IMG/VR virus record: IMGVR_UViG_3300000295_000002
Location: 1-64,000 of that record
Length of the DNA: 64,000 nucleotides
Reading direction: 5' to 3' (one strand)
Source of the DNA: a virus
In this document: one piece after another, positions 1-64,000 of the stretch
How positions within the stretch are numbered: position 1 is the first letter of the stretch
Layout of the letters: every line of letters begins with the position of its first letter
Made by a program: the position numbers and the translations under genes
Notes under the pieces: generated by a model
Seen by the model: the letters and a program-made list of their open reading frames with translations, nothing else
What the model was told of the DNA's origin: nothing
The model's database searches: none

Positions 1-1
1 C

Positions 2-220
2 TTGCCAGCACTCTTCTGCATCCTTGAATGGACGGTACTTTGGTTCTGGCTTAATTCGGTACTCTATATTATCCCAGTACCCTATTTCCTTTATTTCCGT
101 CCAATCATTCGGGACACTTATGCCTTTTACGGCACTCGGTTTTGTCCTACACTCAATCACTTTTCCTTCTGCAAAAACTTGCAGAATAGGATAAAATTCT
201 TTAGCTTGATTTCTGTCCAT
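2..220 (-). CDS. hypothetical protein, C-terminus cut by window edge
   Basis: ATG at 218-220 preceded by GGAGG; frame stays open to the window edge. Confidence 0.5.
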   Translation of the reverse strand, partial: MDRNQAKEFYPILQVFAEGKVIECRTKPSAVKGISVPNDWTEIKEIGYWDNIEYRIKPEPKYRPFKDAEECWQ

Positions 221-233
221 AATCAATCCTCCA

Positions 234-488
234 TTATAATTCTTCATACATTTTTTGATGTTGTTCTAAACTCTTTGTAAGTCTCTCAATAGCCATATCT
301 TTCAATTCTTTAAAAGATATAAACCTAAAAATGGAAGCTTTTTCATACCCAATGCATCCTAGCCCATTAGACAATGTGATGGTTTCTTCTGTTGCATCTA
401 CAGCTTCCTTCCAATACTTAAGAGCCTTCTTGTCTTTTTCAATTAAACTTCTTAAGTTTGTAGCTTTGTTATAAATTTCTTCTGTCAT
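234..488 (-). CDS. hypothetical protein (84 aa)
   Basis: ORF track; GGAGG about 8 nt upstream of the ATG. Confidence 0.55.
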   Translation of the reverse strand: MTEEIYNKATNLRSLIEKDKKALKYWKEAVDATEETITLSNGLGCIGYEKASIFRFISFKELKDMAIERLTKSLEQHQKMYEEL

Positions 489-489
489 A

Positions 490-837
490 TCAATCCTCCA
501 ACTTTTTAATTAATAAATTACTTTTCTTATTAAATGGTTTATAACCACTACGGAGATACCAATCTAGAACAAATCTATCAGATTCATCTTTAACAAATTC
601 TAGTCCGATGGTCTTCACTCCATTCAACTTAGCTTGCTGTTCTGCTAGATGTAATAGGCGTTGTGCAACACCATTTCTTCTATGAGCAACATCCACCCAA
701 AGTGCATATATTAGAGCATCAGCTTTGCCGAAAATATCACTAACATAAAGCGGAATGGATATTTGAACTGAACCAAGGCTTTCTTCATCAGTTATTAAAA
801 TTCTGATTTCGTCCTTCCATGTCTGTTTTTGTATCAT
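490..837 (-). CDS. small GNAT-family N-acetyltransferase
   Basis: Motif VDVAHRRNGVAQRLL resembles the GNAT acetyl-CoA loop (R-x-x-G-x-A). ATG at 837 has GGAGA upstream; the longer GTG start at 876 is less likely. Confidence 0.6.
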   Translation of the reverse strand: MIQKQTWKDEIRILITDEESLGSVQISIPLYVSDIFGKADALIYALWVDVAHRRNGVAQRLLHLAEQQAKLNGVKTIGLEFVKDESDRFVLDWYLRSGYKPFNKKSNLLIKKLED

Positions 838-979
838 ACTTAGTTCTCCAACTCTTTTTGAATGTCGTTCAACCACACAAGAACTTCATCAATATTAATG
901 TAATAAATATATCAATATTTATGCTTTCTTAATTGATTCTTCTTTTTAATAATTATATTAATTGCAGTTACTTTACTCA

Positions 980-1138
980 TTACTTATCATCCTTATGATT
1001 ACATGTTGCTTGGTCTCCTTCATAGTAAGGAGCACCGACTTTAGGTAATATTTGAGTGTTCCTATTACAGGAACATTGCATTACCCAAGGTGCGTTTACC
1101 TTTCCACATCTAGGGCATATCCATCCTTCTTGTGCCAT
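980..1138 (-). CDS. small Cys-rich (zinc-ribbon-like) protein, 52 aa
   Basis: My own translation gives MAQEGWICPRCGKVNAPWVMQCSCN...; GGAGG upstream. Below the ORF-track size cutoff. Confidence 0.4.
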   Translation of the reverse strand: MAQEGWICPRCGKVNAPWVMQCSCNRNTQILPKVGAPYYEGDQATCNHKDDK

Positions 1139-1490
1139 AACTATTCCTCCTTTTCTTCTAATATTTTTCTTATTTTCGAAAGCTCTTTGGCTATATTGTC
1201 AATACTTACCATTATTCCAATAAGAACAAATGCCACAAAACATATTGCTAAATCCATATCTATTCCTCCTCAATCAATGATTACCATTTCTCTACCATCA
1301 ATATTAGCGTGCTTTAGACATTTTATATCTCTTATCCAACTCTGGCTGTCTGTTCTAACAACAAGAGTTTCTGAACCACACTTAGCAATCATAGAAACAA
1401 TTTATTTCTGTAAATTCATTAAAGTCATAATTATATTCTCTTCTCTTTTTACCCTCTCCCTTTTGTAGGAGAGGGTGGTTAGTTACTCTG

Positions 1491-1727
1491 TTAATTGCAT
1501 GTAGTACCTTCATCTTTTAAATCCTCAATTCTTCTAGTTAGAATATTGAGGTATTTTTCCATAGCTTCAAGCTGTTCTGTCATTCTTACAAACTGGAAAC
1601 TTCCCACTTTCATTTGAGCGTCCTCTAATGATAAGAATTTACGTAACTTATCAACCTTTTCTGTCAGTTCTTGTTGTTCTACAGCTAGTCTATCCAAAAA
1701 AGTCTCGGCTGGTTTGTAAGTGTTCAT
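1491..1727 (-). CDS. coiled-coil hypothetical protein
   Basis: ORF track; internal ATG (MNTYKPAETF...). Overlaps the upstream ORF in the +1 frame. Confidence 0.5.
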   Translation of the reverse strand: MNTYKPAETFLDRLAVEQQELTEKVDKLRKFLSLEDAQMKVGSFQFVRMTEQLEAMEKYLNILTRRIEDLKDEGTTCN

Positions 1728-1890
1728 CAAACACACTCTTAGGAGACCAAGACTTATATCCGTCCTTGTACTCTACTAAGTAGCCATCTTCCTCAACGGT
1801 TGCTGGCTTAATTTCTACACCAAGCACTTGTGCTTCTGTAACAGTCATAGGTTCTGCCTTTATGACCTTTGTACCAATATACTTTTTCAT
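1690..1890 (-). CDS. hypothetical protein (66 aa)
   Basis: ORF track; MKKYIGTKVIKAEPMT...SWSPKSVFDE. Confidence 0.5.
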   Translation of the reverse strand: MKKYIGTKVIKAEPMTVTEAQVLGVEIKPATVEEDGYLVEYKDGYKSWSPKSVFDEHLQTSRDFFG

Positions 1891-1921
1891 AATTACTTAT
1901 ATTTAATCCCATAAGGGATGG

Positions 1922-2089
1922 TTAATCTTTATAAGTATTTGCATCTAAATCAATAGCTACAAATCCCATTGTAGTACTAGGAATTCCGTTCCGAACCACA
2001 CTTATATTTTCGGAAAAAAGAACTACTGTATGTTTGCGACCTTTAATATCTGGTATTTCGTATCTTTCATACGAATGTCTATTACTCAT
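1922..2089 (-). CDS. hypothetical small protein (55 aa)
   Basis: My own translation; fills a gap between same-strand genes. Confidence 0.3.
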   Translation of the reverse strand: MSNRHSYERYEIPDIKGRKHTVVLFSENISVVRNGIPSTTMGFVAIDLDANTYKD

Positions 2090-2120
2090 AATCTATCTAT
2101 TTATATCCTTTGCAGGATGG

Positions 2121-2273
2121 TTAATAAATCACAACACAATCATCAAATACTGATACACAATCAACATTCATGGGGTTCCCATTCTCTTGTGTACCATGAG
2201 AATATGGGAAGCAGACTTCCATAGTCTTATCCTCAATCTTTGATAATTCGTTAATCAATTCTTCTACTGTCAT
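2121..2273 (-). CDS. hypothetical small protein (50 aa)
   Basis: My own translation; same-strand gap filler. Confidence 0.3.
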   Translation of the reverse strand: MTVEELINELSKIEDKTMEVCFPYSHGTQENGNPMNVDCVSVFDDCVVIY

Positions 2274-2454
2274 ATTCTATCTTTTATGCCCGAAGGCGTT
2301 ACTAAAATCCATACCATTTCGAAATCATCGTTTTTATTCCTTGTTTTAAAAACTTCTTTTCACGTCTTTTCAAGAACGACTTACTTCGATGTACACAATC
2401 TAAATACCAAAGAGACCTCTATGTGTCGAAAAATCTTAAAGCATATAACATAAC

Positions 2455-2862
2455 CTACACCTCCATTTCGTGATTAATACCAAGACCAAAGAGAAGGTGC
2501 TGGAGTTCGTGGCAGTATTGTATTTCTACCATATTATTTCCATTAACCTCTACATATAGATGACCTTTATTAGATTTATGCTTAAAGTCTATCCCAATAT
2601 AAGAAATAAACCCTTCTGCTACATCTAAGTAATAGTACCATCTGTTTTGTGTTCTCCACCCATTCTTCTCTAGAATCTCATGAGTGAGAGGAATCGGAAC
2701 AATATTATCCTTATCAGCATATTGAATTTCTCCGTTTGGGAACTTGATTTGATATAAGAGTGCTTCATTTTCGTTTTCCGTACCAATTACCTCAACGATA
2801 TATTTCTTTATACCTACATATACAGAGACCAAATCTCTTGGAATGTATTCTAACTTATCCAT
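2455..2862 (-). CDS. hypothetical protein
   Basis: ORF track, tight packing with neighbours. Confidence 0.6.
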   Translation of the reverse strand: MDKLEYIPRDLVSVYVGIKKYIVEVIGTENENEALLYQIKFPNGEIQYADKDNIVPIPLTHEILEKNGWRTQNRWYYYLDVAEGFISYIGIDFKHKSNKGHLYVEVNGNNMVEIQYCHELQHLLFGLGINHEMEV

Positions 2863-2865
2863 AGC

Positions 2866-3408
2866 TTAGTCCTTTTTATTAACGAAATCCTCATACTCAC
2901 CAATCGTGATTTCCACGAAGTCTTGATTTTGCTTCTCAGCTCGGATGCTGTTATCAAAGTAAACGAAAATACGGTCTTTGTGACGAAGGAGCTGAGTAAT
3001 AGAGAAACGGCTAGCTAGAGAGACTTCTATATTCAGTTCCTCCATTACCTCGAAATGGTTAGCAACGGATTTATAGGAGAGAAGAACGGAGGCTATTACC
3101 TTGCCTTGCTTATATCGCTTATTAGGCGCAATAGCTACATAGTAACCATCCTCCAATTTTACACCGTCTATCTTCTTCCACACCTTCTTATCTAGCGTAT
3201 CGTAACGCTCAGAAGGAACCCATATAGCAGTAATCTCGTACACTCTTGTGAGAGTTCCGTTAGGCTGATAGCCCTGATATTTTTCAAATTTGAAACCTAC
3301 GGCTTCTTCTACTCGTTTCATGTAGGCTTTATGCTCTTCAAATTCAGCATCGAGAATACTCTTAATGTATTCATAAGCCTTTGTACCTTGTTTTGCTTCG
3401 TATAACAT
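2866..3408 (-). CDS. hypothetical protein
   Basis: ORF track. Confidence 0.6.
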   Translation of the reverse strand: MLYEAKQGTKAYEYIKSILDAEFEEHKAYMKRVEEAVGFKFEKYQGYQPNGTLTRVYEITAIWVPSERYDTLDKKVWKKIDGVKLEDGYYVAIAPNKRYKQGKVIASVLLSYKSVANHFEVMEELNIEVSLASRFSITQLLRHKDRIFVYFDNSIRAEKQNQDFVEITIGEYEDFVNKKD

Positions 3409-3414
3409 ATCTCT

Positions 3415-3648
3415 TTATTTTTTACGATGATTAAACTTCTTAATAGCATCTTTCTTTGAAGCTGCCATAATCTTAACACCCTTGATGGTGAACTCATGCT
3501 GTGCCTTTGGCTGGCACTTCTGCTTGTCGGAAGGAATGTTGCCATTCGGTGTATCAAGTCTAGGACTTGGGCTTCCAAACGGATACTCACTAGCATAAGC
3601 AGTGATAGCAGTATACATCAAAGCCAAATTCATTAATTTTCTGCTCAT
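3415..3648 (-). CDS. small secreted protein (N-terminal signal-like segment)
   Basis: Hydrophobic N-terminus MSRKLMNLALMYTAITAYA. Confidence 0.5.
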   Translation of the reverse strand: MSRKLMNLALMYTAITAYASEYPFGSPSPRLDTPNGNIPSDKQKCQPKAQHEFTIKGVKIMAASKKDAIKKFNHRKK

Positions 3649-3654
3649 ACCGCT

Positions 3655-3825
3655 TTACTCCTTAACTTCTTTAAAAATTACATCCTTACCATCAGAACGC
3701 ATATCCTTAAAACATAAATAAGGGCATCCTTCTTTGTCAGCAAAAAAACAATCTTTACATGTATCACTTTGCTCAACAACTTCAAGAGTAACAGAAACCC
3801 TTTCTCCAACTTTAAGCTCTTTCAT
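3655..3825 (-). CDS. small Cys-rich protein, apparent paralog of 5575-5760
   Basis: My own translation gives MKELKVGERVSVTLEVVEQSDTCKDCFF...DGKDVIFKEVKE. It has the same V..V..C..CFF...DGK.V.FK.V pattern as 5575-5760. Confidence 0.4.
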   Translation of the reverse strand: MKELKVGERVSVTLEVVEQSDTCKDCFFADKEGCPYLCFKDMRSDGKDVIFKEVKE

Positions 3826-3827
3826 AA

Positions 3828-3989
3828 TCAAAACGCAATTCTAAAATCCTTACCTCTCAAAGTAGGTCTCTTTAAGAGGACAAACTTCTCTAAATCTTCA
3901 AAGTCAATCGGAAAGAGCGCACAATATTTATACTTTAATATGCAGATGAATCTTCCGTCGAGCATAACATCAAAAATAAAAGTATTCAT
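3828..3989 (-). CDS. hypothetical small protein (53 aa)
   Basis: ATGA overlap with the upstream stop; AAGGAGGTGA upstream. Confidence 0.35.
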   Translation of the reverse strand: MNTFIFDVMLDGRFICILKYKYCALFPIDFEDLEKFVLLKRPTLRGKDFRIAF

Positions 3990-4357
3990 TGCTCACCTCC
4001 TTCCTCTGGAAACAAATCATCAAGATAAAGCCACTTTTCTATAGGTGCTCTCTCAACAAATCCTTTCCAAGACTTGAAGTCTTTTACTTGTGCTAATGAA
4101 TAATAGTCGCCTACATTATAGCGTAGCAATATCCCTTCATTATATCCTTCAGGCTCTTCGCTAGCAGAATGCCACAAGTTCTTCAAGAACTCGTTGATAG
4201 CCCATTTAGCACCTAGTCCAATAGCTTCTTTGATGTCCTCTTTGTAGAACATTTCTTCCTTTTCATCATTGTTGAAGACTATCTCTTCACCATTAAGCAA
4301 GAATCTATCCTCGTAGATTTCTTCCTTTGCAGCTTCTATTTTATTATCATCTATCAT
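3986..4357 (-). CDS. hypothetical acidic protein
   Basis: ORF track. Confidence 0.6.
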   Translation of the reverse strand: MIDDNKIEAAKEEIYEDRFLLNGEEIVFNNDEKEEMFYKEDIKEAIGLGAKWAINEFLKNLWHSASEEPEGYNEGILLRYNVGDYYSLAQVKDFKSWKGFVERAPIEKWLYLDDLFPEEGGEQ

Positions 4358-4572
4358 AATCTACCCTTTCTTTTTCTAAGTTCTAACATCCTTCTAGTTC
4401 TACGGCTTTCCTTGCCACTAGGAGGGTTGCCACCAATCTTTACTTCTGGGATTTCATAATTCATATAGATGGAAGCTTCTTCATTGAGCGCCTTAACTAC
4501 TTCTTTAGTCAAGACTTCTTCAAGTGATACACCAGTTGGTGTTACAATTATCTTTACATCGTCTCTAATCAT
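4354..4572 (-). CDS. hypothetical protein
   Basis: ORF track; AAGGAGGTGAGTA directly upstream of the ATG. Confidence 0.55.
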   Translation of the reverse strand: MIRDDVKIIVTPTGVSLEEVLTKEVVKALNEEASIYMNYEIPEVKIGGNPPSGKESRRTRRMLELRKRKGRL

Positions 4573-5573
4573 TACTCACCTCCTTCCCAATCATCAGTCG
4601 TTCCTAGTAGATGTGCTGTCTCTTCGTTGTAAGGTATACAATACTTACGACTAAATCCGATACAACGAAAAGGATATTGTGATTCTTCTCTATAATGAGA
4701 AAAGAGTTCAGCTTCCCATACATCATCTTTCTCATTTCGCCCCAACACTTTATCGAATGGCTTAAACTCGCACTTTGGCTTTAAATCCACAATCTGTTTC
4801 TTCTCAGCATCCCAAGCCTTGCCTTTCTTTGCGAGAGCTGAGAAGAACTGTTTTTTCTCTTCTTCTGTAGCAAGGCGAAGTTCTGTGATTTCATCTTTAC
4901 GTATTATGCATTTACCACTAATATCTAAAAACTGATTTGTGGTGTCTAGTGAAGCGTGGTCGCATAAGTCACCATTCTTTTTAGAGTACTCAAAGATTTC
5001 AATAAAAGCACTGTCATTACATTTCACGAACAAAACATCTCCATCCTTGAACTCAGGCTTTTCAAATTTTAACTTATAGCCTAGTCTTTTCTCTATTTGG
5101 CGGATGTATTTCTGAGCGTCTTCTTTGTTTGCTTTGCTGAAATCTGATGTTGGCAATTCGTCTTCATACTCTCCGAAGCACATTGTAATACCCTCATTTT
5201 TCCACAGATAATTATTACCATTGAAAGTTTCGTAGGTATCATCATCAAACCCCTCGAAGATAACATGTGCATTTCCATCTTTGTTAACTAGAATGTCTCC
5301 TGTATTCCAAGCGAGCTTAGACCAGTCTCGCATTTCTTTGGAAGGAAGGAGAATCTGTAAGCCATCAAGCCAACTTTCTTCTGTACCTAGTTTTGAATAA
5401 TCAAACAAAAGAGTACTGCCTACTTCATTAGTTGATGTGCATTCTATATAAGTACCAGCGACTGTTGTGTGGACTTTATCTAACTCTACGTCTATATTGC
5501 GTAATAAGTCATACAACTTTGTCCCTTGCGGTTTATCCTTTAGGATTTCCGCTACATTAATATTTTCTTCCAT
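4572..5573 (-). CDS. hypothetical protein (333 aa)
   Basis: Long ORF with start/stop overlap to neighbours. Confidence 0.65.
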   Translation of the reverse strand: MEENINVAEILKDKPQGTKLYDLLRNIDVELDKVHTTVAGTYIECTSTNEVGSTLLFDYSKLGTEESWLDGLQILLPSKEMRDWSKLAWNTGDILVNKDGNAHVIFEGFDDDTYETFNGNNYLWKNEGITMCFGEYEDELPTSDFSKANKEDAQKYIRQIEKRLGYKLKFEKPEFKDGDVLFVKCNDSAFIEIFEYSKKNGDLCDHASLDTTNQFLDISGKCIIRKDEITELRLATEEEKKQFFSALAKKGKAWDAEKKQIVDLKPKCEFKPFDKVLGRNEKDDVWEAELFSHYREESQYPFRCIGFSRKYCIPYNEETAHLLGTTDDWEGGE

Positions 5574-5574
5574 A

Positions 5575-5760
5575 TTACTTCACTCTTTTAAATTGAACAT
5601 TCTTTCCGTCTTTTCGCTCATTTGATGCGCACTTGATTCGATTACACATTTCTATATTGATAATGTTTGCAATTTCATCAAAGAAACAACCACTACAATC
5701 AGCTTCCTTGGTATCAACTACCTTTAACACGACTTCTGCGCCAATAGGTAAATCTTCCAT
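5575..5760 (-). CDS. small Cys-rich protein
   Basis: ORF track; C..C...C...C pattern. Confidence 0.5.
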   Translation of the reverse strand: MEDLPIGAEVVLKVVDTKEADCSGCFFDEIANIINIEMCNRIKCASNERKDGKNVQFKRVK

Positions 5761-5762
5761 AA

Positions 5763-6170
5763 TTAAACCTCCTCATTGTATTTATAGACAAGACCGACAA
5801 CCAAATTGACAAATTCGTGATTTGTCATAGCTCTAGTGTCTGTATTACCAAGTCTCAGCTCATCAATGATACGTTCTGCAACCTTTTTGATGTGCCCCAT
5901 CTTAGACAGAGGAAAACGCTCAATGTCGGCAGCCTTATCAAGATGAAAGCACTCACGAAGGTAAGTACCACGGATATGTTCGATTGTCGAACTTTCGCGA
6001 GTGACAACCCATACGCCCTCTTCTAGAGGACTATACGAGAGCATACTAACAGGTTCATACTTTCCATTTATCTTTCTGTAGAAAGTCTTCGATATATCAA
6101 GGTCAGGAATCTTGTATTCCTGATAGCGACCTTTACTGTTCTTTGTGTACAGCGTTGGAATCTTTTTCAT
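5763..6170 (-). CDS. hypothetical protein
   Basis: ORF track. Confidence 0.6.
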   Translation of the reverse strand: MKKIPTLYTKNSKGRYQEYKIPDLDISKTFYRKINGKYEPVSMLSYSPLEEGVWVVTRESSTIEHIRGTYLRECFHLDKAADIERFPLSKMGHIKKVAERIIDELRLGNTDTRAMTNHEFVNLVVGLVYKYNEEV

Positions 6171-7128
6171 TTTTCTTACGTTTTAAGTTAGCTATTCTAG
6201 TCTCTCTGAGATATTCCTCAGATTTCTTCAATCCGAGTTTCTTAGCTTGTTTAGCGACCGCGTAAACGCTTCTGCCAACTATTCTAGCAATATCTTTGTT
6301 AGAGGATTCTGGGTAACCTGTTTTCAATGCTCTTAATTGAGCTTCATTCCAAGGAGTGCCAGTGTTATCTTGTGCGTCTTCTCCATCTACGATAATTCCG
6401 TTTATATCAAGATTAAGACCACTGAATATACAAGCATCTTCAAGTGCTTTTTCGGCACGTTTATAATCAAGCACCTTTTTCCCGATGATTTCGAATCCGA
6501 GAGAGAGTTTGTCAGGGCACTCTGAAAACACTTTCTTATCTACAGATTCAGGATATATAGCTTCCACTGCATTACGCATACGAGAATGAACGCCCTTAAT
6601 TGGAATAATAAAGTATTCTGCAATATTGGTTGCCCAAGAACCATTATATTCATCCATTGTCTTTCTAAATGCAGAAACAGAAGATTCAAGCATTCCGCTC
6701 AATATTCCAGACATAATAGTCATTGTGTACATCTTATGCCTTTCAATATGATGCTTTGAAAATTGGTTATCTAACGCATAATAACATTTCCTTACATCAT
6801 CTTGTAGATTGAACTTGATGATAAAAGTAAGCTTATCCCATATCTCAGACATGCCGTCAGCTTTCATTCGTTCTTTGAATAAGTCAATCAGTTCATCTGA
6901 AAATTCCTTCGCTTCTGTCATTCTTCTCTTTACGTCAAACTTAAATAGCTTTTCATCTTCCGATACCAGTTTAAATGTTTCATCTATGTTAGACTTGACA
7001 ATTTTAGCAAAGCCGCCTACCATCGAGTAGAAAAGCATGTAGAGTTTGCTTATCTGTTCTTTCGATGGAACTGCAAGAGGAACACCTGCGAGTACACACG
7101 AATTATTTGGATTCCAATTTGTCTGCAT
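6133..7128 (-). CDS. hypothetical protein with C-terminal HTH (sigma region-4-like)
   Basis: C-terminal NKDIARIVGRSVYAVAKQAKKLGL. The ATG at 7128 abuts the upstream stop. Confidence 0.55.
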   Translation of the reverse strand: MQTNWNPNNSCVLAGVPLAVPSKEQISKLYMLFYSMVGGFAKIVKSNIDETFKLVSEDEKLFKFDVKRRMTEAKEFSDELIDLFKERMKADGMSEIWDKLTFIIKFNLQDDVRKCYYALDNQFSKHHIERHKMYTMTIMSGILSGMLESSVSAFRKTMDEYNGSWATNIAEYFIIPIKGVHSRMRNAVEAIYPESVDKKVFSECPDKLSLGFEIIGKKVLDYKRAEKALEDACIFSGLNLDINGIIVDGEDAQDNTGTPWNEAQLRALKTGYPESSNKDIARIVGRSVYAVAKQAKKLGLKKSEEYLRETRIANLKRKKNEKDSNAVHKEQ

Positions 7129-7129
7129 A

Positions 7130-7687
7130 CTATTTAAGAAAGACTTTAAACACACCACCTATTGCATTATCAACACTAATGCCTTCTGTTAAAAAATCAC
7201 TTTTGAGAATATCATCAATAGAGTAACTCCAATCGCAACTACCTGTAAGACCACCCCAAGGGCGAAATGTCTTAAAACCAGATGAAACATTATTGGCTGT
7301 ATCGTAACTGTACACATGTTTATTATAAAGTTTAGCAATTCTTTTGTCGTGATTAGATAATCCGTCCAAAGGAATCCAATTAACGTAATATTTTAGAGAC
7401 AACGTAATTCTATCAGCGGTTGCATCAATGTAAAAGTCACTACCACACTCGCCAAATTTATCATTGGTAACATGTACGTTTCCATACATATATTCTATCG
7501 CATTCATCTTTTTTACCGCTAATCTTTTCATTAGACTTTCAGCAATACCTCTTTGCTTTCTTTGCTCAACAAAAGATTTAAGAAGTTCTTGTTGCAGCAG
7601 TCCGCATTCTGTAGTTGCTTGTGCGGACAAATTATTGATTACCATTCCGTCCATATTACTTTGATTTAATGTTTCCGTATGCAGCAT
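7130..7687 (-). CDS. hypothetical protein
   Basis: ORF track; start uncertain (alternative ATG at 7654). Confidence 0.5.
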   Translation of the reverse strand: MLHTETLNQSNMDGMVINNLSAQATTECGLLQQELLKSFVEQRKQRGIAESLMKRLAVKKMNAIEYMYGNVHVTNDKFGECGSDFYIDATADRITLSLKYYVNWIPLDGLSNHDKRIAKLYNKHVYSYDTANNVSSGFKTFRPWGGLTGSCDWSYSIDDILKSDFLTEGISVDNAIGGVFKVFLK

Positions 7688-7979
7688 AGAAGCTATCGAG
7701 CTGCTGTGTTGCGTGTGCCAGCTTCTGATTGTAGTTATCTCGCTCTGCCCTTGCCTTAGAAATAAAGACGAAGCTAACTATGAACGATATTACTATCGTT
7801 ACCACGATGAACAACCAGGGCAGCTTGTGAACTGCCTTATTGATTGCTCTTCCTATATTTCTTAGGATAACCCAAGAATAAACACCTATGAACACTACCG
7901 CTTGTTTTGTGGTCGCGTTCTCAATACGTTCTTTCTGCGTCATTTTGAGATATTTTTTATTAATGATTATATGTGACAA
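7656..7979 (-). CDS. membrane protein (two hydrophobic helices)
   Basis: Hydrophobic segments AVVFIGVYSWVIL and LFIVVTIVISFIVSFVFI. Confidence 0.5.
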   Translation of the reverse strand: MSHIIINKKYLKMTQKERIENATTKQAVVFIGVYSWVILRNIGRAINKAVHKLPWLFIVVTIVISFIVSFVFISKARAERDNYNQKLAHATQQLDSFYAAYGNIKSK

Positions 7980-8710
7980 TCATACATCGTTAGAAGAGTG
8001 TCAGGTGGAAGTGATGCAAGAAGTTGTTTCACTTCTTCGCTCCATGCATCTTTGTCTTTTTCGTCTGATACTACGTCAAACCAACCCGTTTTGCCACGCT
8101 CGTACCATTTTCCGTCTTTAACGACAGCGAATACTTTTATATCTTCAATATTTGATATATCCTTTATGCGAGCTTGGTCGCAACGACCTTCTGCCCTTAG
8201 TTGTTTGAGATAGTCAAGCTCTTCTTTCGAATAGAATGCTGCAATTTTAGGATAGAACAATGGAGCATACATTGATATATCCTTTAATTTAAGTCTTCCT
8301 GCATATCTACCACCCATCTGATACCAATCCCATTTAGCATCATTATTATAGGTGCGCCAAACACTACCGTCCTCATGTATCTCAATATTCTCGCTTCCAT
8401 CATCTATATCCATACGGTAATATTTCACGGCATCCTCGTACATCTGTTCGTCCGTCCAGTTAAGATGCTTTGGAAATTCGTTCTCGATATAATTTGCATG
8501 TTCCTTGCTACAGTTGGCAAGATATGCATCTTTATCTTGTAGGAACACATCATAGTAATTCTTTTTGTATTTCTCAATCTCCTTACGTTTCTCGCTAATA
8601 AGCTGCTCTTTGGTCATATATAAATGCATAGGCAGCTCTAGATTTTCATCATACTTGGCGAGTTGTTTCTCTGGCTCATTGCCAATTACCAATGTTAAAA
8701 AATGACTCAT
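7967..8710 (-). CDS. hypothetical protein (WDWYQMGGRY motif)
   Basis: ORF track. Confidence 0.6.
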   Translation of the reverse strand: MSHFLTLVIGNEPEKQLAKYDENLELPMHLYMTKEQLISEKRKEIEKYKKNYYDVFLQDKDAYLANCSKEHANYIENEFPKHLNWTDEQMYEDAVKYYRMDIDDGSENIEIHEDGSVWRTYNNDAKWDWYQMGGRYAGRLKLKDISMYAPLFYPKIAAFYSKEELDYLKQLRAEGRCDQARIKDISNIEDIKVFAVVKDGKWYERGKTGWFDVVSDEKDKDAWSEEVKQLLASLPPDTLLTMYDCHI

Positions 8711-8853
8711 ATTTATCTATATATTAATTCGTTTTCAATTCTAGAATTCACTTGGTTCGGTTGCACCAGTTATCGGTAGATTTCCAATAACCAGCTAACC
8801 ATATTTCTTTTGGTGTCGCGTCAGGATGCTCACTGAGCCATTCCTCTGCCATT

Positions 8854-9519
8854 TTACTTACGTCTGCCATTTTGGTCTCGTTTTGATTCTTTTTCAAGTT
8901 TTCTTTTTAGATTTTCAAGAGGTGATTTTTCAATATCAACACCCTTTAAGCGGCAATGTTCTTCGTAGGATATTGCTTTTCTTCTAGATTCCTCATCTTC
9001 TTTCTTTTGTTTCTCGGCTAACTTCTGAGAATCAATTTCTGCTCTCTTTTCGTATAGCTTACACATATACTTGTCGAGCGCAATAAAAAGTCTCTGAGGA
9101 TTCACGGTCTTTCCTACATAGATTTCTCCATACTCACCCATAGAAAACTCGTAGAAGAATCTAGTAAGCTCACTAGGCGTAAGGTGATAGTATTCTTGTC
9201 TGATACGCTGTGCCATAGCCTTGAACTGGTAAGGAGTAGTTGCGTCGATAGCTCCAATAACCAAAAATAAGTCGATGAGCATCATCTTAATCCAGAACTG
9301 GCTTGCACCATCTTTAAAGTACTTATCAATACTAACTAACGACATACCGCCTCTAGCTACAGAATCATATACAGATGTAATTGCATCTGTTCGATTTTGC
9401 AAGGTAGGATATTTGTCCAGGAATAGCGCATATTGTCCACCGTATTTTTCCACCGCTTGCTTGCATTCAGTCGGCAAGGATTGAATTAATCTTGTTGAAA
9501 GTTCGTTGCTGTTGTTCAT
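8854..9519 (-). CDS. hypothetical protein
   Basis: ORF track; internal ATG (MNNSNEL...) chosen as start. Confidence 0.5.
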   Translation of the reverse strand: MNNSNELSTRLIQSLPTECKQAVEKYGGQYALFLDKYPTLQNRTDAITSVYDSVARGGMSLVSIDKYFKDGASQFWIKMMLIDLFLVIGAIDATTPYQFKAMAQRIRQEYYHLTPSELTRFFYEFSMGEYGEIYVGKTVNPQRLFIALDKYMCKLYEKRAEIDSQKLAEKQKKEDEESRRKAISYEEHCRLKGVDIEKSPLENLKRKLEKESKRDQNGRRK

Positions 9520-9880
9520 AACTATTTGCACTATTATTTTTAGGAGCGAACAACCCTGTATAGTTGTTGCCCATGGAATACTCAACGATAACTTTTGCGT
9601 ATTCGGGATTTCCGCTTGACAACTGTAGAAGTTTCTTTTTAAGAGCCTCTAACCCACGTGGCTTGTAAGTCTGACGTTTTTCTTTCTTGTACGCGAGCCA
9701 CATTTCAAGAGCTTCTTTGCAAGGATAATATTCTTCTTGTTTTTGCTCTGTAGTAATCTCGAAATCCGACAAATCGTTTCCTAACGAAAATGCAGCACCC
9801 ATACAAAATATTTTCTGTTTCTCTGCGTCATTAGGAAACAATTCGCTAGATTTCTGACGTATGTTAGTTGGTAACATCAT
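9467..9880 (-). CDS. hypothetical protein
   Basis: ORF track. Confidence 0.55.
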   Translation of the reverse strand: MMLPTNIRQKSSELFPNDAEKQKIFCMGAAFSLGNDLSDFEITTEQKQEEYYPCKEALEMWLAYKKEKRQTYKPRGLEALKKKLLQLSSGNPEYAKVIVEYSMGNNYTGLFAPKNNSANSYEQQQRTFNKINSILAD

Positions 9881-10323
9881 AAGCTTATTGTATGTAATTT
9901 TGTTGTCTTTATATCATGCTGAATATGAAGTAGTGCGATATATTCATCAGAATCAGGAAAATCAAATCCAGCTTCCTCTTTTGCCCACGATTTGAAATCA
10001 GAAATTGATTTGCTCATTTCGTCTTTTGTAAGGTCGGCAGAAGAACGAAGATACTTATAGCATTCTCCTGTGAATTTATCAATCCCTTCTCTGAGGAATA
10101 TATCTTTGTTCACTACCAGCTTATAGTAATGTGTCTTAACTTCGTCTAGAGTGTAGCCGTATTGAAGCGCAAAGGCAGATAGAAGTAAATGAAGGTAGGC
10201 ATTCTGATTTAAGGAACGCCCACGCTTCTCTTTTAATTCTACCATAGCACATTTTTTCTCCAACTCGGTTACTTTTGCTCTAAACTTTTCTAGCTCAAAC
10301 ACATTTTTTAGATTGAACCACAT
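9877..10323 (-). CDS. NinB/Orf-like recombination mediator (tentative)
   Basis: KRGRSLNQNAYLHLLL resembles lambda NinB NRSLDQNRKLWACL. It sits in the recombination gene context. Confidence 0.45.
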   Translation of the reverse strand: MWFNLKNVFELEKFRAKVTELEKKCAMVELKEKRGRSLNQNAYLHLLLSAFALQYGYTLDEVKTHYYKLVVNKDIFLREGIDKFTGECYKYLRSSADLTKDEMSKSISDFKSWAKEEAGFDFPDSDEYIALLHIQHDIKTTKLHTISL

Positions 10324-10355
10324 AAGCGTTGAATGCTCGTTTGATTAACTCTACG

Positions 10356-10748
10356 CTAGAATGGTAAATCATCAGGGTCAGATGATGGAGCAGCAGATTG
10401 TGGCTGCTGCGGTTGTGCAGGTGGAGTGTAAGGTGCAGATGGTTGTGCTACCCCCGCTGGTGCTTGTGCAGTAGCTTGTTGTGACACCTTAGTAACATTC
10501 CAAGCACGAATCTGATTAAAATATCTGCCCTGATATTCATGTGCATCAATATCAAAGCTAACGTTAATAACCTCACCGAACTGAATACCAAAACTAGCAA
10601 TTCTATCCGCTCCAAAAACATCAAAAGCCATCTTCTTAGGATATTGCTCTTGTGTTTCTATTACATAGGTCTGCGATTTCCACTCACCTCTTGCAGATAC
10701 GCCGCTTCTTTCAGGTAAAACGGCAATAACTTTTCCTTGAATTTCCAT
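10356..10748 (-). CDS. single-stranded DNA-binding protein (DUF3127-like OB fold with acidic SSB tail)
   Basis: The N-terminal OB-like domain is followed by a P/Q/A-rich linker. The C-terminus DPDDLPF resembles the SSB tip DDDIPF. Confidence 0.7.
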   Translation of the reverse strand: MEIQGKVIAVLPERSGVSARGEWKSQTYVIETQEQYPKKMAFDVFGADRIASFGIQFGEVINVSFDIDAHEYQGRYFNQIRAWNVTKVSQQATAQAPAGVAQPSAPYTPPAQPQQPQSAAPSSDPDDLPF

Positions 10749-12145
10749 TATTTTTTATTTAAAGAATTTTGTAAAACCAAATCAGCCAACTCATCAAAGT
10801 AGGCAACATCCTTAATAGCGGAATCTTGTTCACCAGTAACCTTTGATGCTATAGAACCTTTCTTCATAATCAAGCTATAAAGATAACTGTCAATAGTATC
10901 AATTCCCATCAGAATCCACGATGTAACAGCATTTTTCTGTCCGTTACGATAAGCACGGCATTCACACTGAGATAAGTCTGCCATCGTCCAAGGTAGCTCC
11001 GTGAATACGACATTCGATGAAGCCGTAAGAGTTAATCCTACACCAGCAGCCTTAATGGAACAGATGATTATTCTCTTTTTCTTAGCTTGGAAAGAGTCAA
11101 TAGCCCATTGTTTCTGCTGCTGATTATCAGAGCCAGTAACGGAACATACCTCACAAGGAAACTCCTTTTTGATTGCATCAACAATATCACGATGTTCTGC
11201 AAACACAATTATCTGTTCTTCCGTATCATGTAGAAACTCGATTGTTGCTTTCATCTTTCCCTTTCCAGATATAGAACGAAGATTCATAAATTTAACTAAT
11301 GCCTTCATTCGTAGCTTTTTTCTAGCTTCATCCTCAGAGCAATTCTTATATTCAAGAAGGAATGTAAGCAAGTCTTTTTGGCAAGTATCATACTCTTCTT
11401 GTGTTTCAGAATCAAGAGCAACACTAATTGTTGTTCTTGTTAGTTCAGGCAAATCTTTGAGCACATCTTTCTTTTCTCTGCGAAAGTAACATGTTTCGTG
11501 AATCTTTTGATTAAGCTCTTCGAGATTCTCGTTTTCTCCATATCTATTACAGAACTCGCCATATCCGCCAAATTCATCAATTCTACCAAGAATAGCCAAC
11601 TGGCAAGCCATATCAGTAGCATGGTTAACCACAGGCGTACCAGTCAGCTCGTAGATATATTCCTTACCTTGGCAAATACCCATTATTATTTTTGACTGCC
11701 TTGTCGTTGGGTCTTTAACTCTTGCAGACTCATCAATAATGACCGATTTCAGAATATCGACCTCATTCCTAAAAATGAAATTTTTAAGCTTTAACGGCTT
11801 TTCTCCGAGTGATACAACGAAATATTTAGCAAGAGACTCGTAATTGCATATAACCACATCATACAAATCCATCTTAGTAAGATGATAGCCGTATGTTGCG
11901 TTTACAGAATCCGTAAGAATAAGCGGACGAAGATTTGTGAATCTCTTGATTTCACGTTCCCAATTGACTTTGAGGGCAGCAGGGCAAATAACCAAGCAAG
12001 GAGTCGCTTTTGCACGTTCAATGGCAACAATAGACTGAATCGTTTTGCCCGTTCCCATGTCATCCCCATTTATGCAACGCTTCATAGCAAGTTCCATGCG
12101 TACACCCTCTTCTTGATAATCGTATAATTTTGGTTTATCTGACAT
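10748..12145 (-). CDS. SNF2-family DEAD/H helicase
   Basis: Walker A MGTGKT, DESARVKD box and motif VI QCECRAYRNGQ. Confidence 0.85.
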   Translation of the reverse strand: MSDKPKLYDYQEEGVRMELAMKRCINGDDMGTGKTIQSIVAIERAKATPCLVICPAALKVNWEREIKRFTNLRPLILTDSVNATYGYHLTKMDLYDVVICNYESLAKYFVVSLGEKPLKLKNFIFRNEVDILKSVIIDESARVKDPTTRQSKIIMGICQGKEYIYELTGTPVVNHATDMACQLAILGRIDEFGGYGEFCNRYGENENLEELNQKIHETCYFRREKKDVLKDLPELTRTTISVALDSETQEEYDTCQKDLLTFLLEYKNCSEDEARKKLRMKALVKFMNLRSISGKGKMKATIEFLHDTEEQIIVFAEHRDIVDAIKKEFPCEVCSVTGSDNQQQKQWAIDSFQAKKKRIIICSIKAAGVGLTLTASSNVVFTELPWTMADLSQCECRAYRNGQKNAVTSWILMGIDTIDSYLYSLIMKKGSIASKVTGEQDSAIKDVAYFDELADLVLQNSLNKK

Positions 12146-12153
12146 AATAATAA

Positions 12154-12834
12154 TTATAATAAACACCACATTCTGAAAGCCCATTCAAGAGCCTTCTCTC
12201 TACCACGCAAATACAACTCGTCACCACGTTCAATCTTTTTGTAGAATACTTTCTTCTTAGTCTTTGAAACTGCAAAGATAAAGTCTTGATTTCCATATCT
12301 AGGGTCAATGCTGTGCGTCAAGTCCATATACCATGCACGGCTTCTATCCCAGTCCACGAAATCAATCTGCGCTTCAAATTGTTCTTGTGACGTAGCTGCG
12401 GTAGTCTTCAAGTCACCGCCAAACTCGCCAAGCCACCAGTCGAACTTACATCGCACAGGCAGTTCAAACTCGAAACCTTGATATTCCATCTTCATGTGTG
12501 GATTGATAAATGTTTTCTGACCGACCGCATTTTTCAAAACAAAATCAAGAAATCTGTCCTTTGTTGCTTGTTTCTTTAAAACTGCAAGTCTGTCTAATCC
12601 CCATTTCCAATCCTTCTCTGTATATTTCTCATCATCAACCGTCATAGCGTAATGATTACACTTTTCTGGTTCAGTAACGAGAGCATCAACGAGAGTACCA
12701 AGATGGAATGCCTTTTTCTTGTCTGATTCCTTAACGAAGTTAAGCTGTGGGTTAAGAGCAAACTTCAATGCGGTGAGGTCTGAGTTGGAAACCTCACCAC
12801 GTGAATAATAAGGGTCAAACGGTTGCTCTGCCAT
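12154..12834 (-). CDS. PD-(D/E)XK nuclease, RecE-like exonuclease candidate
   Basis: HLGTLVDAL ... FGGDLKTT (D...D-x-K) motifs; lies near a RecT-like gene. Confidence 0.55.
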   Translation of the reverse strand: MAEQPFDPYYSRGEVSNSDLTALKFALNPQLNFVKESDKKKAFHLGTLVDALVTEPEKCNHYAMTVDDEKYTEKDWKWGLDRLAVLKKQATKDRFLDFVLKNAVGQKTFINPHMKMEYQGFEFELPVRCKFDWWLGEFGGDLKTTAATSQEQFEAQIDFVDWDRSRAWYMDLTHSIDPRYGNQDFIFAVSKTKKKVFYKKIERGDELYLRGREKALEWAFRMWCLL

Positions 12835-12835
12835 A

Positions 12836-14305
12836 TTACTTAGCTGTTACTTCATCCTCATATTTAATATAAGGAGAAACGATATACTCTTCCTCATTGT
12901 TAGCATGTTTCTCGCAAGCCTTGCGCATAAACTCCAACCTAGAAGCAAGTTTGTCAGGTGACATAGAAGAACCCTCAATCGTCCACCACTGCTGAATAAT
13001 ATCGAGCCAAGCGTTTTTGTCAGTAACAACAAGACGTTTTGTAACCTTTATTTTCTGCTTACTTGTGTTGTCAACAGAAGTCTGAGCGAAGAGCGATTTG
13101 GCTTGTGCAGTAGCACGTTGTGCAGCGTTTTCAGTATCACGTTTCTCTTGCTCTGCTGCAAGCTTGCGTTGTTGTTCTTCCTTGGCTGCTTCATCAGCCT
13201 TACGGATAGCCTCTTCTTTAGCCTTACGTTCAGCCTCTAGTGCGGCAGCTTCGGCTTCCTTACGTTTGCGCTCCTCCTCGGCAGCTTTCAGTTCTGCCTC
13301 CTTGCGTTTGCGCTCCTCCTCGGCAGCTTTCAGTTCTGCTTCCTTGCGTTTGCGCTCCTCCTCATCTTTGATGCGTTGGATTTCTTCTTGCTTTTTGCGC
13401 TCTTCCTCGGCAGCCTTACGTGCTTCCTCTTCCTTGCGTTTGCGTTCCTCTTCTGCCTTACGTGCTTCCTCTTCCTTACGTTTGCGTTCCTCTTCTGCCT
13501 TCTTGATTTCAAGAAGTTCAGCAATCTTAGAATCAAACTTCATAAGGAGTTCGTCACGTGTAGTAGTAACAGTCTGCTTATAAGACGCAAGCAACGATGC
13601 GGAAATTTCCTTGTATGCGCCGTTCATAATATCCTTTGCGTCATTCTCCTCAATTTCAGAAGAGTATGAAGGCTTATTATTAACGAACAGATGCCCGAGG
13701 TCAAGAACATCAGAGCACTCTGTAATACGTTTCTTAACTTCATCCTTATTATCAAGGGTGAGAAGAGAGAACGTATTATTAAGTGAGTTGATAGCAGCAG
13801 AAGAATGCTCAGTAAGAAGATTGTTGAGCGTATCAATAGTATCAGTCTTCAACTTAATCTTAGCCTCCTTAATGCGCTCTTGTCGCAAGCGTTCTTGCTC
13901 TGCTTTCTTCTGCTGTTCTAGCTTGTAGGCAGCATACTCATTGCGCTTTTCCTGAATCTTATAGACAACAGAATCTGTATTCTTGGCAGAGATAAGGCTC
14001 TCCATCATCGTAAATCCTTTACGGACAATATCGAACACTTGGGTAACACCCTTACGTTTCTCCGTCATTGCTTTCTCTGTCAGTTTAGCCTTCTTGATAA
14101 ATTCAGCAGCTTTCTCGTCAAGAGCATCATTCATACCAGACGCACTAATATCAGACAGAAGAGATTCACCTGCCTGAACACATGCCTCATAAGACTTTCT
14201 GTTAGCTTGCACCGCATTTTCCGTATCGGATTTGAGCGTTGCAATCTGTCTTGTAATATTGTTTGCTTGTTGTTGTACCAACTGCAATTCTGTATTTTCA
14301 GCCAT
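12836..14305 (-). CDS. coiled-coil protein with Lys/Glu-rich tandem repeats
   Basis: 489-aa ORF with repeated AELKAAEEERKRKE and EEARKAEEERKRKE units. Confidence 0.7.
   Translation of the reverse strand: MAENTELQLVQQQANNITRQIATLKSDTENAVQANRKSYEACVQAGESLLSDISASGMNDALDEKAAEFIKKAKLTEKAMTEKRKGVTQVFDIVRKGFTMMESLISAKNTDSVVYKIQEKRNEYAAYKLEQQKKAEQERLRQERIKEAKIKLKTDTIDTLNNLLTEHSSAAINSLNNTFSLLTLDNKDEVKKRITECSDVLDLGHLFVNNKPSYSSEIEENDAKDIMNGAYKEISASLLASYKQTVTTTRDELLMKFDSKIAELLEIKKAEEERKRKEEEARKAEEERKRKEEEARKAAEEERKKQEEIQRIKDEEERKRKEAELKAAEEERKRKEAELKAAEEERKRKEAEAAALEAERKAKEEAIRKADEAAKEEQQRKLAAEQEKRDTENAAQRATAQAKSLFAQTSVDNTSKQKIKVTKRLVVTDKNAWLDIIQQWWTIEGSSMSPDKLASRLEFMRKACEKHANNEEEYIVSPYIKYEDEVTAK
13255..13500 (-). 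repeat. two families of 42-nt in-frame tandem repeats inside the CDS
   Basis: Units start at 13261, 13303 and 13345, and at 13414 and 13456, with a 42-nt period. Confidence 0.85.
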
Positions 14306-14315
14306 ACTTTATAAA

Positions 14316-15200
14316 TTAAAATGGAGAATCATCGTCAACCTTTGCCTTAACACCATTTTTCTGTGTCTCATTTTGCGAAGCACCAAAAGCCTCTTGTTGT
14401 TGCTGTTGTTGAGGTTGGCTATCAACATCAGCTTGCAACATACCACCAAGACCGACAGGTAACTTAGGATAAGTCTTAAAAGCATGCTTACAAGTCTTAG
14501 AGATAAGGAATCCTGTATCAATATCCTTGAAGTACATTTTACCATCTTTACCAGTATAACAACCGCCATATAGAGCGTTAGCCTTGTGGTCTTGACCGCC
14601 AAATTTAGCAGAATATTCACGCAATCTGTCGACACCTTCACGGTCAAGAACGAAGTAATCGTATGAGTTATTTGGAAGGATAATCTTTACGTAACAAGCA
14701 ACGATACGTGAATTTGCTGGTCGTGGATAGGTCTTCACATAATCAACAAATTTATGACCGTCACGCTCACCGAAGCGGAAATCATCGCAATCATATACCA
14801 CTACAGGGTTGTCACATCGAAGAATCTGACCAGCCCTTTGACGAAGAAGAATCTCACCATATCCTGTATATGTAATCTTAGCCGTATAAGTTGATTGTCG
14901 GGTGTTCTTGTCGTAGTTGCTATAACCCATAAGGTAACAGAGTGTTGCAGTTCCCTTTTCGAGAGACAATCCGTTAATCGCCAAGTTCATGAAGGCATCG
15001 TGAATATTCAACGATGTAGCTTTTTCGAGATAGCCCTTAAATGAGCCGTTGAGAAGCTCATTATTAAACAGAGCCTTCTGTTCTTCAAAGAACACTTCTC
15101 CACCCTCTCCGAACTTCTGATTGTACACCTCAATAAACTTATCTCTTGCCAAGTCGCAAATCTGATTATGAGGCGCTTTATTTAACTGTTCTATATCCAT
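14316..15200 (-). CDS. recT: RecT-like single-strand annealing protein with SSB-like C-terminal tail
   Basis: RecT-like blocks GLSLEKGTA..CYL.GY, GYGEILLRQRAGQI, VVYDCDDF and KHAFKTYPKL. The C-terminus is DDDSPF. Confidence 0.6.
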   Translation of the reverse strand: MDIEQLNKAPHNQICDLARDKFIEVYNQKFGEGGEVFFEEQKALFNNELLNGSFKGYLEKATSLNIHDAFMNLAINGLSLEKGTATLCYLMGYSNYDKNTRQSTYTAKITYTGYGEILLRQRAGQILRCDNPVVVYDCDDFRFGERDGHKFVDYVKTYPRPANSRIVACYVKIILPNNSYDYFVLDREGVDRLREYSAKFGGQDHKANALYGGCYTGKDGKMYFKDIDTGFLISKTCKHAFKTYPKLPVGLGGMLQADVDSQPQQQQQQEAFGASQNETQKNGVKAKVDDDSPF

Positions 15201-15217
15201 TTGTATAGATTTTAAAA

Positions 15218-15478
15218 TTAATGTACTCTATCAATATAACTAAAGTACGTCTCCACCATTACCGAGCCAGTAGATGTAGGTCTTTCGTAATAATGTGGTA
15301 TTGTACCTAACTTTCTGCCATCACCATCTTGGTAATTCAGAAAAATAGCTCTAGCCGCCACTTCTCTTGACTTGTTTGCAGTAAGTTCCATCAAGCAAGC
15401 ATGTAACTTGCGTTGATGGATTACTGCATTAGCCATTTTTGACGGCATAGACGCTATAAGTTTGTCGATTCTACTCAT
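15218..15478 (-). CDS. hypothetical protein
   Basis: ATG at 15478 overlaps the upstream stop by 8 nt. Confidence 0.45.
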   Translation of the reverse strand: MSRIDKLIASMPSKMANAVIHQRKLHACLMELTANKSREVAARAIFLNYQDGDGRKLGTIPHYYERPTSTGSVMVETYFSYIDRVH

Positions 15479-15950
15479 TCTTTTCCTCTTTATTTTTGGA
15501 AGATGGAGCGTGATGTTCGAATACATCGAAGACATGAGTTTCGTTAAGACCTACAATGTCGTAATCAATCATTATCTTCCCCATCACCTCATCAACGTAT
15601 CGAAGAGCACGTGCTAACGACTTAGCCTGAACCAAGTAAGTAACGTTAGAACGCTTCTCCTTTTCGGATTTCTCATCAATAGTGATAAACTGACACTTTG
15701 CCTTGTACCACTTATCATCATCATCCAAGTCAGAGAAGAAAATCTCGCCATAGTTAGTTTTCTTTGCGCTTGTAACGGCAGAATCGCCACTAATATAGCA
15801 ACTCATTTCATCAATGATAGATGTTTCTGCCTCGGTGCAAGAAAGCGCATCAACAACATAAAGTTCGTTGACAACTTTTTCCGAGCCATCCTCCATCGTC
15901 TTTTGGTATTTGATTTTTGTCTCATACCAAGTACTAGTTCTCGCTCTCAT
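15471..15950 (-). CDS. DUF4494-like protein (tentative)
   Basis: N-terminus TWYETKIKYQKTMEDGSEKVVNELYVVDALSCTEAE resembles, from memory, the Bacteroidota DUF4494 family. Confidence 0.45.
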   Translation of the reverse strand: MRARTSTWYETKIKYQKTMEDGSEKVVNELYVVDALSCTEAETSIIDEMSCYISGDSAVTSAKKTNYGEIFFSDLDDDDKWYKAKCQFITIDEKSEKEKRSNVTYLVQAKSLARALRYVDEVMGKIMIDYDIVGLNETHVFDVFEHHAPSSKNKEEKNE

Positions 15951-16324
15951 TACTCACCATCCTTTCCGTCTTCAGCCAAAGATGCGATTTTAGCGAAAAT
16001 TTCTTTGGCAATATCGCCTTTGATTTCGATGCATCTTACGTTGCCATCGTTATCACCGTCACCTTCACCATTGTGGAGTGTTTCATCCTCGTTCTCCAGA
16101 CGTTTGCGAAGAGCCAAATTCTCGTTGTCGTGCAACAACTGGTCGAGAATCAGTACACAATTTGTCTTCTCAATTTCTGCGTCATCACGAACAACCTCAT
16201 CAGTACTATTGATGATTTTCACCAATTCCTCGTACTCTTCCTTGGTCTCACAATTACGTGCGACACAACCGATAACCTTAAAGCGGTCAATCTCGAAAAC
16301 CAACTTAATTTTGTCTTTTGCCAT
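15950..16324 (-). CDS. acidic hypothetical protein
   Basis: ORF track. Confidence 0.55.
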   Translation of the reverse strand: MAKDKIKLVFEIDRFKVIGCVARNCETKEEYEELVKIINSTDEVVRDDAEIEKTNCVLILDQLLHDNENLALRKRLENEDETLHNGEGDGDNDGNVRCIEIKGDIAKEIFAKIASLAEDGKDGE

Positions 16325-16336
16325 AATAGCTAATAT

Positions 16337-16513
16337 TTAATTAAACAATAATAATCTTTCTCTTTCAACTCTTTTCTTTTTGCATCGCTTTACGCTAGCC
16401 TTGCAAAGTTCAGTATTATCTCTGTAATAATCTCTTTGCTTTTGCAGTCTTTCTTCACGATTTCTCATATATCTTTCGTGGTCGAGCTGGCTGCGCCTTG
16501 ATTCACTTCTCAT
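16337..16513 (-). CDS. small basic protein (58 aa)
   Basis: My own translation gives MRSESRRSQLDHERYMRNREERLQKQRDYY... Confidence 0.35.
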   Translation of the reverse strand: MRSESRRSQLDHERYMRNREERLQKQRDYYRDNTELCKASVKRCKKKRVERERLLLFN

Positions 16514-16734
16514 TTTGCTAATCTTCTTTATCCAAACCTAGCATCATTGATATTGCGCCAACGACTGCGAACATAAGAGCGGTTGCAGCAAGCGCAAACA
16601 AAATTATACTCATAACTCAAAACATTTGATTGCTTTCTTGCCGCATACTGCCTTGCTTGCGAAGTTGATTATCTCAGCAGCAAGAACAAGAACAAGCATA
16701 ACAACAAGATAGCTAATATAAAACATACCTTTCA

Positions 16735-16986
16735 TTATCCAAAAGCTTTTTTAATCTTTTCTATCTTTTCAGAATTTAATCTACGATAACAATCGAAGTA
16801 GCCAGTTACATATATGGAGAACAGATTCAAAGCTCTCATATTAAAGTAACCATCGTCACAAAAATCCAATATCTTACAAACTAACGCCCAAGGCTCATTT
16901 GGGTCTAATCCCATAATTTTCATACGCTCAAAATCGCCTTTTGTCAATGGGTCTTTCTTTAATTCTTCAATCGTTAATCTCGCCAT
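16735..16986 (-). CDS. hypothetical protein
   Basis: ATG at 16986 with GGAGGTG upstream. Confidence 0.5.
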   Translation of the reverse strand: MARLTIEELKKDPLTKGDFERMKIMGLDPNEPWALVCKILDFCDDGYFNMRALNLFSIYVTGYFDCYRRLNSEKIEKIKKAFG

Positions 16987-17243
16987 TTTACACCTCCAAT
17001 ACTTAAAAATACCGATGATAGCCGTCAAATTTCAAGAGTGCTACTATTTCTAGCAGTGTACCATTATCGTTCTTGCCCAAGGAGCACTATCATCGATTGG
17101 GCTTGTTTATGAAAAAAAATAATATCCAAAGAATAATCGGTGCAGTGCTCAGACTATTACATAGTGAACATCACGCAAGTTCCACCACACCGATTCACGT
17201 GAATTGCATATATAAGGGCAAATGAAAAGTTATATACCCATAG

Positions 17244-18016
17244 TCAAAACAGGCTCGGCTGCATCATTTCCAACTGAATGCGCTTGCAAGCCTTGTCGTA
17301 ATATTCTTTGTTAATTTCAAATCCGATGAAGTTCCGCTTCTCCCTGATGCACGCAATTGCTGTAGTGCCACTTCCCATACAGTTATCAAGAACGCACCCC
17401 CCACATTGGTATAAGTCCTAACGAGATAACGAATTAAATCCACTGGCTTCTGTGTAGGGTGAATTTTCTCTTTATCTCGTTTGAAAAATATAATATCGTT
17501 TGGAAAACGTTCTCCATTGTTGATGGTTGTAATTGGCTTGGAATGTTTGTAATCGTAATTTGTGGATGATATTCCAGTCTTATTACTTATATAAGGCTTG
17601 CAACCATGTATCATCTGAGGATTGTATATCATCGCCAAATTCTTATCTTTTACAAAACAAGCACTAGATTTAGAAAATACCAAAATATTTTCATGAATCT
17701 TCATAGGAGCAAAATTACTATTTAAGAATCCAGTAGCATTTTCTTTTTGCCATACAATTTCGTACTTAAAATCATTCAAGTTGCTACAGGCGAGCACGGC
17801 AGCAAAAGGCATTTGAGAAAACAAAATTATCGCACCGTTTTCTTTGATTATTCTGTTATAATGAGTCCAAAGGTCATTAAGAGGGATAACGCTATCCCAT
17901 TCATTCTTGGTCGTGCCATACGGCAAATCGCATATAATGCAATCCACGCTTTCGTCAGGAATCCTTTTCATTCCCACTAGGCAATCCTCATTGTATATCT
18001 TATTCAATTCTATCAT
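17244..18016 (-). pseudogene. DNA methyltransferase (DPPY-type) interrupted by a frameshift in a C6/G6 tract
   Basis: The N-terminal part has ICDLPYG and HPTQKPVDL. After the homopolymer at 17397-17402 the canonical ...VLDNCMGSGTTAIACIREKRNFIGFEINKEYY continues in another frame to a stop at 17244-17246. Confidence 0.75.
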
Positions 18017-18025
18017 GATGGTAAA

Positions 18026-18889
18026 TCAAAATAAACTTGCTTGTGTATATCGCTTTCGCTTTTCAAGCTGCGGAGATACCTCAAACATATCATTACTTAT
18101 GTATCTCTTTACATTATCTACACCTTGTGAATAGATTTGTTTCTTGATTTCAAAGCCATAAGCCTTTCTCTGCATTGATGCTGCTGCAACAATACTACTG
18201 CAACTACCTGCTGTTGGGTCGATAACGACATCATCGGGGTCTGTAAATAACCCTATCAGCTTTTTCAGAAGTGGAATAGGTTTTTGTGTCGGGTGACTAC
18301 GTGGCATACCTAAATCTCTCGGAAATTCCATACAGTTCATAACCATTTCTCCGTGATTATTAAACTTAGGCAGCTTGTCACGATAGAGTATCAGACCATA
18401 TTCACAGTTGCCAACAACCTTCATATTGGCTTTCAAGACCTGTGCAGAATAATTCTTTCTGAACACCAAAGGGATGCAACCCTTGAATCCGTACCGCTCG
18501 CCTAATTCCTTATAATAGAATTGCTGCTCCCAACCGCAAAAGATAATCATACAAGGTGCTTTACCTTTTTCTTTTGGCTCTGGTCGTAACATCTGTGAGC
18601 AAAAGTGCATAAACTCGGCAGGACGGAAATCTTTGTCAGTATCGAAAAACTCCTCACCTGCAAGTTCGCTTTCACCATTTTTGTTATCTCCATCCTTGTA
18701 CCAAGACGGATTGCTTGCGTAAGCATTAACACCGAGATTATAAGGTGGGTCAGCTAAAATTAGTTGAGCTTTCGGTATGTTATAATGCCCGAAATTCTGA
18801 AAATGTGTATTAAATACACCTATTCTATTATGAAACGTTCTGAACTCAGGTTCTATCTTTAATTCAATATCATCAACTGTATGTTTCAT
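18026..18889 (-). CDS. DNA methyltransferase (N6A/N4C, DPPY motif)
   Basis: ILADPPYNLG, SHPTQKPIPLL and VIDPTAGSCSS motifs. Confidence 0.8.
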   Translation of the reverse strand: MKHTVDDIELKIEPEFRTFHNRIGVFNTHFQNFGHYNIPKAQLILADPPYNLGVNAYASNPSWYKDGDNKNGESELAGEEFFDTDKDFRPAEFMHFCSQMLRPEPKEKGKAPCMIIFCGWEQQFYYKELGERYGFKGCIPLVFRKNYSAQVLKANMKVVGNCEYGLILYRDKLPKFNNHGEMVMNCMEFPRDLGMPRSHPTQKPIPLLKKLIGLFTDPDDVVIDPTAGSCSSIVAAASMQRKAYGFEIKKQIYSQGVDNVKRYISNDMFEVSPQLEKRKRYTQASLF

Positions 18890-19101
18890 TTTAAACTGTT
18901 TTTAAAAGGATGCTTCGTCTCCTACGTTTCTAAAGACACACCGCATGCCAAACTTACGAGAGGTTTTATTTCCTCTTGGTGCGTTTTCGATTCATACTCT
19001 TGCCCAAAGAGCAACTCCACATCCTATTCTACGACAACCTTAGTCGGCGTAGGGGCGGTTTACATAACTAACTATAAATTTTAAATAAATTATGAATGAA
19101 A

Positions 19102-19572
19102 TTAAATCTCAAAATAACTATTTCCGTCAGGTGGGTAGTCGATTATCTTCCATTCATTCTTTTTGATATGGATAGCTTCACGAAAAACCACAAACGGCTC
19201 ACCATTATGACGTTTCTTGTTGTGTGCAACAATCTTATTGATACACCCCTTGGCAGTTATTCTGAACTCCCTGAGAGAATGAGTGTACTTAGATTTCACA
19301 TCACATACAATCAACTTTTTATCTTCCCAAAATATGAAGTCTGGTTTATAGCTATGACCGCTAACCATCAGTCTTTTATCGTACCGAACCTTTGTTTTGA
19401 GTTGTTTCGGCACAATCATATAAAGGGATTTGAATATACTGAGTTTTACTTGCCTATGAATACAAGAAACTCTTTTATCAGCAAGGAGAATTTGGTGATA
19501 CAGATATTCTTCCCTACTGTCGTATTCAGTTCCGTCACGAGCCAAACACTTGTGTTGCATTACCCTAACCAT
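19102..19572 (-). CDS. DUF1064-like PD-(D/E)XK nuclease
   Basis: YDSREEYLYHQIL...YKPDFIFWEDKKLIVCDVKS pattern. Confidence 0.55.
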   Translation of the reverse strand: MVRVMQHKCLARDGTEYDSREEYLYHQILLADKRVSCIHRQVKLSIFKSLYMIVPKQLKTKVRYDKRLMVSGHSYKPDFIFWEDKKLIVCDVKSKYTHSLREFRITAKGCINKIVAHNKKRHNGEPFVVFREAIHIKKNEWKIIDYPPDGNSYFEI

Positions 19573-19574
19573 AA

Positions 19575-19835
19575 CTAATACTCCTTAGATACGTTATAAG
19601 GATTTTTCACAAGGTTAGCGTAAGCCTCGCAACCATATCTCTGAACCTCTCCAGTGGAAAACTGAACGATGTAATCGCCTGTACGTGCTATCAAGCTGCC
19701 TCTTGTGCAATTATCCTTGATTTGAACCGTTATAGATTTGCCGTCCTCGCCTACATCAACCCTTGCCAAGAATCTTAGTTTTTGGAGCTGTTTCAGGTTG
19801 TCTCGGTGAACCTTTATGCTATATATTACTTTCAT
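19575..19835 (-). CDS. hypothetical protein
   Basis: ORF track. Confidence 0.5.
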   Translation of the reverse strand: MKVIYSIKVHRDNLKQLQKLRFLARVDVGEDGKSITVQIKDNCTRGSLIARTGDYIVQFSTGEVQRYGCEAYANLVKNPYNVSKEY

Positions 19836-19854
19836 CTTTCTTTTTTTTGTTAAA

Positions 19855-19893
19855 ACCTTGGCGGCAGACTAACTTAATAATCTGACCGCCAAG
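19855..19893 (-). terminator. intrinsic terminator after the tRNA array
   Basis: 9-bp stem CCTTGGCGG/CCGCCAAGG followed by TTTT on the minus strand. Confidence 0.6.
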
Positions 19894-19948
19894 GGAAAAC
19901 AGTTTAATTTTAAAATTTAATCATTTCTATACGACAAAGTAAAAAATG

Positions 19949-20039
19949 CGCCCTTAGATGGTATCGAGCCATCTTCTCTACATACTGGTCGGAGCATTAA
20001 ATATGCGTATGTAGCGCATTACCTAATTGCTTTAAGGGC
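19949..20039 (-). ncRNA. tRNA-shaped RNA with expanded anticodon arm (91 nt)
   Basis: Acceptor GCCCTTA/TAAGGGC, D arm GCA-ATTAGGTAA-TGC, T arm GATGG-CTCGATA-CCATC. An 8-bp stem CTACATAC/GTATGTAG encloses 21 nt where a 7-nt loop is expected. Confidence 0.55.
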
Positions 20040-20195
20040 AAAACTCAACGACTTATCCCAAGCAGTTGAGAAAAAAATAAATTATTTAAGTAAAACAAAA
20101 CACTTAAAAAGTGTCGATTCCAAATAAAGTACAACTACTTTCACAAGCTGTCATACAAGTATGAAAGATAATTAATAATTAAAAAATGTATTGAG

Positions 20196-20266
20196 TAGTT
20201 CCAGACTGAATCGAACAATCTCTAAGAGAACCAAAATCTCTTGTGCTACCGTTACACCATAGAACC
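20196..20266 (-). tRNA. tRNA-Gln (anticodon TTG)
   Basis: Hand-folded cloverleaf: acceptor GGTTCTA/TGGAACT, anticodon arm AGAGA-TTTTGGT-TCTCT, T arm GATTG-TTCGATT-CAGTC. Confidence 0.75.
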
Positions 20267-20359
20267 ATGAAGCATCATATTCTCACGAACTTGATGCTAA
20301 GATTTAAAAAGCTAATTAAGCACTTTACCTTATAACCTTATAACCAAAAAAATGAGTGT

Positions 20360-20430
20360 TGCAGAGTGCAGGATTCGAACCTGCGACCTCTAGGACATGA
20401 AACTAGCGAGCTACCACTGCTCCAACCTGC
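20360..20430 (-). tRNA. tRNA with CAT anticodon (Met or Ile2)
   Basis: T arm GCAGG-TTCGAAT-CCTGC and anticodon loop TTCATGT. There is one acceptor mismatch, one anticodon-stem mismatch, and a short 8/9 junction. Confidence 0.6.
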
Positions 20431-20562
20431 GATTTGTGCAGCCTATCTTCACAGACAGACTGCATTGCCATCATTGTCAAATTCAAATTCAAATTTTGTT
20501 AATTAAAATATAAACAAACAAGTAATCAAATAAAATATTTATGCAAAAACATTTAGAACTTT

Positions 20563-20654
20563 GGAGATATTGTCGGATTCGAACCAACACTTCCATACGA
20601 TAAGAACGGTATCTTCAAGTTGTATGACGTGCTTCCGTTTACACTAAATATCTC
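20563..20654 (-). ncRNA. tRNA-shaped RNA with expanded anticodon arm (92 nt)
   Basis: Acceptor GAGATAT/ATATCTC, D arm GTG-TAAACGGAAG-CAC, T arm GTTGG-TTCGAAT-CCGAC. The stem CATAC/GTATG encloses 23 nt, made of an 8-nt bulge plus the hairpin GATA-CCGTTCT-TATC. Confidence 0.55.
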
Positions 20655-20808
20655 TTTGTTGTTATTTAATTAAAGTATTGAGAAGTAATCTCTACTTTAA
20701 GTAGTGTTTAAGTCTCATTCTTTGACTTAACTCTGTTCAGAGTTAGCTAGACTTCTATATTCGTAATAAACGTTGTACTATCTAATAATAATAATAATTG
20801 AAAATTTG

Positions 20809-20908
20809 TGCAGGGAGGCGGAATCGAACCGCCACTATCTCACACGATAAGAAGAGGTATTATCTATTGTGCGAGGTGTGCAAGAATACCACTTACACCA
20901 TACCCTGC
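20809..20908 (-). ncRNA. tRNA-shaped RNA with expanded anticodon arm (100 nt)
   Basis: Acceptor GCAGGG(T)/(T)CCCTGC and T arm GGCGG-TTCGATT-CCGCC. The stem CACAC/GTGTG encloses 30 nt, made of an 11-nt bulge plus the hairpin GATAA-TACCTCTTC-TTATC. The D region is irregular. Confidence 0.5.
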
Positions 20909-21343
20909 TGTTTTATGTACCTAAAACCATGGAACTTTCTGTCGTTTGTGAATGCCACGATATTAATCGTTTCCGTATTCCCGATACAGCTAGCATTGAC
21001 GTTCCGTATGACACTCCATACATATTATAAATATCTTACACGTAAGATGGCAATAATACATACTTCGACTAGAATACTACATAGCAAACGATACAGACCT
21101 ATATTATGCCCTTTGCTTGTGCTGATGTTTCAGCATAGTTCATCGGTATAGTCTATGTAATATCTGTTACTGACTAGTTTTTCGTATGTCGTGCGTCCTT
21201 TTCGCCAGGTCACGGCATCCATTGATGCTCTCCGGCTACTTCTTTTCCACGCATACTATATTCTGTGCGTCAATATGTCAAAGAACTCTTCTCTAGCTTT
21301 CAGTTTCATCACTTATAGTGATAATCTGATTCTAAAAGAATTG

Positions 21344-21417
21344 CGGTTTCAGCAGGATTCGAACCTACGACCTATCGGTTAACAGCCGACCGCTCTAACC
21401 ATCTGAGCTATGAAACC
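21344..21417 (-). tRNA. tRNA-Asn (anticodon GTT)
   Basis: Clean cloverleaf: GGTTTCA/TGAAACC, D arm GCTC-AGATGGTTA-GAGC, anticodon arm GTCGG-CTGTTAA-CCGAT, T arm GTAGG-TTCGAAT-CCTGC. Confidence 0.85.
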
Positions 21418-21496
21418 ATATTGGGCGAGTTAAAATATGTGCGAAAGTAAAAAACTCGCCCATCCACCACACTTGGTGATATTAAACAACAGAACT

Positions 21497-21706
21497 CTAA
21501 TATATACGATGGCTTTCAAGCAGATTATCTATATCGCTTGCGAGGAAGAATGCAGAATGACCTATCATGCAGTGTGGTAGCTTTCCGCTCTTTCTCAACT
21601 CAACTATGAACGACTTTCCCATACCTATGTATGATGCAGCTTCATCAGTTGATAGCCATTTCTTAGCAATCTTTTCGACCACTACTTTCTTCTTCGGTGT
21701 TGCCAT
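21497..21706 (-). CDS. excisionase-like HTH DNA-binding protein
   Basis: WLSTDEAASYIGMGKSFIVELRKSGKLP resembles Xis/MerR-type HTH_17; lies next to the integrase module. Confidence 0.6.
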   Translation of the reverse strand: MATPKKKVVVEKIAKKWLSTDEAASYIGMGKSFIVELRKSGKLPHCMIGHSAFFLASDIDNLLESHRIY

Positions 21707-21721
21707 TTTATTATTCTCCTA

Positions 21722-22072
21722 TTACTTTTCAAGCATCCTTTGCAGAAATGCTTTTTCGTTTTCTAGGCATTGTACTCGTTCTTCAAGTCTTGCCTTTTCG
21801 ATTCGTAATTGTGTTGCGTCATCTATCTGACCTATCATTACAGGTGCATCACCTTTTCCGTAGGCGAGCCATTGTAAATCAACCTTTAGGTTAGAGCAAA
21901 TAGCCATCATAGCTGCCTTGGTAAAATTCTGCTTACCTCTTAGCATCTTTGATAGGTTAGAGCAATCGAGACCAACATCAACCGAAAACGACCTTGTGGA
22001 CTTGTAGTTGCCCAACTCTATAACCTTTGCAACCCTCTGACGAACCTCTTCCTGATTATATTCTATCTTCAT
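21722..22072 (-). CDS. HTH transcriptional regulator with C-terminal coiled coil (CI-like candidate)
   Basis: SFSVDVGLDCSNLSKMLRGKQNFT...LQWLAYGKGD plus a heptad-like C-terminus. It is divergent from a similar gene. Confidence 0.6.
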   Translation of the reverse strand: MKIEYNQEEVRQRVAKVIELGNYKSTRSFSVDVGLDCSNLSKMLRGKQNFTKAAMMAICSNLKVDLQWLAYGKGDAPVMIGQIDDATQLRIEKARLEERVQCLENEKAFLQRMLEK

Positions 22073-22120
22073 TATTTTCTTAAAATAACTATATTTAACC
22101 AAAAAAGTTTGGTGGAATGA

Positions 22121-22292
22121 AGTTAAATAACTATCTTTGCAGTGGATAAATAGCTTAGACGGTGTTTTAAACTCCGTCCCACCTTTTTCGTCTATCAGTG
22201 TTGTAACTGATTAACGATTGCAAAGGTACGGAAATAACCTCAAATAACCAAACTTTTCGAAGAGAAAGTTTTGTTATTCTTGGTTATTTAAC
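22121..22292. promoter_or_regulatory. switch region with face-to-face TAnnTTTG promoter boxes and AAATAAC operator-like repeats
   Basis: TATCTTTG lies at 22132-22139 (+) and TACCTTTG at 22221-22228 (-). GTTAAATAAC lies at 22122-22131 with an inverted copy at 22282-22292, and AAATAACC at 22232-22239 and 22242-22249. Confidence 0.5.
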
Positions 22293-22348
22293 CTTTGTTT
22301 ACGAAAGGTGGCGCATAATGTGTAATTTCTAAACAGATTTTAAGAATT

Positions 22349-22798
22349 ATGAATGATATTGCGAAGAACTTAAAGTTTTGCTTCGACATAAGTAAATTCA
22401 AGTCGATGTCTCAGTTTTGCAAGGTAATAGGTATAGACCAAGCTAATCTCAGCAAGAAGATGAGCGAAAGTAATACCAAGTATTCTTTCAACAAGAATGA
22501 TATTCAAAAGATTTGCTACAATCTAGGTCTGAGAAAAGAATGGCTAGTAAATTCTGATGGCGATATGTTTGATGATAAAGCTGCCGTTAGTCCAAGTGAC
22601 TGGGTTTTTGGTAAAGATAGAACACCTAATATAAATATGGTGAACGAAGAAAACGCCCACCACAACAAACAGATAATTGGAGACTTCTCAGAGAGCGAAA
22701 TCAATCTGTTGCGTGAGCAGGTGGCAGACCTGCGCAAGCAAGTAGAGAGCAAGGATGCTCAAATCAAGCAGCTAATGGATTTGCTTGCAAAGAAGTAG
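22349..22798 (+). CDS. HTH transcriptional regulator with C-terminal coiled coil (Cro/antirepressor-side candidate)
   Basis: SQFCKVIGIDQANLSKKMSE...KEWLVNSDGDMF parallels the divergent gene. The C-terminus reads LREQVADLRKQVESKDAQIKQLMDLL. Confidence 0.6.
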   Translation: MNDIAKNLKFCFDISKFKSMSQFCKVIGIDQANLSKKMSESNTKYSFNKNDIQKICYNLGLRKEWLVNSDGDMFDDKAAVSPSDWVFGKDRTPNINMVNEENAHHNKQIIGDFSESEINLLREQVADLRKQVESKDAQIKQLMDLLAKK

Positions 22799-22800
22799 GA

Positions 22801-23055
22801 ATGCAAGTAATATGCAAGTAAGGTATAATTTTAACACAATATGAAAACAAAGAAACTATCAGTAAACACTATATGTGTGAGGGGTGGATATACCCCAAAA
22901 AATGGTGAGCCTATTGAGCTTCACTTAACGCGATAAGCATTCACACTGAGTATCAATACGTTACGAGATTTAACGAGTAAAATATAAAGTAAAAAATGCC
23001 CGAAAAGCCCCGTAAATATGATAAAAACTGATAGACTTTGCAAGTAATATGCAAG
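22801..23055 (+). repeat. 17-nt perfect direct repeat TGCAAGTAATATGCAAG upstream of the integrase
   Basis: Copies at 22802-22818 and 23039-23055; each contains two TGCAAG half-sites. Confidence 0.8.
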
Positions 23056-23073
23056 CTAATAGGAGATAGAATT

Positions 23074-24240
23074 ATGAAGGTTTACGTTGAAGACAAGACA
23101 TATAAGGTGTATTTCTCCATCACTCATAAGTGTAAGAGATTCTATATATACACAGGATTGCAATCGACAGAGAAGTTTGATGGTATGGTATTTCCTCGTT
23201 CAGACAAGTCTGCAAAGGCAAAAACTAAGCGACTGGCAGAGCTATATTCAAGCGTGGAAGACTATATACTGCTGCACAAGGGTGAGGACGTTCCGATGCT
23301 AAAAAGCCATCTGAAAGAGATTATAAAGGGTGGCAAGGTAGCTGAGAAGAATTTCCTCGACTATATGCAGATGTGTGCAGATTTCAAGAATTTGAAAGCT
23401 GGCACGAAGAGAGTATATGATGTGACCATCATCAGAATTAGAAATTTTGATGCTAAGTGTACATTTGATACCATCACTAGAGACTGGCTCGATAAGTTTG
23501 TGAAGCATGAATATGAAAGAGGACGGATGCCTAACGGAGTTCATATTGATTTGAGAAATATCAAGGCAACATTCAATTGGGCAATTGATAATGAGATAAC
23601 AACCCTATTCCCATTCCGTAAGTACGTACTTCCACATGAGGAAACAAGAAAGCGTTGTTTATCTCTAGAACAGATGAGACAGTTGCGTGATGCAGAGTTC
23701 CACACTAACCCTCAACGTGAATCAAGGGATTTGTTCATGCTAGGTTTCTATTTGATTGGTATCAATATATCAGACCTTCTCGATTTGAAGCAAACAGACC
23801 TTCGTGGTGGCAGAATATGCTACAAGCGCAACAAGACGGGACGATTGTATGATATAAAGGTAGAACCAGAGGCGTTGGAGATTATAAAGCGATACAAAGG
23901 AAATAAATACCTTTTAAAGTATAAGGACAGCAGTAAGTTCAACCTCAAACACTTTGAGAGCAATTTGAATTTCAGACTTAAAAGGTTAGGTAAATTCAGA
24001 GAATATAGTAAAGAACCGATGTTCCCTTATCTTTCCACCTACTATAATCGCCATACGTGGGCAACGCTAGCAAGCGAGATTGATATACCGATGGAAGTTA
24101 TAGGCAGGGCATTAGGTCATGCGATGTGGGATAATGCGGTAACATCAACCTACATTAAATATGATACAAAGAAGATTGATGAAGCCAACAGAAAGGTTAT
24201 TGATTACCTTAACAAAGATTTAGAAGATACAGATTTATAA
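23074..24240 (+). CDS. int: tyrosine recombinase / phage integrase
   Basis: C-terminal NRHTWATLA...IGRALGHAMWDNAVTSTYIKY (H-x-x-R...Y) catalytic pattern; AGGAGA upstream of the ATG at 23074. Confidence 0.85.
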   Translation: MKVYVEDKTYKVYFSITHKCKRFYIYTGLQSTEKFDGMVFPRSDKSAKAKTKRLAELYSSVEDYILLHKGEDVPMLKSHLKEIIKGGKVAEKNFLDYMQMCADFKNLKAGTKRVYDVTIIRIRNFDAKCTFDTITRDWLDKFVKHEYERGRMPNGVHIDLRNIKATFNWAIDNEITTLFPFRKYVLPHEETRKRCLSLEQMRQLRDAEFHTNPQRESRDLFMLGFYLIGINISDLLDLKQTDLRGGRICYKRNKTGRLYDIKVEPEALEIIKRYKGNKYLLKYKDSSKFNLKHFESNLNFRLKRLGKFREYSKEPMFPYLSTYYNRHTWATLASEIDIPMEVIGRALGHAMWDNAVTSTYIKYDTKKIDEANRKVIDYLNKDLEDTDL

Positions 24241-24265
24241 TTATTACAATTAAAAGAGCAAATAA

Positions 24266-24290
24266 AAAGGGAGGCTACGAACCTCCCTTT
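24266..24290. terminator. bidirectional intrinsic terminator
   Basis: AAAGGGAGG-CTACGAA-CCTCCCTTT lies between convergent genes. Confidence 0.7.
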
Positions 24291-24294
24291 CTTG

Positions 24295-24588
24295 CTATTT
24301 ATCCGATAGAATAGTTTCTATCTTCTTACGGTAATCAACAGAGCCGTCAATGAATGCGTGCATAAACAGAATACTATCGCTTATTGGTAAGCTGATAGGC
24401 TCGTTGATGAAGTCCTTTGTGACTTCCGAGTTATTCACCAATGCGGCAACAAGACGTTTCTTTTCGTAATTAAAACCTTGTGTAAATCCTGCGGCGAATG
24501 GTGTAAGCGAGTGAAAGAATGGTGTTGGTTCTTCACTCAGATTTTGCAGTCTCTGTTTCAGAGTCATTTCCTTTGTCTTTTCCATCAT
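24295..24588 (-). CDS. hypothetical protein
   Basis: ORF track; internal ATG chosen to limit overlap. Confidence 0.45.
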   Translation of the reverse strand: MMEKTKEMTLKQRLQNLSEEPTPFFHSLTPFAAGFTQGFNYEKKRLVAALVNNSEVTKDFINEPISLPISDSILFMHAFIDGSVDYRKKIETILSDK

Positions 24589-25045
24589 TATTTTTCTTTT
24601 TAATTTCTTCCTCCATTTTATGTAAGCGTTCAACCTCTTGCTCATAGATGTTGTCAATCGCGTCAGAATACTTTAGGTATTGTGTAAGGCTCTTCTTGCG
24701 CTGCATAAACTCAGCCTTATTCTTATACTTCATACCTTGTAATGCGGTCAGTCTGTGACGCTGCATTTCAAGTTGCAGCTCATCGCAAAACCACACCATA
24801 TTCTGCACAGCTTTTTTCTCCTTACTCTGTATTTCCCTTGAGAGGTTAACAAGAGCTTTGTATCTTCTGTTCTCCACGCTTATTATCAGTTTGAATATTA
24901 CCCAACTGAATACGAATGCAATCCAAACAAATGCAACACCAAAATTGCCAATACAAGCGTAGAATATTGCAAACGTAACACCCAATAACATTTCTGCATA
25001 GTAAATATCGAACCATCCGAAACGCTTCTTAATCATTTTCTTCAT
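24533..25045 (-). CDS. membrane protein with C-terminal coiled coil
   Basis: MKKMIKKRFGW followed by two hydrophobic helices. Confidence 0.5.
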   Translation of the reverse strand: MKKMIKKRFGWFDIYYAEMLLGVTFAIFYACIGNFGVAFVWIAFVFSWVIFKLIISVENRRYKALVNLSREIQSKEKKAVQNMVWFCDELQLEMQRHRLTALQGMKYKNKAEFMQRKKSLTQYLKYSDAIDNIYEQEVERLHKMEEEIKKKNNDGKDKGNDSETETAKSE

Positions 25046-25952
25046 GTCTTTTGTTTGATAAATTATTGTTGAGACGAATATAGAAATCCTCATCACTCTC
25101 TCCATTCTGCTTAAAGCTAAGATTGTTCTCTTCGATAAAGTCAAGAATAATCCATATACTCTTTTTGCCGAGATTCCTAATCTTATCCAAATCAGACTTA
25201 CCATGGAATTTGCGGAGTAAATCGCCTACGGTATATACGTCGCACCATCTGAACATATTCAGAATACGAACAGGAAAGCCACAGTCGTTTACATCTTTAC
25301 CAAGTATTAATGGTGGAAGTATCGTTCCACCGATAGGAGTATCACCTTTTGCACGTCTGTATTCATCATAACTAGCTTGTGTTGCTTTTAGTTTCTTCTT
25401 TAAACCATCAATCACGATTCTCAAATCTTGATTTGTAGCAATCTCGGCAATGGCGGCATCCTCGTTGTACGTCAGCTTATTGCACGTCTTCTCTACAATC
25501 TGTCTGATTCTAGTTGCTGATACGCCATACTTGAGTGACAACTCATCATAGGTCATTCCGTTAATTATGTCCTTTAGCAACTTAGATTCACGATAACTGA
25601 GTTTTGGAGTGATGCCAAGATACGACATAGCGTTTATTACGCCAAAAAGCATACCAACAGCGTTGGCAGCCAGTTTGCCGTTTGCGGTTGCTCTGTTTCT
25701 CAACTCGGTAAGTTCAACGTTTATTGCACGCTTGTGCGCTTCAACTTCTTTGAGCTTATCATCTATCATCTTTTCGTTGGCTGCAAGCATCTTGTACTTC
25801 TGGGCGTATTTTTCAACGTCCTCGCTGTTTACATACAAGATACCATGCTCGCCTACACAACTACCAATGAGACCTTGCTCGATGTAGTTACTAATAGTCT
25901 GTCTAGATAAGCCAAGTATCTCGGCAGCTTTGTTTCTTGTGATTCTAGCCAT
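25029..25952 (-). CDS. multi-HTH regulator with RNA polymerase alpha-CTD-like C-terminal domain
   Basis: N-terminal AAEILGLSRQTISNYIEQG, a middle sigma-r4/LuxR-like LSYRESKLL...YGVSATRIRQIVEK, and a C-terminal VRILNMFRWCDVYTVGDLL...IRNLGKKSI that resembles E. coli alpha-CTD [19 protein letters not shown]...TPNLGKKSL. Confidence 0.6.
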   Translation of the reverse strand: MARITRNKAAEILGLSRQTISNYIEQGLIGSCVGEHGILYVNSEDVEKYAQKYKMLAANEKMIDDKLKEVEAHKRAINVELTELRNRATANGKLAANAVGMLFGVINAMSYLGITPKLSYRESKLLKDIINGMTYDELSLKYGVSATRIRQIVEKTCNKLTYNEDAAIAEIATNQDLRIVIDGLKKKLKATQASYDEYRRAKGDTPIGGTILPPLILGKDVNDCGFPVRILNMFRWCDVYTVGDLLRKFHGKSDLDKIRNLGKKSIWIILDFIEENNLSFKQNGESDEDFYIRLNNNLSNKRHEEND

Positions 25953-25968
25953 ATAACCAACTCTTTTA

Positions 25969-26109
25969 TTATTTCAGATTTGAATCTGCTAATCTCAGCT
26001 CTAACTGTTGTATAATGTTGTCGATTGTCTTTCCCTTATAGTCAATGGCAATCTTCTTCAATGTTGCAATCTGAGCCATAATATTAATTTTATCCCCTGC
26101 TGTCATCAT
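25969..26109 (-). CDS. hypothetical small protein (46 aa)
   Basis: ATG just downstream of the upstream stop. Confidence 0.35.
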   Translation of the reverse strand: MMTAGDKINIMAQIATLKKIAIDYKGKTIDNIIQQLELRLADSNLK

Positions 26110-26125
26110 AATCAATATTTGTTTA

Positions 26126-26476
26126 TTAAGATGCGGTGCTTGCAAAGTTGTAGTGTACAACATAAACATAACCGCCATACATTTTTCCGTAAGTAACCTC
26201 TATGAAGTCAAAGATAATATCTCCACAATCCTTGTATGGAATCAAAGGTTCAGTAGGGAATGCTTTATATTTCGTATAATAACTACTTACTTCTTGTGAA
26301 AGCAACTGCTTAAAAATATCCACTTCTCCATACTTTGTGAATACACCTTTGAACTCGTTTTCATTGTCTATAGCAACAACTACTCCAAGTTCTTTCTTGA
26401 TACGTACACCCTCATATTCGTTGCGAACGCCGTTAAATATTGTTGATGTAGTAAGAATCCCTTTAATCTCTTCCAT
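26126..26476 (-). CDS. hypothetical protein
   Basis: ORF track. Confidence 0.55.
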   Translation of the reverse strand: MEEIKGILTTSTIFNGVRNEYEGVRIKKELGVVVAIDNENEFKGVFTKYGEVDIFKQLLSQEVSSYYTKYKAFPTEPLIPYKDCGDIIFDFIEVTYGKMYGGYVYVVHYNFASTAS

Positions 26477-26711
26477 ATATCAATTTCTTAAAATGTGAAC
26501 ACTAACAGCCTTGTTTACTGCATTAGGCTGCGACTCATTAAAACTCTTGATAAAGTTACGTTCCATTTCTTCAGGAAACATAGCTTTTTTCGGTTTCGGC
26601 ATTGATAACGTGCCTACTACTTTGTACCCACCCGTAGTGTAATCACACACTTACGAGTGATTGTCTCTTCTCCAAACATATTATTCTGTTTTATATTTAA
26701 TTATTTAACGT

Positions 26712-27395
26712 TCAAACTAATTGCAAGTACTTCTCAGAATATTTCTTTCTAAGATACTCTAATACGTGGTTATATGATTTAAGAAAACCATCATTAATAA
26801 GCATAGCTACTTGTCTCTCCATATTAAACAATTCGTATTGTTTAACTTCTTCTCCTTGTTTGTTTCTCATTTCGTGTTCATGCTTTCCGAACACAACGCA
26901 ATTTATTGCTTTTGCTATTTTGCACATAGCTGCTGACATAAACTTCTTACTAACAATTTTACTGATAGCAGAACCAAGCTCTTTGTACGCATCGCCTGCA
27001 TCGTTTCTATATTTCAACATTTGGTCGTACACAAACTTTATAACTTGAACCTCAAATCGTGGATTGAGCCACATTGCGAATTTAACAAAGAGAATAGGGT
27101 GCATCCAAGTACCTCCACCTCTATCAGACCTTGCTTTCGATTTTACATACACAGAATTTTGGGTATGTAGATTTTCTTCCTCCATCAAAGCATTGATGAA
27201 CTCCTTGATTCCTTTGTTATTGAAGAAATCATCAAGGTCTTTCTTTACATACCCAACTTTTTGGGTATCATCATTATGCTCAACAAACTCATTCCATTGT
27301 TTGAGCAAGTTTGTAGCATTGAACATACTATCTTTTGTTCTTTGCTCGACCAAAAAATTACCCATTGGTCTCTTCATTACTTGATTTGTAATCAT
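26712..27395 (-). CDS. KilA-N domain DNA-binding protein
   Basis: GGGTWMHPILFVKFAMWLNPRFEVQV is KilA-N-like. Start placed at the ATG at 27395 (MITNQV...). Confidence 0.65.
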   Translation of the reverse strand: MITNQVMKRPMGNFLVEQRTKDSMFNATNLLKQWNEFVEHNDDTQKVGYVKKDLDDFFNNKGIKEFINALMEEENLHTQNSVYVKSKARSDRGGGTWMHPILFVKFAMWLNPRFEVQVIKFVYDQMLKYRNDAGDAYKELGSAISKIVSKKFMSAAMCKIAKAINCVVFGKHEHEMRNKQGEEVKQYELFNMERQVAMLINDGFLKSYNHVLEYLRKKYSEKYLQLV

Positions 27396-27900
27396 CTTCC
27401 CTATATTTAATGATTTATAATTAATATTGTTCCTTATAAAAAGGTTATATGAAACAGGCAATAGACCTCTGAGAGAGTGGTTCTCCCCCTTACCCCCATC
27501 ATTCATTGAAACGATGAGAGTTTGGAAGGAATATTCCACTCGAAGTTACATGAACCCAGTATAATGAGCCCCTTCGGTCGGGTCAGTTGCCAAATCGTAC
27601 AGCACTTAACCTAAGCAGCTTTCGGGGTACGCCCCGCCCTGCCCGCCTTCTGCCTTCAGTTCCTGCGGTGTCACCATGCACCTCTTGTGACGTGGGTTTA
27701 AAGTCTGTGTAGCCGAGTGTATTTAGCCGACAAGCCACCAAGACTACTTGTTTACTCTCGAAAAAGAATAGGGAAAGTGAAAACCCTATCCTTTGTTCGT
27801 GTTGCGCTCCGAACTCCGGATAGGGTTTCGTATAGGGAAGTGAATAATCACTCAAATATACTTAAATGTCCGCTGTTTAGTGCGCAACTACTAACAAGCA
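27396..27900 (-). ncRNA. long GC-rich structured leader / candidate ncRNA upstream of the KilA-N gene
   Basis: There is no credible ORF. GC-rich runs such as GCCCCGCCCTGCCCGCC stand in an AT-rich genome. Structures include an 11-bp perfect hairpin (27781-27791/27818-27828) and a CGGGG-UACG-CCCCG hairpin at 27623-27636. A minus-strand TACTTTTG box lies at 27904-27911. Confidence 0.5.
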
Positions 27901-27903
27901 CTG

Positions 27904-27911
27904 CAAAAGTA
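27904..27911 (-). promoter_or_regulatory. TAnnTTTG -7-like promoter box
   Basis: Minus-strand TACTTTTGCAG; same shape as the other boxes in the window. Confidence 0.4.
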
Positions 27912-28314
27912 CGCAATTCCTTGCAAACCACCAAATTAGCTGATTTTTCATTAACTTGCTTTATTGTGGATAAATATGGATAATATATATTTAATAGGCT
28001 TTTCGGGGATTTATGACTTTAACCTTTATAAGTTTAATTAACACAAAAATGCCCCACACCACCAAAAAATGATGATGCAGGGCGATATGATAGGTATAAA
28101 AGAAATGCGAAAGTAAAGCCCCACCATTGAGCACCAACGGCAGGGCTGAGATAGACATATGAGTTCCAAAGAATAATTGCTTTGCAAAGATAAGTAAAAT
28201 ATCTGAGAACTCAAAGAGATAGTGAAAATTTCTTCTGTAAGCGGTTAAAATAGTCTATTGGTATGATTTATCGGTTCGATAGTTTAAACGTCTTGTATGC
28301 TACATAAAACAAAT

Positions 28315-28342
28315 CCTCGCCTACCACAATAGGTAAGCGAGG
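28315..28342 (-). terminator. intrinsic terminator
   Basis: CCTCGCTTACCT-ATTGT-GGTAGGCGAGG followed by ATTTGTTTTA on the minus strand, just after the stop at 28363. Confidence 0.7.
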
Positions 28343-28362
28343 AACTATATATGCACGATTAC

Positions 28363-28620
28363 TTAGTCCTTAATAGCCTCATTGACCTCGTAATCCATAA
28401 TCTTTGCCAAAGTGTTGCTGATTAACGTGCTCATTACGTTGTACTGGCTGGTAAACTTATCGTCTATTCTGTCATTCACAAGCACACCATACTCTTCCTT
28501 GGCTCTATCGACCTCGCTCATAAAGTCCACGTACACCTCACGTAACTTGATGAGGGTCTTAGCCAACTTTGGCTGCTCCACGTTCTGCAACAATGTTGCA
28601 TTGATATTCTGTCCGTTCAT
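28363..28620 (-). CDS. hypothetical protein
   Basis: ORF track. Confidence 0.55.
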   Translation of the reverse strand: MNGQNINATLLQNVEQPKLAKTLIKLREVYVDFMSEVDRAKEEYGVLVNDRIDDKFTSQYNVMSTLISNTLAKIMDYEVNEAIKD

Positions 28621-28634
28621 ATTCTAATCTCCTA

Positions 28635-29477
28635 TTAATTTAAATTGAGTGATGTCTGGCTGTTCAAGCCAACAATGGTGAGCAATTCCATAAATGTAGC
28701 ATCATACCAACGTATCTGTGTCTGCTGCTGAAATTTAGGGTCTTGCTGATTCTGTCCGTACTTATCAAAGGCTGGAGTGATAACATACCAGCTATGCACC
28801 TTTCCTCGTTTTCCTGGGCGAGTGGCGTGCTTCACTACTCCTTTGAGTTCAAGCATACGATTGAATGCTTGTGCTGAGATACCAACGTTGTGCGACTTCA
28901 ATAAATCGGTGGCAGCGTGCGTAATCGGCTTTTCCGTTCCTGCGTTTACAGACTGAGGAAGAGCATCATCCAAGCCTACCATCTTACCAATCTTCTGAGC
29001 GATGCCCAATTTGCTTGCGTCATTCAGGTTGAGGAACTTTGCGCTCCAATCGGCAAATGCTAACTTAGCTTGTATCTGTTCCTGCAAAGATGGCTGCTGC
29101 TGAACTTGAGCAACTGCGTGATGGAACACTCTACGATAAACCTCGAACACTGGGCGAACCTTGCGAGCGATAAAGTACTCTAAGCATGCGGAAGTGAGAT
29201 AGTAATCTATCTTGTTGCTGCCACCCCAATCTTGCTTGCCACTATGGGCATGCAAGTTTTCGCCATTTTTGGCAATCGGTAAAAAGTCCACATTCTCAAT
29301 GAAGTTTGCTTTCAATGCTCTCACAGCCTTACCTCTTTCTGAGTAAGCCAACTGCCAAACATCATCAAGGTTAACTGAAAACACTTTGTCTTGTTGGTCT
29401 AATGCCAACACACCGCGGAAGTAGCGTTCAATATCCGATGGAACACTATCCTTCGTTAAAATTAAATTTTCGTTCAT
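28635..29477 (-). CDS. phage antirepressor (Ant/KilAC-like)
   Basis: N-terminal Bro/ANT-like LDDVWQLAYSERGKAVRALKANF and C-terminal KilAC-like ATDLLKSHNVGISAQAFNRMLELKG. Confidence 0.6.
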   Translation of the reverse strand: MNENLILTKDSVPSDIERYFRGVLALDQQDKVFSVNLDDVWQLAYSERGKAVRALKANFIENVDFLPIAKNGENLHAHSGKQDWGGSNKIDYYLTSACLEYFIARKVRPVFEVYRRVFHHAVAQVQQQPSLQEQIQAKLAFADWSAKFLNLNDASKLGIAQKIGKMVGLDDALPQSVNAGTEKPITHAATDLLKSHNVGISAQAFNRMLELKGVVKHATRPGKRGKVHSWYVITPAFDKYGQNQQDPKFQQQTQIRWYDATFMELLTIVGLNSQTSLNLN

Positions 29478-29720
29478 TTCGATATATTTTTGAACGTTAA
29501 ACAAATGTTGGGTTGATACACAAAAAGGGTGTACCGCTACCCTTTGTTCAATGCCTATATCGGAAAGCACGCACACACCATTACGATATGTGCAAGGGGC
29601 GATACACCTATATCTTTGATATGGATATATCAGTCTCGTAAGATTAAGAGCATAAAAAATGCTCCACCGAATTGACGGAAGAGCTTCCTATTTCTCTCCC
29701 GATATATTTATTGAACGCTG

Positions 29721-29728
29721 CAAAGATA
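29721..29728 (-). promoter_or_regulatory. TAnnTTTG -7-like promoter box
   Basis: Minus-strand CGTATCTTTGCAGCG upstream of the Ant gene. Confidence 0.4.
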
Positions 29729-29963
29729 CGAAAAATATTCCTATCTGCGTGTCTTAGAAGCAACCTTTAACCAAACTTTAACATTTGGCAGTTATTAATT
29801 TATTCGATTAATTTGTTTTTCACACCATATTCCACAAAATAGGCTGACCCAAATAAATGAGCCAGCCAACTTTTTACTTGCCCTTGAAGAGGCAATAAGC
29901 CCCATAAAACATGAGCAAAATCATAAGTTTTAAAAACATGATGTTATATATGTTGGTGAATAA

Positions 29964-30542
29964 TTACCAATCATTATTTGTGTCTTTGGTATTACCTAAT
30001 CCTAATAATGTTTTGTATATACTATTTATCCTCTGTTCTGCATAATGCTTCCAGATAACACGATTTCCTTTTAATCTACCTTTCTTATCAAAGAAATCAG
30101 ATAATATATTCTCTGCGGTTTTTGTACGATTGATTGTTTCCGATTGCCCTGTTTGCATTCCGAATGAAGGCGCATTTATTTTAACTCGTCCGTCTTTTAT
30201 TTCAATTAAAAGGTTATATGTTCCTTCATAAAAGAACTTAATACCAAGGTATGACTTTTGGTAAAGAATATCGTCTGCAAAAGCATGAATGGCTACCGAT
30301 GAGTTATCCACGGTACTCATTATACTTTGTGGCGAGTTATATACCTTTGATACATTAGAGCAAATCAAAGTATATATATCCTTTGCGGATTTTCCATCGA
30401 ACTGATAAATAATATAGTCTTTGCCATCAGCAGCACGATAGTGACCATCGGCAGATATTGTAAAACCATTAAATTCTGCTTGTGCATTTGCTTGCACGAC
30501 AACGGCAATCATAATTGCCATAAGCATTAAAATCTTTTTCAT
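29964..30542 (-). CDS. secreted protein (signal peptide)
   Basis: MKKILMLMAIMIAVVVQANAQ. Confidence 0.6.
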   Translation of the reverse strand: MKKILMLMAIMIAVVVQANAQAEFNGFTISADGHYRAADGKDYIIYQFDGKSAKDIYTLICSNVSKVYNSPQSIMSTVDNSSVAIHAFADDILYQKSYLGIKFFYEGTYNLLIEIKDGRVKINAPSFGMQTGQSETINRTKTAENILSDFFDKKGRLKGNRVIWKHYAEQRINSIYKTLLGLGNTKDTNNDW

Positions 30543-30589
30543 TTATAGTGACTTAACCGTGATGTCGAGGGCTGAAGGGTTGTTTTACA

Positions 30590-30898
30590 TCAGATTTCCG
30601 TTGCTTTTATCGTGTAGACGAATTTTAAAAGACCATGAGGGTTGTATTGGATAAGTCTTACCGACACTGCGGTCTCATCAGCGAGGAAGGCAATAGCTTC
30701 TCCTGCAACGGTCTTCTGTATCTCAAGACTACCATCGGGGTTCAATATTTCTTTTGCCTTTTTCATGTCACTTGCAACAATCAGACCTGTTTCGCTAAGG
30801 ATGCCTCTCTCAATAGCGTTCTTCAGTTCTTCGATACTGTTGTTATTGAAATTTTCCTTTGCAACAACCCGGTTGAATTTAATATTAGTTGTTATCAT
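30590..30898 (-). CDS. hypothetical protein
   Basis: ORF track. Confidence 0.55.
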   Translation of the reverse strand: MITTNIKFNRVVAKENFNNNSIEELKNAIERGILSETGLIVASDMKKAKEILNPDGSLEIQKTVAGEAIAFLADETAVSVRLIQYNPHGLLKFVYTIKATEI

Positions 30899-30934
30899 AA
30901 GATTGCTTTGACCGTGATAGCGAGGGCTGAATAA

Positions 30935-31246
30935 TTAATCTGTTACTGCAATAAACTCAAATTCATCTTCAATCACATCATTCTTCCAATAAATAGCCTT
31001 AACTTCATTTAAGGTCTTATTCCAATCATCAACAGAGAAAATAAACTCTATGATTTCGTTATTTTTCTCCATTTCATCATTGATGTATGAGATAGACCAT
31101 TCATTGCTATCTACTTCATTGATGCAAAACGCTTTCTCGCTTGCCTTGCTCAACTGTTCAAGGTCACTTGAAATAGTGAATGTCAAACTTTTCTTTTTTC
31201 CGATTATCGGAGAATTATCTTTGCGTTTAATTTTGATTTTCTTCAT
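30935..31246 (-). CDS. hypothetical protein
   Basis: ATG at 31246 (MKKIKIK...) directly after a repeat copy. Confidence 0.5.
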   Translation of the reverse strand: MKKIKIKRKDNSPIIGKKKSLTFTISSDLEQLSKASEKAFCINEVDSNEWSISYINDEMEKNNEIIEFIFSVDDWNKTLNEVKAIYWKNDVIEDEFEFIAVTD

Positions 31247-31290
31247 AATTGATGGCTTAACCGTGATGGCGAGGGCTAAATGATTTTTTA

Positions 31291-31527
31291 TTAAGAGATT
31301 GTGCCATCGTGAGCAACAACAATATTTCTGCTTTTGATAATATCGTCTGTTAGTTGACAACCATCATAGAATCCGTTACCAACTCTTACTCTTTCGTCTC
31401 TTTCAATGAAGAAACGTTTATTTAGCTTTCCGTATTGCTTCTCTAACTTCTCGATAGATTTTTTCATTTTGCTTGAAATCTTCAAGCCATCTACCTCGAA
31501 AATTACTTCACTATTAAACTCTTTCAT
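31291..31527 (-). CDS. hypothetical protein
   Basis: ORF track. Confidence 0.5.
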   Translation of the reverse strand: MKEFNSEVIFEVDGLKISSKMKKSIEKLEKQYGKLNKRFFIERDERVRVGNGFYDGCQLTDDIIKSRNIVVAHDGTIS

Positions 31528-31714
31528 AACTTATTCGCTTATCCGTGCTGCGTAGGGCTGTTTGATATTTATATTATTTTCAAAAGATAACGCTATATTC
31601 GTCATTATATTGTGTGTAGGGCAGAAAAATTAATCTTTATTTCTGCCCATGGCGCAATCGAACAATGTGCCGATTAGCCAAATTGCTATTAAGAATGCCA
31701 TAACTTTTTCCGTT

Positions 31715-32086
31715 TTATGAGTAAATACCAATCTTATGAAACTCCAACGTTGTGTGGTTATAAGGGTAACTACAATCCTCGAACATAACCCAATAACCCT
31801 GCTTGTCTAAAAATATCTGACCAATCGAGCTTATAAAGTCTTTTTGCTCGCCTGCCAATCTATTGTATATTACCTTAGTCAAGTTTTTATAAGGTTGATG
31901 TTGTTCGTCTATGATACGGAAAGAATATATATTCTTATCTCTTCCAGTAATCGTCAGTGTGGTTATTAAACCTTCAATCGTTCCGACTCTCTTGTACGTA
32001 TCACCCTTGCACACCAAAGACTCGCCATTATCAAACAATCGTCTTGCAAGAAATGTTGTTGTATTGTTACAAATAATCTCCGACAT
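31715..32086 (-). CDS. hypothetical protein
   Basis: ORF track. Confidence 0.55.
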   Translation of the reverse strand: MSEIICNNTTTFLARRLFDNGESLVCKGDTYKRVGTIEGLITTLTITGRDKNIYSFRIIDEQHQPYKNLTKVIYNRLAGEQKDFISSIGQIFLDKQGYWVMFEDCSYPYNHTTLEFHKIGIYS

Positions 32087-32088
32087 AA

Positions 32089-33150
32089 TTATTCCTCCTC
32101 TGTATTATTGTTGTTGTTATTCAGTTCCTTGTAATACTGCTGAATCTCCTCATCAGTCATACCCTTTTCTCGCATTACACGATAGTTTGCAGAACCACGT
32201 CTGAAATAAACCTGACTGCCATAGACTGAGCGTAGATTGTAATACGCACTTCTTACTAGTTCTTTGGTTAATACCTTGCCAGTGGACGAATAAACACCCA
32301 TCTGCTGCAACATCATAGCTGCATCGGCAAAGTTAGGTGTAGTCAATTCAGTGAAGTCATTGGTACACTTCTTAACCACATTCCATATAGCTTTGTTGCA
32401 AGGTTTCTCAGCAGCCTCTTTCTTGCGCTTTTCCGATGCCGCCTTCTGTGCGTTTGATAAATCGCATTTTCTAGGTCTGCCCAACTTCTTTACGACCTTA
32501 CCTGACTTTGAGATAAATTCTCCGTCTTTTGCCAACTTCTGTTTGCGTACTTCCAATGCGCTCTGTGTTCGTTCCTGTATGAGTTCACGCTCCATCTGTG
32601 CCGAAAATGAGAATGCGAATAGTAGCATTTCGTCAATCGCTTTCAGATGGCTACAATCAAGGTCAATGCCCATCTGAACGATAACCAAGCGCACGCCACG
32701 TGGTTTCAGTTCGTCATTTACAAACTTGTTGATGTCGCTCATAGAACGACCGATACGGCTGACCTCTGACACGATAAGTATATCACCTTTATCAAGCATC
32801 GGTAGCACTACCTTACCAAGGTTTCTATCCTTATAAGATACCTTACCCGATACTCCTTCCTCCTTCACTTCGTGAGTAGCTTTGAGATTGTGACAATTCA
32901 ACCATTCGTTGATTGTTCTTTCTTGCTGCTCCAATGTCTGCTTTTCAGTAGAGACACGACTGTATATTATTACTTTCTGCTTTGGCTCATCATCATCGGT
33001 CATGTTTGCCTTTGCGTTGCAGCTTTTGTCAGAACGGCAAAGGTAGTGACCTTCTGTCATCATGCAATAAGGGCAATCCTTACAGCCGATGTTCACGATG
33101 TCGTATTTTACAGATGCGCCACCTTCATTCTTGATTTCTATTGTCTTCAT
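32089..33150 (-). CDS. serine recombinase (resolvase/invertase family) with N-terminal Cys-rich extension
   Basis: VIIYSRVSTEKQTLEQQ and VSEVSRIGRS resolvase motifs, preceded by CKDCPYC...C..DKSC. Confidence 0.8.
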   Translation of the reverse strand: MKTIEIKNEGGASVKYDIVNIGCKDCPYCMMTEGHYLCRSDKSCNAKANMTDDDEPKQKVIIYSRVSTEKQTLEQQERTINEWLNCHNLKATHEVKEEGVSGKVSYKDRNLGKVVLPMLDKGDILIVSEVSRIGRSMSDINKFVNDELKPRGVRLVIVQMGIDLDCSHLKAIDEMLLFAFSFSAQMERELIQERTQSALEVRKQKLAKDGEFISKSGKVVKKLGRPRKCDLSNAQKAASEKRKKEAAEKPCNKAIWNVVKKCTNDFTELTTPNFADAAMMLQQMGVYSSTGKVLTKELVRSAYYNLRSVYGSQVYFRRGSANYRVMREKGMTDEEIQQYYKELNNNNNNTEEE

Positions 33151-33413
33151 TTCTCCTATCTCCTATCCTATCTTTGTTAGCAAATCATACTCTTTTTGGT
33201 TATAGCAAGATGCAAGATAATCGTGATTGGTTATTAAATCATACGCAAATTCTATCTGTATATCGGTTAATGTTGCAGATACAACATAATCGTCAAACCA
33301 AATATTACTCTGAATTACGTCATAGACAACTCCAATACACTCCAAATATTTAATGAGTATATTTCTTGCAGTTGTAACAAAATACACTTTCTTCATTTCT
33401 CCTATCTCCTATC
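33145..33413 (-). repeat. 23-nt perfect direct repeat covering two translation starts
   Basis: CTTCATTTCTCCTATCTCCTATC at 33145-33167 and 33391-33413. On the minus strand this reads GATAGGAGATAGGAGAAATGAAG. Confidence 0.85.
33163..33396 (-). CDS. hypothetical protein
   Basis: ORF track; strong SD. Confidence 0.55.
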   Translation of the reverse strand: MKKVYFVTTARNILIKYLECIGVVYDVIQSNIWFDDYVVSATLTDIQIEFAYDLITNHDYLASCYNQKEYDLLTKIG

Positions 33414-33447
33414 TCTTATTACTTAAAACGTTACTTTCTGTTATTTA

Positions 33448-33807
33448 TTATCCACGATAATAGAATGATACATGAAAATCTCTACTTTTACGCTCTCGGT
33501 CATTCTCAATAACTCCAAACATATAAGTATCAATTACGTAATCTACATCATTGTCCTTATCGTGTTCAATTCTCTTTACCCATTCCTCAACAACATCAGG
33601 ACACCAAGCATCGCGAAGGAATCTAACTAGCAATTTATTATCGGTTTCCTGTCGTACCAATATTGGCTCGTTGCCGACAAATCCAATCATTTCTGTATTG
33701 TCTTTGTTCCAAGTGTATTGTTCGTCATTGAACAAATCTCTTACCAACTCATCAAGACAAAGGTCTTTGTCATTGATAGGGCAATGAGCAGCATTCTTAA
33801 TCTCCAT
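33448..33807 (-). CDS. hypothetical protein
   Basis: Internal ATG (MEIKNAAH...). Confidence 0.5.
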   Translation of the reverse strand: MEIKNAAHCPINDKDLCLDELVRDLFNDEQYTWNKDNTEMIGFVGNEPILVRQETDNKLLVRFLRDAWCPDVVEEWVKRIEHDKDNDVDYVIDTYMFGVIENDRERKSRDFHVSFYYRG

Positions 33808-33820
33808 AGTCTTTAATATA

Positions 33821-34045
33821 TTAATAAACATTACAATAAGCGTCATATATTGGCAATGATGTGAACTTGCGTAAATAAGATGCAATCTGTTTCACTCTCA
33901 GCATATTTACAAAGCTGCTCATAAATGAGTTCCAATTGATACAGATGTATTTATCTGTAATCTCTACCCATACATCTTCGTTGTCAATACACTTATATTT
34001 GAGATATAATGTATCAATCACTTCTTTGATAGTCTTTTTCTTCAT
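33821..34045 (-). CDS. hypothetical protein
   Basis: ORF track. Confidence 0.5.
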   Translation of the reverse strand: MKKKTIKEVIDTLYLKYKCIDNEDVWVEITDKYICINWNSFMSSFVNMLRVKQIASYLRKFTSLPIYDAYCNVY

Positions 34046-34101
34046 AGTCGTATTACTTTTAATTGTTATATTTGTGAGTTTTATTTTCTGACCGATACAT
34101 A

Positions 34102-34347
34102 TTACTTCTTACCGAAGTTGAAGATTTTAACGAACTGATAGAATTGTTTCTTGTCGCAAAGATGGAAGAGGTCTTCCATAATGTATTCCTTACATTCCTT
34201 CGTGCATTCTCTATATGCATTCTGTATTGTGGTGGCTGGTAAGTTTCCGCAATCAAACCAGTAAATAAACATTTCTCCTAGGCTCTCGTAAGCATTTGTA
34301 CCATCATAGAACTTCTTCTGCTGCTCGTAAGTCTTATTCTTTCTCAT
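34102..34347 (-). CDS. hypothetical protein
   Basis: ORF track; preferred over the overlapping 34059-34256. Confidence 0.5.
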   Translation of the reverse strand: MRKNKTYEQQKKFYDGTNAYESLGEMFIYWFDCGNLPATTIQNAYRECTKECKEYIMEDLFHLCDKKQFYQFVKIFNFGKK

Positions 34348-34358
34348 GATAGCTTTTC

Positions 34359-34766
34359 TTAACCCTCTACTTTGATAATTCCACGTCTTACCAATTCCTT
34401 CACGAAGTCTTCTAGACTTAACTCAGACTTATCACCACCACACATAGAATAGTTCCAATTGATTTTGAGCGGCATATCTATATGGTATCTAGTGATGCTT
34501 TTGCGCTTATTGATACTTCTATCATACTCAAAAGCCAATGCAACCTCAATTGTTCCGTGACCATTTGTATAGATGAGGAATGCGCCATATGAGCGACTTC
34601 CTTCAAGACGGCATTTATAGTTTTCCAAAAAACTTAATTTGTCCATCGTTTCTGTTGCCCAATTGCAGGCTCTGTCGTATTCACATTGCTGCTCATCTTT
34701 AATCAACTCATCATCAATAGCATTCTTCTTTGATTCTGCTATCATTAACTTTTCCAATTCGTTCAT
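34359..34766 (-). CDS. hypothetical protein
   Basis: ORF track. Confidence 0.55.
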   Translation of the reverse strand: MNELEKLMIAESKKNAIDDELIKDEQQCEYDRACNWATETMDKLSFLENYKCRLEGSRSYGAFLIYTNGHGTIEVALAFEYDRSINKRKSITRYHIDMPLKINWNYSMCGGDKSELSLEDFVKELVRRGIIKVEG

Positions 34767-34904
34767 AACTTTACCCTTTCTGTTATTAAATTACACCGAT
34801 AATATTAATCGGCTCTTCAATACTCGCTACCAATGCAGCATTATTATTCTCTGTAGTAAGGTTATCAACATCTAAGTAAATAACCTCTGGTAATGAAGTC
34901 TGTT

Positions 34905-35144
34905 TCATATTGTCTTATAACATTTAGTCAATTTATCAAACTCTTCTTGTTCTTTCTTATTATGGCACATAGACGCAAAACTAGTATTGCCTGTATGCGT
35001 TCTAAAGTCCATAAGATAATCACTCCAACTATCCAATCGGCAAACTTTAGAAGGAAACACACCATGCCAATCAGGTATCAAGATAAAATGTTCGCTGTGC
35101 TGATATTTATCTTTCAGTTTATGTAAGAATAATGATGTCTCCAT
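34905..35144 (-). CDS. hypothetical protein
   Basis: Internal ATG (METSLFLHK...) abuts the upstream stop. Confidence 0.45.
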   Translation of the reverse strand: METSLFLHKLKDKYQHSEHFILIPDWHGVFPSKVCRLDSWSDYLMDFRTHTGNTSFASMCHNKKEQEEFDKLTKCYKTI

Positions 35145-35145
35145 A

Positions 35146-35340
35146 TTATGAATTATAAAAATTAATAGGCTTATAATCTCTATCTCTGCAATCGTTTCCT
35201 TCCTCATGATAAGGGCATTTATTATCTTTCTTATAGTAACTGCCAAGGCGGTCATTCATGCCCATACTAGATACTACAAGTCGATTGCATTTGCCATTTC
35301 TGAATGCAAATCTGCAAGATAAACAAATATTCTTTTCCAT
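35146..35340 (-). CDS. small Cys-rich protein
   Basis: CLSCRF...KC...KCPYH...C; overlaps the upstream gene end by 67 nt, so the start is uncertain. Confidence 0.4.
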   Translation of the reverse strand: MEKNICLSCRFAFRNGKCNRLVVSSMGMNDRLGSYYKKDNKCPYHEEGNDCRDRDYKPINFYNS

Positions 35341-37433
35341 TTCTGTTTCTTTATTAATTGATTTACTTTTGTTATTTTACTCATTCTTTTGCTCCGTGGA
35401 GGTGGCAAAGGTAGCGTATGTACTACTTTGCCAACACCACATAAGCAATCGCCTACAGCCGCATTTAACGGCTTATTTGCTGCAATATCCAACCGTATAT
35501 TGTTATGTGGAATATCCAAGCATACCGGAACATATATAGAGATAGACACAACCTTTGCGGTTGATGCCGTTTCTTTGCGTTCTGAGACGTTTTCATTTGT
35601 AGGTGGTGTAATTGTCCGCTCGGTGCATTTCTCGCTCGCTTGATGCTCATTTGGTACATCATTCAAATATGTATGAATCACATCCATTATGGTATTCTCA
35701 TCTGTATATTCAATAACCATACAATGAGAAATCATTTCCTCAAACTCGCTTTTTTCTGCTCCACCATGCCAAAGGGAACTACCATCGGCTCTAATCTCTG
35801 TATATAAGTAATGAGGGTATTTAATCGTATTGTACCCAGCAACTTTATATGCCAACTTGTTTTTGAAGTCGATAAATACCTTTCCTAACCAATCAATCGG
35901 CTCGCTCGGTGTATCATCAGGTACGGCTGCAATCTCTTCTTTGCTTACCAATGATTTCTTCTGCTGCTCCTTAAATAGCTTTTCCGATTTAACGCCATCC
36001 TTAAAGAAGAAAGCGCACCCACGATAGGTGTTACTCTTTGTTCGCTTATCATCGGGCATGAACTCTTTGCAGAATCCAGACAATGTAAACAGTACACCAC
36101 AAAATGATACCTTATTGTCTTCTGCTGCAATAACCTTTGTGCCATCAATAAAGGTTAATTCATCGCCTACATTTACACCGATAGCCGCAAAGCTAAACTT
36201 ATTGCTAGGCTTATCCAATGATACTACCTTTGCAGATTTATTCGTTTGTTCAGTTTTCTTCTCTGTAGCGCACTCTTTTTCCTCAGTTGTAACATTATCC
36301 ACCTTTGCAGTAATAACGTCTTCTATAGGCTCATTTGTGCGCTCATTTGCACGCTCTTTCAATACGTCAATATCAAATGGTACGTATCTAGTATCTACTG
36401 AATAGCCTCTACCCTCATATACGGCTGGCATAAGCAAATAGATATTACCAACACTATTTGTGGCAACTGCTGTATGAGAAGAAGACATACCGAGATATAA
36501 TGTATCAACACTATCGAAAGCAACAATAGACTTAATCATAAATGATACGACTTCAAATGTATGCTGCAATTTGTTTTCGATAGCCAAATCACGCTTGCAA
36601 TCATCATAAGATAAGGTAATCTTACTTTCTCCAGATAAGCCGTGCAAACTAATAGTATTTGCACCATCTTTCTTTGCAACCTTACAGAATTTCTTTATCT
36701 CATTCCAATCGTTTTTACCAAAGTGCAAAGCGAGTTCATTTGATACCTTTGGGAAAACACTTTTCCAATTTGGGTATCTGCCAATGTAGCCGATATTGGA
36801 AACAATACCATCGAACTCTAATTTGTTGCATTCCTTACCATTCACGCTTTCCTTTGTGGCTGTAACATTATAGATTTCTCCTTTCTTCATTTTCTTGCAC
36901 ATCAAAGCAAATTTCTTTGGGTTGATATAGAAGTTTGATAAATCTCCCGAATGTTCCAATACCTTTGCAGGAAAAGAAAGCAATTTCTTTCCATCGCTTG
37001 CAACCAAACAATTGTTAGCTGCATCCAATATGATATAGTTCATAACAGGGCGCAACTCATCATCGGCAACAAATTTGCAAAGCTCGCTCATTCCTTTGCT
37101 TACTTCAAAGGTAGCCTTTCCCAATAATTCGCCCGATTCTTCAAATACAAATTGTTTGGCATTTCTGCCAACACTCGCTAGCTTTTCAAAGACTGAAACA
37201 AAATAGAAGATATTCTTCAAAGGAAAACTGCAAGTATATGTACCAACACTAACAGTCGTTTTTTCGTCTTCATTTTGCTCATTACTGAAACAAAATTCTT
37301 TATTTACCTTATTAGCTATCTCGCTTGCAGTATATGAGCCGTAATCGGCTACCTTTGCCATTTTCTCCCATACTGCAAAGGCTATCTCATACAACTTGTT
37401 TAAGATAGCCAAATTCATTTCTTTGTCACTCAT
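35274..37433 (-). CDS. beta-clamp (DnaN)-like two-domain module fused to N- and long C-terminal extensions
   Basis: The middle region parallels E. coli DnaN domains II-III. ELRPVMNYIILDAANNCLVASDGKKLL matches DVRYYLNGMLFE..LRTVATDGHRLA, GRYPNWKSVFPK matches GRFPDYRRVLPK, and IYLLMPAVYE matches AYVVMPMRL. Confidence 0.6.
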   Translation of the reverse strand: MSDKEMNLAILNKLYEIAFAVWEKMAKVADYGSYTASEIANKVNKEFCFSNEQNEDEKTTVSVGTYTCSFPLKNIFYFVSVFEKLASVGRNAKQFVFEESGELLGKATFEVSKGMSELCKFVADDELRPVMNYIILDAANNCLVASDGKKLLSFPAKVLEHSGDLSNFYINPKKFALMCKKMKKGEIYNVTATKESVNGKECNKLEFDGIVSNIGYIGRYPNWKSVFPKVSNELALHFGKNDWNEIKKFCKVAKKDGANTISLHGLSGESKITLSYDDCKRDLAIENKLQHTFEVVSFMIKSIVAFDSVDTLYLGMSSSHTAVATNSVGNIYLLMPAVYEGRGYSVDTRYVPFDIDVLKERANERTNEPIEDVITAKVDNVTTEEKECATEKKTEQTNKSAKVVSLDKPSNKFSFAAIGVNVGDELTFIDGTKVIAAEDNKVSFCGVLFTLSGFCKEFMPDDKRTKSNTYRGCAFFFKDGVKSEKLFKEQQKKSLVSKEEIAAVPDDTPSEPIDWLGKVFIDFKNKLAYKVAGYNTIKYPHYLYTEIRADGSSLWHGGAEKSEFEEMISHCMVIEYTDENTIMDVIHTYLNDVPNEHQASEKCTERTITPPTNENVSERKETASTAKVVSISIYVPVCLDIPHNNIRLDIAANKPLNAAVGDCLCGVGKVVHTLPLPPPRSKRMSKITKVNQLIKKQKWKRIFVYLADLHSEMANAIDL

Positions 37434-37444
37434 ATTAGTTACTA

Positions 37445-37684
37445 TTAAATATACATATCCAATTCCTTTTCCAATTCTTCTTTGTTGCATTCAGGAAACC
37501 AACTGCAAATGGTATCAATTGCCCACATATAGGAATTTACTCCATCATCAAACAATATCCAAAACATTTCAGCGTATTTGCTAAAATTACGATTAATATT
37601 GTGCTCTTTGTACCATTTAATGGTACGTTCATATTCGGCTACCAATTCATTTTTGGTAAGCATTCTAATTTCTTCTGAAGTCAT
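37445..37684 (-). CDS. hypothetical protein
   Basis: ORF track. Confidence 0.5.
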   Translation of the reverse strand: MTSEEIRMLTKNELVAEYERTIKWYKEHNINRNFSKYAEMFWILFDDGVNSYMWAIDTICSWFPECNKEELEKELDMYI

Positions 37685-37747
37685 ATATCCAATTATTAAA
37701 AGTTACACATTTAACGGCTCTAAGATTGATATACAATCATTCCCGAT

Positions 37748-37939
37748 TTAATGATGTTGCTTGTACCGTACCAATGTATCAATAACTCGCTTATCATCTA
37801 CAATATTCTTTCCAGAGTGGAGGGTATTATCTGTAATACTCTCGCCAACTTCAAAAAGACTACCTACTGCAATATGGTTATTAATGCAGACTATTTGATT
37901 CTGTGGCATATTTGCCAAAGTTACAATATACTTTTTCAT
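37748..37939 (-). CDS. hypothetical protein
   Basis: ORF track; AAAGATAGGAGA SD context. Confidence 0.5.
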   Translation of the reverse strand: MKKYIVTLANMPQNQIVCINNHIAVGSLFEVGESITDNTLHSGKNIVDDKRVIDTLVRYKQHH

Positions 37940-37956
37940 TCTCTTTTCTCCTATCT

Positions 37957-38184
37957 TTAATCGTTGTTAGTTATTTCTATATTCCATCGCCAGCCGTAAA
38001 CTTTCAAAGTCCACACCTTATAATTTTTATATCCTTTTTCTTTTGCCAATTTGTCGGCAAATTCAGATACCTCTTTTTCTGCTGCCAAATATTCCTTTGC
38101 CTTTGGACAATAAAACGTACTAATATCTGATATTTCATACATAAGTAAATCTCCTATCTTTAAATTTGTGCCGTGCCAAATCAT
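37957..38184 (-). CDS. hypothetical protein
   Basis: ORF track; AAAGATAGGAGA SD context. Confidence 0.5.
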   Translation of the reverse strand: MIWHGTNLKIGDLLMYEISDISTFYCPKAKEYLAAEKEVSEFADKLAKEKGYKNYKVWTLKVYGWRWNIEITNND

Positions 38185-38219
38185 TACTCACGGCTATAGT
38201 AACTTTTAAGCAATATTTT

Positions 38220-38268
38220 GTGGTGCAAACGGAATCGAACCGTAAACAGATACCGACTATCTTTGCAC
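38220..38268 (-). ncRNA. 49-nt mini tRNA-like element (acceptor stem + one hairpin + T arm)
   Basis: GGTGCAA-AGATA GTCGG TATCT-GTT-ACGG TTCGATT CCGT-TTGCACC-A; it has a perfect 7-bp acceptor-like stem. Confidence 0.4.
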
Positions 38269-38282
38269 CTATCCAATATGTT

Positions 38283-38588
38283 TTATGATATTGTCTTTTT
38301 GCCGTAATAACGCAAATTAAGCATTTCCTTTTGGCTAGTAAGTTTGCAGCCACACAATTTATTATTTGTGCTGTAGTCTGCACCAAGCGCACGCAAACGG
38401 CTGCTAGTTGTAACCGTATTAAAACCACCATCGGAAAAATACACCTTGCCACGTACTTTTGCATATATATATGTATCATACAAGCGTACAAATACATTTG
38501 CACCCTTAATAATTACTTCTGTATTGCTTTCTCTGTAGTTAACCTTATTTTTAATAGCGTTAACCATTCTTTGCTCTATCTTTCTCAT
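38283..38588 (-). CDS. hypothetical protein
   Basis: ORF track; preferred over the overlapping 38135-38503. Confidence 0.5.
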   Translation of the reverse strand: MRKIEQRMVNAIKNKVNYRESNTEVIIKGANVFVRLYDTYIYAKVRGKVYFSDGGFNTVTTSSRLRALGADYSTNNKLCGCKLTSQKEMLNLRYYGKKTIS

Positions 38589-38713
38589 TTTATTTGCGTT
38601 TTAAAAGGTTATTTACTCTTTTACGTATTTGTTCCAATTGCGCCCTACAATAATGCCTAATACGTAAGATATAAGGGCGAAAACGAAAGGTATTGTTATA
38701 TCCATATATCCAA

Positions 38714-38995
38714 TTAGTTTAAAAGAAAATCGAAGTACTTTGCAGCACGCAATTCATATTCATTTGCCCACATTTGACCGTAAGGCATACCAAGTAAATC
38801 TATAAATTTACGTGCTTTTGCCTTAAATACAATGTAATCGGCAAACAGGGCTTTAGTCTCCTTTGCTATTTTGTGAAAATTTGGCTTTTCGTCTTCTTGT
38901 TGTGCCGTGGCTGCTAAAACTGATACACGATTTGCAATATCACTCAATTTGCTAGTATAGAAGTCTATCAAAATGTTTATTCTTATCTTTTTCAT
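38714..38995 (-). CDS. hypothetical protein
   Basis: ORF track. Confidence 0.5.
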   Translation of the reverse strand: MKKIRINILIDFYTSKLSDIANRVSVLAATAQQEDEKPNFHKIAKETKALFADYIVFKAKARKFIDLLGMPYGQMWANEYELRAAKYFDFLLN

Positions 38996-39051
38996 ATCTT
39001 ATATTATTTGTACCTTTGCACCCACATAAGCGAGTGCAAAAGTAATTGTTA

Positions 39052-39360
39052 TTACTTGTTTACTATCTCATCAATTTTGTTTGCCGTATCAATCAAAGAA
39101 TAAGATTGCCCAACAAAACCGCCTCCGTACCAATTGGCACGATAAACGGAAAAGCCCAAATCATTTGCACGCTTTTTGGCAATTGCATACAATTGGTTTT
39201 GGCTTAAATTGTCGTTTCTCATTTCTTCGTCAGTAGCAAAAGCGAGAAAATGAACTACATATCGGGGATTTCCGTTTATATCATTATTCACACGGCAAAA
39301 GCCGATACCATTAACCACTTTATAGCTGTTTCTGTAGCTTTCAATTTCTTTATTTGTCAT
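39052..39360 (-). CDS. hypothetical protein
   Basis: ORF track. Confidence 0.55.
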   Translation of the reverse strand: MTNKEIESYRNSYKVVNGIGFCRVNNDINGNPRYVVHFLAFATDEEMRNDNLSQNQLYAIAKKRANDLGFSVYRANWYGGGFVGQSYSLIDTANKIDEIVNK

Positions 39361-39384
39361 ATATAGCCCTCCAATTAGTTTAAA

Positions 39385-39732
39385 TTACTTCTTTTCTCCT
39401 AATTCTCTTTTTGCCAATTCATTTGTAGTTTCCCATTCCACATAGTCCCAACTTGTACCGAAATGGTCTACACAAAGAATATATTTATCCAATAAGTCCG
39501 AATAAGTGAAAAGCAAGCCAAATGTCTTTTCCAGATACTCTACATCGTCATAGGTGCAATCTGTAATAAACCACTGATAAATGTCTTTTTGTGTGCCGTC
39601 TTCTTCATCGAACAGTTCAAAGCGCATATTATCATAAATAGATGGGTCTATCTCTGTAATATTGTTGCAGAGGATAAGCGCATTATTACACCAATTTACA
39701 GCTACAGAATAATTTGTTTTATAAGTCTTCAT
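39385..39732 (-). CDS. hypothetical acidic protein
   Basis: ORF track. Confidence 0.55.
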   Translation of the reverse strand: MKTYKTNYSVAVNWCNNALILCNNITEIDPSIYDNMRFELFDEEDGTQKDIYQWFITDCTYDDVEYLEKTFGLLFTYSDLLDKYILCVDHFGTSWDYVEWETTNELAKRELGEKK

Positions 39733-39845
39733 ACCTAAAATATTTAAAAGTTACTAATTAATTTGCTTATATCTGAAAAAACTAATAACTTTGCAACCGC
39801 TTAGAAGTAATCATAAGTTATTAGTTTTTCTTTTAACTTGATTCG

Positions 39846-39877
39846 CCCACTACTTTTTTAAGGTAGTGGGTTTTTTG
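39846..39877 (+). terminator. intrinsic terminator oriented for the plus strand
   Basis: CCCACTAC-TTTTTTAAG-GTAGTGGG followed by TTTTTTG on the plus strand. Confidence 0.55.
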
Positions 39878-39879
39878 TT

Positions 39880-40122
39880 TTAGATAGTTACCTCTTCAAT
39901 TGTGAATGTAAAATCTAAAATCACACCGTTATATTCTGTATGCTCATATAATGTTGTATCATTAATGCGCACATAACTAACGTTTTCTTTTTTCATTTTG
40001 GTTTCTGCATCATCTAGCAATTTAACCAAATCTTTCTTTAATACCTCAGTCCAGAAAGGCTCTTTTACTACTTTATTCTCAATATAAGAATAATAAGTCT
40101 TGAATAATTTAAATGCTTTCAT
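39880..40122 (-). CDS. hypothetical protein (first gene of the minus-strand block)
   Basis: ORF track. Confidence 0.55.
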   Translation of the reverse strand: MKAFKLFKTYYSYIENKVVKEPFWTEVLKKDLVKLLDDAETKMKKENVSYVRINDTTLYEHTEYNGVILDFTFTIEEVTI

Positions 40123-40379
40123 TTTCTTTTGCTTTTTAGTTACTAATTTGTGGCTATCAATTAACCCGCCTAATTGCCAACGGCTGAGGTTTTCGCCTAC
40201 ATATAACAGTTACTTATTATTGTATTTGGTTTTCATTTATCATTCAATTTATTTCGGTACTCTAACTTTTCTCTACTCACTTCTGAATGTTTCAACGCTG
40301 GGAATAATAAGTAATAATGTAGCTACCTTCCGTATAATAGCCAAACCATTTTAAATTGTTACTACTGCAATAAGCATGC

Positions 40380-41985
40380 AGCCGCTTTTCCGTTTTTTAA
40401 CCTTGACGGAAAACAACAAACCTAATAATCGATACACTATATAGCATCATCAACATATCACTCGATACGCTTTGTTAGCCTTTTCCGTATACCTTATATT
40501 TTGGTATTGTTGTTATCTAATATGTTGTATTACACGTAATACGTTATATGATAAGATAGCAGCGCACAAATATATAAGATAGATTTTATTACGCTAAATG
40601 TAAATAAGCCAAAGAACACACAATATAGATATAACAGGATTTCTCTGCTTAGAAGTAATCTCATTGTTTCTTGATTGCGATGCAAAGGTACGGCTTTTTT
40701 CTGAATCTGCAAAACTTTTAAGCAAAAAATTACGCCTTTTCTCGCTTTTTTCTTGTAAATAATTGCTTTTTCTTAAATCTTTACACAAATTGTAATCTCT
40801 ACTTTACAATATGATAGGTTAAATAGGGGGTATTGTGTATTTATATATGATTAAGCCTATCTTTGCACCTTTGCAGCATCAAAAACCACCTTGCAGCCGT
40901 TTTCTTATAATGTAGTGGGCGCGCGTACCTTATATATAGGGAAAACGCCTAAAAGCGTATTATTTGATGTTCGCAGGCTTTTTCTCGCTTACTAGATAGA
41001 AAGTACTTACTTTGTCGTTTGAGTATCTTTGCAGCCGTTTTATTTTCCGTTTTCGTTTTCACTCGCTTTTTGTTTCACGAAATTTGTGTGTGAAACATTA
41101 TGCAAGTTTCTGTATTTTTATGCAAGTTTAAGATGTATGTTTATGCAAAATATTATGGTAAATAGAAAACTTTTTGGGAATTTCGAGTTTTCTTGCACAT
41201 TTGCAGAAACGTTCTATCTTTTTACTTTTTGTTTCTTTGCTTTTTCTCTTATTTTGGATAATTTACAGAAAACGAAAACAGAAACGGAAAAGTTGCTTTT
41301 TGGTGTGTTTTTGCCGTAATATGTCCGTTTTTGTCGCAAATAAAGTATTGATTTTTAGAGATTTACGCCTATATAGGGCAAACCACACCCCACCCCCCGC
41401 TTTTGGCACTCGCAGGGTGGGTCAGCTCTCTTCCGAAAATTTTTTATTTTTTTATTTTTATTTTTTTGTAAAATACTATGATTTCGCCAATTCAGCTTTT
41501 CTACCGAATTTTGAGCATTTTTGAGAATATCATATCTACTTTTTCTTTTGCATAAAGTTTCATAGTATCTACTTTTAGCTATTTCTGTGCGTCAGGTAGC
41601 GTTTTATGCAGATTCGCGTTATAGTTTACCACCAGAGTATTTTAAACGTCTTAGAACTCAATTATCGAGCTTTTTACATCAATTTTCATTTTTTTGCGGA
41701 AAAGTAAGGTCGTTTTCGGGTTTAATGTATGTTTTTGCTATTTATAGATTGCAGTTTTCACTAGACTATCATTAGGGGTTGTTTGCGAAGCATTCTTCTT
41801 AGGGGATGAGTATATAGTTTACTATATACAGGGGTTGACATCCCCTACTACGGCTGCGCGCGAGAGTACAATGGTTTATTTACGTGTTATTATTATATGG
41901 GGATTGTGTGAAATGTTAAATTTTCAATATGAAAAATCAGATTTATGCGGATAACATATATTTAATTGGGGATATGGGGAAAATG
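40380..41985. promoter_or_regulatory. ORF-free divergent control region with iteron-like repeats, an AT tract and several promoter boxes (ori/packaging candidate)
   Basis: See finding: TTTTCCGT/ACGGAAAA copies, three TTATGCAA repeats at about 21-bp spacing, a T-rich tract at 41425-41470, TGGGGA/AGGGGTT repeats, and TAnnTTTG boxes. Confidence 0.45.
40683..40690 (-). promoter_or_regulatory. TAnnTTTG -7-like promoter box for the leftward block
   Basis: Minus-strand CCGTACCTTTGCATCG is nearly identical to the box at 22221-22228 (CCGTACCTTTGCAATCG). Confidence 0.45.
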
Positions 41986-42044
41986 GTACAAATTTGCAAT
42001 TTGTTAAACTATGTAAAGTTCGTTTTTGGCTTGTTTTTTTGGCG

Positions 42045-42052
42045 TATATTTG
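42045..42052 (+). promoter_or_regulatory. TAnnTTTG -7-like promoter box for the rightward block
   Basis: TATATTTGCAGCAT has the same shape as TATCTTTGCAGCAT upstream of terL. Confidence 0.45.
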
Positions 42053-42092
42053 CAGCATAAATGTTTGATTTACGAATTACCGACTTTGAAAT

Positions 42093-42647
42093 ATGGCAGA
42101 AAAGAAATTCTACATACAGCGTTACTTGAAGTCCGAGCAGGGAGCTTGGAAGGCAGACGGAGTACGTAAGAGTCTGGAGGATGATTTCGGCGGCGGTTCT
42201 GTCCGCTACAAGTCATTGGACGGATTGAACTCAAAGGGTAAGCAGAAGGGTGTATATACCGAAAGCTATCCTGAGAGTGATGCGTTGAGAGTGTTTGTTG
42301 ACCCGAATGCTAGGCATGAGAGCACCAACGCCACGTTGTCAGTCTGCGTGTTCGGGTATGATGTTGATGAAACTACAGAGCTTTCCGTTACTGAGCAGAT
42401 AAAAGCTGCCGAGAAAGCATGGGATAGTCTGTATTCCTACTTGGAGGGTGCGCTTATCCTGTGGTATGACGATTACAGACAGAAGAAAGCGTTGTTTTTG
42501 GTACAGGATGCTACAGAGCCATCAACGGATAACATCAAGAACATTCCGTATCTGCTCTGTTCGGTCAAGTTGGTAAACGTCTTCGGTCAGTCGTTTGATG
42601 GTGACAGTACCACGATTGAAGATTGGTTGAAGAATGGCGGAAAATAG
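42093..42647 (+). CDS. hypothetical protein
   Basis: ORF track. Confidence 0.6.
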   Translation: MAEKKFYIQRYLKSEQGAWKADGVRKSLEDDFGGGSVRYKSLDGLNSKGKQKGVYTESYPESDALRVFVDPNARHESTNATLSVCVFGYDVDETTELSVTEQIKAAEKAWDSLYSYLEGALILWYDDYRQKKALFLVQDATEPSTDNIKNIPYLLCSVKLVNVFGQSFDGDSTTIEDWLKNGGK

Positions 42648-42654
42648 AAACGAC

Positions 42655-42744
42655 AGCATCCGCAAGCCGGTAGGACGTATCTCTTAGATACAAGTCTAGG
42701 CAAACAGAAGGTTCGAGTTCCTTCTACGGTCGGTGGATGCTTTT
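42655..42744 (+). ncRNA. Y-shaped structured element with a T-arm-like hairpin and 3' U-tract
   Basis: The closing stem GCATCC/GGATGC is followed by TTTT. Inner hairpins are GTATC-TCTTA-GATAC and AGAAGG-TTCGAGTT-CCTTCT. Confidence 0.45.
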
Positions 42745-42760
42745 AAACAGTTGAGAATGT

Positions 42761-43768
42761 ATGCGAATAAAGGAAGAATCACTTGACAGGGCGTTGGAAG
42801 CGGCATCGTTGCAGACGAAGGGATTGCCGAAACGCTACACGGATGGTAAAGACCCATTCTGGATAATGGCTGTTGTGCTTGTTCAGAAGCGCAATTTGGA
42901 GGAATGCTACTGCATTTATCAGCAGAATGCGGACAAATATATGAAGCTTTTGCAAGACTTCGGTACGCCGAGTCCTATCATGTCTATCAAGAGCATTCAT
43001 CCTTATATGTATCTTGACGAGGCTCAGTTTTTGCCGAGCGGATGCATCGAAGCAAAGAAGAACTTTCTGAAAAACGAGCTTGGTGAAGACCCTAGGGCTT
43101 ATGAGGTCGATGAAATGACGGAATCGGACGTTAATCACGCGTTATTGGAGATTGCCATTGACAAACAGATGAGAGCTGATGAGGAAAACAAGAAAATCAA
43201 CGTACTCAATGAGGGAAGCGATTTGGACGGAACGAGATTTGAGGACGTTGAACGTCAGAAGTTCGAGTTTGAGTTGGCTGAAATGAGAAAAGATGGATGC
43301 TCTAAGAATGAAATTAAAGAGTTCATTGACGAGTATAATGCCAGTCATAAGCAGAAAGCTGACGATGAGCCATACATTTCAGAGGAAGACCGCATTCATC
43401 AGAAAATGGAATCAAAGGACGTTGAGAAAACTCCCGAATGCAGTATTGAAGGTGAGTTTGATGCACCTGAGATAGACTACGATAAGCTTCATGAGGAATC
43501 AGAGGCGTTCAAGAAAGAACAGTTGAAGGTTGCCAAGCGCAAGTGGAAGCGCGCCTATGATGCCGATTCAGAGAAGCGTGAAGGAAGAGAGTTTGAGAAT
43601 GAATTTGGCGAAGACGAGGAATGTGAGACGTTGCAGTTACCGAATAAAGAGGCCGTTCCTGTAAAGCGTAAACCAGGCAGACCAAAGAAATCGTCATTGG
43701 ATTACACTGCTAGCAAGCGCGATACGACAAAGAAACGTGGTCGCAAAAAATCATCAACTAAAAAGTAA
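42761..43768 (+). CDS. highly acidic protein with C-terminal AT-hook-like motifs
   Basis: KRKPGRPKKSS and KKRGRKKSS at the C-terminus. Confidence 0.6.
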   Translation: MRIKEESLDRALEAASLQTKGLPKRYTDGKDPFWIMAVVLVQKRNLEECYCIYQQNADKYMKLLQDFGTPSPIMSIKSIHPYMYLDEAQFLPSGCIEAKKNFLKNELGEDPRAYEVDEMTESDVNHALLEIAIDKQMRADEENKKINVLNEGSDLDGTRFEDVERQKFEFELAEMRKDGCSKNEIKEFIDEYNASHKQKADDEPYISEEDRIHQKMESKDVEKTPECSIEGEFDAPEIDYDKLHEESEAFKKEQLKVAKRKWKRAYDADSEKREGREFENEFGEDEECETLQLPNKEAVPVKRKPGRPKKSSLDYTASKRDTTKKRGRKKSSTKK

Positions 43769-43774
43769 CAGATT

Positions 43775-44083
43775 ATGACTAAATCAGAGCTTTTGAATAA
43801 CGTGTTCTTTGAGAATGCAAAAGGTGATTTGCCTATCATATATATAACATCAGATGATGATGTGGTAAAGGTCGGCAGTATCGTCAATGCACCTATGGTT
43901 GGCAGAATTTATTTTAGTGAGGTTAAGAAAACCATTACGAAGGATGAATTGCTTGCCAACAAAGAGTTCATTTGCGCAAGTGATGATTCTGAAATTCTTA
44001 TTGATTTCGGTGGCTACAGACGTGAGACACTTGGTTGCTATGTCACAGTTGACGATAGTTGCATTAATATCATTGAGCTATGA
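43775..44083 (+). CDS. hypothetical protein
   Basis: ORF track. Confidence 0.55.
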   Translation: MTKSELLNNVFFENAKGDLPIIYITSDDDVVKVGSIVNAPMVGRIYFSEVKKTITKDELLANKEFICASDDSEILIDFGGYRRETLGCYVTVDDSCINIIEL

Positions 44084-44304
44084 GGAATAACCATCACAAT
44101 CCTAATAAAGTACCGCCGTTCAAACCAGCCCCAGAACATTGGACTAAAAAAGTTCATTCATGGAAGGCGAAGGTCGCATACGAGACAGAGGATGATGCTT
44201 GGGAGTTTCTGAATCAGAATCCGAAATTAAAGTCTCTTGGTTATACTTGCTACCTGTGCAAGGTGTGCTCTAGGTATCATATAGGTAGATTACATCATAA
44301 ATAG
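44080..44304 (+). CDS. small Cys/His-containing protein
   Basis: CYLCKVCSRYH. Confidence 0.5.
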   Translation: MRNNHHNPNKVPPFKPAPEHWTKKVHSWKAKVAYETEDDAWEFLNQNPKLKSLGYTCYLCKVCSRYHIGRLHHK

Positions 44305-44311
44305 TTGAGAT

Positions 44312-44677
44312 ATGGATTATTGGAGTGCAAATTTCTATAAAGCAAATAATGAAAGAACGGCTGCTATTCTTGATAAAGTGAAAAAGGGTGTATGGCTGTT
44401 TTTGAAAGACGAAGATGTTGTGAGGAAAGATAATTGTTTCCTACATAAATTTGGTGTTCTGTCGGAAAGCCGTTATAAGAATCCTACACCTTTTCTTGCA
44501 GAAGTTGGAGAAGAAGAAACCATTTTGAAACCTGCTTTCGATGTTCAAGGAATGTATGATATATGTAATGTTGATGTTGGTGGAAAATGTGGTTTGTTTA
44601 AAACAAACAAAGACCATGACTGCATAATCGTGAACACGCGATTTTTTCTATTAGGTCTTGAATTAAAAGATGTTTAA
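44312..44677 (+). CDS. hypothetical protein
   Basis: ORF track. Confidence 0.55.
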   Translation: MDYWSANFYKANNERTAAILDKVKKGVWLFLKDEDVVRKDNCFLHKFGVLSESRYKNPTPFLAEVGEEETILKPAFDVQGMYDICNVDVGGKCGLFKTNKDHDCIIVNTRFFLLGLELKDV

Positions 44678-44694
44678 CATAAATAGTTGAAAAT

Positions 44695-45048
44695 ATGAAG
44701 AAGTTTTTATTAGTTGCATTAATTGCAGTGGTGTCGCTATTGGCATCATGTAGCAGAAATCAGAGATTCCAAGAAGGCAATCGTGAGTTGTATGACACTA
44801 TTACGGTGTACTCTGTTGACAAAATCGTAGAAACGTCTGGCAGTAAAGACAGAATCAGGACAGATACTTATTATCTTGTTGCTACAGACAAGGGAGCGTA
44901 TCGTATAGATTTGTACGGAATATGGGGTAATCCTCAACTTGTTGGAGTTATAAAACAGAATAGAACATATATTGTTGAAACAAAATGGTTCGATGCTCCA
45001 ATTCTTAAGGAATACAAACGTATAACTAAACTGATTCGTGAATTATGA
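44695..45048 (+). CDS. lipoprotein
   Basis: MKKFLLVALIAVVSLLASC lipobox-like signal. Confidence 0.6.
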   Translation: MKKFLLVALIAVVSLLASCSRNQRFQEGNRELYDTITVYSVDKIVETSGSKDRIRTDTYYLVATDKGAYRIDLYGIWGNPQLVGVIKQNRTYIVETKWFDAPILKEYKRITKLIREL

Positions 45049-45449
45049 AGAAGAAAGGATATTACGAATACGACCCTGTTATCTATCCGAGATTGTTATG
45101 TGTCGCTATTGGCATGAGCCAAGAAGATGCTAATAAGTGTTTCGAAGGTAGAAATGGCGAGGTTTTGAAGGTTGATTTCTCTAATTATGACGCAATAACC
45201 TACGATATAGTTAGAGAAAAGGAGAATAAGAGGCTTTGTTCATTTATTAATTTTGCAAGCAAGGATTCTATGAAGATGGGGGTTTGTTGCCATGAAGCTT
45301 CTCATGCCTGCGATGACATCGAGGATGATATTGGTATGGAACATGGCGGCGAGCCTTCTGCCTACTTGATTGGCTGGATTGCGTCTTGCATCAACAAGGC
45401 TCGTTTGGGCATTGGAGATTTCGTAGAAATTAAAGATAAGGAGGAATAG
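45045..45449 (+). CDS. putative zinc metallopeptidase-like protein (HExxH)
   Basis: CCHEASHACDD. Confidence 0.4.
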   Translation: MKKKGYYEYDPVIYPRLLCVAIGMSQEDANKCFEGRNGEVLKVDFSNYDAITYDIVREKENKRLCSFINFASKDSMKMGVCCHEASHACDDIEDDIGMEHGGEPSAYLIGWIASCINKARLGIGDFVEIKDKEE

Positions 45450-45452
45450 CTT

Positions 45453-45839
45453 ATGAGAAATTATTGCTATAAGGTTTCAAAGAATGGATGGAGAAGTCAC
45501 GATAAGATAGATACCATTACTGGTATTCACGTGTACGAACTTAACAAAACAAAGCATGACACAGAGCTTTGTGAAAAAGGCGTGATGTGCGAGGTGTACG
45601 AGGAAGGAACGTTCTACGATGAGCATGATGAGTTTTATTTCCAAGCAAAGAATACTGTCAAGGCTTCAAAAATCGGATTCTCGCATTATATCAACCGAGA
45701 CTTACAGAAGCTCGGTGATAAGAATGTTAGGTTGTTCTTGATGGATAATAGTATTTCCTTTGATGATGCTATGGCGTTATCGGAATCGGATGCTTACAAA
45801 AAGTGTAAGGAGTATTACAAACGTTTAACAGAGAAATAG
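45453..45839 (+). CDS. hypothetical protein
   Basis: ORF track. Confidence 0.55.
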   Translation: MRNYCYKVSKNGWRSHDKIDTITGIHVYELNKTKHDTELCEKGVMCEVYEEGTFYDEHDEFYFQAKNTVKASKIGFSHYINRDLQKLGDKNVRLFLMDNSISFDDAMALSESDAYKKCKEYYKRLTEK

Positions 45840-45842
45840 CTT

Positions 45843-46169
45843 ATGGATAAAAACGAGAAATTAAAACTTGGTGACATTTTTCTTGCGCCAAAAGAGTTTT
45901 TTCTAAATAATTCCGATGGAAAGCTAAAGCAGAAAATAGAAAGTTATGCGGAAGTAAGAAAAGATGGCAGGGTTATGTGCGCGGTTGTTGAGGATGTAAA
46001 TTCAGTTTTCCCCAATGAATCATTATATACAATCGCTGTGAAACAAAAACAATTTGCACCTCCAATTAGGGTTTGTGTCAGTAAGGATTATAACCTTGAT
46101 TGTTTTGAATTGCTTTCTGAAAAAGAGATGAAAGTTGCTGGTTTACTTTGGTTTTGTTATGGTGTTTAA
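45843..46169 (+). CDS. hypothetical protein
   Basis: ORF track. Confidence 0.55.
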   Translation: MDKNEKLKLGDIFLAPKEFFLNNSDGKLKQKIESYAEVRKDGRVMCAVVEDVNSVFPNESLYTIAVKQKQFAPPIRVCVSKDYNLDCFELLSEKEMKVAGLLWFCYGV

Positions 46170-46187
46170 TATAGAAGGAAATAGCTT

Positions 46188-46679
46188 ATGATTAAGATTG
46201 AAGATATTAAGATTGGCTCTATCTTGCAGATTAGGAAGGTAGATTTGGAAGATATTACTAGTTCTGTGTTTATCGAGATTATAGACCCTAACAATATATA
46301 TGACTCATTTGCCATTGAAGTCATTGATATGGCTGATGGAGTGTGTGTAATATCATGTACTAAAAGAAATAAATCCATTGGTGTGGATGCGGATAAATTA
46401 GCGAAGGTTTCCGTCTTCGCAAACGAATCTGCAAACAAAAAGACGGAGCAAGTATCTCATCCATCCCATTATGCGTGGTTGAATGATTTGTGCGGTGTTG
46501 AGCCTTTGGATATTTGCAGACATCTTGACTTCAATACAGGGAACGCTATCAAGTATCTCTTGCGCAAGGATAAGGTGGATGGCAACAAAACAAAGACCGA
46601 GAAGCGCATTGAGGACTTGCGTAAGGCGGTGTTTTATATCCAAGACGAAATAAAATTATTGGAGCATGGCACAGACTAA
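46188..46679 (+). CDS. DUF3310-like protein
   Basis: HPSHYAW...EPLDI...FNTGNAIKYLLRKDK...DLRKAVFYI pattern. Confidence 0.5.
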   Translation: MIKIEDIKIGSILQIRKVDLEDITSSVFIEIIDPNNIYDSFAIEVIDMADGVCVISCTKRNKSIGVDADKLAKVSVFANESANKKTEQVSHPSHYAWLNDLCGVEPLDICRHLDFNTGNAIKYLLRKDKVDGNKTKTEKRIEDLRKAVFYIQDEIKLLEHGTD

Positions 46680-46935
46680 ATACACTTGTAAGGATTGCGT
46701 ATTGTTGAATGATGAAGATTCTGAGTTCCCATATTGCTTGGGCAAAGACTTATATACATACACAAATCCTGACGATGATGCTTGCGGAGACATTATTCCG
46801 CTGGTATATACGTGCAAGGATTGTTTCTTCTTCAAGGATGGGGTTTGCAATGACCCTAATGAGATTAGGTTTACTTCTGAGGAGAATCCATCTTGCACAG
46901 GTTTCGAGTACAAAACGATTGTAGAACAAAAATAA
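46666..46935 (+). CDS. small Cys-rich protein with internal duplication
   Basis: The YTCKDC motif occurs twice. Confidence 0.5.
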   Translation: MAQTKYTCKDCVLLNDEDSEFPYCLGKDLYTYTNPDDDACGDIIPLVYTCKDCFFFKDGVCNDPNEIRFTSEENPSCTGFEYKTIVEQK

Positions 46936-46945
46936 ATATATAGTT

Positions 46946-47521
46946 ATGGCTAGAATTGCAAAAAAGAAGACTGTTGACAACAATGCAGGTTTGCTTAAAG
47001 TTGTTGACGGAATCAACAAGAAAGATGTTGAAAGCGTTACCGACTTCGGTCATTTCTTCATCGTAATTTTGAAGGATTGTGCTATTTTCCACACACATAT
47101 TGGATTTGAAGCACGTTTTAAGCGTTGGGGCGGTGTTGATATGGAAGGACACGCGCTTACCACTACAACATTCGCGTGGCTTGAAAATCTTGTTGCGATG
47201 AAGAAAGAAGTAAAGGGGAAAGAGAATGATATTTTCCCTGAGACAGATGTTACTTATCAGGATATGCTTGATAGTATGGTTATCATCACAGAAGCCAACA
47301 TTACTCATCCGATTACAGCGTTCACTGATGCAGATGATGCAGCAAAATTTGCAAAAGAAAAACTTGATTACATCGGTCGTATGCAGAAAGAGTTGGAAAC
47401 TGTAATGAACACTCAAGTTTCCGAAGAGACAGAGGAAGACTTGAAGAAGAACTTTGAGCACGGTCAGAAAGCAATATTGGCAGAGCAAGCAGCCGAGGCT
47501 CTTAATCAAGGAAAGGAATAG
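46946..47521 (+). CDS. hypothetical protein
   Basis: ORF track. Confidence 0.6.
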   Translation: MARIAKKKTVDNNAGLLKVVDGINKKDVESVTDFGHFFIVILKDCAIFHTHIGFEARFKRWGGVDMEGHALTTTTFAWLENLVAMKKEVKGKENDIFPETDVTYQDMLDSMVIITEANITHPITAFTDADDAAKFAKEKLDYIGRMQKELETVMNTQVSEETEEDLKKNFEHGQKAILAEQAAEALNQGKE

Positions 47522-47524
47522 CTT

Positions 47525-47857
47525 ATGTATAATGAATGGTATATAGAACTGAAATACGGACTATTCCGAGATTACAGGATTGTAAGGATGTGTGATGCTA
47601 ACGGAGTGAAACGAGACGGTATCTTTATACCATTCATTCAGAACGGAATCAAATGGGATGGTGTAAAGGTTAAGAATCCTGTTCAGTATCTAAAGCCGAT
47701 TTGGGCTGCCGCCGATGGTTCTAGATTACACAAGTTAGTTCCCATGGTTTCTGTGGATTTTAGACAGAAAATGGAAGATGCAGGTGTTTTATCACCAGAT
47801 GATAAATATCCTTGTGATACGGTAGGTTACGTTTATAAAGATAAAAATAAGATATAA
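47525..47857 (+). CDS. hypothetical protein
   Basis: ORF track. Confidence 0.55.
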   Translation: MYNEWYIELKYGLFRDYRIVRMCDANGVKRDGIFIPFIQNGIKWDGVKVKNPVQYLKPIWAAADGSRLHKLVPMVSVDFRQKMEDAGVLSPDDKYPCDTVGYVYKDKNKI

Positions 47858-47862
47858 CGGCT

Positions 47863-48210
47863 ATGATATACTTAGGTAATGATACAATGGATAAGGTAGA
47901 GCGGATGGTTTGCGAACAAGTGAACACGGCTATGAGTACTGAGGAAAAGGAAGGAGTGAATGCAGATGATTTATATGTCGGCAACACTAATATTCCTTTT
48001 GCGAGAGCGGTAGCAAGAAACTTTGTTCTTGACGTTCTTCACAATCGGTATGGTTTTTCCTATGCCGTTATCGCACAGCGCGCGGACATCAATGAGAAAT
48101 CTGCTATGCGATGTGTCCGCAAGTGCCACGAGCTTGTCGGGTACGATAAAACCTATGCGTATGTGAACACTTTAATTAACGATAGATTGAGAGAATGGTA
48201 TGGGGAATAG
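47863..48210 (+). CDS. HTH protein, DnaA domain-IV-like (tentative)
   Basis: ARAVARNFVLDVLHNRYGFSYAVIAQRADINEKSAMRCVRKC resembles the DnaA C-terminal pattern. Confidence 0.35.
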   Translation: MIYLGNDTMDKVERMVCEQVNTAMSTEEKEGVNADDLYVGNTNIPFARAVARNFVLDVLHNRYGFSYAVIAQRADINEKSAMRCVRKCHELVGYDKTYAYVNTLINDRLREWYGE

Positions 48211-48733
48211 CAATGAATTATTGACGTTGAAGCGCAATGCCCTAAGATTGGGATTGTGCGGAGAATATAAAGGGAAATGGGATTCTGCCGCGAGTAAGCG
48301 AGAATTGGTAAATATGGCTCTTGATTCAAACGGAATTGAGTTTATGGCTGATTCTATTGCTTTCGGATGGGGATTGTCAAAAGAGTACCTTTTGAAAGAG
48401 TTTGGTGAGTTTGCCAATGGATTCTACCAATGTAACGAGCACGGATATACTAGCGAAATGTATATAGGTGCTCATGGAGTTATCAAGGCGCGCTCTACGA
48501 TTATTCTTGTCGCATACTGCAAGGATTTGGAAATTGAAGTTCCTGAGAATATGGTTACTCGCATATATGTGTGCGGAAAGAGTGAAGTTCGCATCGAATG
48601 CAAAGGAAAATGTGACCTTGTAGAGTACGGAGAGGATAATGATGTTAAAATCATTGGCTACGATGACGTAAATATGACGTTAGGGCACGTTTACACATCA
48701 GAGTGGAATAGTTGTAAGGACGAGCAGAAATAA
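48200..48733 (+). CDS. hypothetical protein
   Basis: ORF track. Confidence 0.55.
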   Translation: MGNSNELLTLKRNALRLGLCGEYKGKWDSAASKRELVNMALDSNGIEFMADSIAFGWGLSKEYLLKEFGEFANGFYQCNEHGYTSEMYIGAHGVIKARSTIILVAYCKDLEIEVPENMVTRIYVCGKSEVRIECKGKCDLVEYGEDNDVKIIGYDDVNMTLGHVYTSEWNSCKDEQK

Positions 48734-48883
48734 CGTCTTACGGCTCATTTAAATAGCAAAGTTTGGTAAAAATATTTATATTATTTTCTTGTTTACAGAG
48801 TGTACGGCGGTACACACAGACATAAAGTGTAATTTTACTTTTTATATTAGTTAAGGTTTAGTTAGATTTATGTTGATTAAAAA

Positions 48884-48915
48884 GGGCAAGTTCAGTTGTG
48901 AAACCGAGCTTGCCC
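48884..48915. terminator. bidirectional terminator between convergent blocks
   Basis: GGGCAAG-18 nt-CTTGCCC flanked by A-run and T-run. Confidence 0.55.
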
Positions 48916-48941
48916 TAATTTTATATATAGAACACTGAAAA

Positions 48942-51900
48942 CTAATTCATAAACACCTTGATACCATTTCTTCCTTGCTTGTGACCGCCCTTTACACAGC
49001 TGGTCAGAGTGTCGCGAATATCAGTAAGTATTGTTGTCTGCAATCTCAACTCAATGAGTACAGGACTGCTTGATGTATCTTGTGTTATCGCGCTGATACT
49101 ATTGCCGAGCTTCTCTAACAGAGTGTCGCGGATGATACGAATGTCTGCTTGTTGAGTAGCTACATAAAACCTGAGAGAATTGAGTATCGATTCCAACGCC
49201 TGTGCGGTTGATTCTGTATCAGACTGAATACCTTGCTGCAAAGCAGAGATATTTGAACTGCCTTTTGGTTTATATCCTAATCCATCAACGAATGATTTCA
49301 ACATATCAGAAACACCTTTCAGTTTATCCTTACCGGTTGTCATAATATTATCCAATTCAGCTTTAACCAAATTCAATCCATTATTTCCACCATCGCTTCC
49401 TTGTTCGACCGCATTGTCAATCTTTTTAAACAACGGCTCTAGCATCTTACCAACAATACGTTGTGTAGCTTGCTTAACTATGAGGTTCTGTATATACTCA
49501 TCGAATTTATCATTAAGTGCTTCGAGAGCATCGCTTCCTTCGTTGTAAGCATCAACCCAAGTCTTTGCAAACTCCTCTGCTGCCGACTTATAGTTAGCCT
49601 TTGTCCCGAATCCGCCAAGTTGTTCTGTAAGACTTTGTTCTGCCTTCTCGATAGCCTTGTTGTTGGCTTCGATTTGTTTGCGGTACTCTTCAATCTTATC
49701 ATTATCGGTCTTCTTCTTGTCCTGCTCTGCTTTTATCATTGATTCAAGGTTGGCATTCTGAGTTTTGAGATTCTTAACCATCTCATCATTGTATTGTGCC
49801 AAACGTTCAATATCAAAAGCATTATCCATAGCATCTTTGAGTTCGCTGTATCTCTCTCGCAGTTTTTCAATCGCCTTTTGGTGATTTTCAATCTGCTTTT
49901 GCAGTTTTTTATCTTTTGTTCCCCATCCGAAGATGCCGCCAAGAGTTTTTCCGATGCCTCCGATAACACCTATCGTACCTTTGACAACAGAGAATGGTCT
50001 AGTAATATCAATACCTTCAAGAGAAGAACCAATCTTACTGATTCCATCTACAACCTCTGATAAATCGTCAGACATTTCGATGTTAGCACCCCAGTCATTC
50101 AATGCGCTAAAAAGTTCTGTAACGGAACTAGCTGCATCAGAGAAGTTTTGCCCGATATTCTGAACTTGCTGTTGTAAAGTCTTCTGCAACTTCTGTCCGT
50201 TTCGTATCTGCTCTGCTTGCTTTTCTGTTATCTTTCCTTGCGCTACAAGCTGGTCTGTTATTACACGAAGTCTTTCCTTGTCAATATCCCAAAGGATTCT
50301 TGCCTGAATGGCTTCTTTTGAAGCAACACCATATTTTATTACTGCATTATTGTAAGCAATCTCTGCATTTTTGACATCCTTATTCGCATTGCTTTGGTCG
50401 TTTTTCAATATCTGCTCTTTTTGGGTAGCATCAATATACTCTTCCTCTAGCTTTTTGCGCTGCTTGGCAAATTTCAGGTATTCCTTGAAATTCTTGCCAA
50501 TGTTACTATAAGGATTTCTCTCAACAAGTAAAGCATCTATCTTATTAATCTGCTCAACTATCTGTTTTAATTGCTCTGGAGTGAGATTTTTCATCGAAGA
50601 ACGTAATCCTTCAAGTCTCGCTTTCATTGCAGTAAGCACGCGGTTTGATGTGTGGTCTAGATTCTCAAAGATAGAAATATACATATCGCTATTCTGAAAA
50701 TCTTTCCAAGAATTAGTATCTGTCTTTGAAGCATATTGCTTATCAAGGTTATCTTGAAGCTGCTTCTGCAAATCTTTGTTCTTGGATATATTCGCATTGC
50801 TTTGGATTTTCTGCTTTTCCTCAATGTACCACTTATCCAACTGTAACTGGTCGGAAAGTTGCTGCTTGTATGCCTTAATCAGCTCTTGTGCTTGATTAAT
50901 TTGGTCTTGATAGACTTCCTTATCAAGTTTCTGCATTTGTGACGCGTATTCCTTTGCAACATCATCACCCCACTTATTTTGGTCTTTACCCCATTTTGCC
51001 TCGAAATCATCTGTAATAGACTTTCGCACATCATCGAATGAAGAGGTTAAGTCACCGAACATGCTTTTGATGATGCTATCAGAAAGACCTTCACCTTTGA
51101 GTTTCTTAAACAAATCGAGCTGTGAGAATGCTTCTTGCGCATTGTTCTTCGCATCGTCAAGTTGTTGCTTGAAATACTCCTCATCAATATCAAGACGGAT
51201 TTCGGTAGCGTTGCGTAATGCGCTGCCACGCTTTCCGAGTTCCTTATATAGGCTTGCAAGATATTCTATCTTCTTTGCAATAGTCTGGCGGTCTGGGATA
51301 AAGTTGTTTATATTCATACCAACATTCTTTGCCGCCAACGCAAAGTGCTTACGAACATCGGCTGTGGCTTGCTCTTCGCCTTCGTATTTAATGAGTTTCT
51401 GATATTCAGAACTCATATCCTTCAACAGAGAAATGCGCTCGTTGATAATATCACGCTGTACCCTATCGTGTTTAGTGGTATTTTTTCTGATTTTATTGTA
51501 CCCCATAATACGGTCGGCAGCTTCCTTGTAACCTTGCCCCAACTGAGAAATATCCTTGTATAGGTCGTTTATCTCCCTTGTGGTTGCAGCCTCATTATAC
51601 CCAGCCAACTTCATTGTGCCACCTTTGAGATTGTGTCGCTTAGTCACAAGTTCTTGCAGCTTTTTAAGTTGTTCTTGTGCCTCTGCATCAAACTCTCCGT
51701 ATGCGCTTTTAGGGTCTAGTTTGATAGGGTCGTAAGTAAAGGTGATATGATAAGTGTTATTAGCAAACGCCTTATCCATCTGTGCCTTAATGGACGCAAT
51801 ATCATTCTTCGCTTGTGTTGTATCAAGTCTTGCTGTAACTTTAAAATACTCCTTCGCGTGTTTTTTAGACCAACTATTCCATCCTTCCTCTGCTGCTACA

Positions 51901-54563
51901 GTATCAAGAATGAGTTCTACGGTTTTCTTGTCGGCAATTCTATTAAGATATCCAAGCGAAGTTTCAAGCTCTTTATCAAACTCTTCTGCTTTACTTGTAA
52001 TATCAGCAAAGAGACCGCTGTATAATTTTTGCAATGGAACAAGCTGTTCCCAAATACCACTGCCTTCTCCTGATAATAGTATTACTTTGCGGATTGCCTC
52101 TTGCATAGCTTTGTAATATTCAAGTTCATCCGCATAGTCTTCTTTGTTTTGCTTAACAGAATGAAGGTATTCCTTTGCCGTGCCATTTAAAGACTGATAA
52201 TTTATCTTTAATATGTTTACAGCTTGGTCTATCTTTTCTGTATTGGAAAGCATTTCGTCGATTGCATCATTGTACTGATTTGCATCTTTCGTTATTCCGT
52301 CAGAAATAAATCCATCAGGGTTTTCGGCAATTTTTCTTCTTGCCTTTACAACCAAGTCTTGGAATTGCAGTAGTTTAACTTGCAGGTTTCTGAACGTTTT
52401 ATCAAGTTCAGCTTCGTTAAGACCTAAAACGTTTAATTTTATATCAAAGCCCTTATCGTTTAGAGATTTAATGAGCTTTTCAATAATTGCGCGCTTTTTC
52501 TCGATTGCATCATTTCTTGAATAACTTTGTTCTTTGTTGTTTGCACCATCAATAGCATTTCCAAGTTCAGCGTATTGCCTTGCGAGGTCAAAGACTTCTG
52601 CTTTTTCCTTTACGTGTTCCGCATTTATTTTTTCAATCTGCTCATTATAATCAGAGTATAAAGAATACAATTTATATAAAGCAGAAAAAACTGCCGCAAT
52701 AGCAATAGTGTAAATGTTTGACGCAAGAGCATATTTAAGGTTTTTGCCAAAAGTCAATGCAGCAGCACCAGCAGACTTTATACCGCTAGTAAGCAGTTTC
52801 CAAGTTGTTAAATTCTTTGTTGCGTTTGCAGCCACATTTGAAGTAAACATCGCACTGAAAGCAACGCCAGTCTTTACCGATTGGAGATACATAATCGACA
52901 ATACGGAAGCAAGGGCGATACCTACATTCTTTATAGCCTCCCAATGCTTTAGTAATTCTGTTGCGGTAGAAATCATTCCCTTAAACAAGCCATCGTTAGC
53001 CTTGCCAATATCATTGAGCATCACATCGAAAGCATCCTTCAAGTTGGAAATCTTACCTTGGAGAGTTTCAGCCTGTATCTCTTGCATATTGTAGAATGTT
53101 CCACCCTTATCGGTAATGCGTTGGAATATTGCCTCAACATCCTCAAATGTAACCTTGCGCTTGGAAATCATATCAACAATCTGTGCAGTCGTGTACGCTT
53201 CTCCCTTAACTTCCTTGAAGTATTGTTGCAACTCACCATACATATTGATACCAGCCTCAGTAAACTGACGAACCTCAGAACCGCGAAGGTATGCAGCAGC
53301 CTTGACTTGTCCGTATGCAAGGATAAGTCTTCCCATATCAACGCCAAGACCTGCTGAAACATCGGCAAGTCGCTTGGTTGTATCATAAAGTTTATCAGAC
53401 TCAATTCGGTAAGCGGAAAGTTGTCGTGTGTAATCCACCAAGTCCTTGATACGGAAAGGTGATTTAACGGCAAGTTCTACTGTTTTGTTGAAAATCTCGT
53501 CTGCCTTTGGCTTGTTCTGCAAGATAGCTTCGAGTGAACGCTCTGAAAGTTCAAACTGACCTCTGACTGATGCAATCTGCTCGACAAAATTCTTGACAGA
53601 ACCCACTGAGAATGCAAATGCCATACGCTGTGCCCAACGTGACATATATCCAGCCATATATGATGTTTGTTCGGTCAACGCGCGAGAATTAACACCAGCC
53701 TCTTTCAGGTTTTTGTTATGTTGCTCAATGGCAGCATTGAGAATATCCAATTTTCGCTTATAATCAGCATCTGTTTGAGACAACTTCATACGAGCCTCTT
53801 TCAGATATTCAATAGCGCGTACTTGGCGATTGAGTGTATTTGCAGTAGCAGAGAAATCCAATGCTCCTTGATAAGTTGTATTGGATTTGTAGTTTTTGTT
53901 TTGATAGTCTTTTGCCCTATCGGAATAAAGCTTTCTCTGTTTGTTGTTGTATGATTGTTCTGCGCTAACCAATCTGTCAAGAGCCTTCTGAAAAGCAACA
54001 ACACGTTCATTATACATCTGTTGCTGATATTTCAGTTCGTCTTGAAGCGATTTCTTGCGCTTTATGAGCGCATCTTGGTCTGCCTTGGTGAGGTTATTGC
54101 TTGTATCTCTAAGCATTCTTTCAATCCCACCAATTTCTTGCTTTAACTCAGCAATATTCATACCGCTAGCACCATTTGCCGATTCCTGTAATCTCTGAAA
54201 TGCAAGTGCCGCTTGCATAATACCACTAGTGCCAGAACCATTCATCTTAGATAGCTGTGCTACCATATTTTGAATGTTCTGTGCTGCTGACGTAATATTA
54301 TTGTTCGTGTTACCTACATTTGAGATGCCATTGCTTGCATTTGCAGCAGATGCATTGATTGTTGCGAGTTTTGCTATAACTTGGTCTAAAGAATCAAGGA
54401 ACGGCTTAGTACCAACAGACATATCCTTGAAAGATTGTGTTACACTAGACGCGGTATTTTTAGCCGTATCTTGTATGTCTTTCAATTTCTTGTCTGCTTG
54501 TTCTATAGCATCTAACGCACTTTTAGGAATGGTTAGAGCTGCTCCTAATGATGAATCTGCCAT
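48942..54563 (-). CDS. tail tape measure protein
   Basis: 1873-aa coiled-coil-rich ORF with a hydrophobic central segment, located after two small chaperone-position genes. Confidence 0.8.
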   Translation of the reverse strand: MADSSLGAALTIPKSALDAIEQADKKLKDIQDTAKNTASSVTQSFKDMSVGTKPFLDSLDQVIAKLATINASAANASNGISNVGNTNNNITSAAQNIQNMVAQLSKMNGSGTSGIMQAALAFQRLQESANGASGMNIAELKQEIGGIERMLRDTSNNLTKADQDALIKRKKSLQDELKYQQQMYNERVVAFQKALDRLVSAEQSYNNKQRKLYSDRAKDYQNKNYKSNTTYQGALDFSATANTLNRQVRAIEYLKEARMKLSQTDADYKRKLDILNAAIEQHNKNLKEAGVNSRALTEQTSYMAGYMSRWAQRMAFAFSVGSVKNFVEQIASVRGQFELSERSLEAILQNKPKADEIFNKTVELAVKSPFRIKDLVDYTRQLSAYRIESDKLYDTTKRLADVSAGLGVDMGRLILAYGQVKAAAYLRGSEVRQFTEAGINMYGELQQYFKEVKGEAYTTAQIVDMISKRKVTFEDVEAIFQRITDKGGTFYNMQEIQAETLQGKISNLKDAFDVMLNDIGKANDGLFKGMISTATELLKHWEAIKNVGIALASVLSIMYLQSVKTGVAFSAMFTSNVAANATKNLTTWKLLTSGIKSAGAAALTFGKNLKYALASNIYTIAIAAVFSALYKLYSLYSDYNEQIEKINAEHVKEKAEVFDLARQYAELGNAIDGANNKEQSYSRNDAIEKKRAIIEKLIKSLNDKGFDIKLNVLGLNEAELDKTFRNLQVKLLQFQDLVVKARRKIAENPDGFISDGITKDANQYNDAIDEMLSNTEKIDQAVNILKINYQSLNGTAKEYLHSVKQNKEDYADELEYYKAMQEAIRKVILLSGEGSGIWEQLVPLQKLYSGLFADITSKAEEFDKELETSLGYLNRIADKKTVELILDTVAAEEGWNSWSKKHAKEYFKVTARLDTTQAKNDIASIKAQMDKAFANNTYHITFTYDPIKLDPKSAYGEFDAEAQEQLKKLQELVTKRHNLKGGTMKLAGYNEAATTREINDLYKDISQLGQGYKEAADRIMGYNKIRKNTTKHDRVQRDIINERISLLKDMSSEYQKLIKYEGEEQATADVRKHFALAAKNVGMNINNFIPDRQTIAKKIEYLASLYKELGKRGSALRNATEIRLDIDEEYFKQQLDDAKNNAQEAFSQLDLFKKLKGEGLSDSIIKSMFGDLTSSFDDVRKSITDDFEAKWGKDQNKWGDDVAKEYASQMQKLDKEVYQDQINQAQELIKAYKQQLSDQLQLDKWYIEEKQKIQSNANISKNKDLQKQLQDNLDKQYASKTDTNSWKDFQNSDMYISIFENLDHTSNRVLTAMKARLEGLRSSMKNLTPEQLKQIVEQINKIDALLVERNPYSNIGKNFKEYLKFAKQRKKLEEEYIDATQKEQILKNDQSNANKDVKNAEIAYNNAVIKYGVASKEAIQARILWDIDKERLRVITDQLVAQGKITEKQAEQIRNGQKLQKTLQQQVQNIGQNFSDAASSVTELFSALNDWGANIEMSDDLSEVVDGISKIGSSLEGIDITRPFSVVKGTIGVIGGIGKTLGGIFGWGTKDKKLQKQIENHQKAIEKLRERYSELKDAMDNAFDIERLAQYNDEMVKNLKTQNANLESMIKAEQDKKKTDNDKIEEYRKQIEANNKAIEKAEQSLTEQLGGFGTKANYKSAAEEFAKTWVDAYNEGSDALEALNDKFDEYIQNLIVKQATQRIVGKMLEPLFKKIDNAVEQGSDGGNNGLNLVKAELDNIMTTGKDKLKGVSDMLKSFVDGLGYKPKGSSNISALQQGIQSDTESTAQALESILNSLRFYVATQQADIRIIRDTLLEKLGNSISAITQDTSSSPVLIELRLQTTILTDIRDTLTSCVKGGHKQGRNGIKVFMN

Positions 54564-54582
54564 AATTCAAAAGTTTAAGAGT

Positions 54583-54807
54583 TTATAAAATAGGTATTCC
54601 AAGGTCATTGAGATTTCGTAAATCCTCTGCACCATTGATTACCTTTGCATTCTTTAATTTGTCGTTCTTCTGATTTTTGTCTTTGTCTGACGAAATATAT
54701 TCAATATGAGTAAAATCCATAGACGCAAGGCGAATCTGCGGAACGGTCATTCTCCACTTATATTCTTCTTGCGAGCACCATGTGTTGGCACGTAAGAAAT
54801 CTATCAT
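54583..54807 (-). CDS. tail assembly chaperone-position protein (small)
   Basis: Synteny directly upstream of the tape measure gene. Confidence 0.4.
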   Translation of the reverse strand: MIDFLRANTWCSQEEYKWRMTVPQIRLASMDFTHIEYISSDKDKNQKNDKLKNAKVINGAEDLRNLNDLGIPIL

Positions 54808-55361
54808 TTGTCCGTATTCTGTTCGTGATGGGATAATTCGGTTGCTTGCTTCTTCCTCATCAGAGCTTGATTGCGGACGGTCTGAATCACATTGGTACTC
54901 GCGAAGAAAAAATCCACATCTAGCAAATTGAGAATTTCAACGAGTAATGTTGCCCAATCCTTGATGTCATAGTCTCCCCAAAGCAACTGGTCGTAAACTT
55001 GTTGGTATTCCTCAGAATCAATGCGTTTTTTGTCATTGAGCAAGGATAGTGTGATTACTCTTGCCACCGATGGAATATTGATAGCAAACTCCTTGATAAC
55101 GTCACCCATTGATAAGTTTTCGCCCTTGACTATCTTGCAAGCTTCCTCTGCAATCATCCATTGAGTGCCTGGTTTCAATGCTCTTATCTCCCACTCTGTA
55201 CCTTGTAGTTTTACAATTGTAGGAGAATCATTCATAATTTGCGCCAGACGTTCCATTGCAGCATCAGACAAAGGAGAACTAGGTAACACCTTATTCTCGT
55301 CTTCTATAGCTTGTTTCTTAGCCTTATTCGGGTCTTTTTGTGCTCTATATACTTTTCCCAT
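54804..55361 (-). CDS. tail assembly chaperone-position protein
   Basis: Synteny; ATGA overlap with the next gene. Confidence 0.4.
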   Translation of the reverse strand: MGKVYRAQKDPNKAKKQAIEDENKVLPSSPLSDAAMERLAQIMNDSPTIVKLQGTEWEIRALKPGTQWMIAEEACKIVKGENLSMGDVIKEFAINIPSVARVITLSLLNDKKRIDSEEYQQVYDQLLWGDYDIKDWATLLVEILNLLDVDFFFASTNVIQTVRNQALMRKKQATELSHHEQNTDK

Positions 55362-55370
55362 ATATATGAA

Positions 55371-55820
55371 TTACTTTCTAATCACACTTACTGTTCCATT
55401 ATACTTCTTGGATAGGTTTTGTAGCTTTTGAAACGACATTGAAATAACTCTGTAAGATTGTTTCAGATTACCACCGCCATCTTCCAATATCTTAGCGTAT
55501 GGCATAGTCGCAACAACTGCCAAATCAATTACTCCACTAGGGGAATAATCGTTTTTGAGATATTCGTTTATCGCCTCACGACCTTTAATTTCTTCTCCAT
55601 ACCAATTCTTGCCTTTGGATGCTTTTGGTGAGGACGATAAGTAACCTATCTTCTCAAGCTTGCCTTCGACATAAATGCCATATCCGTAAGAATCATAGAG
55701 GTTGTATGTTCGATGTGTGTACGTAATCTCTTGAATACATTCTCTTAACACATTCTTTGCATCCTTGTCTAATTCCTTCGTAATAAGCTTTAATGCTTTT
55801 TGGTATAATGTTTCAGCCAT
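55371..55820 (-). CDS. HK97 gp10-like head-tail joining / tail completion protein
   Basis: VATMPYAKILEDGGG resembles the gp10-family YA..vE.G motif; position in the module. Confidence 0.45.
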   Translation of the reverse strand: MAETLYQKALKLITKELDKDAKNVLRECIQEITYTHRTYNLYDSYGYGIYVEGKLEKIGYLSSSPKASKGKNWYGEEIKGREAINEYLKNDYSPSGVIDLAVVATMPYAKILEDGGGNLKQSYRVISMSFQKLQNLSKKYNGTVSVIRK

Positions 55821-55902
55821 AAATGATAAAACTTAAAAAGGAGCGGACAGCATTAAAGCCGCCGCCCCTTGTATATAGTCGAGAATTGTTGAAGAACCTA
55901 CA

Positions 55903-56493
55903 TTATTCACCAGAAGTTGGCAATGAATAGTTGTGGTCGACATAGAATGGTGTGCGAACAGTCTTAGCACCAACGGTAAGCGCAATATCCTTGGCAGTAC
56001 CAGCCAATGCAATACGAGCCAAGTTTGAATTGAGAGATTCAATAGTCAACTTAGAATTGAGCTGAACCTTTGGGAGAACGTAAGCCTCCATTGTAGTTCC
56101 ATTAGGTTGAACCTGTACAACATCAATCTTTGCATACTTTGCTTTGTAAATCGAAGGTGCAAGAGTCTTCTTTCCTGTTGCATCGTCTGTAAAGTCACAC
56201 AATGCAGTCAAAAGTTCCTTCTGCGTATCTCCAATCTCTGCTGCAAACTGCCACTTACCAAGCTTAACAATGGAAATGATAGGAGAGTCAGAAGTCTCAC
56301 ACTCAATATCGGTGGTATCGTTATCATCTTGTGAAATAGATGTCGTGTCCTCAATAACATCCTCGAGAATGTAAGAATCACCCTTTGGAGCAGATTCGTC
56401 ACTCTCTGTGCCATCGAACAATGTGGCAACAATATAATCTGGCTTGATGAACTTGACAGCTCCCGCACCAGTATTTATAACCTTTTTCGCCAT
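55903..56493 (-). CDS. major tail protein candidate
   Basis: Position upstream of the chaperones; size about 200 aa. Confidence 0.45.
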   Translation of the reverse strand: MAKKVINTGAGAVKFIKPDYIVATLFDGTESDESAPKGDSYILEDVIEDTTSISQDDNDTTDIECETSDSPIISIVKLGKWQFAAEIGDTQKELLTALCDFTDDATGKKTLAPSIYKAKYAKIDVVQVQPNGTTMEAYVLPKVQLNSKLTIESLNSNLARIALAGTAKDIALTVGAKTVRTPFYVDHNYSLPTSGE

Positions 56494-56537
56494 AATATAA
56501 TGAGTTTTAAATGTTACATTTAATAGATTTTATATAT

Positions 56538-56936
56538 TTATCTTGCGATAACTGAAACAGAAATCATCTGAAAATGGAACTGGCGGTTTGAATCATATCC
56601 GCTATCACGGTAAAGAACTTGAATTGTATAGTCCTTATTATTAGAGTGTTTAATCACATCGTCAAGGATTCCTTCCATCTTATCCAGTAACTTTACATTC
56701 TTTCTAAGTGGAGTTCCCTTTGGTCTTGCATAGAGATAAATGTTAGCATAGCCAGAGGAATAACCGCCATAATCTCTTTGCTGACCAACGTCCACATTGA
56801 CAAAATCATCCCAGTTCTTACTAGTTGTAGGTGGTAATTCTCCGACAAATATGTTGTCTGAGATTTTTCCCTTAGTAAGAAGCATCGAAAAGAAATTCTC
56901 AATTCGAGACAATCTGCGATTAATCCTCTGTGCCAT
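56538..56936 (-). CDS. head-tail connector-region protein
   Basis: Synteny only. Confidence 0.35.
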   Translation of the reverse strand: MAQRINRRLSRIENFFSMLLTKGKISDNIFVGELPPTTSKNWDDFVNVDVGQQRDYGGYSSGYANIYLYARPKGTPLRKNVKLLDKMEGILDDVIKHSNNKDYTIQVLYRDSGYDSNRQFHFQMISVSVIAR

Positions 56937-56977
56937 ACCTTGTTATCCTAAATACATTTTACCTTATGATGAAAAAA

Positions 56978-57409
56978 CTAAATATCAGTACCCTTGATGT
57001 AAGCTACACATCCGTGCATCTGTGTCGGATAAACGCCGATAACCATTCCGTCAACGTCCATTCCGTACATTTTTCCACGGAAACGAATGCCAGCATTTAA
57101 ACATTCTGGAATATATTCTTCATCTTTTCCGTCTTCTCCTTCTTTCGTTGGCATCGGAAAATAGATTGTATATCCTAGCGTAACAACACCCGAATTAAAG
57201 AGTTTGTTTGTTTCCTGAATATCGCAATCAGTTTCAAAAATGATAGTTTCTACATTTTTTGTTTCTGACTCACCTGCACTAGTATCAGTATCACCTAACA
57301 TATCCCCATCGCTTCCGATAAGGTCTCCATCTTCTTTCGGTTTTTGTTCCGAGCGGTAGAACACGCCATGATAGGCATATTCATCCAAAGCATTTCTGTC
57401 AGTGTACAT
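56978..57409 (-). CDS. head-tail connector-region protein
   Basis: Synteny only. Confidence 0.35.
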   Translation of the reverse strand: MYTDRNALDEYAYHGVFYRSEQKPKEDGDLIGSDGDMLGDTDTSAGESETKNVETIIFETDCDIQETNKLFNSGVVTLGYTIYFPMPTKEGEDGKDEEYIPECLNAGIRFRGKMYGMDVDGMVIGVYPTQMHGCVAYIKGTDI

Positions 57410-57412
57410 AGC

Positions 57413-57799
57413 TTACCAATCTGTTTCTTCAATCCATTTAACCTCTCCATCGGTTTCATTGAGAGCATCAAGTTTCTCATCCTCTCCATACTTCTTGTAA
57501 AGTCTTTTGAGTTCTGATTTGATACTCAGCAATGCCGCCGACGTGATGGTCTGAGCACCTACTGTAAGAGTATATGCGCCATGTTGGTTTGTGGTTGATG
57601 CTGTCTGATAGACACCGAATACAATCTTTTCCAAGAGTGCAATCTTACATCTGTCTTTCTGTTCTTCTGTCAAGTCCAAATAAGACTCAACATCAGAAAC
57701 GCCGCAATCCAAAGCGACATTGTTTAGTGCCGACTTGTCAAAGACAAAGTTAGTCATGCCGCTCAAATAGTCCAATATATCAAACTTCGATGCTGCCAT
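57413..57799 (-). CDS. head-tail connector-region protein
   Basis: Synteny only. Confidence 0.35.
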   Translation of the reverse strand: MAASKFDILDYLSGMTNFVFDKSALNNVALDCGVSDVESYLDLTEEQKDRCKIALLEKIVFGVYQTASTTNQHGAYTLTVGAQTITSAALLSIKSELKRLYKKYGEDEKLDALNETDGEVKWIEETDW

Positions 57800-57850
57800 T
57801 GAGAGATAAATGAATTAAATGTTATCGTATATTGTGAGTGAACCACACCA

Positions 57851-59032
57851 TTAACTACCTGCTGTTGAGGTATCAATGATTACGTGGTTCATAAAGTCGA
57901 GAAGTGCAGGGCAAGCCGACATCATGACCTTAGTCTGCCATTCGCGGAACTGACCGTTATCCATTGCGTAGTTTCCTACGGTAACGAGTCCGTCAGCGAT
58001 TGAAGCCCAAGAAACATCAATGTTCTTTGCGCCATACTTCTGTTGAAGTGTCTGGTCGTAGATAGGAGTCCACTTGAACTCAACGCTATCACCGGTAGGG
58101 CAAAGTACAACAATCTTATCATCCCAACCTTGCACGAATGTGTCAGTTGTAACAGTCTTGTTGCGCTCCTTCTCAACTACAATCTCGATAGGTGAAAGAC
58201 CTGTCATGTCTGAAAGTGATTTCTTGAAGTCTTCGTCCAAAATCTGCATGTTAGCAGTATATGCGCGGTCGTGAGCCTTGCACCAGTTGATGTACCACTC
58301 CTTAACTTCCTTGTTCTGCAAGAATACATCGCGGTACATCTTGCGAGTCATCTTCCATACGAGAGAAATCTCAGTACCGCCACGCTCATCGCGATAATCG
58401 TCTTCAATCTTTCTCATCTGTGAGATAAGGTTGCAGTCTGGGTCAGTCCAAGTTTTCGCACCAGCTTTCTTGCGGTTCTCTGTTGGGAATGGCTCAACCT
58501 TCTGCAAGAACTGCTGCAAACCTTCACCCTTGCCCTTCCAACTCATCTTTGCAGTTGTCATAATCTGTGCTGTCAAGTTAGAGAGTGTTGCCTCTGCTGA
58601 GTTCTTACCTACCTGAACAACATCGCGCACCCAAGCAGCCATAAGGTCTGCATCGTTTCCGAACTGCTCAAAGAGTTTTTCCTTATACTCGCGTTGTCTT
58701 GCGTTTTCAGACCACTTGTAACCGATGAAGTCTGGAATTGTACCTGTGTACATCTCCAAGCCCTCGTTGTCCATTTCTGGAGCATCGCCAAGTGGAGCGC
58801 GAAGGTGCATCAAAGGAGCTGCCTCTGCCTTGCGAGACTTGATGCTGAATGAAGCCACGCCATCGTAGTCTGTAGGTGTAGGCATAGAAGCTCTACGACC
58901 TTGTGTGAGATACCATCCATAGTTGGTATAGAGCAACCCCTTGGTGTTCAAGAAGGTTCTCAGAAAGTTGATGTTATCCTTAGAAGAGAACAACTTGGCG
59001 TATCTCGAATTGTTAAAATCAAATTGTTGCAT
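57851..59032 (-). CDS. major capsid protein candidate
   Basis: 393 aa, downstream of a scaffold-like gene; resembles lambda gpE-type capsid proteins from memory only. Confidence 0.55.
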   Translation of the reverse strand: MQQFDFNNSRYAKLFSSKDNINFLRTFLNTKGLLYTNYGWYLTQGRRASMPTPTDYDGVASFSIKSRKAEAAPLMHLRAPLGDAPEMDNEGLEMYTGTIPDFIGYKWSENARQREYKEKLFEQFGNDADLMAAWVRDVVQVGKNSAEATLSNLTAQIMTTAKMSWKGKGEGLQQFLQKVEPFPTENRKKAGAKTWTDPDCNLISQMRKIEDDYRDERGGTEISLVWKMTRKMYRDVFLQNKEVKEWYINWCKAHDRAYTANMQILDEDFKKSLSDMTGLSPIEIVVEKERNKTVTTDTFVQGWDDKIVVLCPTGDSVEFKWTPIYDQTLQQKYGAKNIDVSWASIADGLVTVGNYAMDNGQFREWQTKVMMSACPALLDFMNHVIIDTSTAGS

Positions 59033-59092
59033 ATCCTGAATACTTAAATTAATGATATGTTATCATATTATTATCCTATTGAATTGGAGCGG

Positions 59093-59863
59093 TTAGAATC
59101 CGAACCATCCGTTCTCTGTTCTTGTGTTCATCGCAAGTACGGCTGGTGGAAGCTTGTTGCACTTTGCCAAGTTCAAGATTACTCTTGAATCCTTAATCAA
59201 TGCTGGAGCGTAAGAGTACTGAGCACCCTCGCCATCCTCAACATTGCTTGATAAGTTAGGGTCATAGAAGAAGTCGTTATCGCGGTCGAAGTAAGCGTTA
59301 GGATTTGTAACCATAGGAGCTACGGATGAGCCTTTCTTTTCTGCCTCTACGAGAATATCGCCAACATTCAATACAACTGCAAGAGTTGCTGAAAGAGTGA
59401 GCTTCCAAACATCCTTGCCACCTTCGGTTGCTTTCTCTACAGCTGTAACGGTAACACCCAAAGACTTCTTCGTAAAGTCTGACTGTGCCACCATGATATT
59501 ATCACCTGCAAAAGGAGTGTGATGATAGCCATCATTGACAACCAAAATATCAGTATCGGTGATTGTAGCTGCCTTTGCCAACTCGTAATACTTCAAAATC
59601 TTGACGGTCTGACCGCCATTCTTGCCGTAAGTGTCTGGGTCATATTCGCAAAAATCACCTGCGTAAATCTTAGCGCGACCCTTGAACGGATTTTTGATAA
59701 CACCACCAAAAGGAGGGTAAACGAATGCGTCCTTGTTGCCGCTTACGAGGTTAATGAAAACGCTTCTATGACCGCCAATCTTACCATGTGCTTGGATAAG
59801 TGTACGACCGCCAAAGTGACCGCCATATCCATGCTTCAAATAGAAATCATCTGCTGCTGCCAT
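59093..59863 (-). CDS. capsid-associated protein (decoration or auxiliary, uncertain)
   Basis: Position between the scaffold-like and capsid genes. Confidence 0.3.
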   Translation of the reverse strand: MAAADDFYLKHGYGGHFGGRTLIQAHGKIGGHRSVFINLVSGNKDAFVYPPFGGVIKNPFKGRAKIYAGDFCEYDPDTYGKNGGQTVKILKYYELAKAATITDTDILVVNDGYHHTPFAGDNIMVAQSDFTKKSLGVTVTAVEKATEGGKDVWKLTLSATLAVVLNVGDILVEAEKKGSSVAPMVTNPNAYFDRDNDFFYDPNLSSNVEDGEGAQYSYAPALIKDSRVILNLAKCNKLPPAVLAMNTRTENGWFGF

Positions 59864-59898
59864 AATTTGTAAATTTGTTAAATAGTGAATGAATAATG

Positions 59899-60528
59899 TT
59901 ATTCGCCTGCGTCAGGGTTCACGATACCCACAACATCAGAGAAATCGTCAGCCTTATCGTTGTCACCACCGCCAGCACTACCTGGAGTGTTGTTGTTTGA
60001 CTTCGAATGAGAGAGATTGTAGAACTCCTCTGCATCCGTAAATTCCTGTTCGATGTCAGAATCCTTGGTGAGGTTCAACTTGCTCATGTACTTGTCAATC
60101 CACTTACTATCGTTGATACCTTTCTCCTTGAACTTGGCGAGAAGTTCACTACGTTTCTGTGATACAAGCTTAGAGGCTTCGTGCTCTGCATCCTTCTTCT
60201 CTAGAGCTTCCAAGCGTTCCAAAAGCTTCTTTTCTACAGCCGAAGGCTCTTTGTTATCGTCCTTTGGATTTGGCTTAATGTCGGGATGCTCATCGTTCCA
60301 TTTCTTGATGAAGTCGGCATTGTCCTTCTCGTAGTTGCCGTTAAGGGAAACATACTGCGGCAAAATCTTCTTCACCAAATCATCTAACTCTGTATCTTCA
60401 CCAACTAAGAGGTCAAAGTGGGAATCACTCAAACTCTTGATTGTCTTTTCACTGATGGAAAGGTGTTTTCCGTTTGCAGTGAGCTTTGCTTTTAGGGTGT
60501 CTAAAAGTTGTTGTTTTGTAAACTTCAT
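59899..60528 (-). CDS. scaffolding protein candidate
   Basis: Acidic, helical or coiled-coil composition; first gene of the head module. Confidence 0.4.
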   Translation of the reverse strand: MKFTKQQLLDTLKAKLTANGKHLSISEKTIKSLSDSHFDLLVGEDTELDDLVKKILPQYVSLNGNYEKDNADFIKKWNDEHPDIKPNPKDDNKEPSAVEKKLLERLEALEKKDAEHEASKLVSQKRSELLAKFKEKGINDSKWIDKYMSKLNLTKDSDIEQEFTDAEEFYNLSHSKSNNNTPGSAGGGDNDKADDFSDVVGIVNPDAGE

Positions 60529-60657
60529 ATTACTAATTTTTAAAATTCTGCTGCAAAGATAATTAAATAATGTGGTGATTTTTAGGTTTTTAGAAACTCT
60601 ATTTGTTACGTAACCAATATAGAATTAATTTCACTCTATTATATATTATAAATTAGG

Positions 60658-60665
60658 TATCTTTG
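60658..60665 (+). promoter_or_regulatory. TAnnTTTG -7-like box ending 4 nt upstream of the terL ATG
   Basis: GGTATCTTTGCAGCATG. Confidence 0.4.
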
Positions 60666-60669
60666 CAGC

Positions 60670-63327
60670 ATGAACACGAATAAAGATATAGAAATCAGAC
60701 CACAAGAGGGCTTTCAAATGTCCTTTGCAAGTAGTAATGTCGATGTGGTTTTCGGTGGTGGAAATCTTGGAGGGGGCAAGCTACAGCCGCTTGATTCCAA
60801 GATACTTACACCATCGGGATGGCAGACTATGGGCGATATGCAAGTTGGTTCTAAGGTGATGACTCCATTTGATGGAATTGCCACCGTGATTGCTGTATTT
60901 CCACAAGGCGTGAAAGATGTGTATGAACTTACAACGCTAGATGGACGAAAGTGTGAATGCGGTCTTGAACATCTATGGACGGTACGAACTCCAAAGCAAG
61001 TGCATAAGTATCGTTCTCATAATAAGGAATGGGGATGGACTATGACTTTGCAGACAAAAGACCTTATTGATGGGTTGGAGCAAGGAAAGAAATACTTCAT
61101 CCCAAACAACAAAGCTATAGAGTTTGGTGAAAAAGAACTGCCAATACCGCCATACGTATTAGGTGTTATGCTCGGTGATGGATGCCTAACTATTTGGCGT
61201 AACGAGAAAGGTTTTAAAATTTCCAATACAGAATGGGATATAATAAATAAGGTAGCTAAATTGACGGACACAACAAGGGTGTACGAGCAACCAAGCTGCG
61301 TTACTAAATTGTTCTATACACCACACTATAAGGAGTATAAGGAATATTTAAGAGAAGAATGTTTGTTGGATTATTCCTACAACAAGTTTATTCCTGAAAA
61401 ATATCTTCACTCTAGCATTGAACAAAGAAAGCAATTGCTAGCAGGTTTATTTGATACCGATGGAAGTGTAGAACCTTACGATAATAGTTATAGCTTCTCT
61501 ACGACAAGTGTAAGGCTTAAAGATACATTTATTGAGCTGTGTCGTAGTCTTGGATATACATGTTCTTGCAGAGAAGACAGAAGAGAAAAATATACGAAAG
61601 GTGTTGCTTACGACATAGTAATACGCACCGACGATATTATATTCACAAGCGAGAAGCATAAGGCTAGATACAATAATGAGCGGAACAAAACAAGAAAGTA
61701 CGCTAAAGGCAACGACCATTCACGGATTGTGTCTATCAAAAAGGTAAGAAGAGCCGAGTGCCAGTGTATTTTGGTTGATGATGAAAAGCATTTGTATATC
61801 ACGGATGATTACATTACAACCCACAACTCGTATGGTCTTGTACTTGCGATGGCAGAGCCGTTAATGACTGACCCAGATTTTCGCGCAATGATTTCACGCC
61901 GTTCACTTGGTAATCAAAAAGCAGGTGGAGGATTCGTAGAGAAGTTCAAACAGATATTCGGAGCTGATTTCGTGAAAATCAGAGAGAGCGAGAATCCGCG
62001 CGTTACATTTCCGAATGGAACGTTTGTCGATTTGACGTATCTTGACGATTCCAATATGGATAAGTTGAGAGAGCGCGCGAAAGGATGGGAGTACGATTTG
62101 ATTGCGATTGACGAGTTGACGGAGATGACTTGGGAAGTTTTCTCATACGTCATGACTCGAAACAGAGGTCAGAGCAAGACGTTTACAGGTAAGTTCTTTG
62201 CAACACTTAACCCGAAGCGTAGCCACTGGACGAGAATATTTCTTGATTGGTATATTGGCTCAGATGGTTTTATCATCCCAGAGCGTGATGGTGTAGTCAG
62301 ATACTTCTATTGTGCAGGACCGACTGTTAAGGATGTTGTTTGGGGAATGTCTAAGCGAGAAGTCTATGAAAAATGTAAGATAGATATAGATAGAAAGCTT
62401 AAAACCATTGGCGGCAACTTTGGATATGAAGTAATGATTAAGAGTTTTGTTTTCTATCAAGGTAAACTTGGTTCAAACAAGAAGATGCTTGAAAACAACT
62501 CTGGCTATTTAGGTTCTGTAGCGGCATCGGGAGGTAGGATGGCACAAGCTCTTATGGAGGGTAACTTCAATGTTGACCCAGAAGAGGAAGAGGATATTCC
62601 GATTCCTAGCCAAGCGGCAAGAGATTGCTTCGTAAAAGACCCTGCTGTGAATGGTGACAAGTGGATAACAATCGACTTGGCAGACTACGGTAAGGATAAC
62701 ACTCTGATGTTGTCATGGAACGGATTCCATATAGTCAATTACGAAATCGTGATGCATTCAACACCGCGAATTAATGCGGAAAGAGCTAGATTATTCGCGG
62801 CGAGTGAGGGAGTGGCAGAAAGCCATATTATCTATGATGCTACGGCAGGTAGGTATTTCAATGACTATATACCAGATGCTATCCCTTATATATCAGCAGC
62901 AAAGGCAATGGGAATTTATTATTTGTCTGCTATGACAATAAAAGACCTATGTTACTTGCGACTGAGCTACATGATTAAGCGAGGACAGCTTACATTCTCT
63001 GATAAGGTTGCGAATGCGGTTTATACGCATCAAAACCTCAAATACAGAGTTTCCATACAGAATGAGTTCATGGAAGAATGCGCGGTAGTTCGCTTTGATA
63101 AGATGCAGAGTGGAAAGAAGAAGTTGCAGAGCAAGAAGGAAATGAACCGAAATCTTGGAAAAGACCGTTCTATGGATTTGCTCGACCCTTGCGCAATGAG
63201 AATGTACCCATGTTTGAATATGGAGTATGGTAGCGAGCTACAAGAAGGGTTCAGACTCGCAGCACAAGAAGTTGAAGAGAAAAATCCTAATGCTCAGAGC
63301 ATTTATGATGATACGTTGTACTATTAA
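60670..63327 (+). CDS. terL: terminase large subunit interrupted by an intein
   Basis: Walker A GGGNLGGGK|...|SYGLVLA is restored when residues 38-386 are removed. A Walker B-like YDLIAIDELTE lies downstream. Confidence 0.85.
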   Translation: MNTNKDIEIRPQEGFQMSFASSNVDVVFGGGNLGGGKLQPLDSKILTPSGWQTMGDMQVGSKVMTPFDGIATVIAVFPQGVKDVYELTTLDGRKCECGLEHLWTVRTPKQVHKYRSHNKEWGWTMTLQTKDLIDGLEQGKKYFIPNNKAIEFGEKELPIPPYVLGVMLGDGCLTIWRNEKGFKISNTEWDIINKVAKLTDTTRVYEQPSCVTKLFYTPHYKEYKEYLREECLLDYSYNKFIPEKYLHSSIEQRKQLLAGLFDTDGSVEPYDNSYSFSTTSVRLKDTFIELCRSLGYTCSCREDRREKYTKGVAYDIVIRTDDIIFTSEKHKARYNNERNKTRKYAKGNDHSRIVSIKKVRRAECQCILVDDEKHLYITDDYITTHNSYGLVLAMAEPLMTDPDFRAMISRRSLGNQKAGGGFVEKFKQIFGADFVKIRESENPRVTFPNGTFVDLTYLDDSNMDKLRERAKGWEYDLIAIDELTEMTWEVFSYVMTRNRGQSKTFTGKFFATLNPKRSHWTRIFLDWYIGSDGFIIPERDGVVRYFYCAGPTVKDVVWGMSKREVYEKCKIDIDRKLKTIGGNFGYEVMIKSFVFYQGKLGSNKKMLENNSGYLGSVAASGGRMAQALMEGNFNVDPEEEEDIPIPSQAARDCFVKDPAVNGDKWITIDLADYGKDNTLMLSWNGFHIVNYEIVMHSTPRINAERARLFAASEGVAESHIIYDATAGRYFNDYIPDAIPYISAAKAMGIYYLSAMTIKDLCYLRLSYMIKRGQLTFSDKVANAVYTHQNLKYRVSIQNEFMEECAVVRFDKMQSGKKKLQSKKEMNRNLGKDRSMDLLDPCAMRMYPCLNMEYGSELQEGFRLAAQEVEEKNPNAQSIYDDTLYY
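60781..61827 (+). mobile_element. intein (349 codons) with LAGLIDADG homing endonuclease domain
   Basis: Block A-like LQPLDSKILTPSGW, EHLW, two dodecapeptides LGVMLGDGCL and LAGLFDTDGS, block F CQCILV, and a terminal THN followed by Ser+1. Confidence 0.8.
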
Positions 63328-63338
63328 TTTTAGAATAT

Positions 63339-63929
63339 ATGCTGAAAAAAGAAAATATAAAAATGATTCTTGAATCCGTGCGGATTGACTGGGATAAATG
63401 TGATGAGAAAGACATTGCATTTGCTATCCTCTGTGACGCATTGGAAGATAAGACTTTAGCGTATCGTCTTGCTTATCGTAAGAGTGAAAAGGATGCCGCG
63501 AAATTCTACGAAACTCCACGATTCAAGAAACTGCTAGATGTTCTAGAACCTTTCGGTATCGGCAATGTTAATAACAACGCTATTACCAAAGAAGAGAACA
63601 AAAACGAGCTTCTCAAAATGCTTGACAAGATAGACCAAGCTCTTAGCGACGGAAATCTTGAACCGAAAGATGCATTGAAGATGCAGACTGATATACGTGT
63701 AAAGCTGAATGACAAATTCGAAATGGAAGAGTCACAGAAGCAGAAACGAATCATTGTAGTACCAAGTAAGCATGATATTGTTTGCCCTACTACCAATAGA
63801 GAATGTAACTACTGGCCTTCAAGAAAGGCTTGTTGCAGACACTTCGGTTTGATTGACCCACAAGAGAATAACGATTCACAAAATAACAACGATGTTGAAC
63901 CATCATTAAATAACAATAGCGATGAGTAG
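63339..63929 (+). CDS. hypothetical protein
   Basis: ORF track. Confidence 0.55.
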   Translation: MLKKENIKMILESVRIDWDKCDEKDIAFAILCDALEDKTLAYRLAYRKSEKDAAKFYETPRFKKLLDVLEPFGIGNVNNNAITKEENKNELLKMLDKIDQALSDGNLEPKDALKMQTDIRVKLNDKFEMEESQKQKRIIVVPSKHDIVCPTTNRECNYWPSRKACCRHFGLIDPQENNDSQNNNDVEPSLNNNSDE

Positions 63930-64000
63930 AAAGAGACAAGACATAATCAATGATTTTTTGGAGAATCCTCAGAAATTGCTTCTGAAAAAGCCGTTTTTGA
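63922..64000 (+). CDS. hypothetical protein, N-terminal fragment (portal-position gene?)
   Basis: The ATG overlaps the upstream stop and the frame is open to the window edge. The function guess is from synteny only. Confidence 0.35.
   Translation, partial: MSRKRQDIINDFLENPQKLLLKKPFL

Follow-up and report, generated by a model that had tools for sequence, protein, structure and literature searches.

The window (the whole stretch of DNA that was analysed, 64,000 nt) carries a structured non-coding RNA element of ~490 nt at 27899-27412; all positions are window coordinates, and the element is read on the minus strand. Comparison of loci shows this RNA to be the constant 5′ part of a predicted transcription unit beside the integrase gene, with accessory or early genes following directly. 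The landmarks of the unit are:

27932-27935, minus strand: -33 promoter element TTTG, 20 nt upstream of the -7 box
27904-27911, minus strand: -7 promoter box TACTTTTG (TAnnTTTG), recognized by sequence and comparison; 5′ limit of the conserved block
27396-27405, minus strand: UAUAGGGAAG, a complement of 27840-27831 that precedes the KilA-N AUG; belongs to the gene cassette and lies outside the conserved RNA
26712-27395, minus strand: KilA-N gene (PF04383, E = 1.3e-19), the first cassette gene here and replaceable elsewhere
24264-24292, both directions: bidirectional terminator closing the transcription unit and facing the convergent integrase gene (23038-24240, plus strand)

The RNA is predicted to begin a few bases past a Bacteroidetes-type promoter, where the transcription start site would lie. 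TTTG and TAnnTTTG were read against the Bacteroides sigma-A consensus (-33/-7). The 20-nt spacing of the two elements recurs in the prophage unit L250 (TTTG) and in L074 (ATTG) with different spacer sequences, and the -7 box is kept as TACTTTTG, TATCTTTG or TACCTTTG across RNA types A, B and C (the window is type A), with divergent sequence farther upstream. The original prediction placed a minus-strand promoter box TACTTTTG at 27911-27904 and the KilA-N ATG at 27395-27393; both are as described, and the ~500-nt structured non-coding minus-strand RNA that it proposed directly downstream of the TAnnTTTG box is supported. A helix between -7 box bases and 27608-27605, proposed by RNAalifold with apparent covariation, was set aside because the box bases lie upstream of the inferred start site and the signal tracks two clades.

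About 220 copies of the element were located across IMG/VR, gut metagenomes and Segatella (Prevotella) copri genomes, a count that misses members with an altered P3 hairpin because the homologue scans demanded the exact P3 core. The host, S. copri, was identified by a genome search with a degenerate version of a 30-mer from the element; the exact 30-mer had no matches in GTDB genomes, a loose hairpin pattern gave ~120 chance matches and no homologues in genome contigs, and blastn against GenBank phages returned nothing matching the element. The first type-B copy (L074) came from a protein-guided genome search with the 307-aa HTH regulator of the unit, and a large protein search with the same regulator added nothing, the proteins listed all being ≥88% identical. 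The RNA has so far been seen only in phages of the S. copri complex, including one in a sequenced isolate, S. copri HDD04 (NZ_CP152484.1), at ~931.4-932.0 kb. There is one copy per genome, and terminal repeats are absent.

Constraint on the element is strong and sharply bounded. Identity among copies is 93-100% in the RNA block versus 50-75% in the flanks of the same copies, the boundaries are sharp across the ~220 loci, and the full 490 nt are more constrained than the neighbouring proteins. On a backbone 87-91% identical to the window, a type-C RNA occupies the position; blastn aligns only a 62-nt stretch of it, and whole-RNA identity in this pair is ~60% (a rough estimate). The GC content of the region is 44%, rising to 55-60% at ~27550-27700, versus 38% in the window, in line with the GC-rich block in an AT-rich genome noted originally. 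A 532-nt strand folds with a minimum free energy z-score of -4.5 relative to dinucleotide shuffles. In alignment A1, 117 pairs are kept in 99.9% of cells, and support extends to at least 18 helices and a kissing contact; the structural alignments of the RNA types are covariance-model alignments (models R1, R2 and R3). Conservation in ~220 loci, sharp boundaries and abundant compensatory base-pair changes together place the element beyond chance.

A reading of the block as something other than RNA, that is, a coding fragment, a DNA site (operators, iterons or a CCCTAT-built origin) or a recent selfish cassette, is scarcely credible. The invariant 8-bp P3 core and CCCTAT copies could be protein-binding DNA sites, and sharp boundaries would suit a cassette. 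However, dozens of compensatory pairs, G-U intermediates compatible with the minus strand only and a helix tip of variable length point to selection on RNA pairing, and single copies lacking terminal repeats argue against a selfish cassette. The internal ORFs (90 aa from TTG, 23-37 aa from ATG and a GTG-extended KilA-N) are all broken in homologues by 1-, 2-, 7- or 12-nt indels or stop codons and have no Pfam or PHROG match, consistent with the earlier statement that the region holds no credible ORF.

Searches for known families were negative. A gathering-threshold Rfam 15 scan of the whole window returned only three tRNAs, and scans at E ≤ 10 of window 27200-28400, of L074 (type B) and of the divergent type-A copy L252 gave noise at 10-17 bits. 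The cmscan, a check suggested with the original prediction, thus matched no known family; those without a match include c4 (RF01695), GOLLD, ROOL, HEARO, group I/II introns, riboswitches, tmRNA, RNase P and 6S. A full-text literature search found no description of this RNA. The ~490-nt, two-domain structured RNA of S. copri temperate phages is previously undescribed.

Its 5′ domain is common to all types and contains the following parts:

27746-27899, minus strand: 5′ domain, ~155 nt (covariance model R3, alignment A10)
27899-27896 / 27749-27746, minus strand: P1, closing the 5′ domain
27894-27891 / 27880-27877, minus strand: hairpin P1a
27882-27888, minus strand: kissing strand 1, GUUGCGC, in the 10-nt P1a loop (27890-27881), pairing with 27807-27801
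27861-27830, minus strand: P2
27781-27828, minus strand: P3, with an 11-bp lower stem, a 3×3 internal loop and a 5-bp upper stem (~-23 kcal/mol)
27801-27807, minus strand: kissing strand 2, GCGCAAC, in the 10-nt P3 terminal loop, pairing with strand 1
27757-27783, minus strand: U-rich, G-poor tract directly 3′ of P3, beginning GGGUUUUCACUUU and including the third CCCUAU (27773-27768) and a second U run

Model R3, for which only type-A sequences were used, detects the type-B and type-C 5′ domains with E values of 1e-11 to 1e-17. In alignment A10, 98% of cells are paired, sliding the partners lowers this to 31-40%, and both sides are changed in 20 of 42 pairs; covariation of P1a, P2 and P3 spans types A, B and C, while the junction nucleotides differ among them. 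The loops of P1a and P3 form a 7-bp kissing helix, a perfect complement at equal distance in 210 of 219 loci and 99.5-100% paired although it lies outside the model. Few parts of the RNA are as polymorphic as this contact, whose 11 variants are all compensated. The only partner of the variable P3 loop lies 59-65 nt upstream, and a search of the 1.5 kb downstream gave no consistent second copy of the target.

P3 includes the 11-bp hairpin noted originally, AAACCCTATCC (27828-27818) with GGATAGGGTTT (27791-27781), and its upper stem covaries as GUUCG/CGAAC, GUUUGG/CCAGAC and GUUCG/CGAGC. Its 8-bp core, CCCUAUCC/GGAUAGGG, is invariant; in types B and C, the way the copies were retrieved accounts for part of this. 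With a CCC/GGG base, an A run ahead and a U-rich tract behind, P3 looks like an intrinsic terminator or pause site, a promoter-proximal candidate by these features. The tract is U-rich in every type although its sequence varies; judged by eye, approximately seven or more of 10 nt after P3 are U in types A, B and C of alignment A10. P3 thus combines the sequence features of an intrinsic-terminator attenuator, namely a stable hairpin, a G+C-rich base, a U tract and a position between the promoter and the first gene. Alternatively, GGAUAGGG can pair with CCCUAUUC, at ~-9 kcal/mol versus -23 for P3. Each alternative CCCUAU partner of GGAUAGGG is absent from some subgroup: types B and C have no first copy, and the type-A subtype L016 has lost the third.

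The 3′ domain (~330 nt) occurs in two unrelated forms, A/C and B, and is followed in the window by a short tail:

27457-27745, minus strand: type-A 3′ domain, ~290 nt, GC-rich (alignment A1, 99.9% of cells paired)
27745-27702, minus strand: long hairpin
27696-27637, minus strand: three-way element
27636-27623, minus strand: hairpin CGGGG-CGTA-CCCCG
27591-27457, minus strand: multi-branch domain
27412-27456, minus strand: AU-rich tail, in which CCUU (27444-27441) and AAGG (27435-27432) form a small, variable hairpin; end of the conserved block at ~27412

Distant homology links types A and C, between which many pairs have changed in a compensatory way: in the alignment of type C, both partners are altered in 19 of 34 pairs under model R1 and in 12 of 42 under R2. 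Compensatory changes also occur in the L252 3′ domain. Neither blastn nor unfiltered searches with models R1 and R2 relate the type-B 3′ domain to type A, and homology between them was rejected. Within the type-A domain, the GTCAC (27691) and GTGAC (27674) segments noted earlier are both present, and so is the CGGGG/CCCCG hairpin at 27636-27623, although its loop is CGUA rather than the UACG first given; this hairpin is as polymorphic as the kissing helix. A G-quadruplex in GGCGGGCAGGGCGGGG was ruled out, since conservation does not extend to the fourth G run. The two allele classes, A/C and B, recur in different combinations with backbones and integrase types; all three integrase types occur with both A and B, and RNA type shows no correlation with integrase type. 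Chimeric RNAs also occur (for example, L088), and L290 has a ~170-nt deletion within the 3′ domain. Sensing, stability or specificity are possible roles of this large domain.

What follows the RNA is interchangeable. The next gene encodes either of two kinds of KilA-N protein, a Bro-N protein, a DUF559 protein, an SPFH lipoprotein, an HTH regulator, a membrane protein or an IS transposase, or there is no gene at all; the first ORF nevertheless starts 470-520 nt past the RNA 5′ end in nearly every locus, whichever gene it is. The unit often codes for KilA-N or Bro-N proteins together with an HTH_17-domain regulator, and the arrangement of terminator and convergent integrase repeats in other loci. 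In the L250 prophage, the unit consists only of promoter, intact RNA and a terminator directly after the RNA. In the window, no canonical terminator was found between the tail and the next gene and no terminator-like sites between the genes of the unit, the one weak site (25668-25652) lying inside the 307-aa gene; elsewhere, most loci show no such site ahead of the terminal terminator, and some show a single weak one. No conserved partner-protein gene was found near the RNA.

These observations bear on the original interpretation, in which the RNA is a KilA-N leader whose CCCUAU repeats pair with UAUAGGGAAG, sequestering the ribosome-binding site and toggling KilA-N translation. The repeats are as claimed, with CCCUAU at 27837, 27825 and 27773 and AUAGGG at 27789 and 27404 (RNA sense); five of the 16 copies of the hexamer in the 64-kb window, both orientations counted, fall in this region. 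CUUCCCUAUA (27840-27831) is exactly complementary to UAUAGGGAAG (27405-27396), the centroid fold joins these two ends, and the 10-mer precedes the AUG in 29 of 48 distinct type-A copies, ahead of KilA-N and 244-aa DUF559-like genes. As the main function of the element, such toggling is nonetheless very improbable. The 10-mer is missing from the other 19 type-A copies, from all type-B and type-C copies and from other downstream genes, the pairing lacks covariation support, and CCCUAU copies one and three are each lost in whole subgroups. Moreover, the element ends at ~27412, before the initiation region, the next gene differs among copies or is absent, and translation initiation in Bacteroidetes is largely independent of Shine-Dalgarno pairing. 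Only some gene cassettes carry the 10-mer ahead of the AUG; sequestration is therefore not the conserved function, nor is the element a switch dedicated to KilA-N. Since the perfect 10-bp complementarity of the window variant is improbable by chance (~5e-4), there may be a local, variant-specific effect on KilA-N translation.

We tentatively favour a different role, that of a cis-acting leader gating transcription into the cassette, which we regard as plausible without calling it probable. In this scheme, the first 125 nt would fold as P1a, P2 and P3, tied by the 7-bp kissing helix; P3 would serve as a promoter-proximal intrinsic terminator or pause site, a likeness suggested by its G+C-rich base, the preceding A run and the conserved U-rich tract; GGAUAGGG could also pair with alternative CCCUAU partners; and the fold of the 5′ domain would set the share of RNA polymerase continuing into the 3′ domain and cassette genes. 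The preserved promoter spacing, the constant leader position, the terminator-like P3 and the lack of a detected terminator between RNA and ORF in the window are consistent with such a gate. P3 cannot be an efficient constitutive terminator: P1 closes the 5′ domain only once polymerase is past P3, and another ~330 nt of conserved structure follow. Against the gate, the downstream genes are functionally mixed, unlike the coherent regulons of riboswitches, and the size and complexity of the RNA exceed those of known attenuators. The retention of an intact RNA with only a terminator in L250 suggests that the RNA is valuable by itself, and a generic gate does not obviously need deep A/C versus B alleles or a hypervariable kissing helix.

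The alternative raised in the original prediction, a large stand-alone ncRNA, is viable. That the RNA is wholly autonomous, acting as a ribonucleoprotein scaffold, ribozyme, self-assembling RNA or defence decoy with a function unrelated to cassette expression, seems to us somewhat unlikely; the promoter would then merely be shared with genes inserted later behind the RNA. The constraint on the 490 nt relative to adjacent proteins, the number of supported helices with their kissing contact, the stand-alone L250 unit and the interchangeable cassette genes all fit autonomy. Kissing loops are prominent in orphan large RNAs, and GOLLD and ROOL are likewise phage-borne and multimerize through them. 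However, an ORF follows within tens of bases in almost all loci, without a terminator or separate promoter, the L290 deletion suggests that the RNA can lose a part, and a conserved partner gene is lacking nearby.

The polymorphism of the kissing helix raises a further possibility, type-specific RNA immunity acting in trans in the manner of P4 CI or P1 c4, which we judge unlikely. A constitutive prophage RNA would kiss the P1a/P3 loops of its own or superinfecting nascent transcripts and cause termination at P3, keeping antirepressor-like, Xis-like and early cassette genes off, with loop sequences and 3′-domain type setting specificity (heteroimmunity). Loop-loop kissing is the usual first contact in antisense RNA systems, and the 11 always-compensated variants, the shuffled deep alleles, chimeras such as L088, the frequent KilA-N or Bro-N and HTH_17 genes and the reduced L250 unit would all suit such immunity. 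Yet the two kissing partners share one 5′ domain, and the covariation is explained just as well by an intramolecular contact; the equal polymorphism of hairpin 27636-27623 means that variability may be mere tolerance. The single upstream partner, the size of the RNA and the missing c4 match also count against this mechanism. Complementarity to potential trans targets in the window did not go beyond chance (26 11-mers versus ~15 expected).

A broader version, in which a universal 5′ kissing domain, diversifying by compensated loop changes, and swappable 3′ domains (A/C or B) form a modular specificity system that lets the RNAs of co-resident or superinfecting Segatella phages recognize each other in trans, is in our judgement quite unlikely. 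If true, it could result in RNA-only immunity, in control of incompatibility at the early/accessory operon beside the integrase or in RNA multimers specific to type, and no such discrimination between phages has been described in Bacteroidota, a group with little-known post-transcriptional regulation. It is rare for a large bacterial or phage RNA to have a well-supported structure yet no known family, and GOLLD, ROOL, OLE and raiA each opened new biology. The carriers here are abundant prophages of S. copri, a dominant gut bacterium of non-Westernized populations, and the RNA heads a hypervariable integrase-side cassette, a frequent phage site of lysogeny control, antirepressor, exclusion and anti-defence genes. 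The modular architecture, natural chimeras, deletion variants and sequenced HDD04 isolate make RNA-based control of prophage genes directly testable.

Several known systems share features with this RNA. Riboswitch and attenuator leaders, such as the cobalamin riboswitch with its L5-L13 contact, likewise have a promoter-proximal, P1-closed multi-helix junction, with a kissing loop and then a hairpin with a U tract. Here, the junction nucleotides differ among types A, B and C, no Rfam riboswitch matches, the downstream genes have no common metabolism and ~330 nt of further conserved structure follow; the riboswitch reading was rejected on the heterogeneity of the downstream genes, which form no coherent regulon, and on the differing junctions. 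HK022 put and EAR are also structured RNAs placed right after a phage or operon promoter, and their action on any downstream gene would fit an interchangeable cassette. They are shorter (~70 nt in two stem-loops and ~120 nt, respectively, versus ~490 nt), most loci here have no internal terminators to override, and no sequence or structural similarity was established. Consistent internal terminators, which processive antitermination would have to override, were seen neither in the window's unit nor in other loci.

Like this RNA, P4 CI and P1/P7 c4 derive from the promoter-proximal leader of a phage operon with possible antirepressor-type genes downstream and contain short complementary segments, and specificity could lie in compensated loop sequences. 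The two differ in size (~77-80 nt, the RNA described here being six times larger) and in pairing with targets that flank their own gene both upstream and downstream, one of them at the initiation region of the first gene, whereas the variable loop here has a single upstream partner. Their antirepressor operon is fixed, whereas KilA-N or Bro-N genes follow this RNA in some loci only, others having unrelated genes or none. The analogy to P1 c4 and P22 sar drawn originally therefore serves as a lead only, there being neither an Rfam c4 match nor a second target. GOLLD, ROOL, OLE and raiA differ in lacking a cmscan match at E values up to 10; the present RNA is a 5′ leader directly before ORFs, has two unrelated 3′ domains and has been seen so far only in S. 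copri-complex phages. It resembles them in its length of several hundred nucleotides, its many covarying helices and its association with phages and prophages.

The RNA is a discrete, widespread element. A 30-mer of its GC-rich core is present in 28 IMG/VR contigs and further anchors bring the total to ~60; in an alignment of these contigs the block from ~27905 to 27412 is 93-100% identical and both flanks diverge. Conservation begins at the promoter box and ends just short of the next gene's initiation region. Matches to degenerate patterns identify the host as Segatella (Prevotella) copri and include the complete genome NZ_CP152484.1. The MAG that holds one 91-kb contig with this Segatella-type prophage (L070, CAAGQJ010000016.1) is labelled 'Bacilli bacterium', probably a binning error.

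The minus strand was read and each claim of the original prediction was checked by script; all of its listed motifs are in place. In RNA sense, the region contains both GUCAC and GUGAC, three copies of CCCUAU and two of AUAGGG. The predicted GC-rich, structured and non-coding character also held: GC content is 55-60% at ~27550-27700 compared with 38% for the window, no shuffle folds as well as the strand (z = -4.5), and the ORFs of the stretch are without a family match and not conserved.

Features of the RNA and its promoter in the window
27911-27904, minus strand: promoter box TACTTTTG (sequence read and script)
27899-27746, minus strand: 5′ domain, consisting of P1, P1a, P2 and P3
GCUU/AAGU, minus strand: helix P1, part of the 5′ domain
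27894-27891 / 27880-27877, minus strand: hairpin P1a, part of the 5′ domain
27888-27882, minus strand: kissing strand GUUGCGC, within the 10-nt loop of P1a
27828-27818 / 27791-27781, minus strand: 11-bp inverted repeat (script check)
27807-27801, minus strand: kissing strand GCGCAAC, within the 10-nt loop of P3
27636-27623, minus strand: hairpin CGGGG-CGUA-CCCCG (script check)

Within the 5′ domain, P2 and P3 are two-part hairpins, the latter combining the predicted 11-bp hairpin with a 5-bp upper stem. The loops of P1a and P3 form a 7-bp kissing helix that is perfectly Watson-Crick in 210/219 loci and occurs in 11 different compensated versions (chance expectation ~0.005 per sequence). This helix was left out of the model that produced the alignment, on which it is 99.5% paired with 5/7 pairs changed on both sides. 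On this model-derived alignment, covariation extends to all 11 P2 pairs and to the upper stem of P3, and the pairing of P1a is 100%, one of its pairs being compensatory; overall, 98% of 5′-domain cells are paired, compared with 31-40% after sliding the 3′ partners. These statistics, like those for the 3′ domain below, come from sequences related to one another and from alignments that lean towards the model's structure. Later scans required the exact P3 core, which in part accounts for its invariance in types B and C; the core is nevertheless invariant in ~116 loci retrieved by patterns without P3.

The copies fall into three types. L074, a type-B locus fetched via its downstream HTH regulator, matched only the first ~147 profile columns, and its own pattern retrieved 52 more contigs. 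Type B has the first ~145 nt in common with the window's type A (68-76% identity), and its remaining ~330 nt show no relation to type A by blastn or by covariance models with filters off. Another locus, L088, is a chimera, type A in its 5′ domain and type B in its 3′ domain. The P3 hairpin, used to scan metagenomes, retrieved 97 loci, of which 46 were type A and 35 type B; the other 16 include type C in two subgroups. Models R1 and R2 (type-A 3′ domain) and R3 (5′ domain) were each built from type A only. R1 and R2 align type C over its full length at the expected adjacent positions (E 0.002-0.07), so types A and C are distant homologues; R3 recovers both type B and type C (E 1e-11 to 1e-17), and the 5′ domain is universal across the three types. 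Two loci carry rearranged copies. In L290 (~10560-10800), one of the 16 others, a type-A RNA has lost ~170 nt internally, apparently between repeats GAAGGCGGG and AAGGGGGAG, and the KilA-N gene still follows it. In L280 (~2090-2350), the 5′ domain is of type C and runs into an insertion with a ~60-nt tandem duplication (GTTGTGGTTTGATGTAGGAACATGATAATATA...), the normal 3′ domain being absent.

Among 48 distinct sequences of the type-A 3′ domain, 117 pairs are 99.9% kept. The 82% identical locus L252, a divergent type-A copy, carries several compensated or tolerated changes in this domain: U-A to C-G, GUCAC/GUGAC to GUCGC/GCGAC, CCGC/GCGG to ACGC/GCGU, CGGGG/CCCCG to CGGU/ACCG, and a hairpin tip 7 nt shorter with the stem retained. 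With type C added, 19/34 and 12/42 pairs differ on both sides. The intermediates include G-U pairs (U-G/U-A, C-G/U-G/U-A) that would be A-C mismatches on the opposite strand, and thus the RNA sense is the window's minus strand. A non-RNA explanation of the block is highly improbable.

The structured RNA of the original prediction is borne out by these data, and its KilA-N RBS switch is not. The 10-mer at 27840-27831 is indeed the exact complement of the 10 bases preceding the ATG (27395-27393), but this pre-AUG sequence is found in 29/48 type-A copies and is missing from all copies of types B and C; some subgroups lack the first CCCUAU copy and some the third. RBS sequestration is thus very unlikely to be the main function.

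The RNA is a non-coding, highly structured, modular constant first part of a predicted integrase-proximal transcription unit. TTTG lies 20 nt upstream of the promoter box in the window and in type-B locus L250, and ATTG in L074, with differing spacer sequences. TAnnTTTG alone is frequent in the window (103 matches versus 74 expected), so it is position and conservation, rather than the motif, that argue for a promoter. Upstream of the RNA are moron-like lipoprotein genes and three terminator-like hairpins. Directly upstream of its promoter, window 28192-28045 (minus) contains a second such box, TATCTTTG (28192-28185), and then two strong hairpins with U runs (28147-28117, 28083-28051; fold z = -4.9), but no credible ORF; these features make up either a small RNA unit or tandem terminators that serve the moron genes upstream.

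Downstream, the first ORF starts 470-520 nt from the RNA 5′ end in nearly every locus and its identity differs: KilA-N proteins (two kinds), a Bro-N protein, a DUF559 protein, an SPFH lipoprotein, a Cys-rich 186-aa protein, 181-aa and 371-aa membrane proteins, an IS transposase, and a 303-307-aa HTH_17/sigma-70 region 4-like regulator. In L002 and L007, an inserted 562-aa IS-type transposase gene separates the RNA from the usual cassette genes. The unit ends in a strong bidirectional terminator facing a convergent integrase gene. In L250 (5640-6210) it consists of the promoter, an intact type-B RNA and, ~75 nt further with no ORF between, the terminator directly facing the integrase; the host genes beyond, judged by eye, encode an RluA-like synthase and a patatin. 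RNA types A and B are each found with all three integrase types, in free combination. Type-C locus L262 has a backbone 87-91% identical to the window's, whereas blastn aligns only a 62-nt stretch of the two RNAs (roughly 60% identity overall, by estimate). Being linked to neither integrase type nor backbone, the RNA alleles are old lineages recombining among phages; their evolution within a lineage is slower than that of the neighbouring proteins. The first cassette gene of L262 (4779-5501, minus) encodes a 240-aa protein whose C-terminal half is RNase H-like by eye. In the window, three tRNA genes, Gln (ttg), Met (cat) and Asn (gtt), at 20195-21417 (minus) lie just beyond a repressor-like gene (22349-22798) and the integrase (23038-24240), and may be a prophage-host junction marker or phage tRNAs. 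Besides this tyrosine integrase, a serine recombinase/invertase gene (PHROG 125, E 4e-33) is found at 32089-33150 (minus).

Our tentative preference is for a gate that acts in cis on transcription into the cassette, because of the terminator-like anatomy of P3, its kissing tie to P1a and the alternative GGAUAGGG pairings. P3 (-23 kcal/mol) stands on a CCC/GGG base, is preceded by an A run and, in all types, leads into a U-rich tract. It would act as an intrinsic terminator or pause site ~125 nt downstream of the start, with its loop tied to P1a through the kissing helix; GGAUAGGG has alternative, weaker CCCUAU partners. Several points speak against such a gate: P1 and 330 nt of conserved structure are located beyond P3, the genes of the cassette are heterogeneous, L250 retains the RNA alone and allelic 3′ domains exist. 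An autonomous large ncRNA is a less probable reading, and a type-specific, immunity-like RNA acting in trans is somewhat less probable again.

The RNA had no family match in Rfam 15 at E up to 10, the scan suggested with the original prediction, and a search of full-text literature found no description of it. It resembles GOLLD and ROOL in size, phage association and kissing loops, but lacks homology to them and is placed as a leader. It shares its location after a promoter with HK022 put and EAR, although internal terminators are absent from most units here. Its leader position recalls P4 CI and P1 c4, but the variable loop here is without a downstream target and there is no fixed antirepressor operon. 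The new ~490-nt RNA combines strong covariation support with a hypervariable kissing helix and interchangeable 3′ domains, and its carriers are an abundant group of human-gut prophages. Among the orphan structured phage RNAs and leaders, we place it as a new family, outside every named one.

Follow-up and report, generated by a model that had tools for sequence, protein, structure and literature searches.

A predicted class 3 intein with a LAGLIDADG endonuclease domain in the Walker A motif of a terminase large subunit from an uncultured gut phage

Class 3 inteins were defined by a residue 1 that is not a nucleophile and co-varies with a Trp-Cys-Thr (WCT) triplet and with Ser or Thr at the +1 position, and their hosts were seen to be helicase-like proteins, phage terminase large subunits (TerL) included, with the insertion being mostly in the ATPase P-loop (PMC2807308). 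For Msm DnaBi1 the roles of W67, C118 and T137 have been documented, Cys118 being the proven class 3 nucleophile (PMC6195587). The mycobacteriophage TerL1-a insertion, between the Lys and Thr of the P-loop, is regarded as ‘classic’ (Kelley et al. 2016, PMC5050341). A 2025 survey of actinobacteriophages put the number of class 3 inteins at 287, and nearly all of those that have a canonical LAGLIDADG domain were in TerL and Cas4. That terminase P-loops are known intein targets, as the original prediction for the locus described here had it, is borne out by this literature (PMC2807308, PMC5050341).

The window considered here is the whole stretch of DNA analysed, 64,000 nt, being positions 1 to 64,000 of the IMG/VR virus record IMGVR_UViG_3300000295_000002. 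Its nt 60781-61827 very probably encode a bifunctional class 3 intein, with a HINT splicing domain and a PI-SceI-like LAGLIDADG endonuclease, lodged in terL between the Lys and Ser of Walker A, for which both the splicing chemistry and the DNA cleavage are predictions.

The interrupted terminase gene and its empty allele

The TerL precursor ORF (60670-63327, + strand, stop included) specifies 885 aa, and all the features below are on the same strand. Its N-extein (60670-60780, 37 aa) terminates in the opening residues of Walker A, GNLGGGK (nt 60760-60780), Lys37 being residue −1, and its C-extein (61828-63327, 499 aa plus stop) starts at the Walker A Ser and continues with the remainder of the ATPase domain and a predicted nuclease domain. 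Between Lys37 and Ser387, codons 38-386 form an in-frame insert of 349 codons whose N-terminal end is LQPLDSKILT and whose C-terminal end, ITTHN, is followed by Ser. On its excision ...VVFGGGNLGGGK is fused to SYGLVLAMAE... and the Walker A motif GNLGGGKS is recreated. Lys is at −1 in all 55 intein-bearing relatives of the terL family, a set drawn from the 120 best TerL matches.

The ORF matches phrog_979 (terminase large subunit) with E=4.8e-44, the phrog_979/9526 match covering ORF residues 387-640, and its match to Terminase_6N is borderline (22.0 bits, the cut-off being 22). In NCBI nr the cluster containing the intein-less allele is named ‘terminase large subunit [Caudoviricetes sp.]’. 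On related contigs an SPP1-type portal gene is two genes downstream of terL, and portal, capsid-side and tape-measure genes are nearby. By its restored Walker A motif, family match and packaging-module synteny, the interrupted gene is recognizable as that of a phage large terminase. Among cultured phages the best TerL match is 26% identical across 95% of the query; the best of any kind, to an uncultured virus, is partial with 33% identity. By these matches the source, an uncultured gut Caudoviricetes phage, has no close cultured relative.

What the intein-free state looks like does not have to be imagined. An intein-less allele from metagenomes, P0001, belongs to a cluster of 1405 sequences, has the predicted spliced length of 536 aa, is 99% identical to the exteins and has a junction that is exactly the predicted spliced sequence. 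At the nucleotide level its contig, L001, runs collinear with the window except that it lacks exactly 1047 nt between ...GGCAA(G/A) and TCGTATGG..., its sequence around the insertion point reading GGAGGAGGCAAA on the upstream side and TCGTATGGTCTT on the downstream side. The 349-aa intein, Leu1 to Asn349 (60781-61827), is thus absent to the nucleotide from L001, and on this comparison its boundaries can be drawn unambiguously. There is no shifted solution, since the residues at the two boundaries differ (Lys and Leu at one, Asn and Ser at the other). Alignment to an intein-less TerL had been proposed as a check on the original prediction, and it upheld both the P-loop recreated by removal of codons 38-386, with its GGGKS joined to SYGLVLAMAE, and an insert beginning with Leu rather than a canonical Cys or Ser, ending in Thr-His-Asn and followed by Ser+1. 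The gene would properly be annotated as encoding a terminase of 536 aa and an intein of 349 aa instead of a single 885-aa protein.

The intein has a GC content of 39.1%, the C-extein 42.3% and the window 38.3%. A foreign base composition for the intein was considered and rejected, there being no marked difference from the C-extein or the window. A tblastn search of the window with the intein found no second intein or endonuclease copy, just the intein itself.

The endonuclease domain and traffic at the insertion site

A LAGLIDADG homing endonuclease domain, supported by Pfam and Foldseek matches, occupies approximately residues 121-305 of the intein (61141-61695). The Pfam matches are to LAGLIDADG_3 (E=1.5e-9; 38.4 bits against a curated cut-off of 22.5) and Hom_end (E=2e-8; 34.7 bits against 21.1). 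Motif 1 (block C, YVLGVMLGDGC, 61153-61185) has the acidic residue Asp133, and motif 2 (block E, LLAGLFDTDG, 61435-61464) has Asp227; the two motifs picked out initially, LGVMLGDGCL and LAGLFDTDGS, are those found here. Asp133 is retained in 20 of 25 aligned relatives, the other five having Asn, and D225, D227 and G228 are invariant among the aligned relatives. A phmmer match places query residues 204-272 on 303-372 of the PI-SceI chain, an offset of 99, so that if the match is ungapped Asp227 would lie on PI-SceI Asp326, which we take to be a catalytic Asp.

An AlphaFold (AF2) model of the intein (pLDDT 90.5, pTM 0.90) has PI-SceI as its top Foldseek matches (E 1e-19 to 1e-17, TM 0.71-0.76), further matches being to the endonucleases I-DmoI and I-OnuI, to the Prp8 intein and to the Hedgehog HINT domain 1AT0. 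Its splicing domain superposes on gp41-1, MchDnaB1 and MsmDnaBi1 at 1.4-2.2 Å. As modelled, the insert has a HINT fold together with a two-motif LAGLIDADG endonuclease fold.

Is the endonuclease likely to be active? In comparison with L002, dN/dS is ∼0.02 for the endonuclease and ∼0.04 for the splicing blocks, with synonymous sites in the endonuclease domain being saturated. In mixed infections the endonuclease would be expected to cut intein-less terL at the P-loop coding sequence, with repair copying the intein and short flanking extein tracts. The polymorphism at the site is at least consistent with this. Alleles with and without the intein coexist, their exteins being 99% identical. Two proteins, P0013 and P0015, have 482 of 484 distal C-extein residues in common, while their inteins are just 33% identical and the immediate flanks differ, with 29 of 37 N-extein residues and 12 of the first 15 C-extein residues being shared. 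P0024 and P0025, of one background, have a mini-intein in one and a full intein in the other, and ten synonymous differences between the window and the empty allele are concentrated within 46 nt on the upstream side of the insertion point. As a side finding, the surrounding population appears, from the alleles compared, to have both empty and filled alleles at one site, with inteins of two lineages, mini-inteins among them, and with tracts of co-conversion.

However, these flank patterns rest on few sequences and the differences could come from ordinary recombination instead of endonuclease-driven homing. That is one of the points in favour of an intein which still splices but has an inactive endonuclease, and which is inherited vertically or spread by general recombination. 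Endonuclease loss is evidently possible, since sister phages have mini-inteins of 159 aa, and within the second lineage there is a subgroup with Asn for the motif-1 Asp. In the window intein, however, both Asp133 and Asp227 are intact, and neither the strong constraint on the endonuclease domain, the coexistence of nearly identical filled and empty alleles nor the intein-specific flanking tracts in an otherwise identical background is readily reconciled with inactivity, which we regard as unlikely. A homing-competent endonuclease is the preferred reading, and it would add one more LAGLIDADG specificity. Having empty, full-length and mini-intein alleles plus a competing second lineage at one site provides a convenient natural system for study of the homing cycle and of co-conversion.

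The codon for the junction Lys is AAG in three intein-plus alleles and AAA in three empty alleles. Target-site immunity conferred by this difference is a suggestive notion, for which a sample of 3 + 3 alleles is far too small.

Splicing blocks, residue 1 and the predicted chemistry

The insert matches the intein-bearing terminase family phrog_19299 with E=2e-51, and by phmmer the solved inteins gp41-1 (E=1e-8) and Msm DnaB intein 1 (E=1e-5). In the HMMER alignment query L4 falls on residue 4 of both gp41-1 and Msm DnaBi1, and therefore Leu1 is at intein position 1, where it aligns with Ala1 of Msm DnaBi1. The block A region (LQPLDSKILTPSG, 60781-60819) thus begins with a non-nucleophilic residue. 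Block B (residues 55-68, 60943-60984) has His64 at B:10 (nt 60970-60972) and Trp66 at B:12 (nt 60976-60978) within an EHLW that aligns with ‘eehlw’ of gp41-1_WCT, and alignment A1 shows no variation at H64, L65, W66 or C60. Also in block B are Cys58 at B:4, Cys60 at B:6 and, at B:7, Gly in place of the Ser or Asp of characterized class 3 inteins, a position that is dispensable in the Bethlehem DnaB intein (PMC2807308). Block F (residues 326-341, 61756-61803) includes ECQCILVD with two cysteines, Cys327 and Cys329. HMMER aligns the query ‘...aecqCilvd’ with Msm DnaBi1 ‘...vpvrCvevd’, whose Cys is residue 118. The block F Cys seen initially in CQCILV is accordingly at F:4, with the refinement that it is the second one, Cys329 (nt 61765-61767), for which the role of initiating nucleophile is predicted; F:2 is occupied by Cys327. 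Block G (61807-61830) has Thr347 at G:5 (nt 61819-61821), His348 and Asn349, with Ser387 (+1) at nt 61828-61830. Each residue of the WCT signature as first proposed (EHLW, the block F Cys, Thr before His-Asn) was recovered by alignment, and the insert has all the sequence hallmarks of class 3 in the sense of Tori et al. 2010.

How constant are these residues? At E<=1e-30 the insert is matched by 3146 cluster representatives, and 131 diverse relatives of the intein served for the conservation survey. Among them the Trp is kept in 129, Cys F:4 in 130, the Thr in 129, His B:10 in 130, the terminal His in 129 and the Asn in 130, and 106 have Thr at +1 while 24 have Ser. In the terL family 55/55 inteins keep all of H, W, C, T, H, N and S. 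Residue 1 behaves otherwise. In the 131 relatives it is Ala in 80, Pro in 18, Glu in 11, Gly in seven, Leu in five and Ser in four, with neither Cys nor Thr in any. In the 55 it is Leu (11 cases), Gln, Glu, Met, Ala and, once, Cys. That one, the close relative P0094, combines Cys1 with WCT, so residue 1 in the clade is not always non-nucleophilic. A position without a chemical role would be expected to drift among relatives, and this would account for the latitude seen. A speculative alternative, lesser than the cysteine trap considered below, would be that the rapid turnover of residue 1 (L/Q/E/M/A in inteins otherwise ∼90% identical) is not neutral but tunes splicing rate. The natural alleles are suited to testing how free class 3 residue 1 is, and the combination of Ser+1 with tolerance at position 1 gives class 3 inteins of this sort some modest interest for use as splicing tools.

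As envisaged for class 3, Cys329 would attack the Lys37-Leu1 peptide bond directly, with His64 assisting and Trp66 packing the active site, to give a thioester branched intermediate. The N-extein would then be moved to Ser387 by transesterification, cyclization of Asn349 aided by His348 would release the intein, and an O-to-N acyl shift would restore GNLGGGKS in an active 536-aa terminase.

The WCT triplet alone is no proof of this mechanism, since productive splicing was not obtained when it was grafted onto gp41-1, a related class 1 intein (PMC7664689). In a scheme like that of class 2, Ser+1 would attack the N-terminal junction directly and Cys329 would just coordinate, as does the Asp at F:4 of class 1 and 2 inteins (PMC6195587). 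Leu1 with Ser+1 would also suit such chemistry. However, class 2 inteins of the KlbA type do not have the WCT triplet (PMC2807308), each member of which is kept here in at least 129 of the 131 relatives, proven class 3 inteins are among the nearest sequence relatives of known structure, and in no class 3 intein tested did Ser+1 or Cys+1 replace Cys F:4 (PMC5222942). Direct attack by Ser+1 is thus very improbable, and attack by Cys329 is retained as the preferred first step.

It is harder still to credit a dead or degenerating insertion, with the precursor remaining unspliced and terL being a pseudogene or functional only with the insert kept. The reading frame is open over 885 codons, all the catalytic residues are present and purifying selection is strong. 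The allele is abundant, with the exact protein being on 30 contigs, its cluster having 783 sequences and contigs reaching about 100 kb. Furthermore, for P-loop ATPases in general, splitting the Walker A Lys from its Ser is expected to be incompatible with ATPase activity unless the insert is removed. A class 1 intein with shifted boundaries and a canonical Cys, Ser or Thr at position 1, for which Ser6 and Thr10 near the proposed N-terminus could be invoked, has practically no prospect of being correct, as only removal of residues 38-386 gives the GGGK and SYGL junction of the empty allele and homologous inteins align with their residue 1 at Leu1.

For the preferred class 3 intein, a more speculative suggestion concerns its four cysteines, one pair in block B and another in block F, which inteins of the window type have. 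Cys58, Cys60, Cys327 and Cys329 might act around the nucleophile as a trap that responds to redox or zinc. Terminase maturation, and with it DNA packaging, would then depend on the redox or metal status of a host living anaerobically in the gut, and the phage would have an analogue of the Cys48-Cys118 oxidative switch in a mycobacterial DnaB intein. Cys is at B:6 in 55/55 terL-family inteins and in 99 of the 131 diverse relatives, and the suggestion is nonetheless a long shot.

Comparison with known inteins

The current picture of intein function and occurrence is unchanged by this locus, which contributes one more class 3 LAGLIDADG intein, with well-defined boundaries, from a lineage of uncultured gut phages. 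It had been supposed that a class 3 intein with Leu1 and an endonuclease would be unusual. This did not hold, as the kind is well documented in phage terminases (PMC2807308, PMC5050341 and the 2025 survey). Nor is Leu1 unique: with its five cases among the 131 relatives, its 11 in the terL family and one in the cultured Klebsiella phage YC1, it is a minority state, not a new one.

The class 3 inteins of mycobacterial and mycobacteriophage DnaB, MP-Be (Bethlehem), Msm DnaB-1 (PDB 6BS8) and Mch DnaB-1 (PDB 6RIX/6RIY), have in common with the window intein a non-nucleophilic residue 1, His B:10, Trp B:12, Cys F:4, Thr G:5, His-Asn and Ser or Thr at +1. They also share insertion in the P-loop between Lys and Ser or Thr, the flanks of Msm DnaB-1 being FGVGK and STLGL (PMC5222942). 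The window intein differs in being in TerL instead of DnaB, in having Leu1 rather than Ala or Pro, Gly rather than Asp or Ser at B:7 and extra cysteines at B:4, B:6 and F:2, and, in comparison with the Msm and Mch DnaB-1 mini-inteins, in its full LAGLIDADG domain.

Also comparable is the TerL intein of Klebsiella phage YC1 (OR493421, annotated ‘intein-containing’), which, like mycobacteriophage TerL1-a, is in the same type of host protein and at the same Walker A site between Lys and Ser or Thr. Its junctions, FGK followed by LSKLDS and VTHN followed by T, with EHYW and TQCIEVD between them, give it Leu1, WCT and a LAGLIDADG domain as in the window. Yet the two inteins are just 35.5% identical, the TerL extein families differ, the YC1 gene is of ∼1130 aa, and +1 is Thr in YC1 but Ser in the window. 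The TerL of Lactococcus phage 949 was considered as a WCT example and set aside, having Ile rather than Trp at B:12.

PI-SceI (the VMA1 intein), PI-PfuI and TliVMA are built in the same way, a two-motif LAGLIDADG endonuclease being inserted in a HINT domain. PI-SceI, though the best structural match, is class 1 with Cys1 and Cys+1, and its sequence identity to the window intein is ∼16%. The best sequence match of known structure, in the N-terminal splicing region, is the cyanophage-like gp41-1 (PDB 6QAZ; engineered WCT form 6RIZ). It shares Cys B:6 and Thr G:5 with the window intein, whereas in its natural form, a split or mini intein of class 1, residue 1 is Cys, B:12 is Phe and F:4 is Asp.

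The insert and its host gene

The TerL precursor ORF (60670-63327, + strand, 885 aa) has an N-extein of residues 1-37 ending in VVFGGGNLGGGK, an insert of 349 residues (60781-61827) whose first residues are LQPLDSKILTPSGW and whose last are DDYITTHN, and a C-extein opening at residue 387 with SYGLVLAMAE. Within the insert are two LAGLIDADG motifs, YVLGVMLGDGC (insert residues 125-135) and LLAGLFDTDG (219-228), together with GLEHLW, containing His64 and Trp66, and ECQCILVD, containing Cys327 and Cys329. On re-reading of the ORF, its ends and these internal motifs, the descriptive statements of the original prediction all proved correct. Pfam places LAGLIDADG_3 (E=1.5e-9) and Hom_end (E=2e-8) in the insert, both exceeding curated cut-offs; phrog_19299, an intein-bearing terminase family, is matched at E=2e-51, and a phmmer search of PDB sequences brings up the gp41-1 intein (E=1e-8) and two class 3 DnaB inteins, M. 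smegmatis intein 1 (Msm DnaBi1, 6BS8; E=1e-5) and M. chimaera DnaB-1. On these scores the insert's family matches are far beyond chance.

Judged by its homologs, the host gene is that of the terminase large subunit. It matches phrog_979 (E=4.8e-44) and scores at the cut-off for Terminase_6N; the NCBI nr entry DAG77505.1, 'terminase large subunit [Caudoviricetes sp.]', falls in the cluster of empty alleles, and related contigs carry a portal gene of SPP1 type, two genes downstream of terL. Among TerL proteins of cultured phages the closest comes from a Bacteroides phage, with 26% identity across 95% of the query; the top identity among all TerL matches, 33%, extends over only a portion of the protein and belongs to an uncultured virus. 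Elsewhere in the window, an 1873-aa ORF (48942-54563, - strand) occupies the position that the TMP_3 tape-measure gene has in the collinear contig L001, transcription of the structural module being divergent from terL, and there are three tRNA genes, Gln-TTG, Met-CAT and Asn-GTT (20195-21417, - strand).

AlphaFold2, using a 25-sequence alignment of TerL inteins, gave a model with mean pLDDT 90.5 and pTM 0.90. Foldseek against the PDB ranks PI-SceI structures top (E 1e-19 to 1e-17, TM 0.71-0.76 on the query), followed by TliVMA, PhoVMA and PI-PfuI; the splicing domain alone retrieves gp41-1 (6RIZ/6QAZ), MchDnaB-1 (6RIX/6RIY) and MsmDnaBi1 (6BS8) at 1.4-2.2 A, and the middle domain I-DmoI and I-OnuI. 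Matches across both domains mark the element, as modelled, as a complete bifunctional intein. Very probably it combines the class 3 splicing pathway with LAGLIDADG homing: the Lys37-Leu1 bond would be attacked by Cys329, the N-extein handed to Ser387, Asn349 cyclised and the P-loop restored via an acyl shift, with the LAGLIDADG domain driving spread into empty terL alleles. That the intein is active in splicing with its endonuclease inactive is an unlikely variant; in the 25-sequence alignment Asp227 is invariant and Asp133 is present in 20, and the window intein has both intact. Five of the 25 (P0114, P0120 and similar) have Asn for the motif-1 acidic residue (GNGC), and the endonucleases of these may be inactive, or nickases.

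Assignment to class 3

HMMER aligned query Leu4-Asp5 onto residue 4 onward of both gp41-1 (with a 3-residue tag offset) and Msm DnaBi1, and therefore Leu1 is intein position 1, where gp41-1 has Cys and Msm DnaBi1 has Ala. In block B, GLEHLW aligned to SEEHLW of the engineered gp41-1_WCT, giving Gly61 as B:7, His64 as B:10 and Trp66 as B:12. In block F, 'rraecqCilvddekhlyitd.dyitTHN' aligned to DnaBi1 'rpsvpvrCvevdnpehlylagpgmvpTHN', whose cysteine is chain residue 118. The Trp-Cys-Thr (WCT) triplet of Msm DnaBi1 is Trp67, Cys118 and Thr137; Cys118 is the initiating nucleophile, and C118A kills splicing (Kelley et al. 2018, PMC6195587). The second Cys of CQC is thus F:4, the position for which the original prediction had proposed it.

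A phmmer search of the full library yielded 17,669 cluster representatives at E<=1e-3, of which 3,146 remained when the cut-off was E<=1e-30; key positions were mapped in the best 149, with the N-terminus reliably placed in 131. Residue 1 among these 131 is A in 80, P in 18, E in 11, G in 7, L in 5, S in 4, Q in 2 and F, K, N or M in 1 each, so that Leu1 recurs, in a minority of about 4%. Residue -1 is K in 101, B:10 His in 130, B:12 Trp in 129, F:4 Cys in 130, G:5 Thr in 129, G:6 His in 129 and G:7 Asn in 130, with +1 being Thr in 106 and Ser in 24. A class 3 mechanism predicts just this, a chemically free position 1 beside a near-invariant Trp-Cys-Thr. What defines the class is a non-nucleophilic residue 1 co-varying with WCT and a Ser or Thr at +1 (PMC2807308), and the window intein has all of these features; block alignment and survey together support the proposed class 3 classification with its non-nucleophilic Leu1. 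When WCT was grafted onto gp41-1, no functional class 3 intein resulted (PMC7664689): it is through co-variation that the triplet is diagnostic, and by itself it does not suffice. Class 2-like chemistry is very improbable.

Among the 120 best terL-family hits, 65 are intein-less and 55 intein-bearing. The insertion point is GK/S (slash, junction) in all 55, and H, W, C, T, H, N and S are retained without exception; the first residue is L, Q, E or M in 11 each, A in 10 and C in 1. In P0094 the intein at this site, of the second lineage, opens with Cys (VLAAGK/CGKIDSFVVT) and retains Trp-Cys-Thr, a natural combination of Cys1 with WCT in a clade otherwise non-nucleophilic there.

Blocks B and F each have a CxC pair, Cys58 (B:4) and Cys60 (B:6) at 60952-60960, and Cys327 (F:2) with the catalytic Cys329 at 61759-61767. 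Cys at B:6 is present in 55/55 terL-family inteins and 99/131 diverse relatives. These pairs around the nucleophile may form a redox or zinc site, and a cysteine-cluster switch of that kind may act on terminase maturation, the conserved Cys at B:4, B:6 and F:2 being the sole basis for the idea.

Selection, signs of mobility and empty alleles

The window was compared with L002, a contig whose intein is 91% identical while its exteins are only 82% so. With pS at about 0.7, synonymous change has reached saturation. At non-synonymous sites the endonuclease has diverged by 0.04 and the splicing blocks by 0.06-0.09, which puts dN/dS for the intein at about 0.02-0.04, a ratio indicating purifying selection; that the insert is dead is scarcely credible beside it. 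The lower pN of the intein (0.055) than of the C-extein (0.118) fits transfer later than the phage split. The exact window protein occurs in 30 contigs (NCBI, JGI, Logan, ENA), within a 783-sequence cluster. Against contig L004 the endonuclease domain (61141-61695) is mosaic between otherwise near-identical inteins (dS 0.56; splicing blocks 0.13-0.20, C-extein 0.23), and in the related P0003, P0004 and P0007 the differences are replaced segments, a pattern that suggests recombination within the intein.

A search with the 536-aa TerL spliced in concept found an intein-less allele, P0001, also of 536 aa and 99% identical, which stands for 1405 member sequences and reads ...GGGNLGGGKSYGLVLAMAE... 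across the splice junction. The contig carrying it, L001, runs collinear with 52990-64000 (93-95% nucleotide identity) but for exactly 1047 nt, which are absent between GGCAA(A/G) and TCGTATGG. Boundary residues are unlike on each side (K/L, N/S), so no shifted excision yields the same product: the predicted boundaries (codons 38-386) match the empty allele, alternatives with a canonical Cys or Ser at position 1 are ruled out by it, and shifted boundaries have a negligible probability.

Window and empty allele agree throughout the first 65 nt of terL; the last 46 nt before the insertion (60735-60780; L001 10066-10111) have 10 synonymous third-position differences, and the first 51 nt past it a single one. 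At the junction, Lys is encoded by AAG in 3/3 intein-plus and by AAA in 3/3 empty alleles examined. The clustered upstream differences may mark either a co-conversion tract or divergence of the target site. P0013 and P0015 share 482/484 residues of the distal C-extein, whereas their inteins, of the window lineage and of a second lineage (AETLDSQIVTPFG...GRCITVD...) respectively, are only 33% identical, and identity falls to 29/37 in the N-extein and 12/15 in the first C-extein residues; we infer, from this handful of sequences, the pattern expected for co-conversion during homing. One GK/S site, in phage backgrounds that are nearly identical, is contested by at least two intein lineages, which share about 31-33% identity and each have short extein flanks of their own. 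The exteins of P0024 and P0025 are the same, but P0024 carries a 159-aa mini-intein and P0025 a 352-aa full intein, the mini-inteins having lost the LAGLIDADG core. Thus empty, invaded, endonuclease-less and doubly contested states coexist in the clade.

Comparison with known inteins

Terminase P-loops are, as had been proposed, known intein targets: TerL1-a is the classic insertion, placed between Lys and Thr of the P-loop, and mycobacteriophage terminases are reported to have inteins of class 1 and of class 3 (Kelley et al. 2016, PMC5050341). A survey of actinobacteriophages counted 287 class 3 inteins, those with canonical LAGLIDADG endonucleases being almost all in TerL and Cas4 (Gosselin et al. 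2025). The cultured Lactococcus phage 949 (NC_015263, TerL gp058) has a P-loop intein, SGK/ALDINT...NDEHIIP...MVCFKVD...VTHN/T, with Ala1, Cys F:4 and Thr G:5 but Ile, not Trp, at B:12, by its residues a variant of the class 3 triplet. With tblastn the window intein matched 849 of 50,697 phage records, at no more than about 37% identity to any intein among them. These include the TerL of cultured Klebsiella phage YC1, annotated 'intein-containing', with junctions FGK/LSKLDS...EHYW...TQCIEVD...VTHN/T; it is 35.5% identical and, like the window intein, has Leu1 with WCT at the same TerL site. The expectation that a Leu1 class 3 intein with a homing endonuclease would be unusual does not survive YC1 and the recurrence of Leu1 among relatives. 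The window element therefore belongs to a known kind, as a divergent addition to an intein type already documented.
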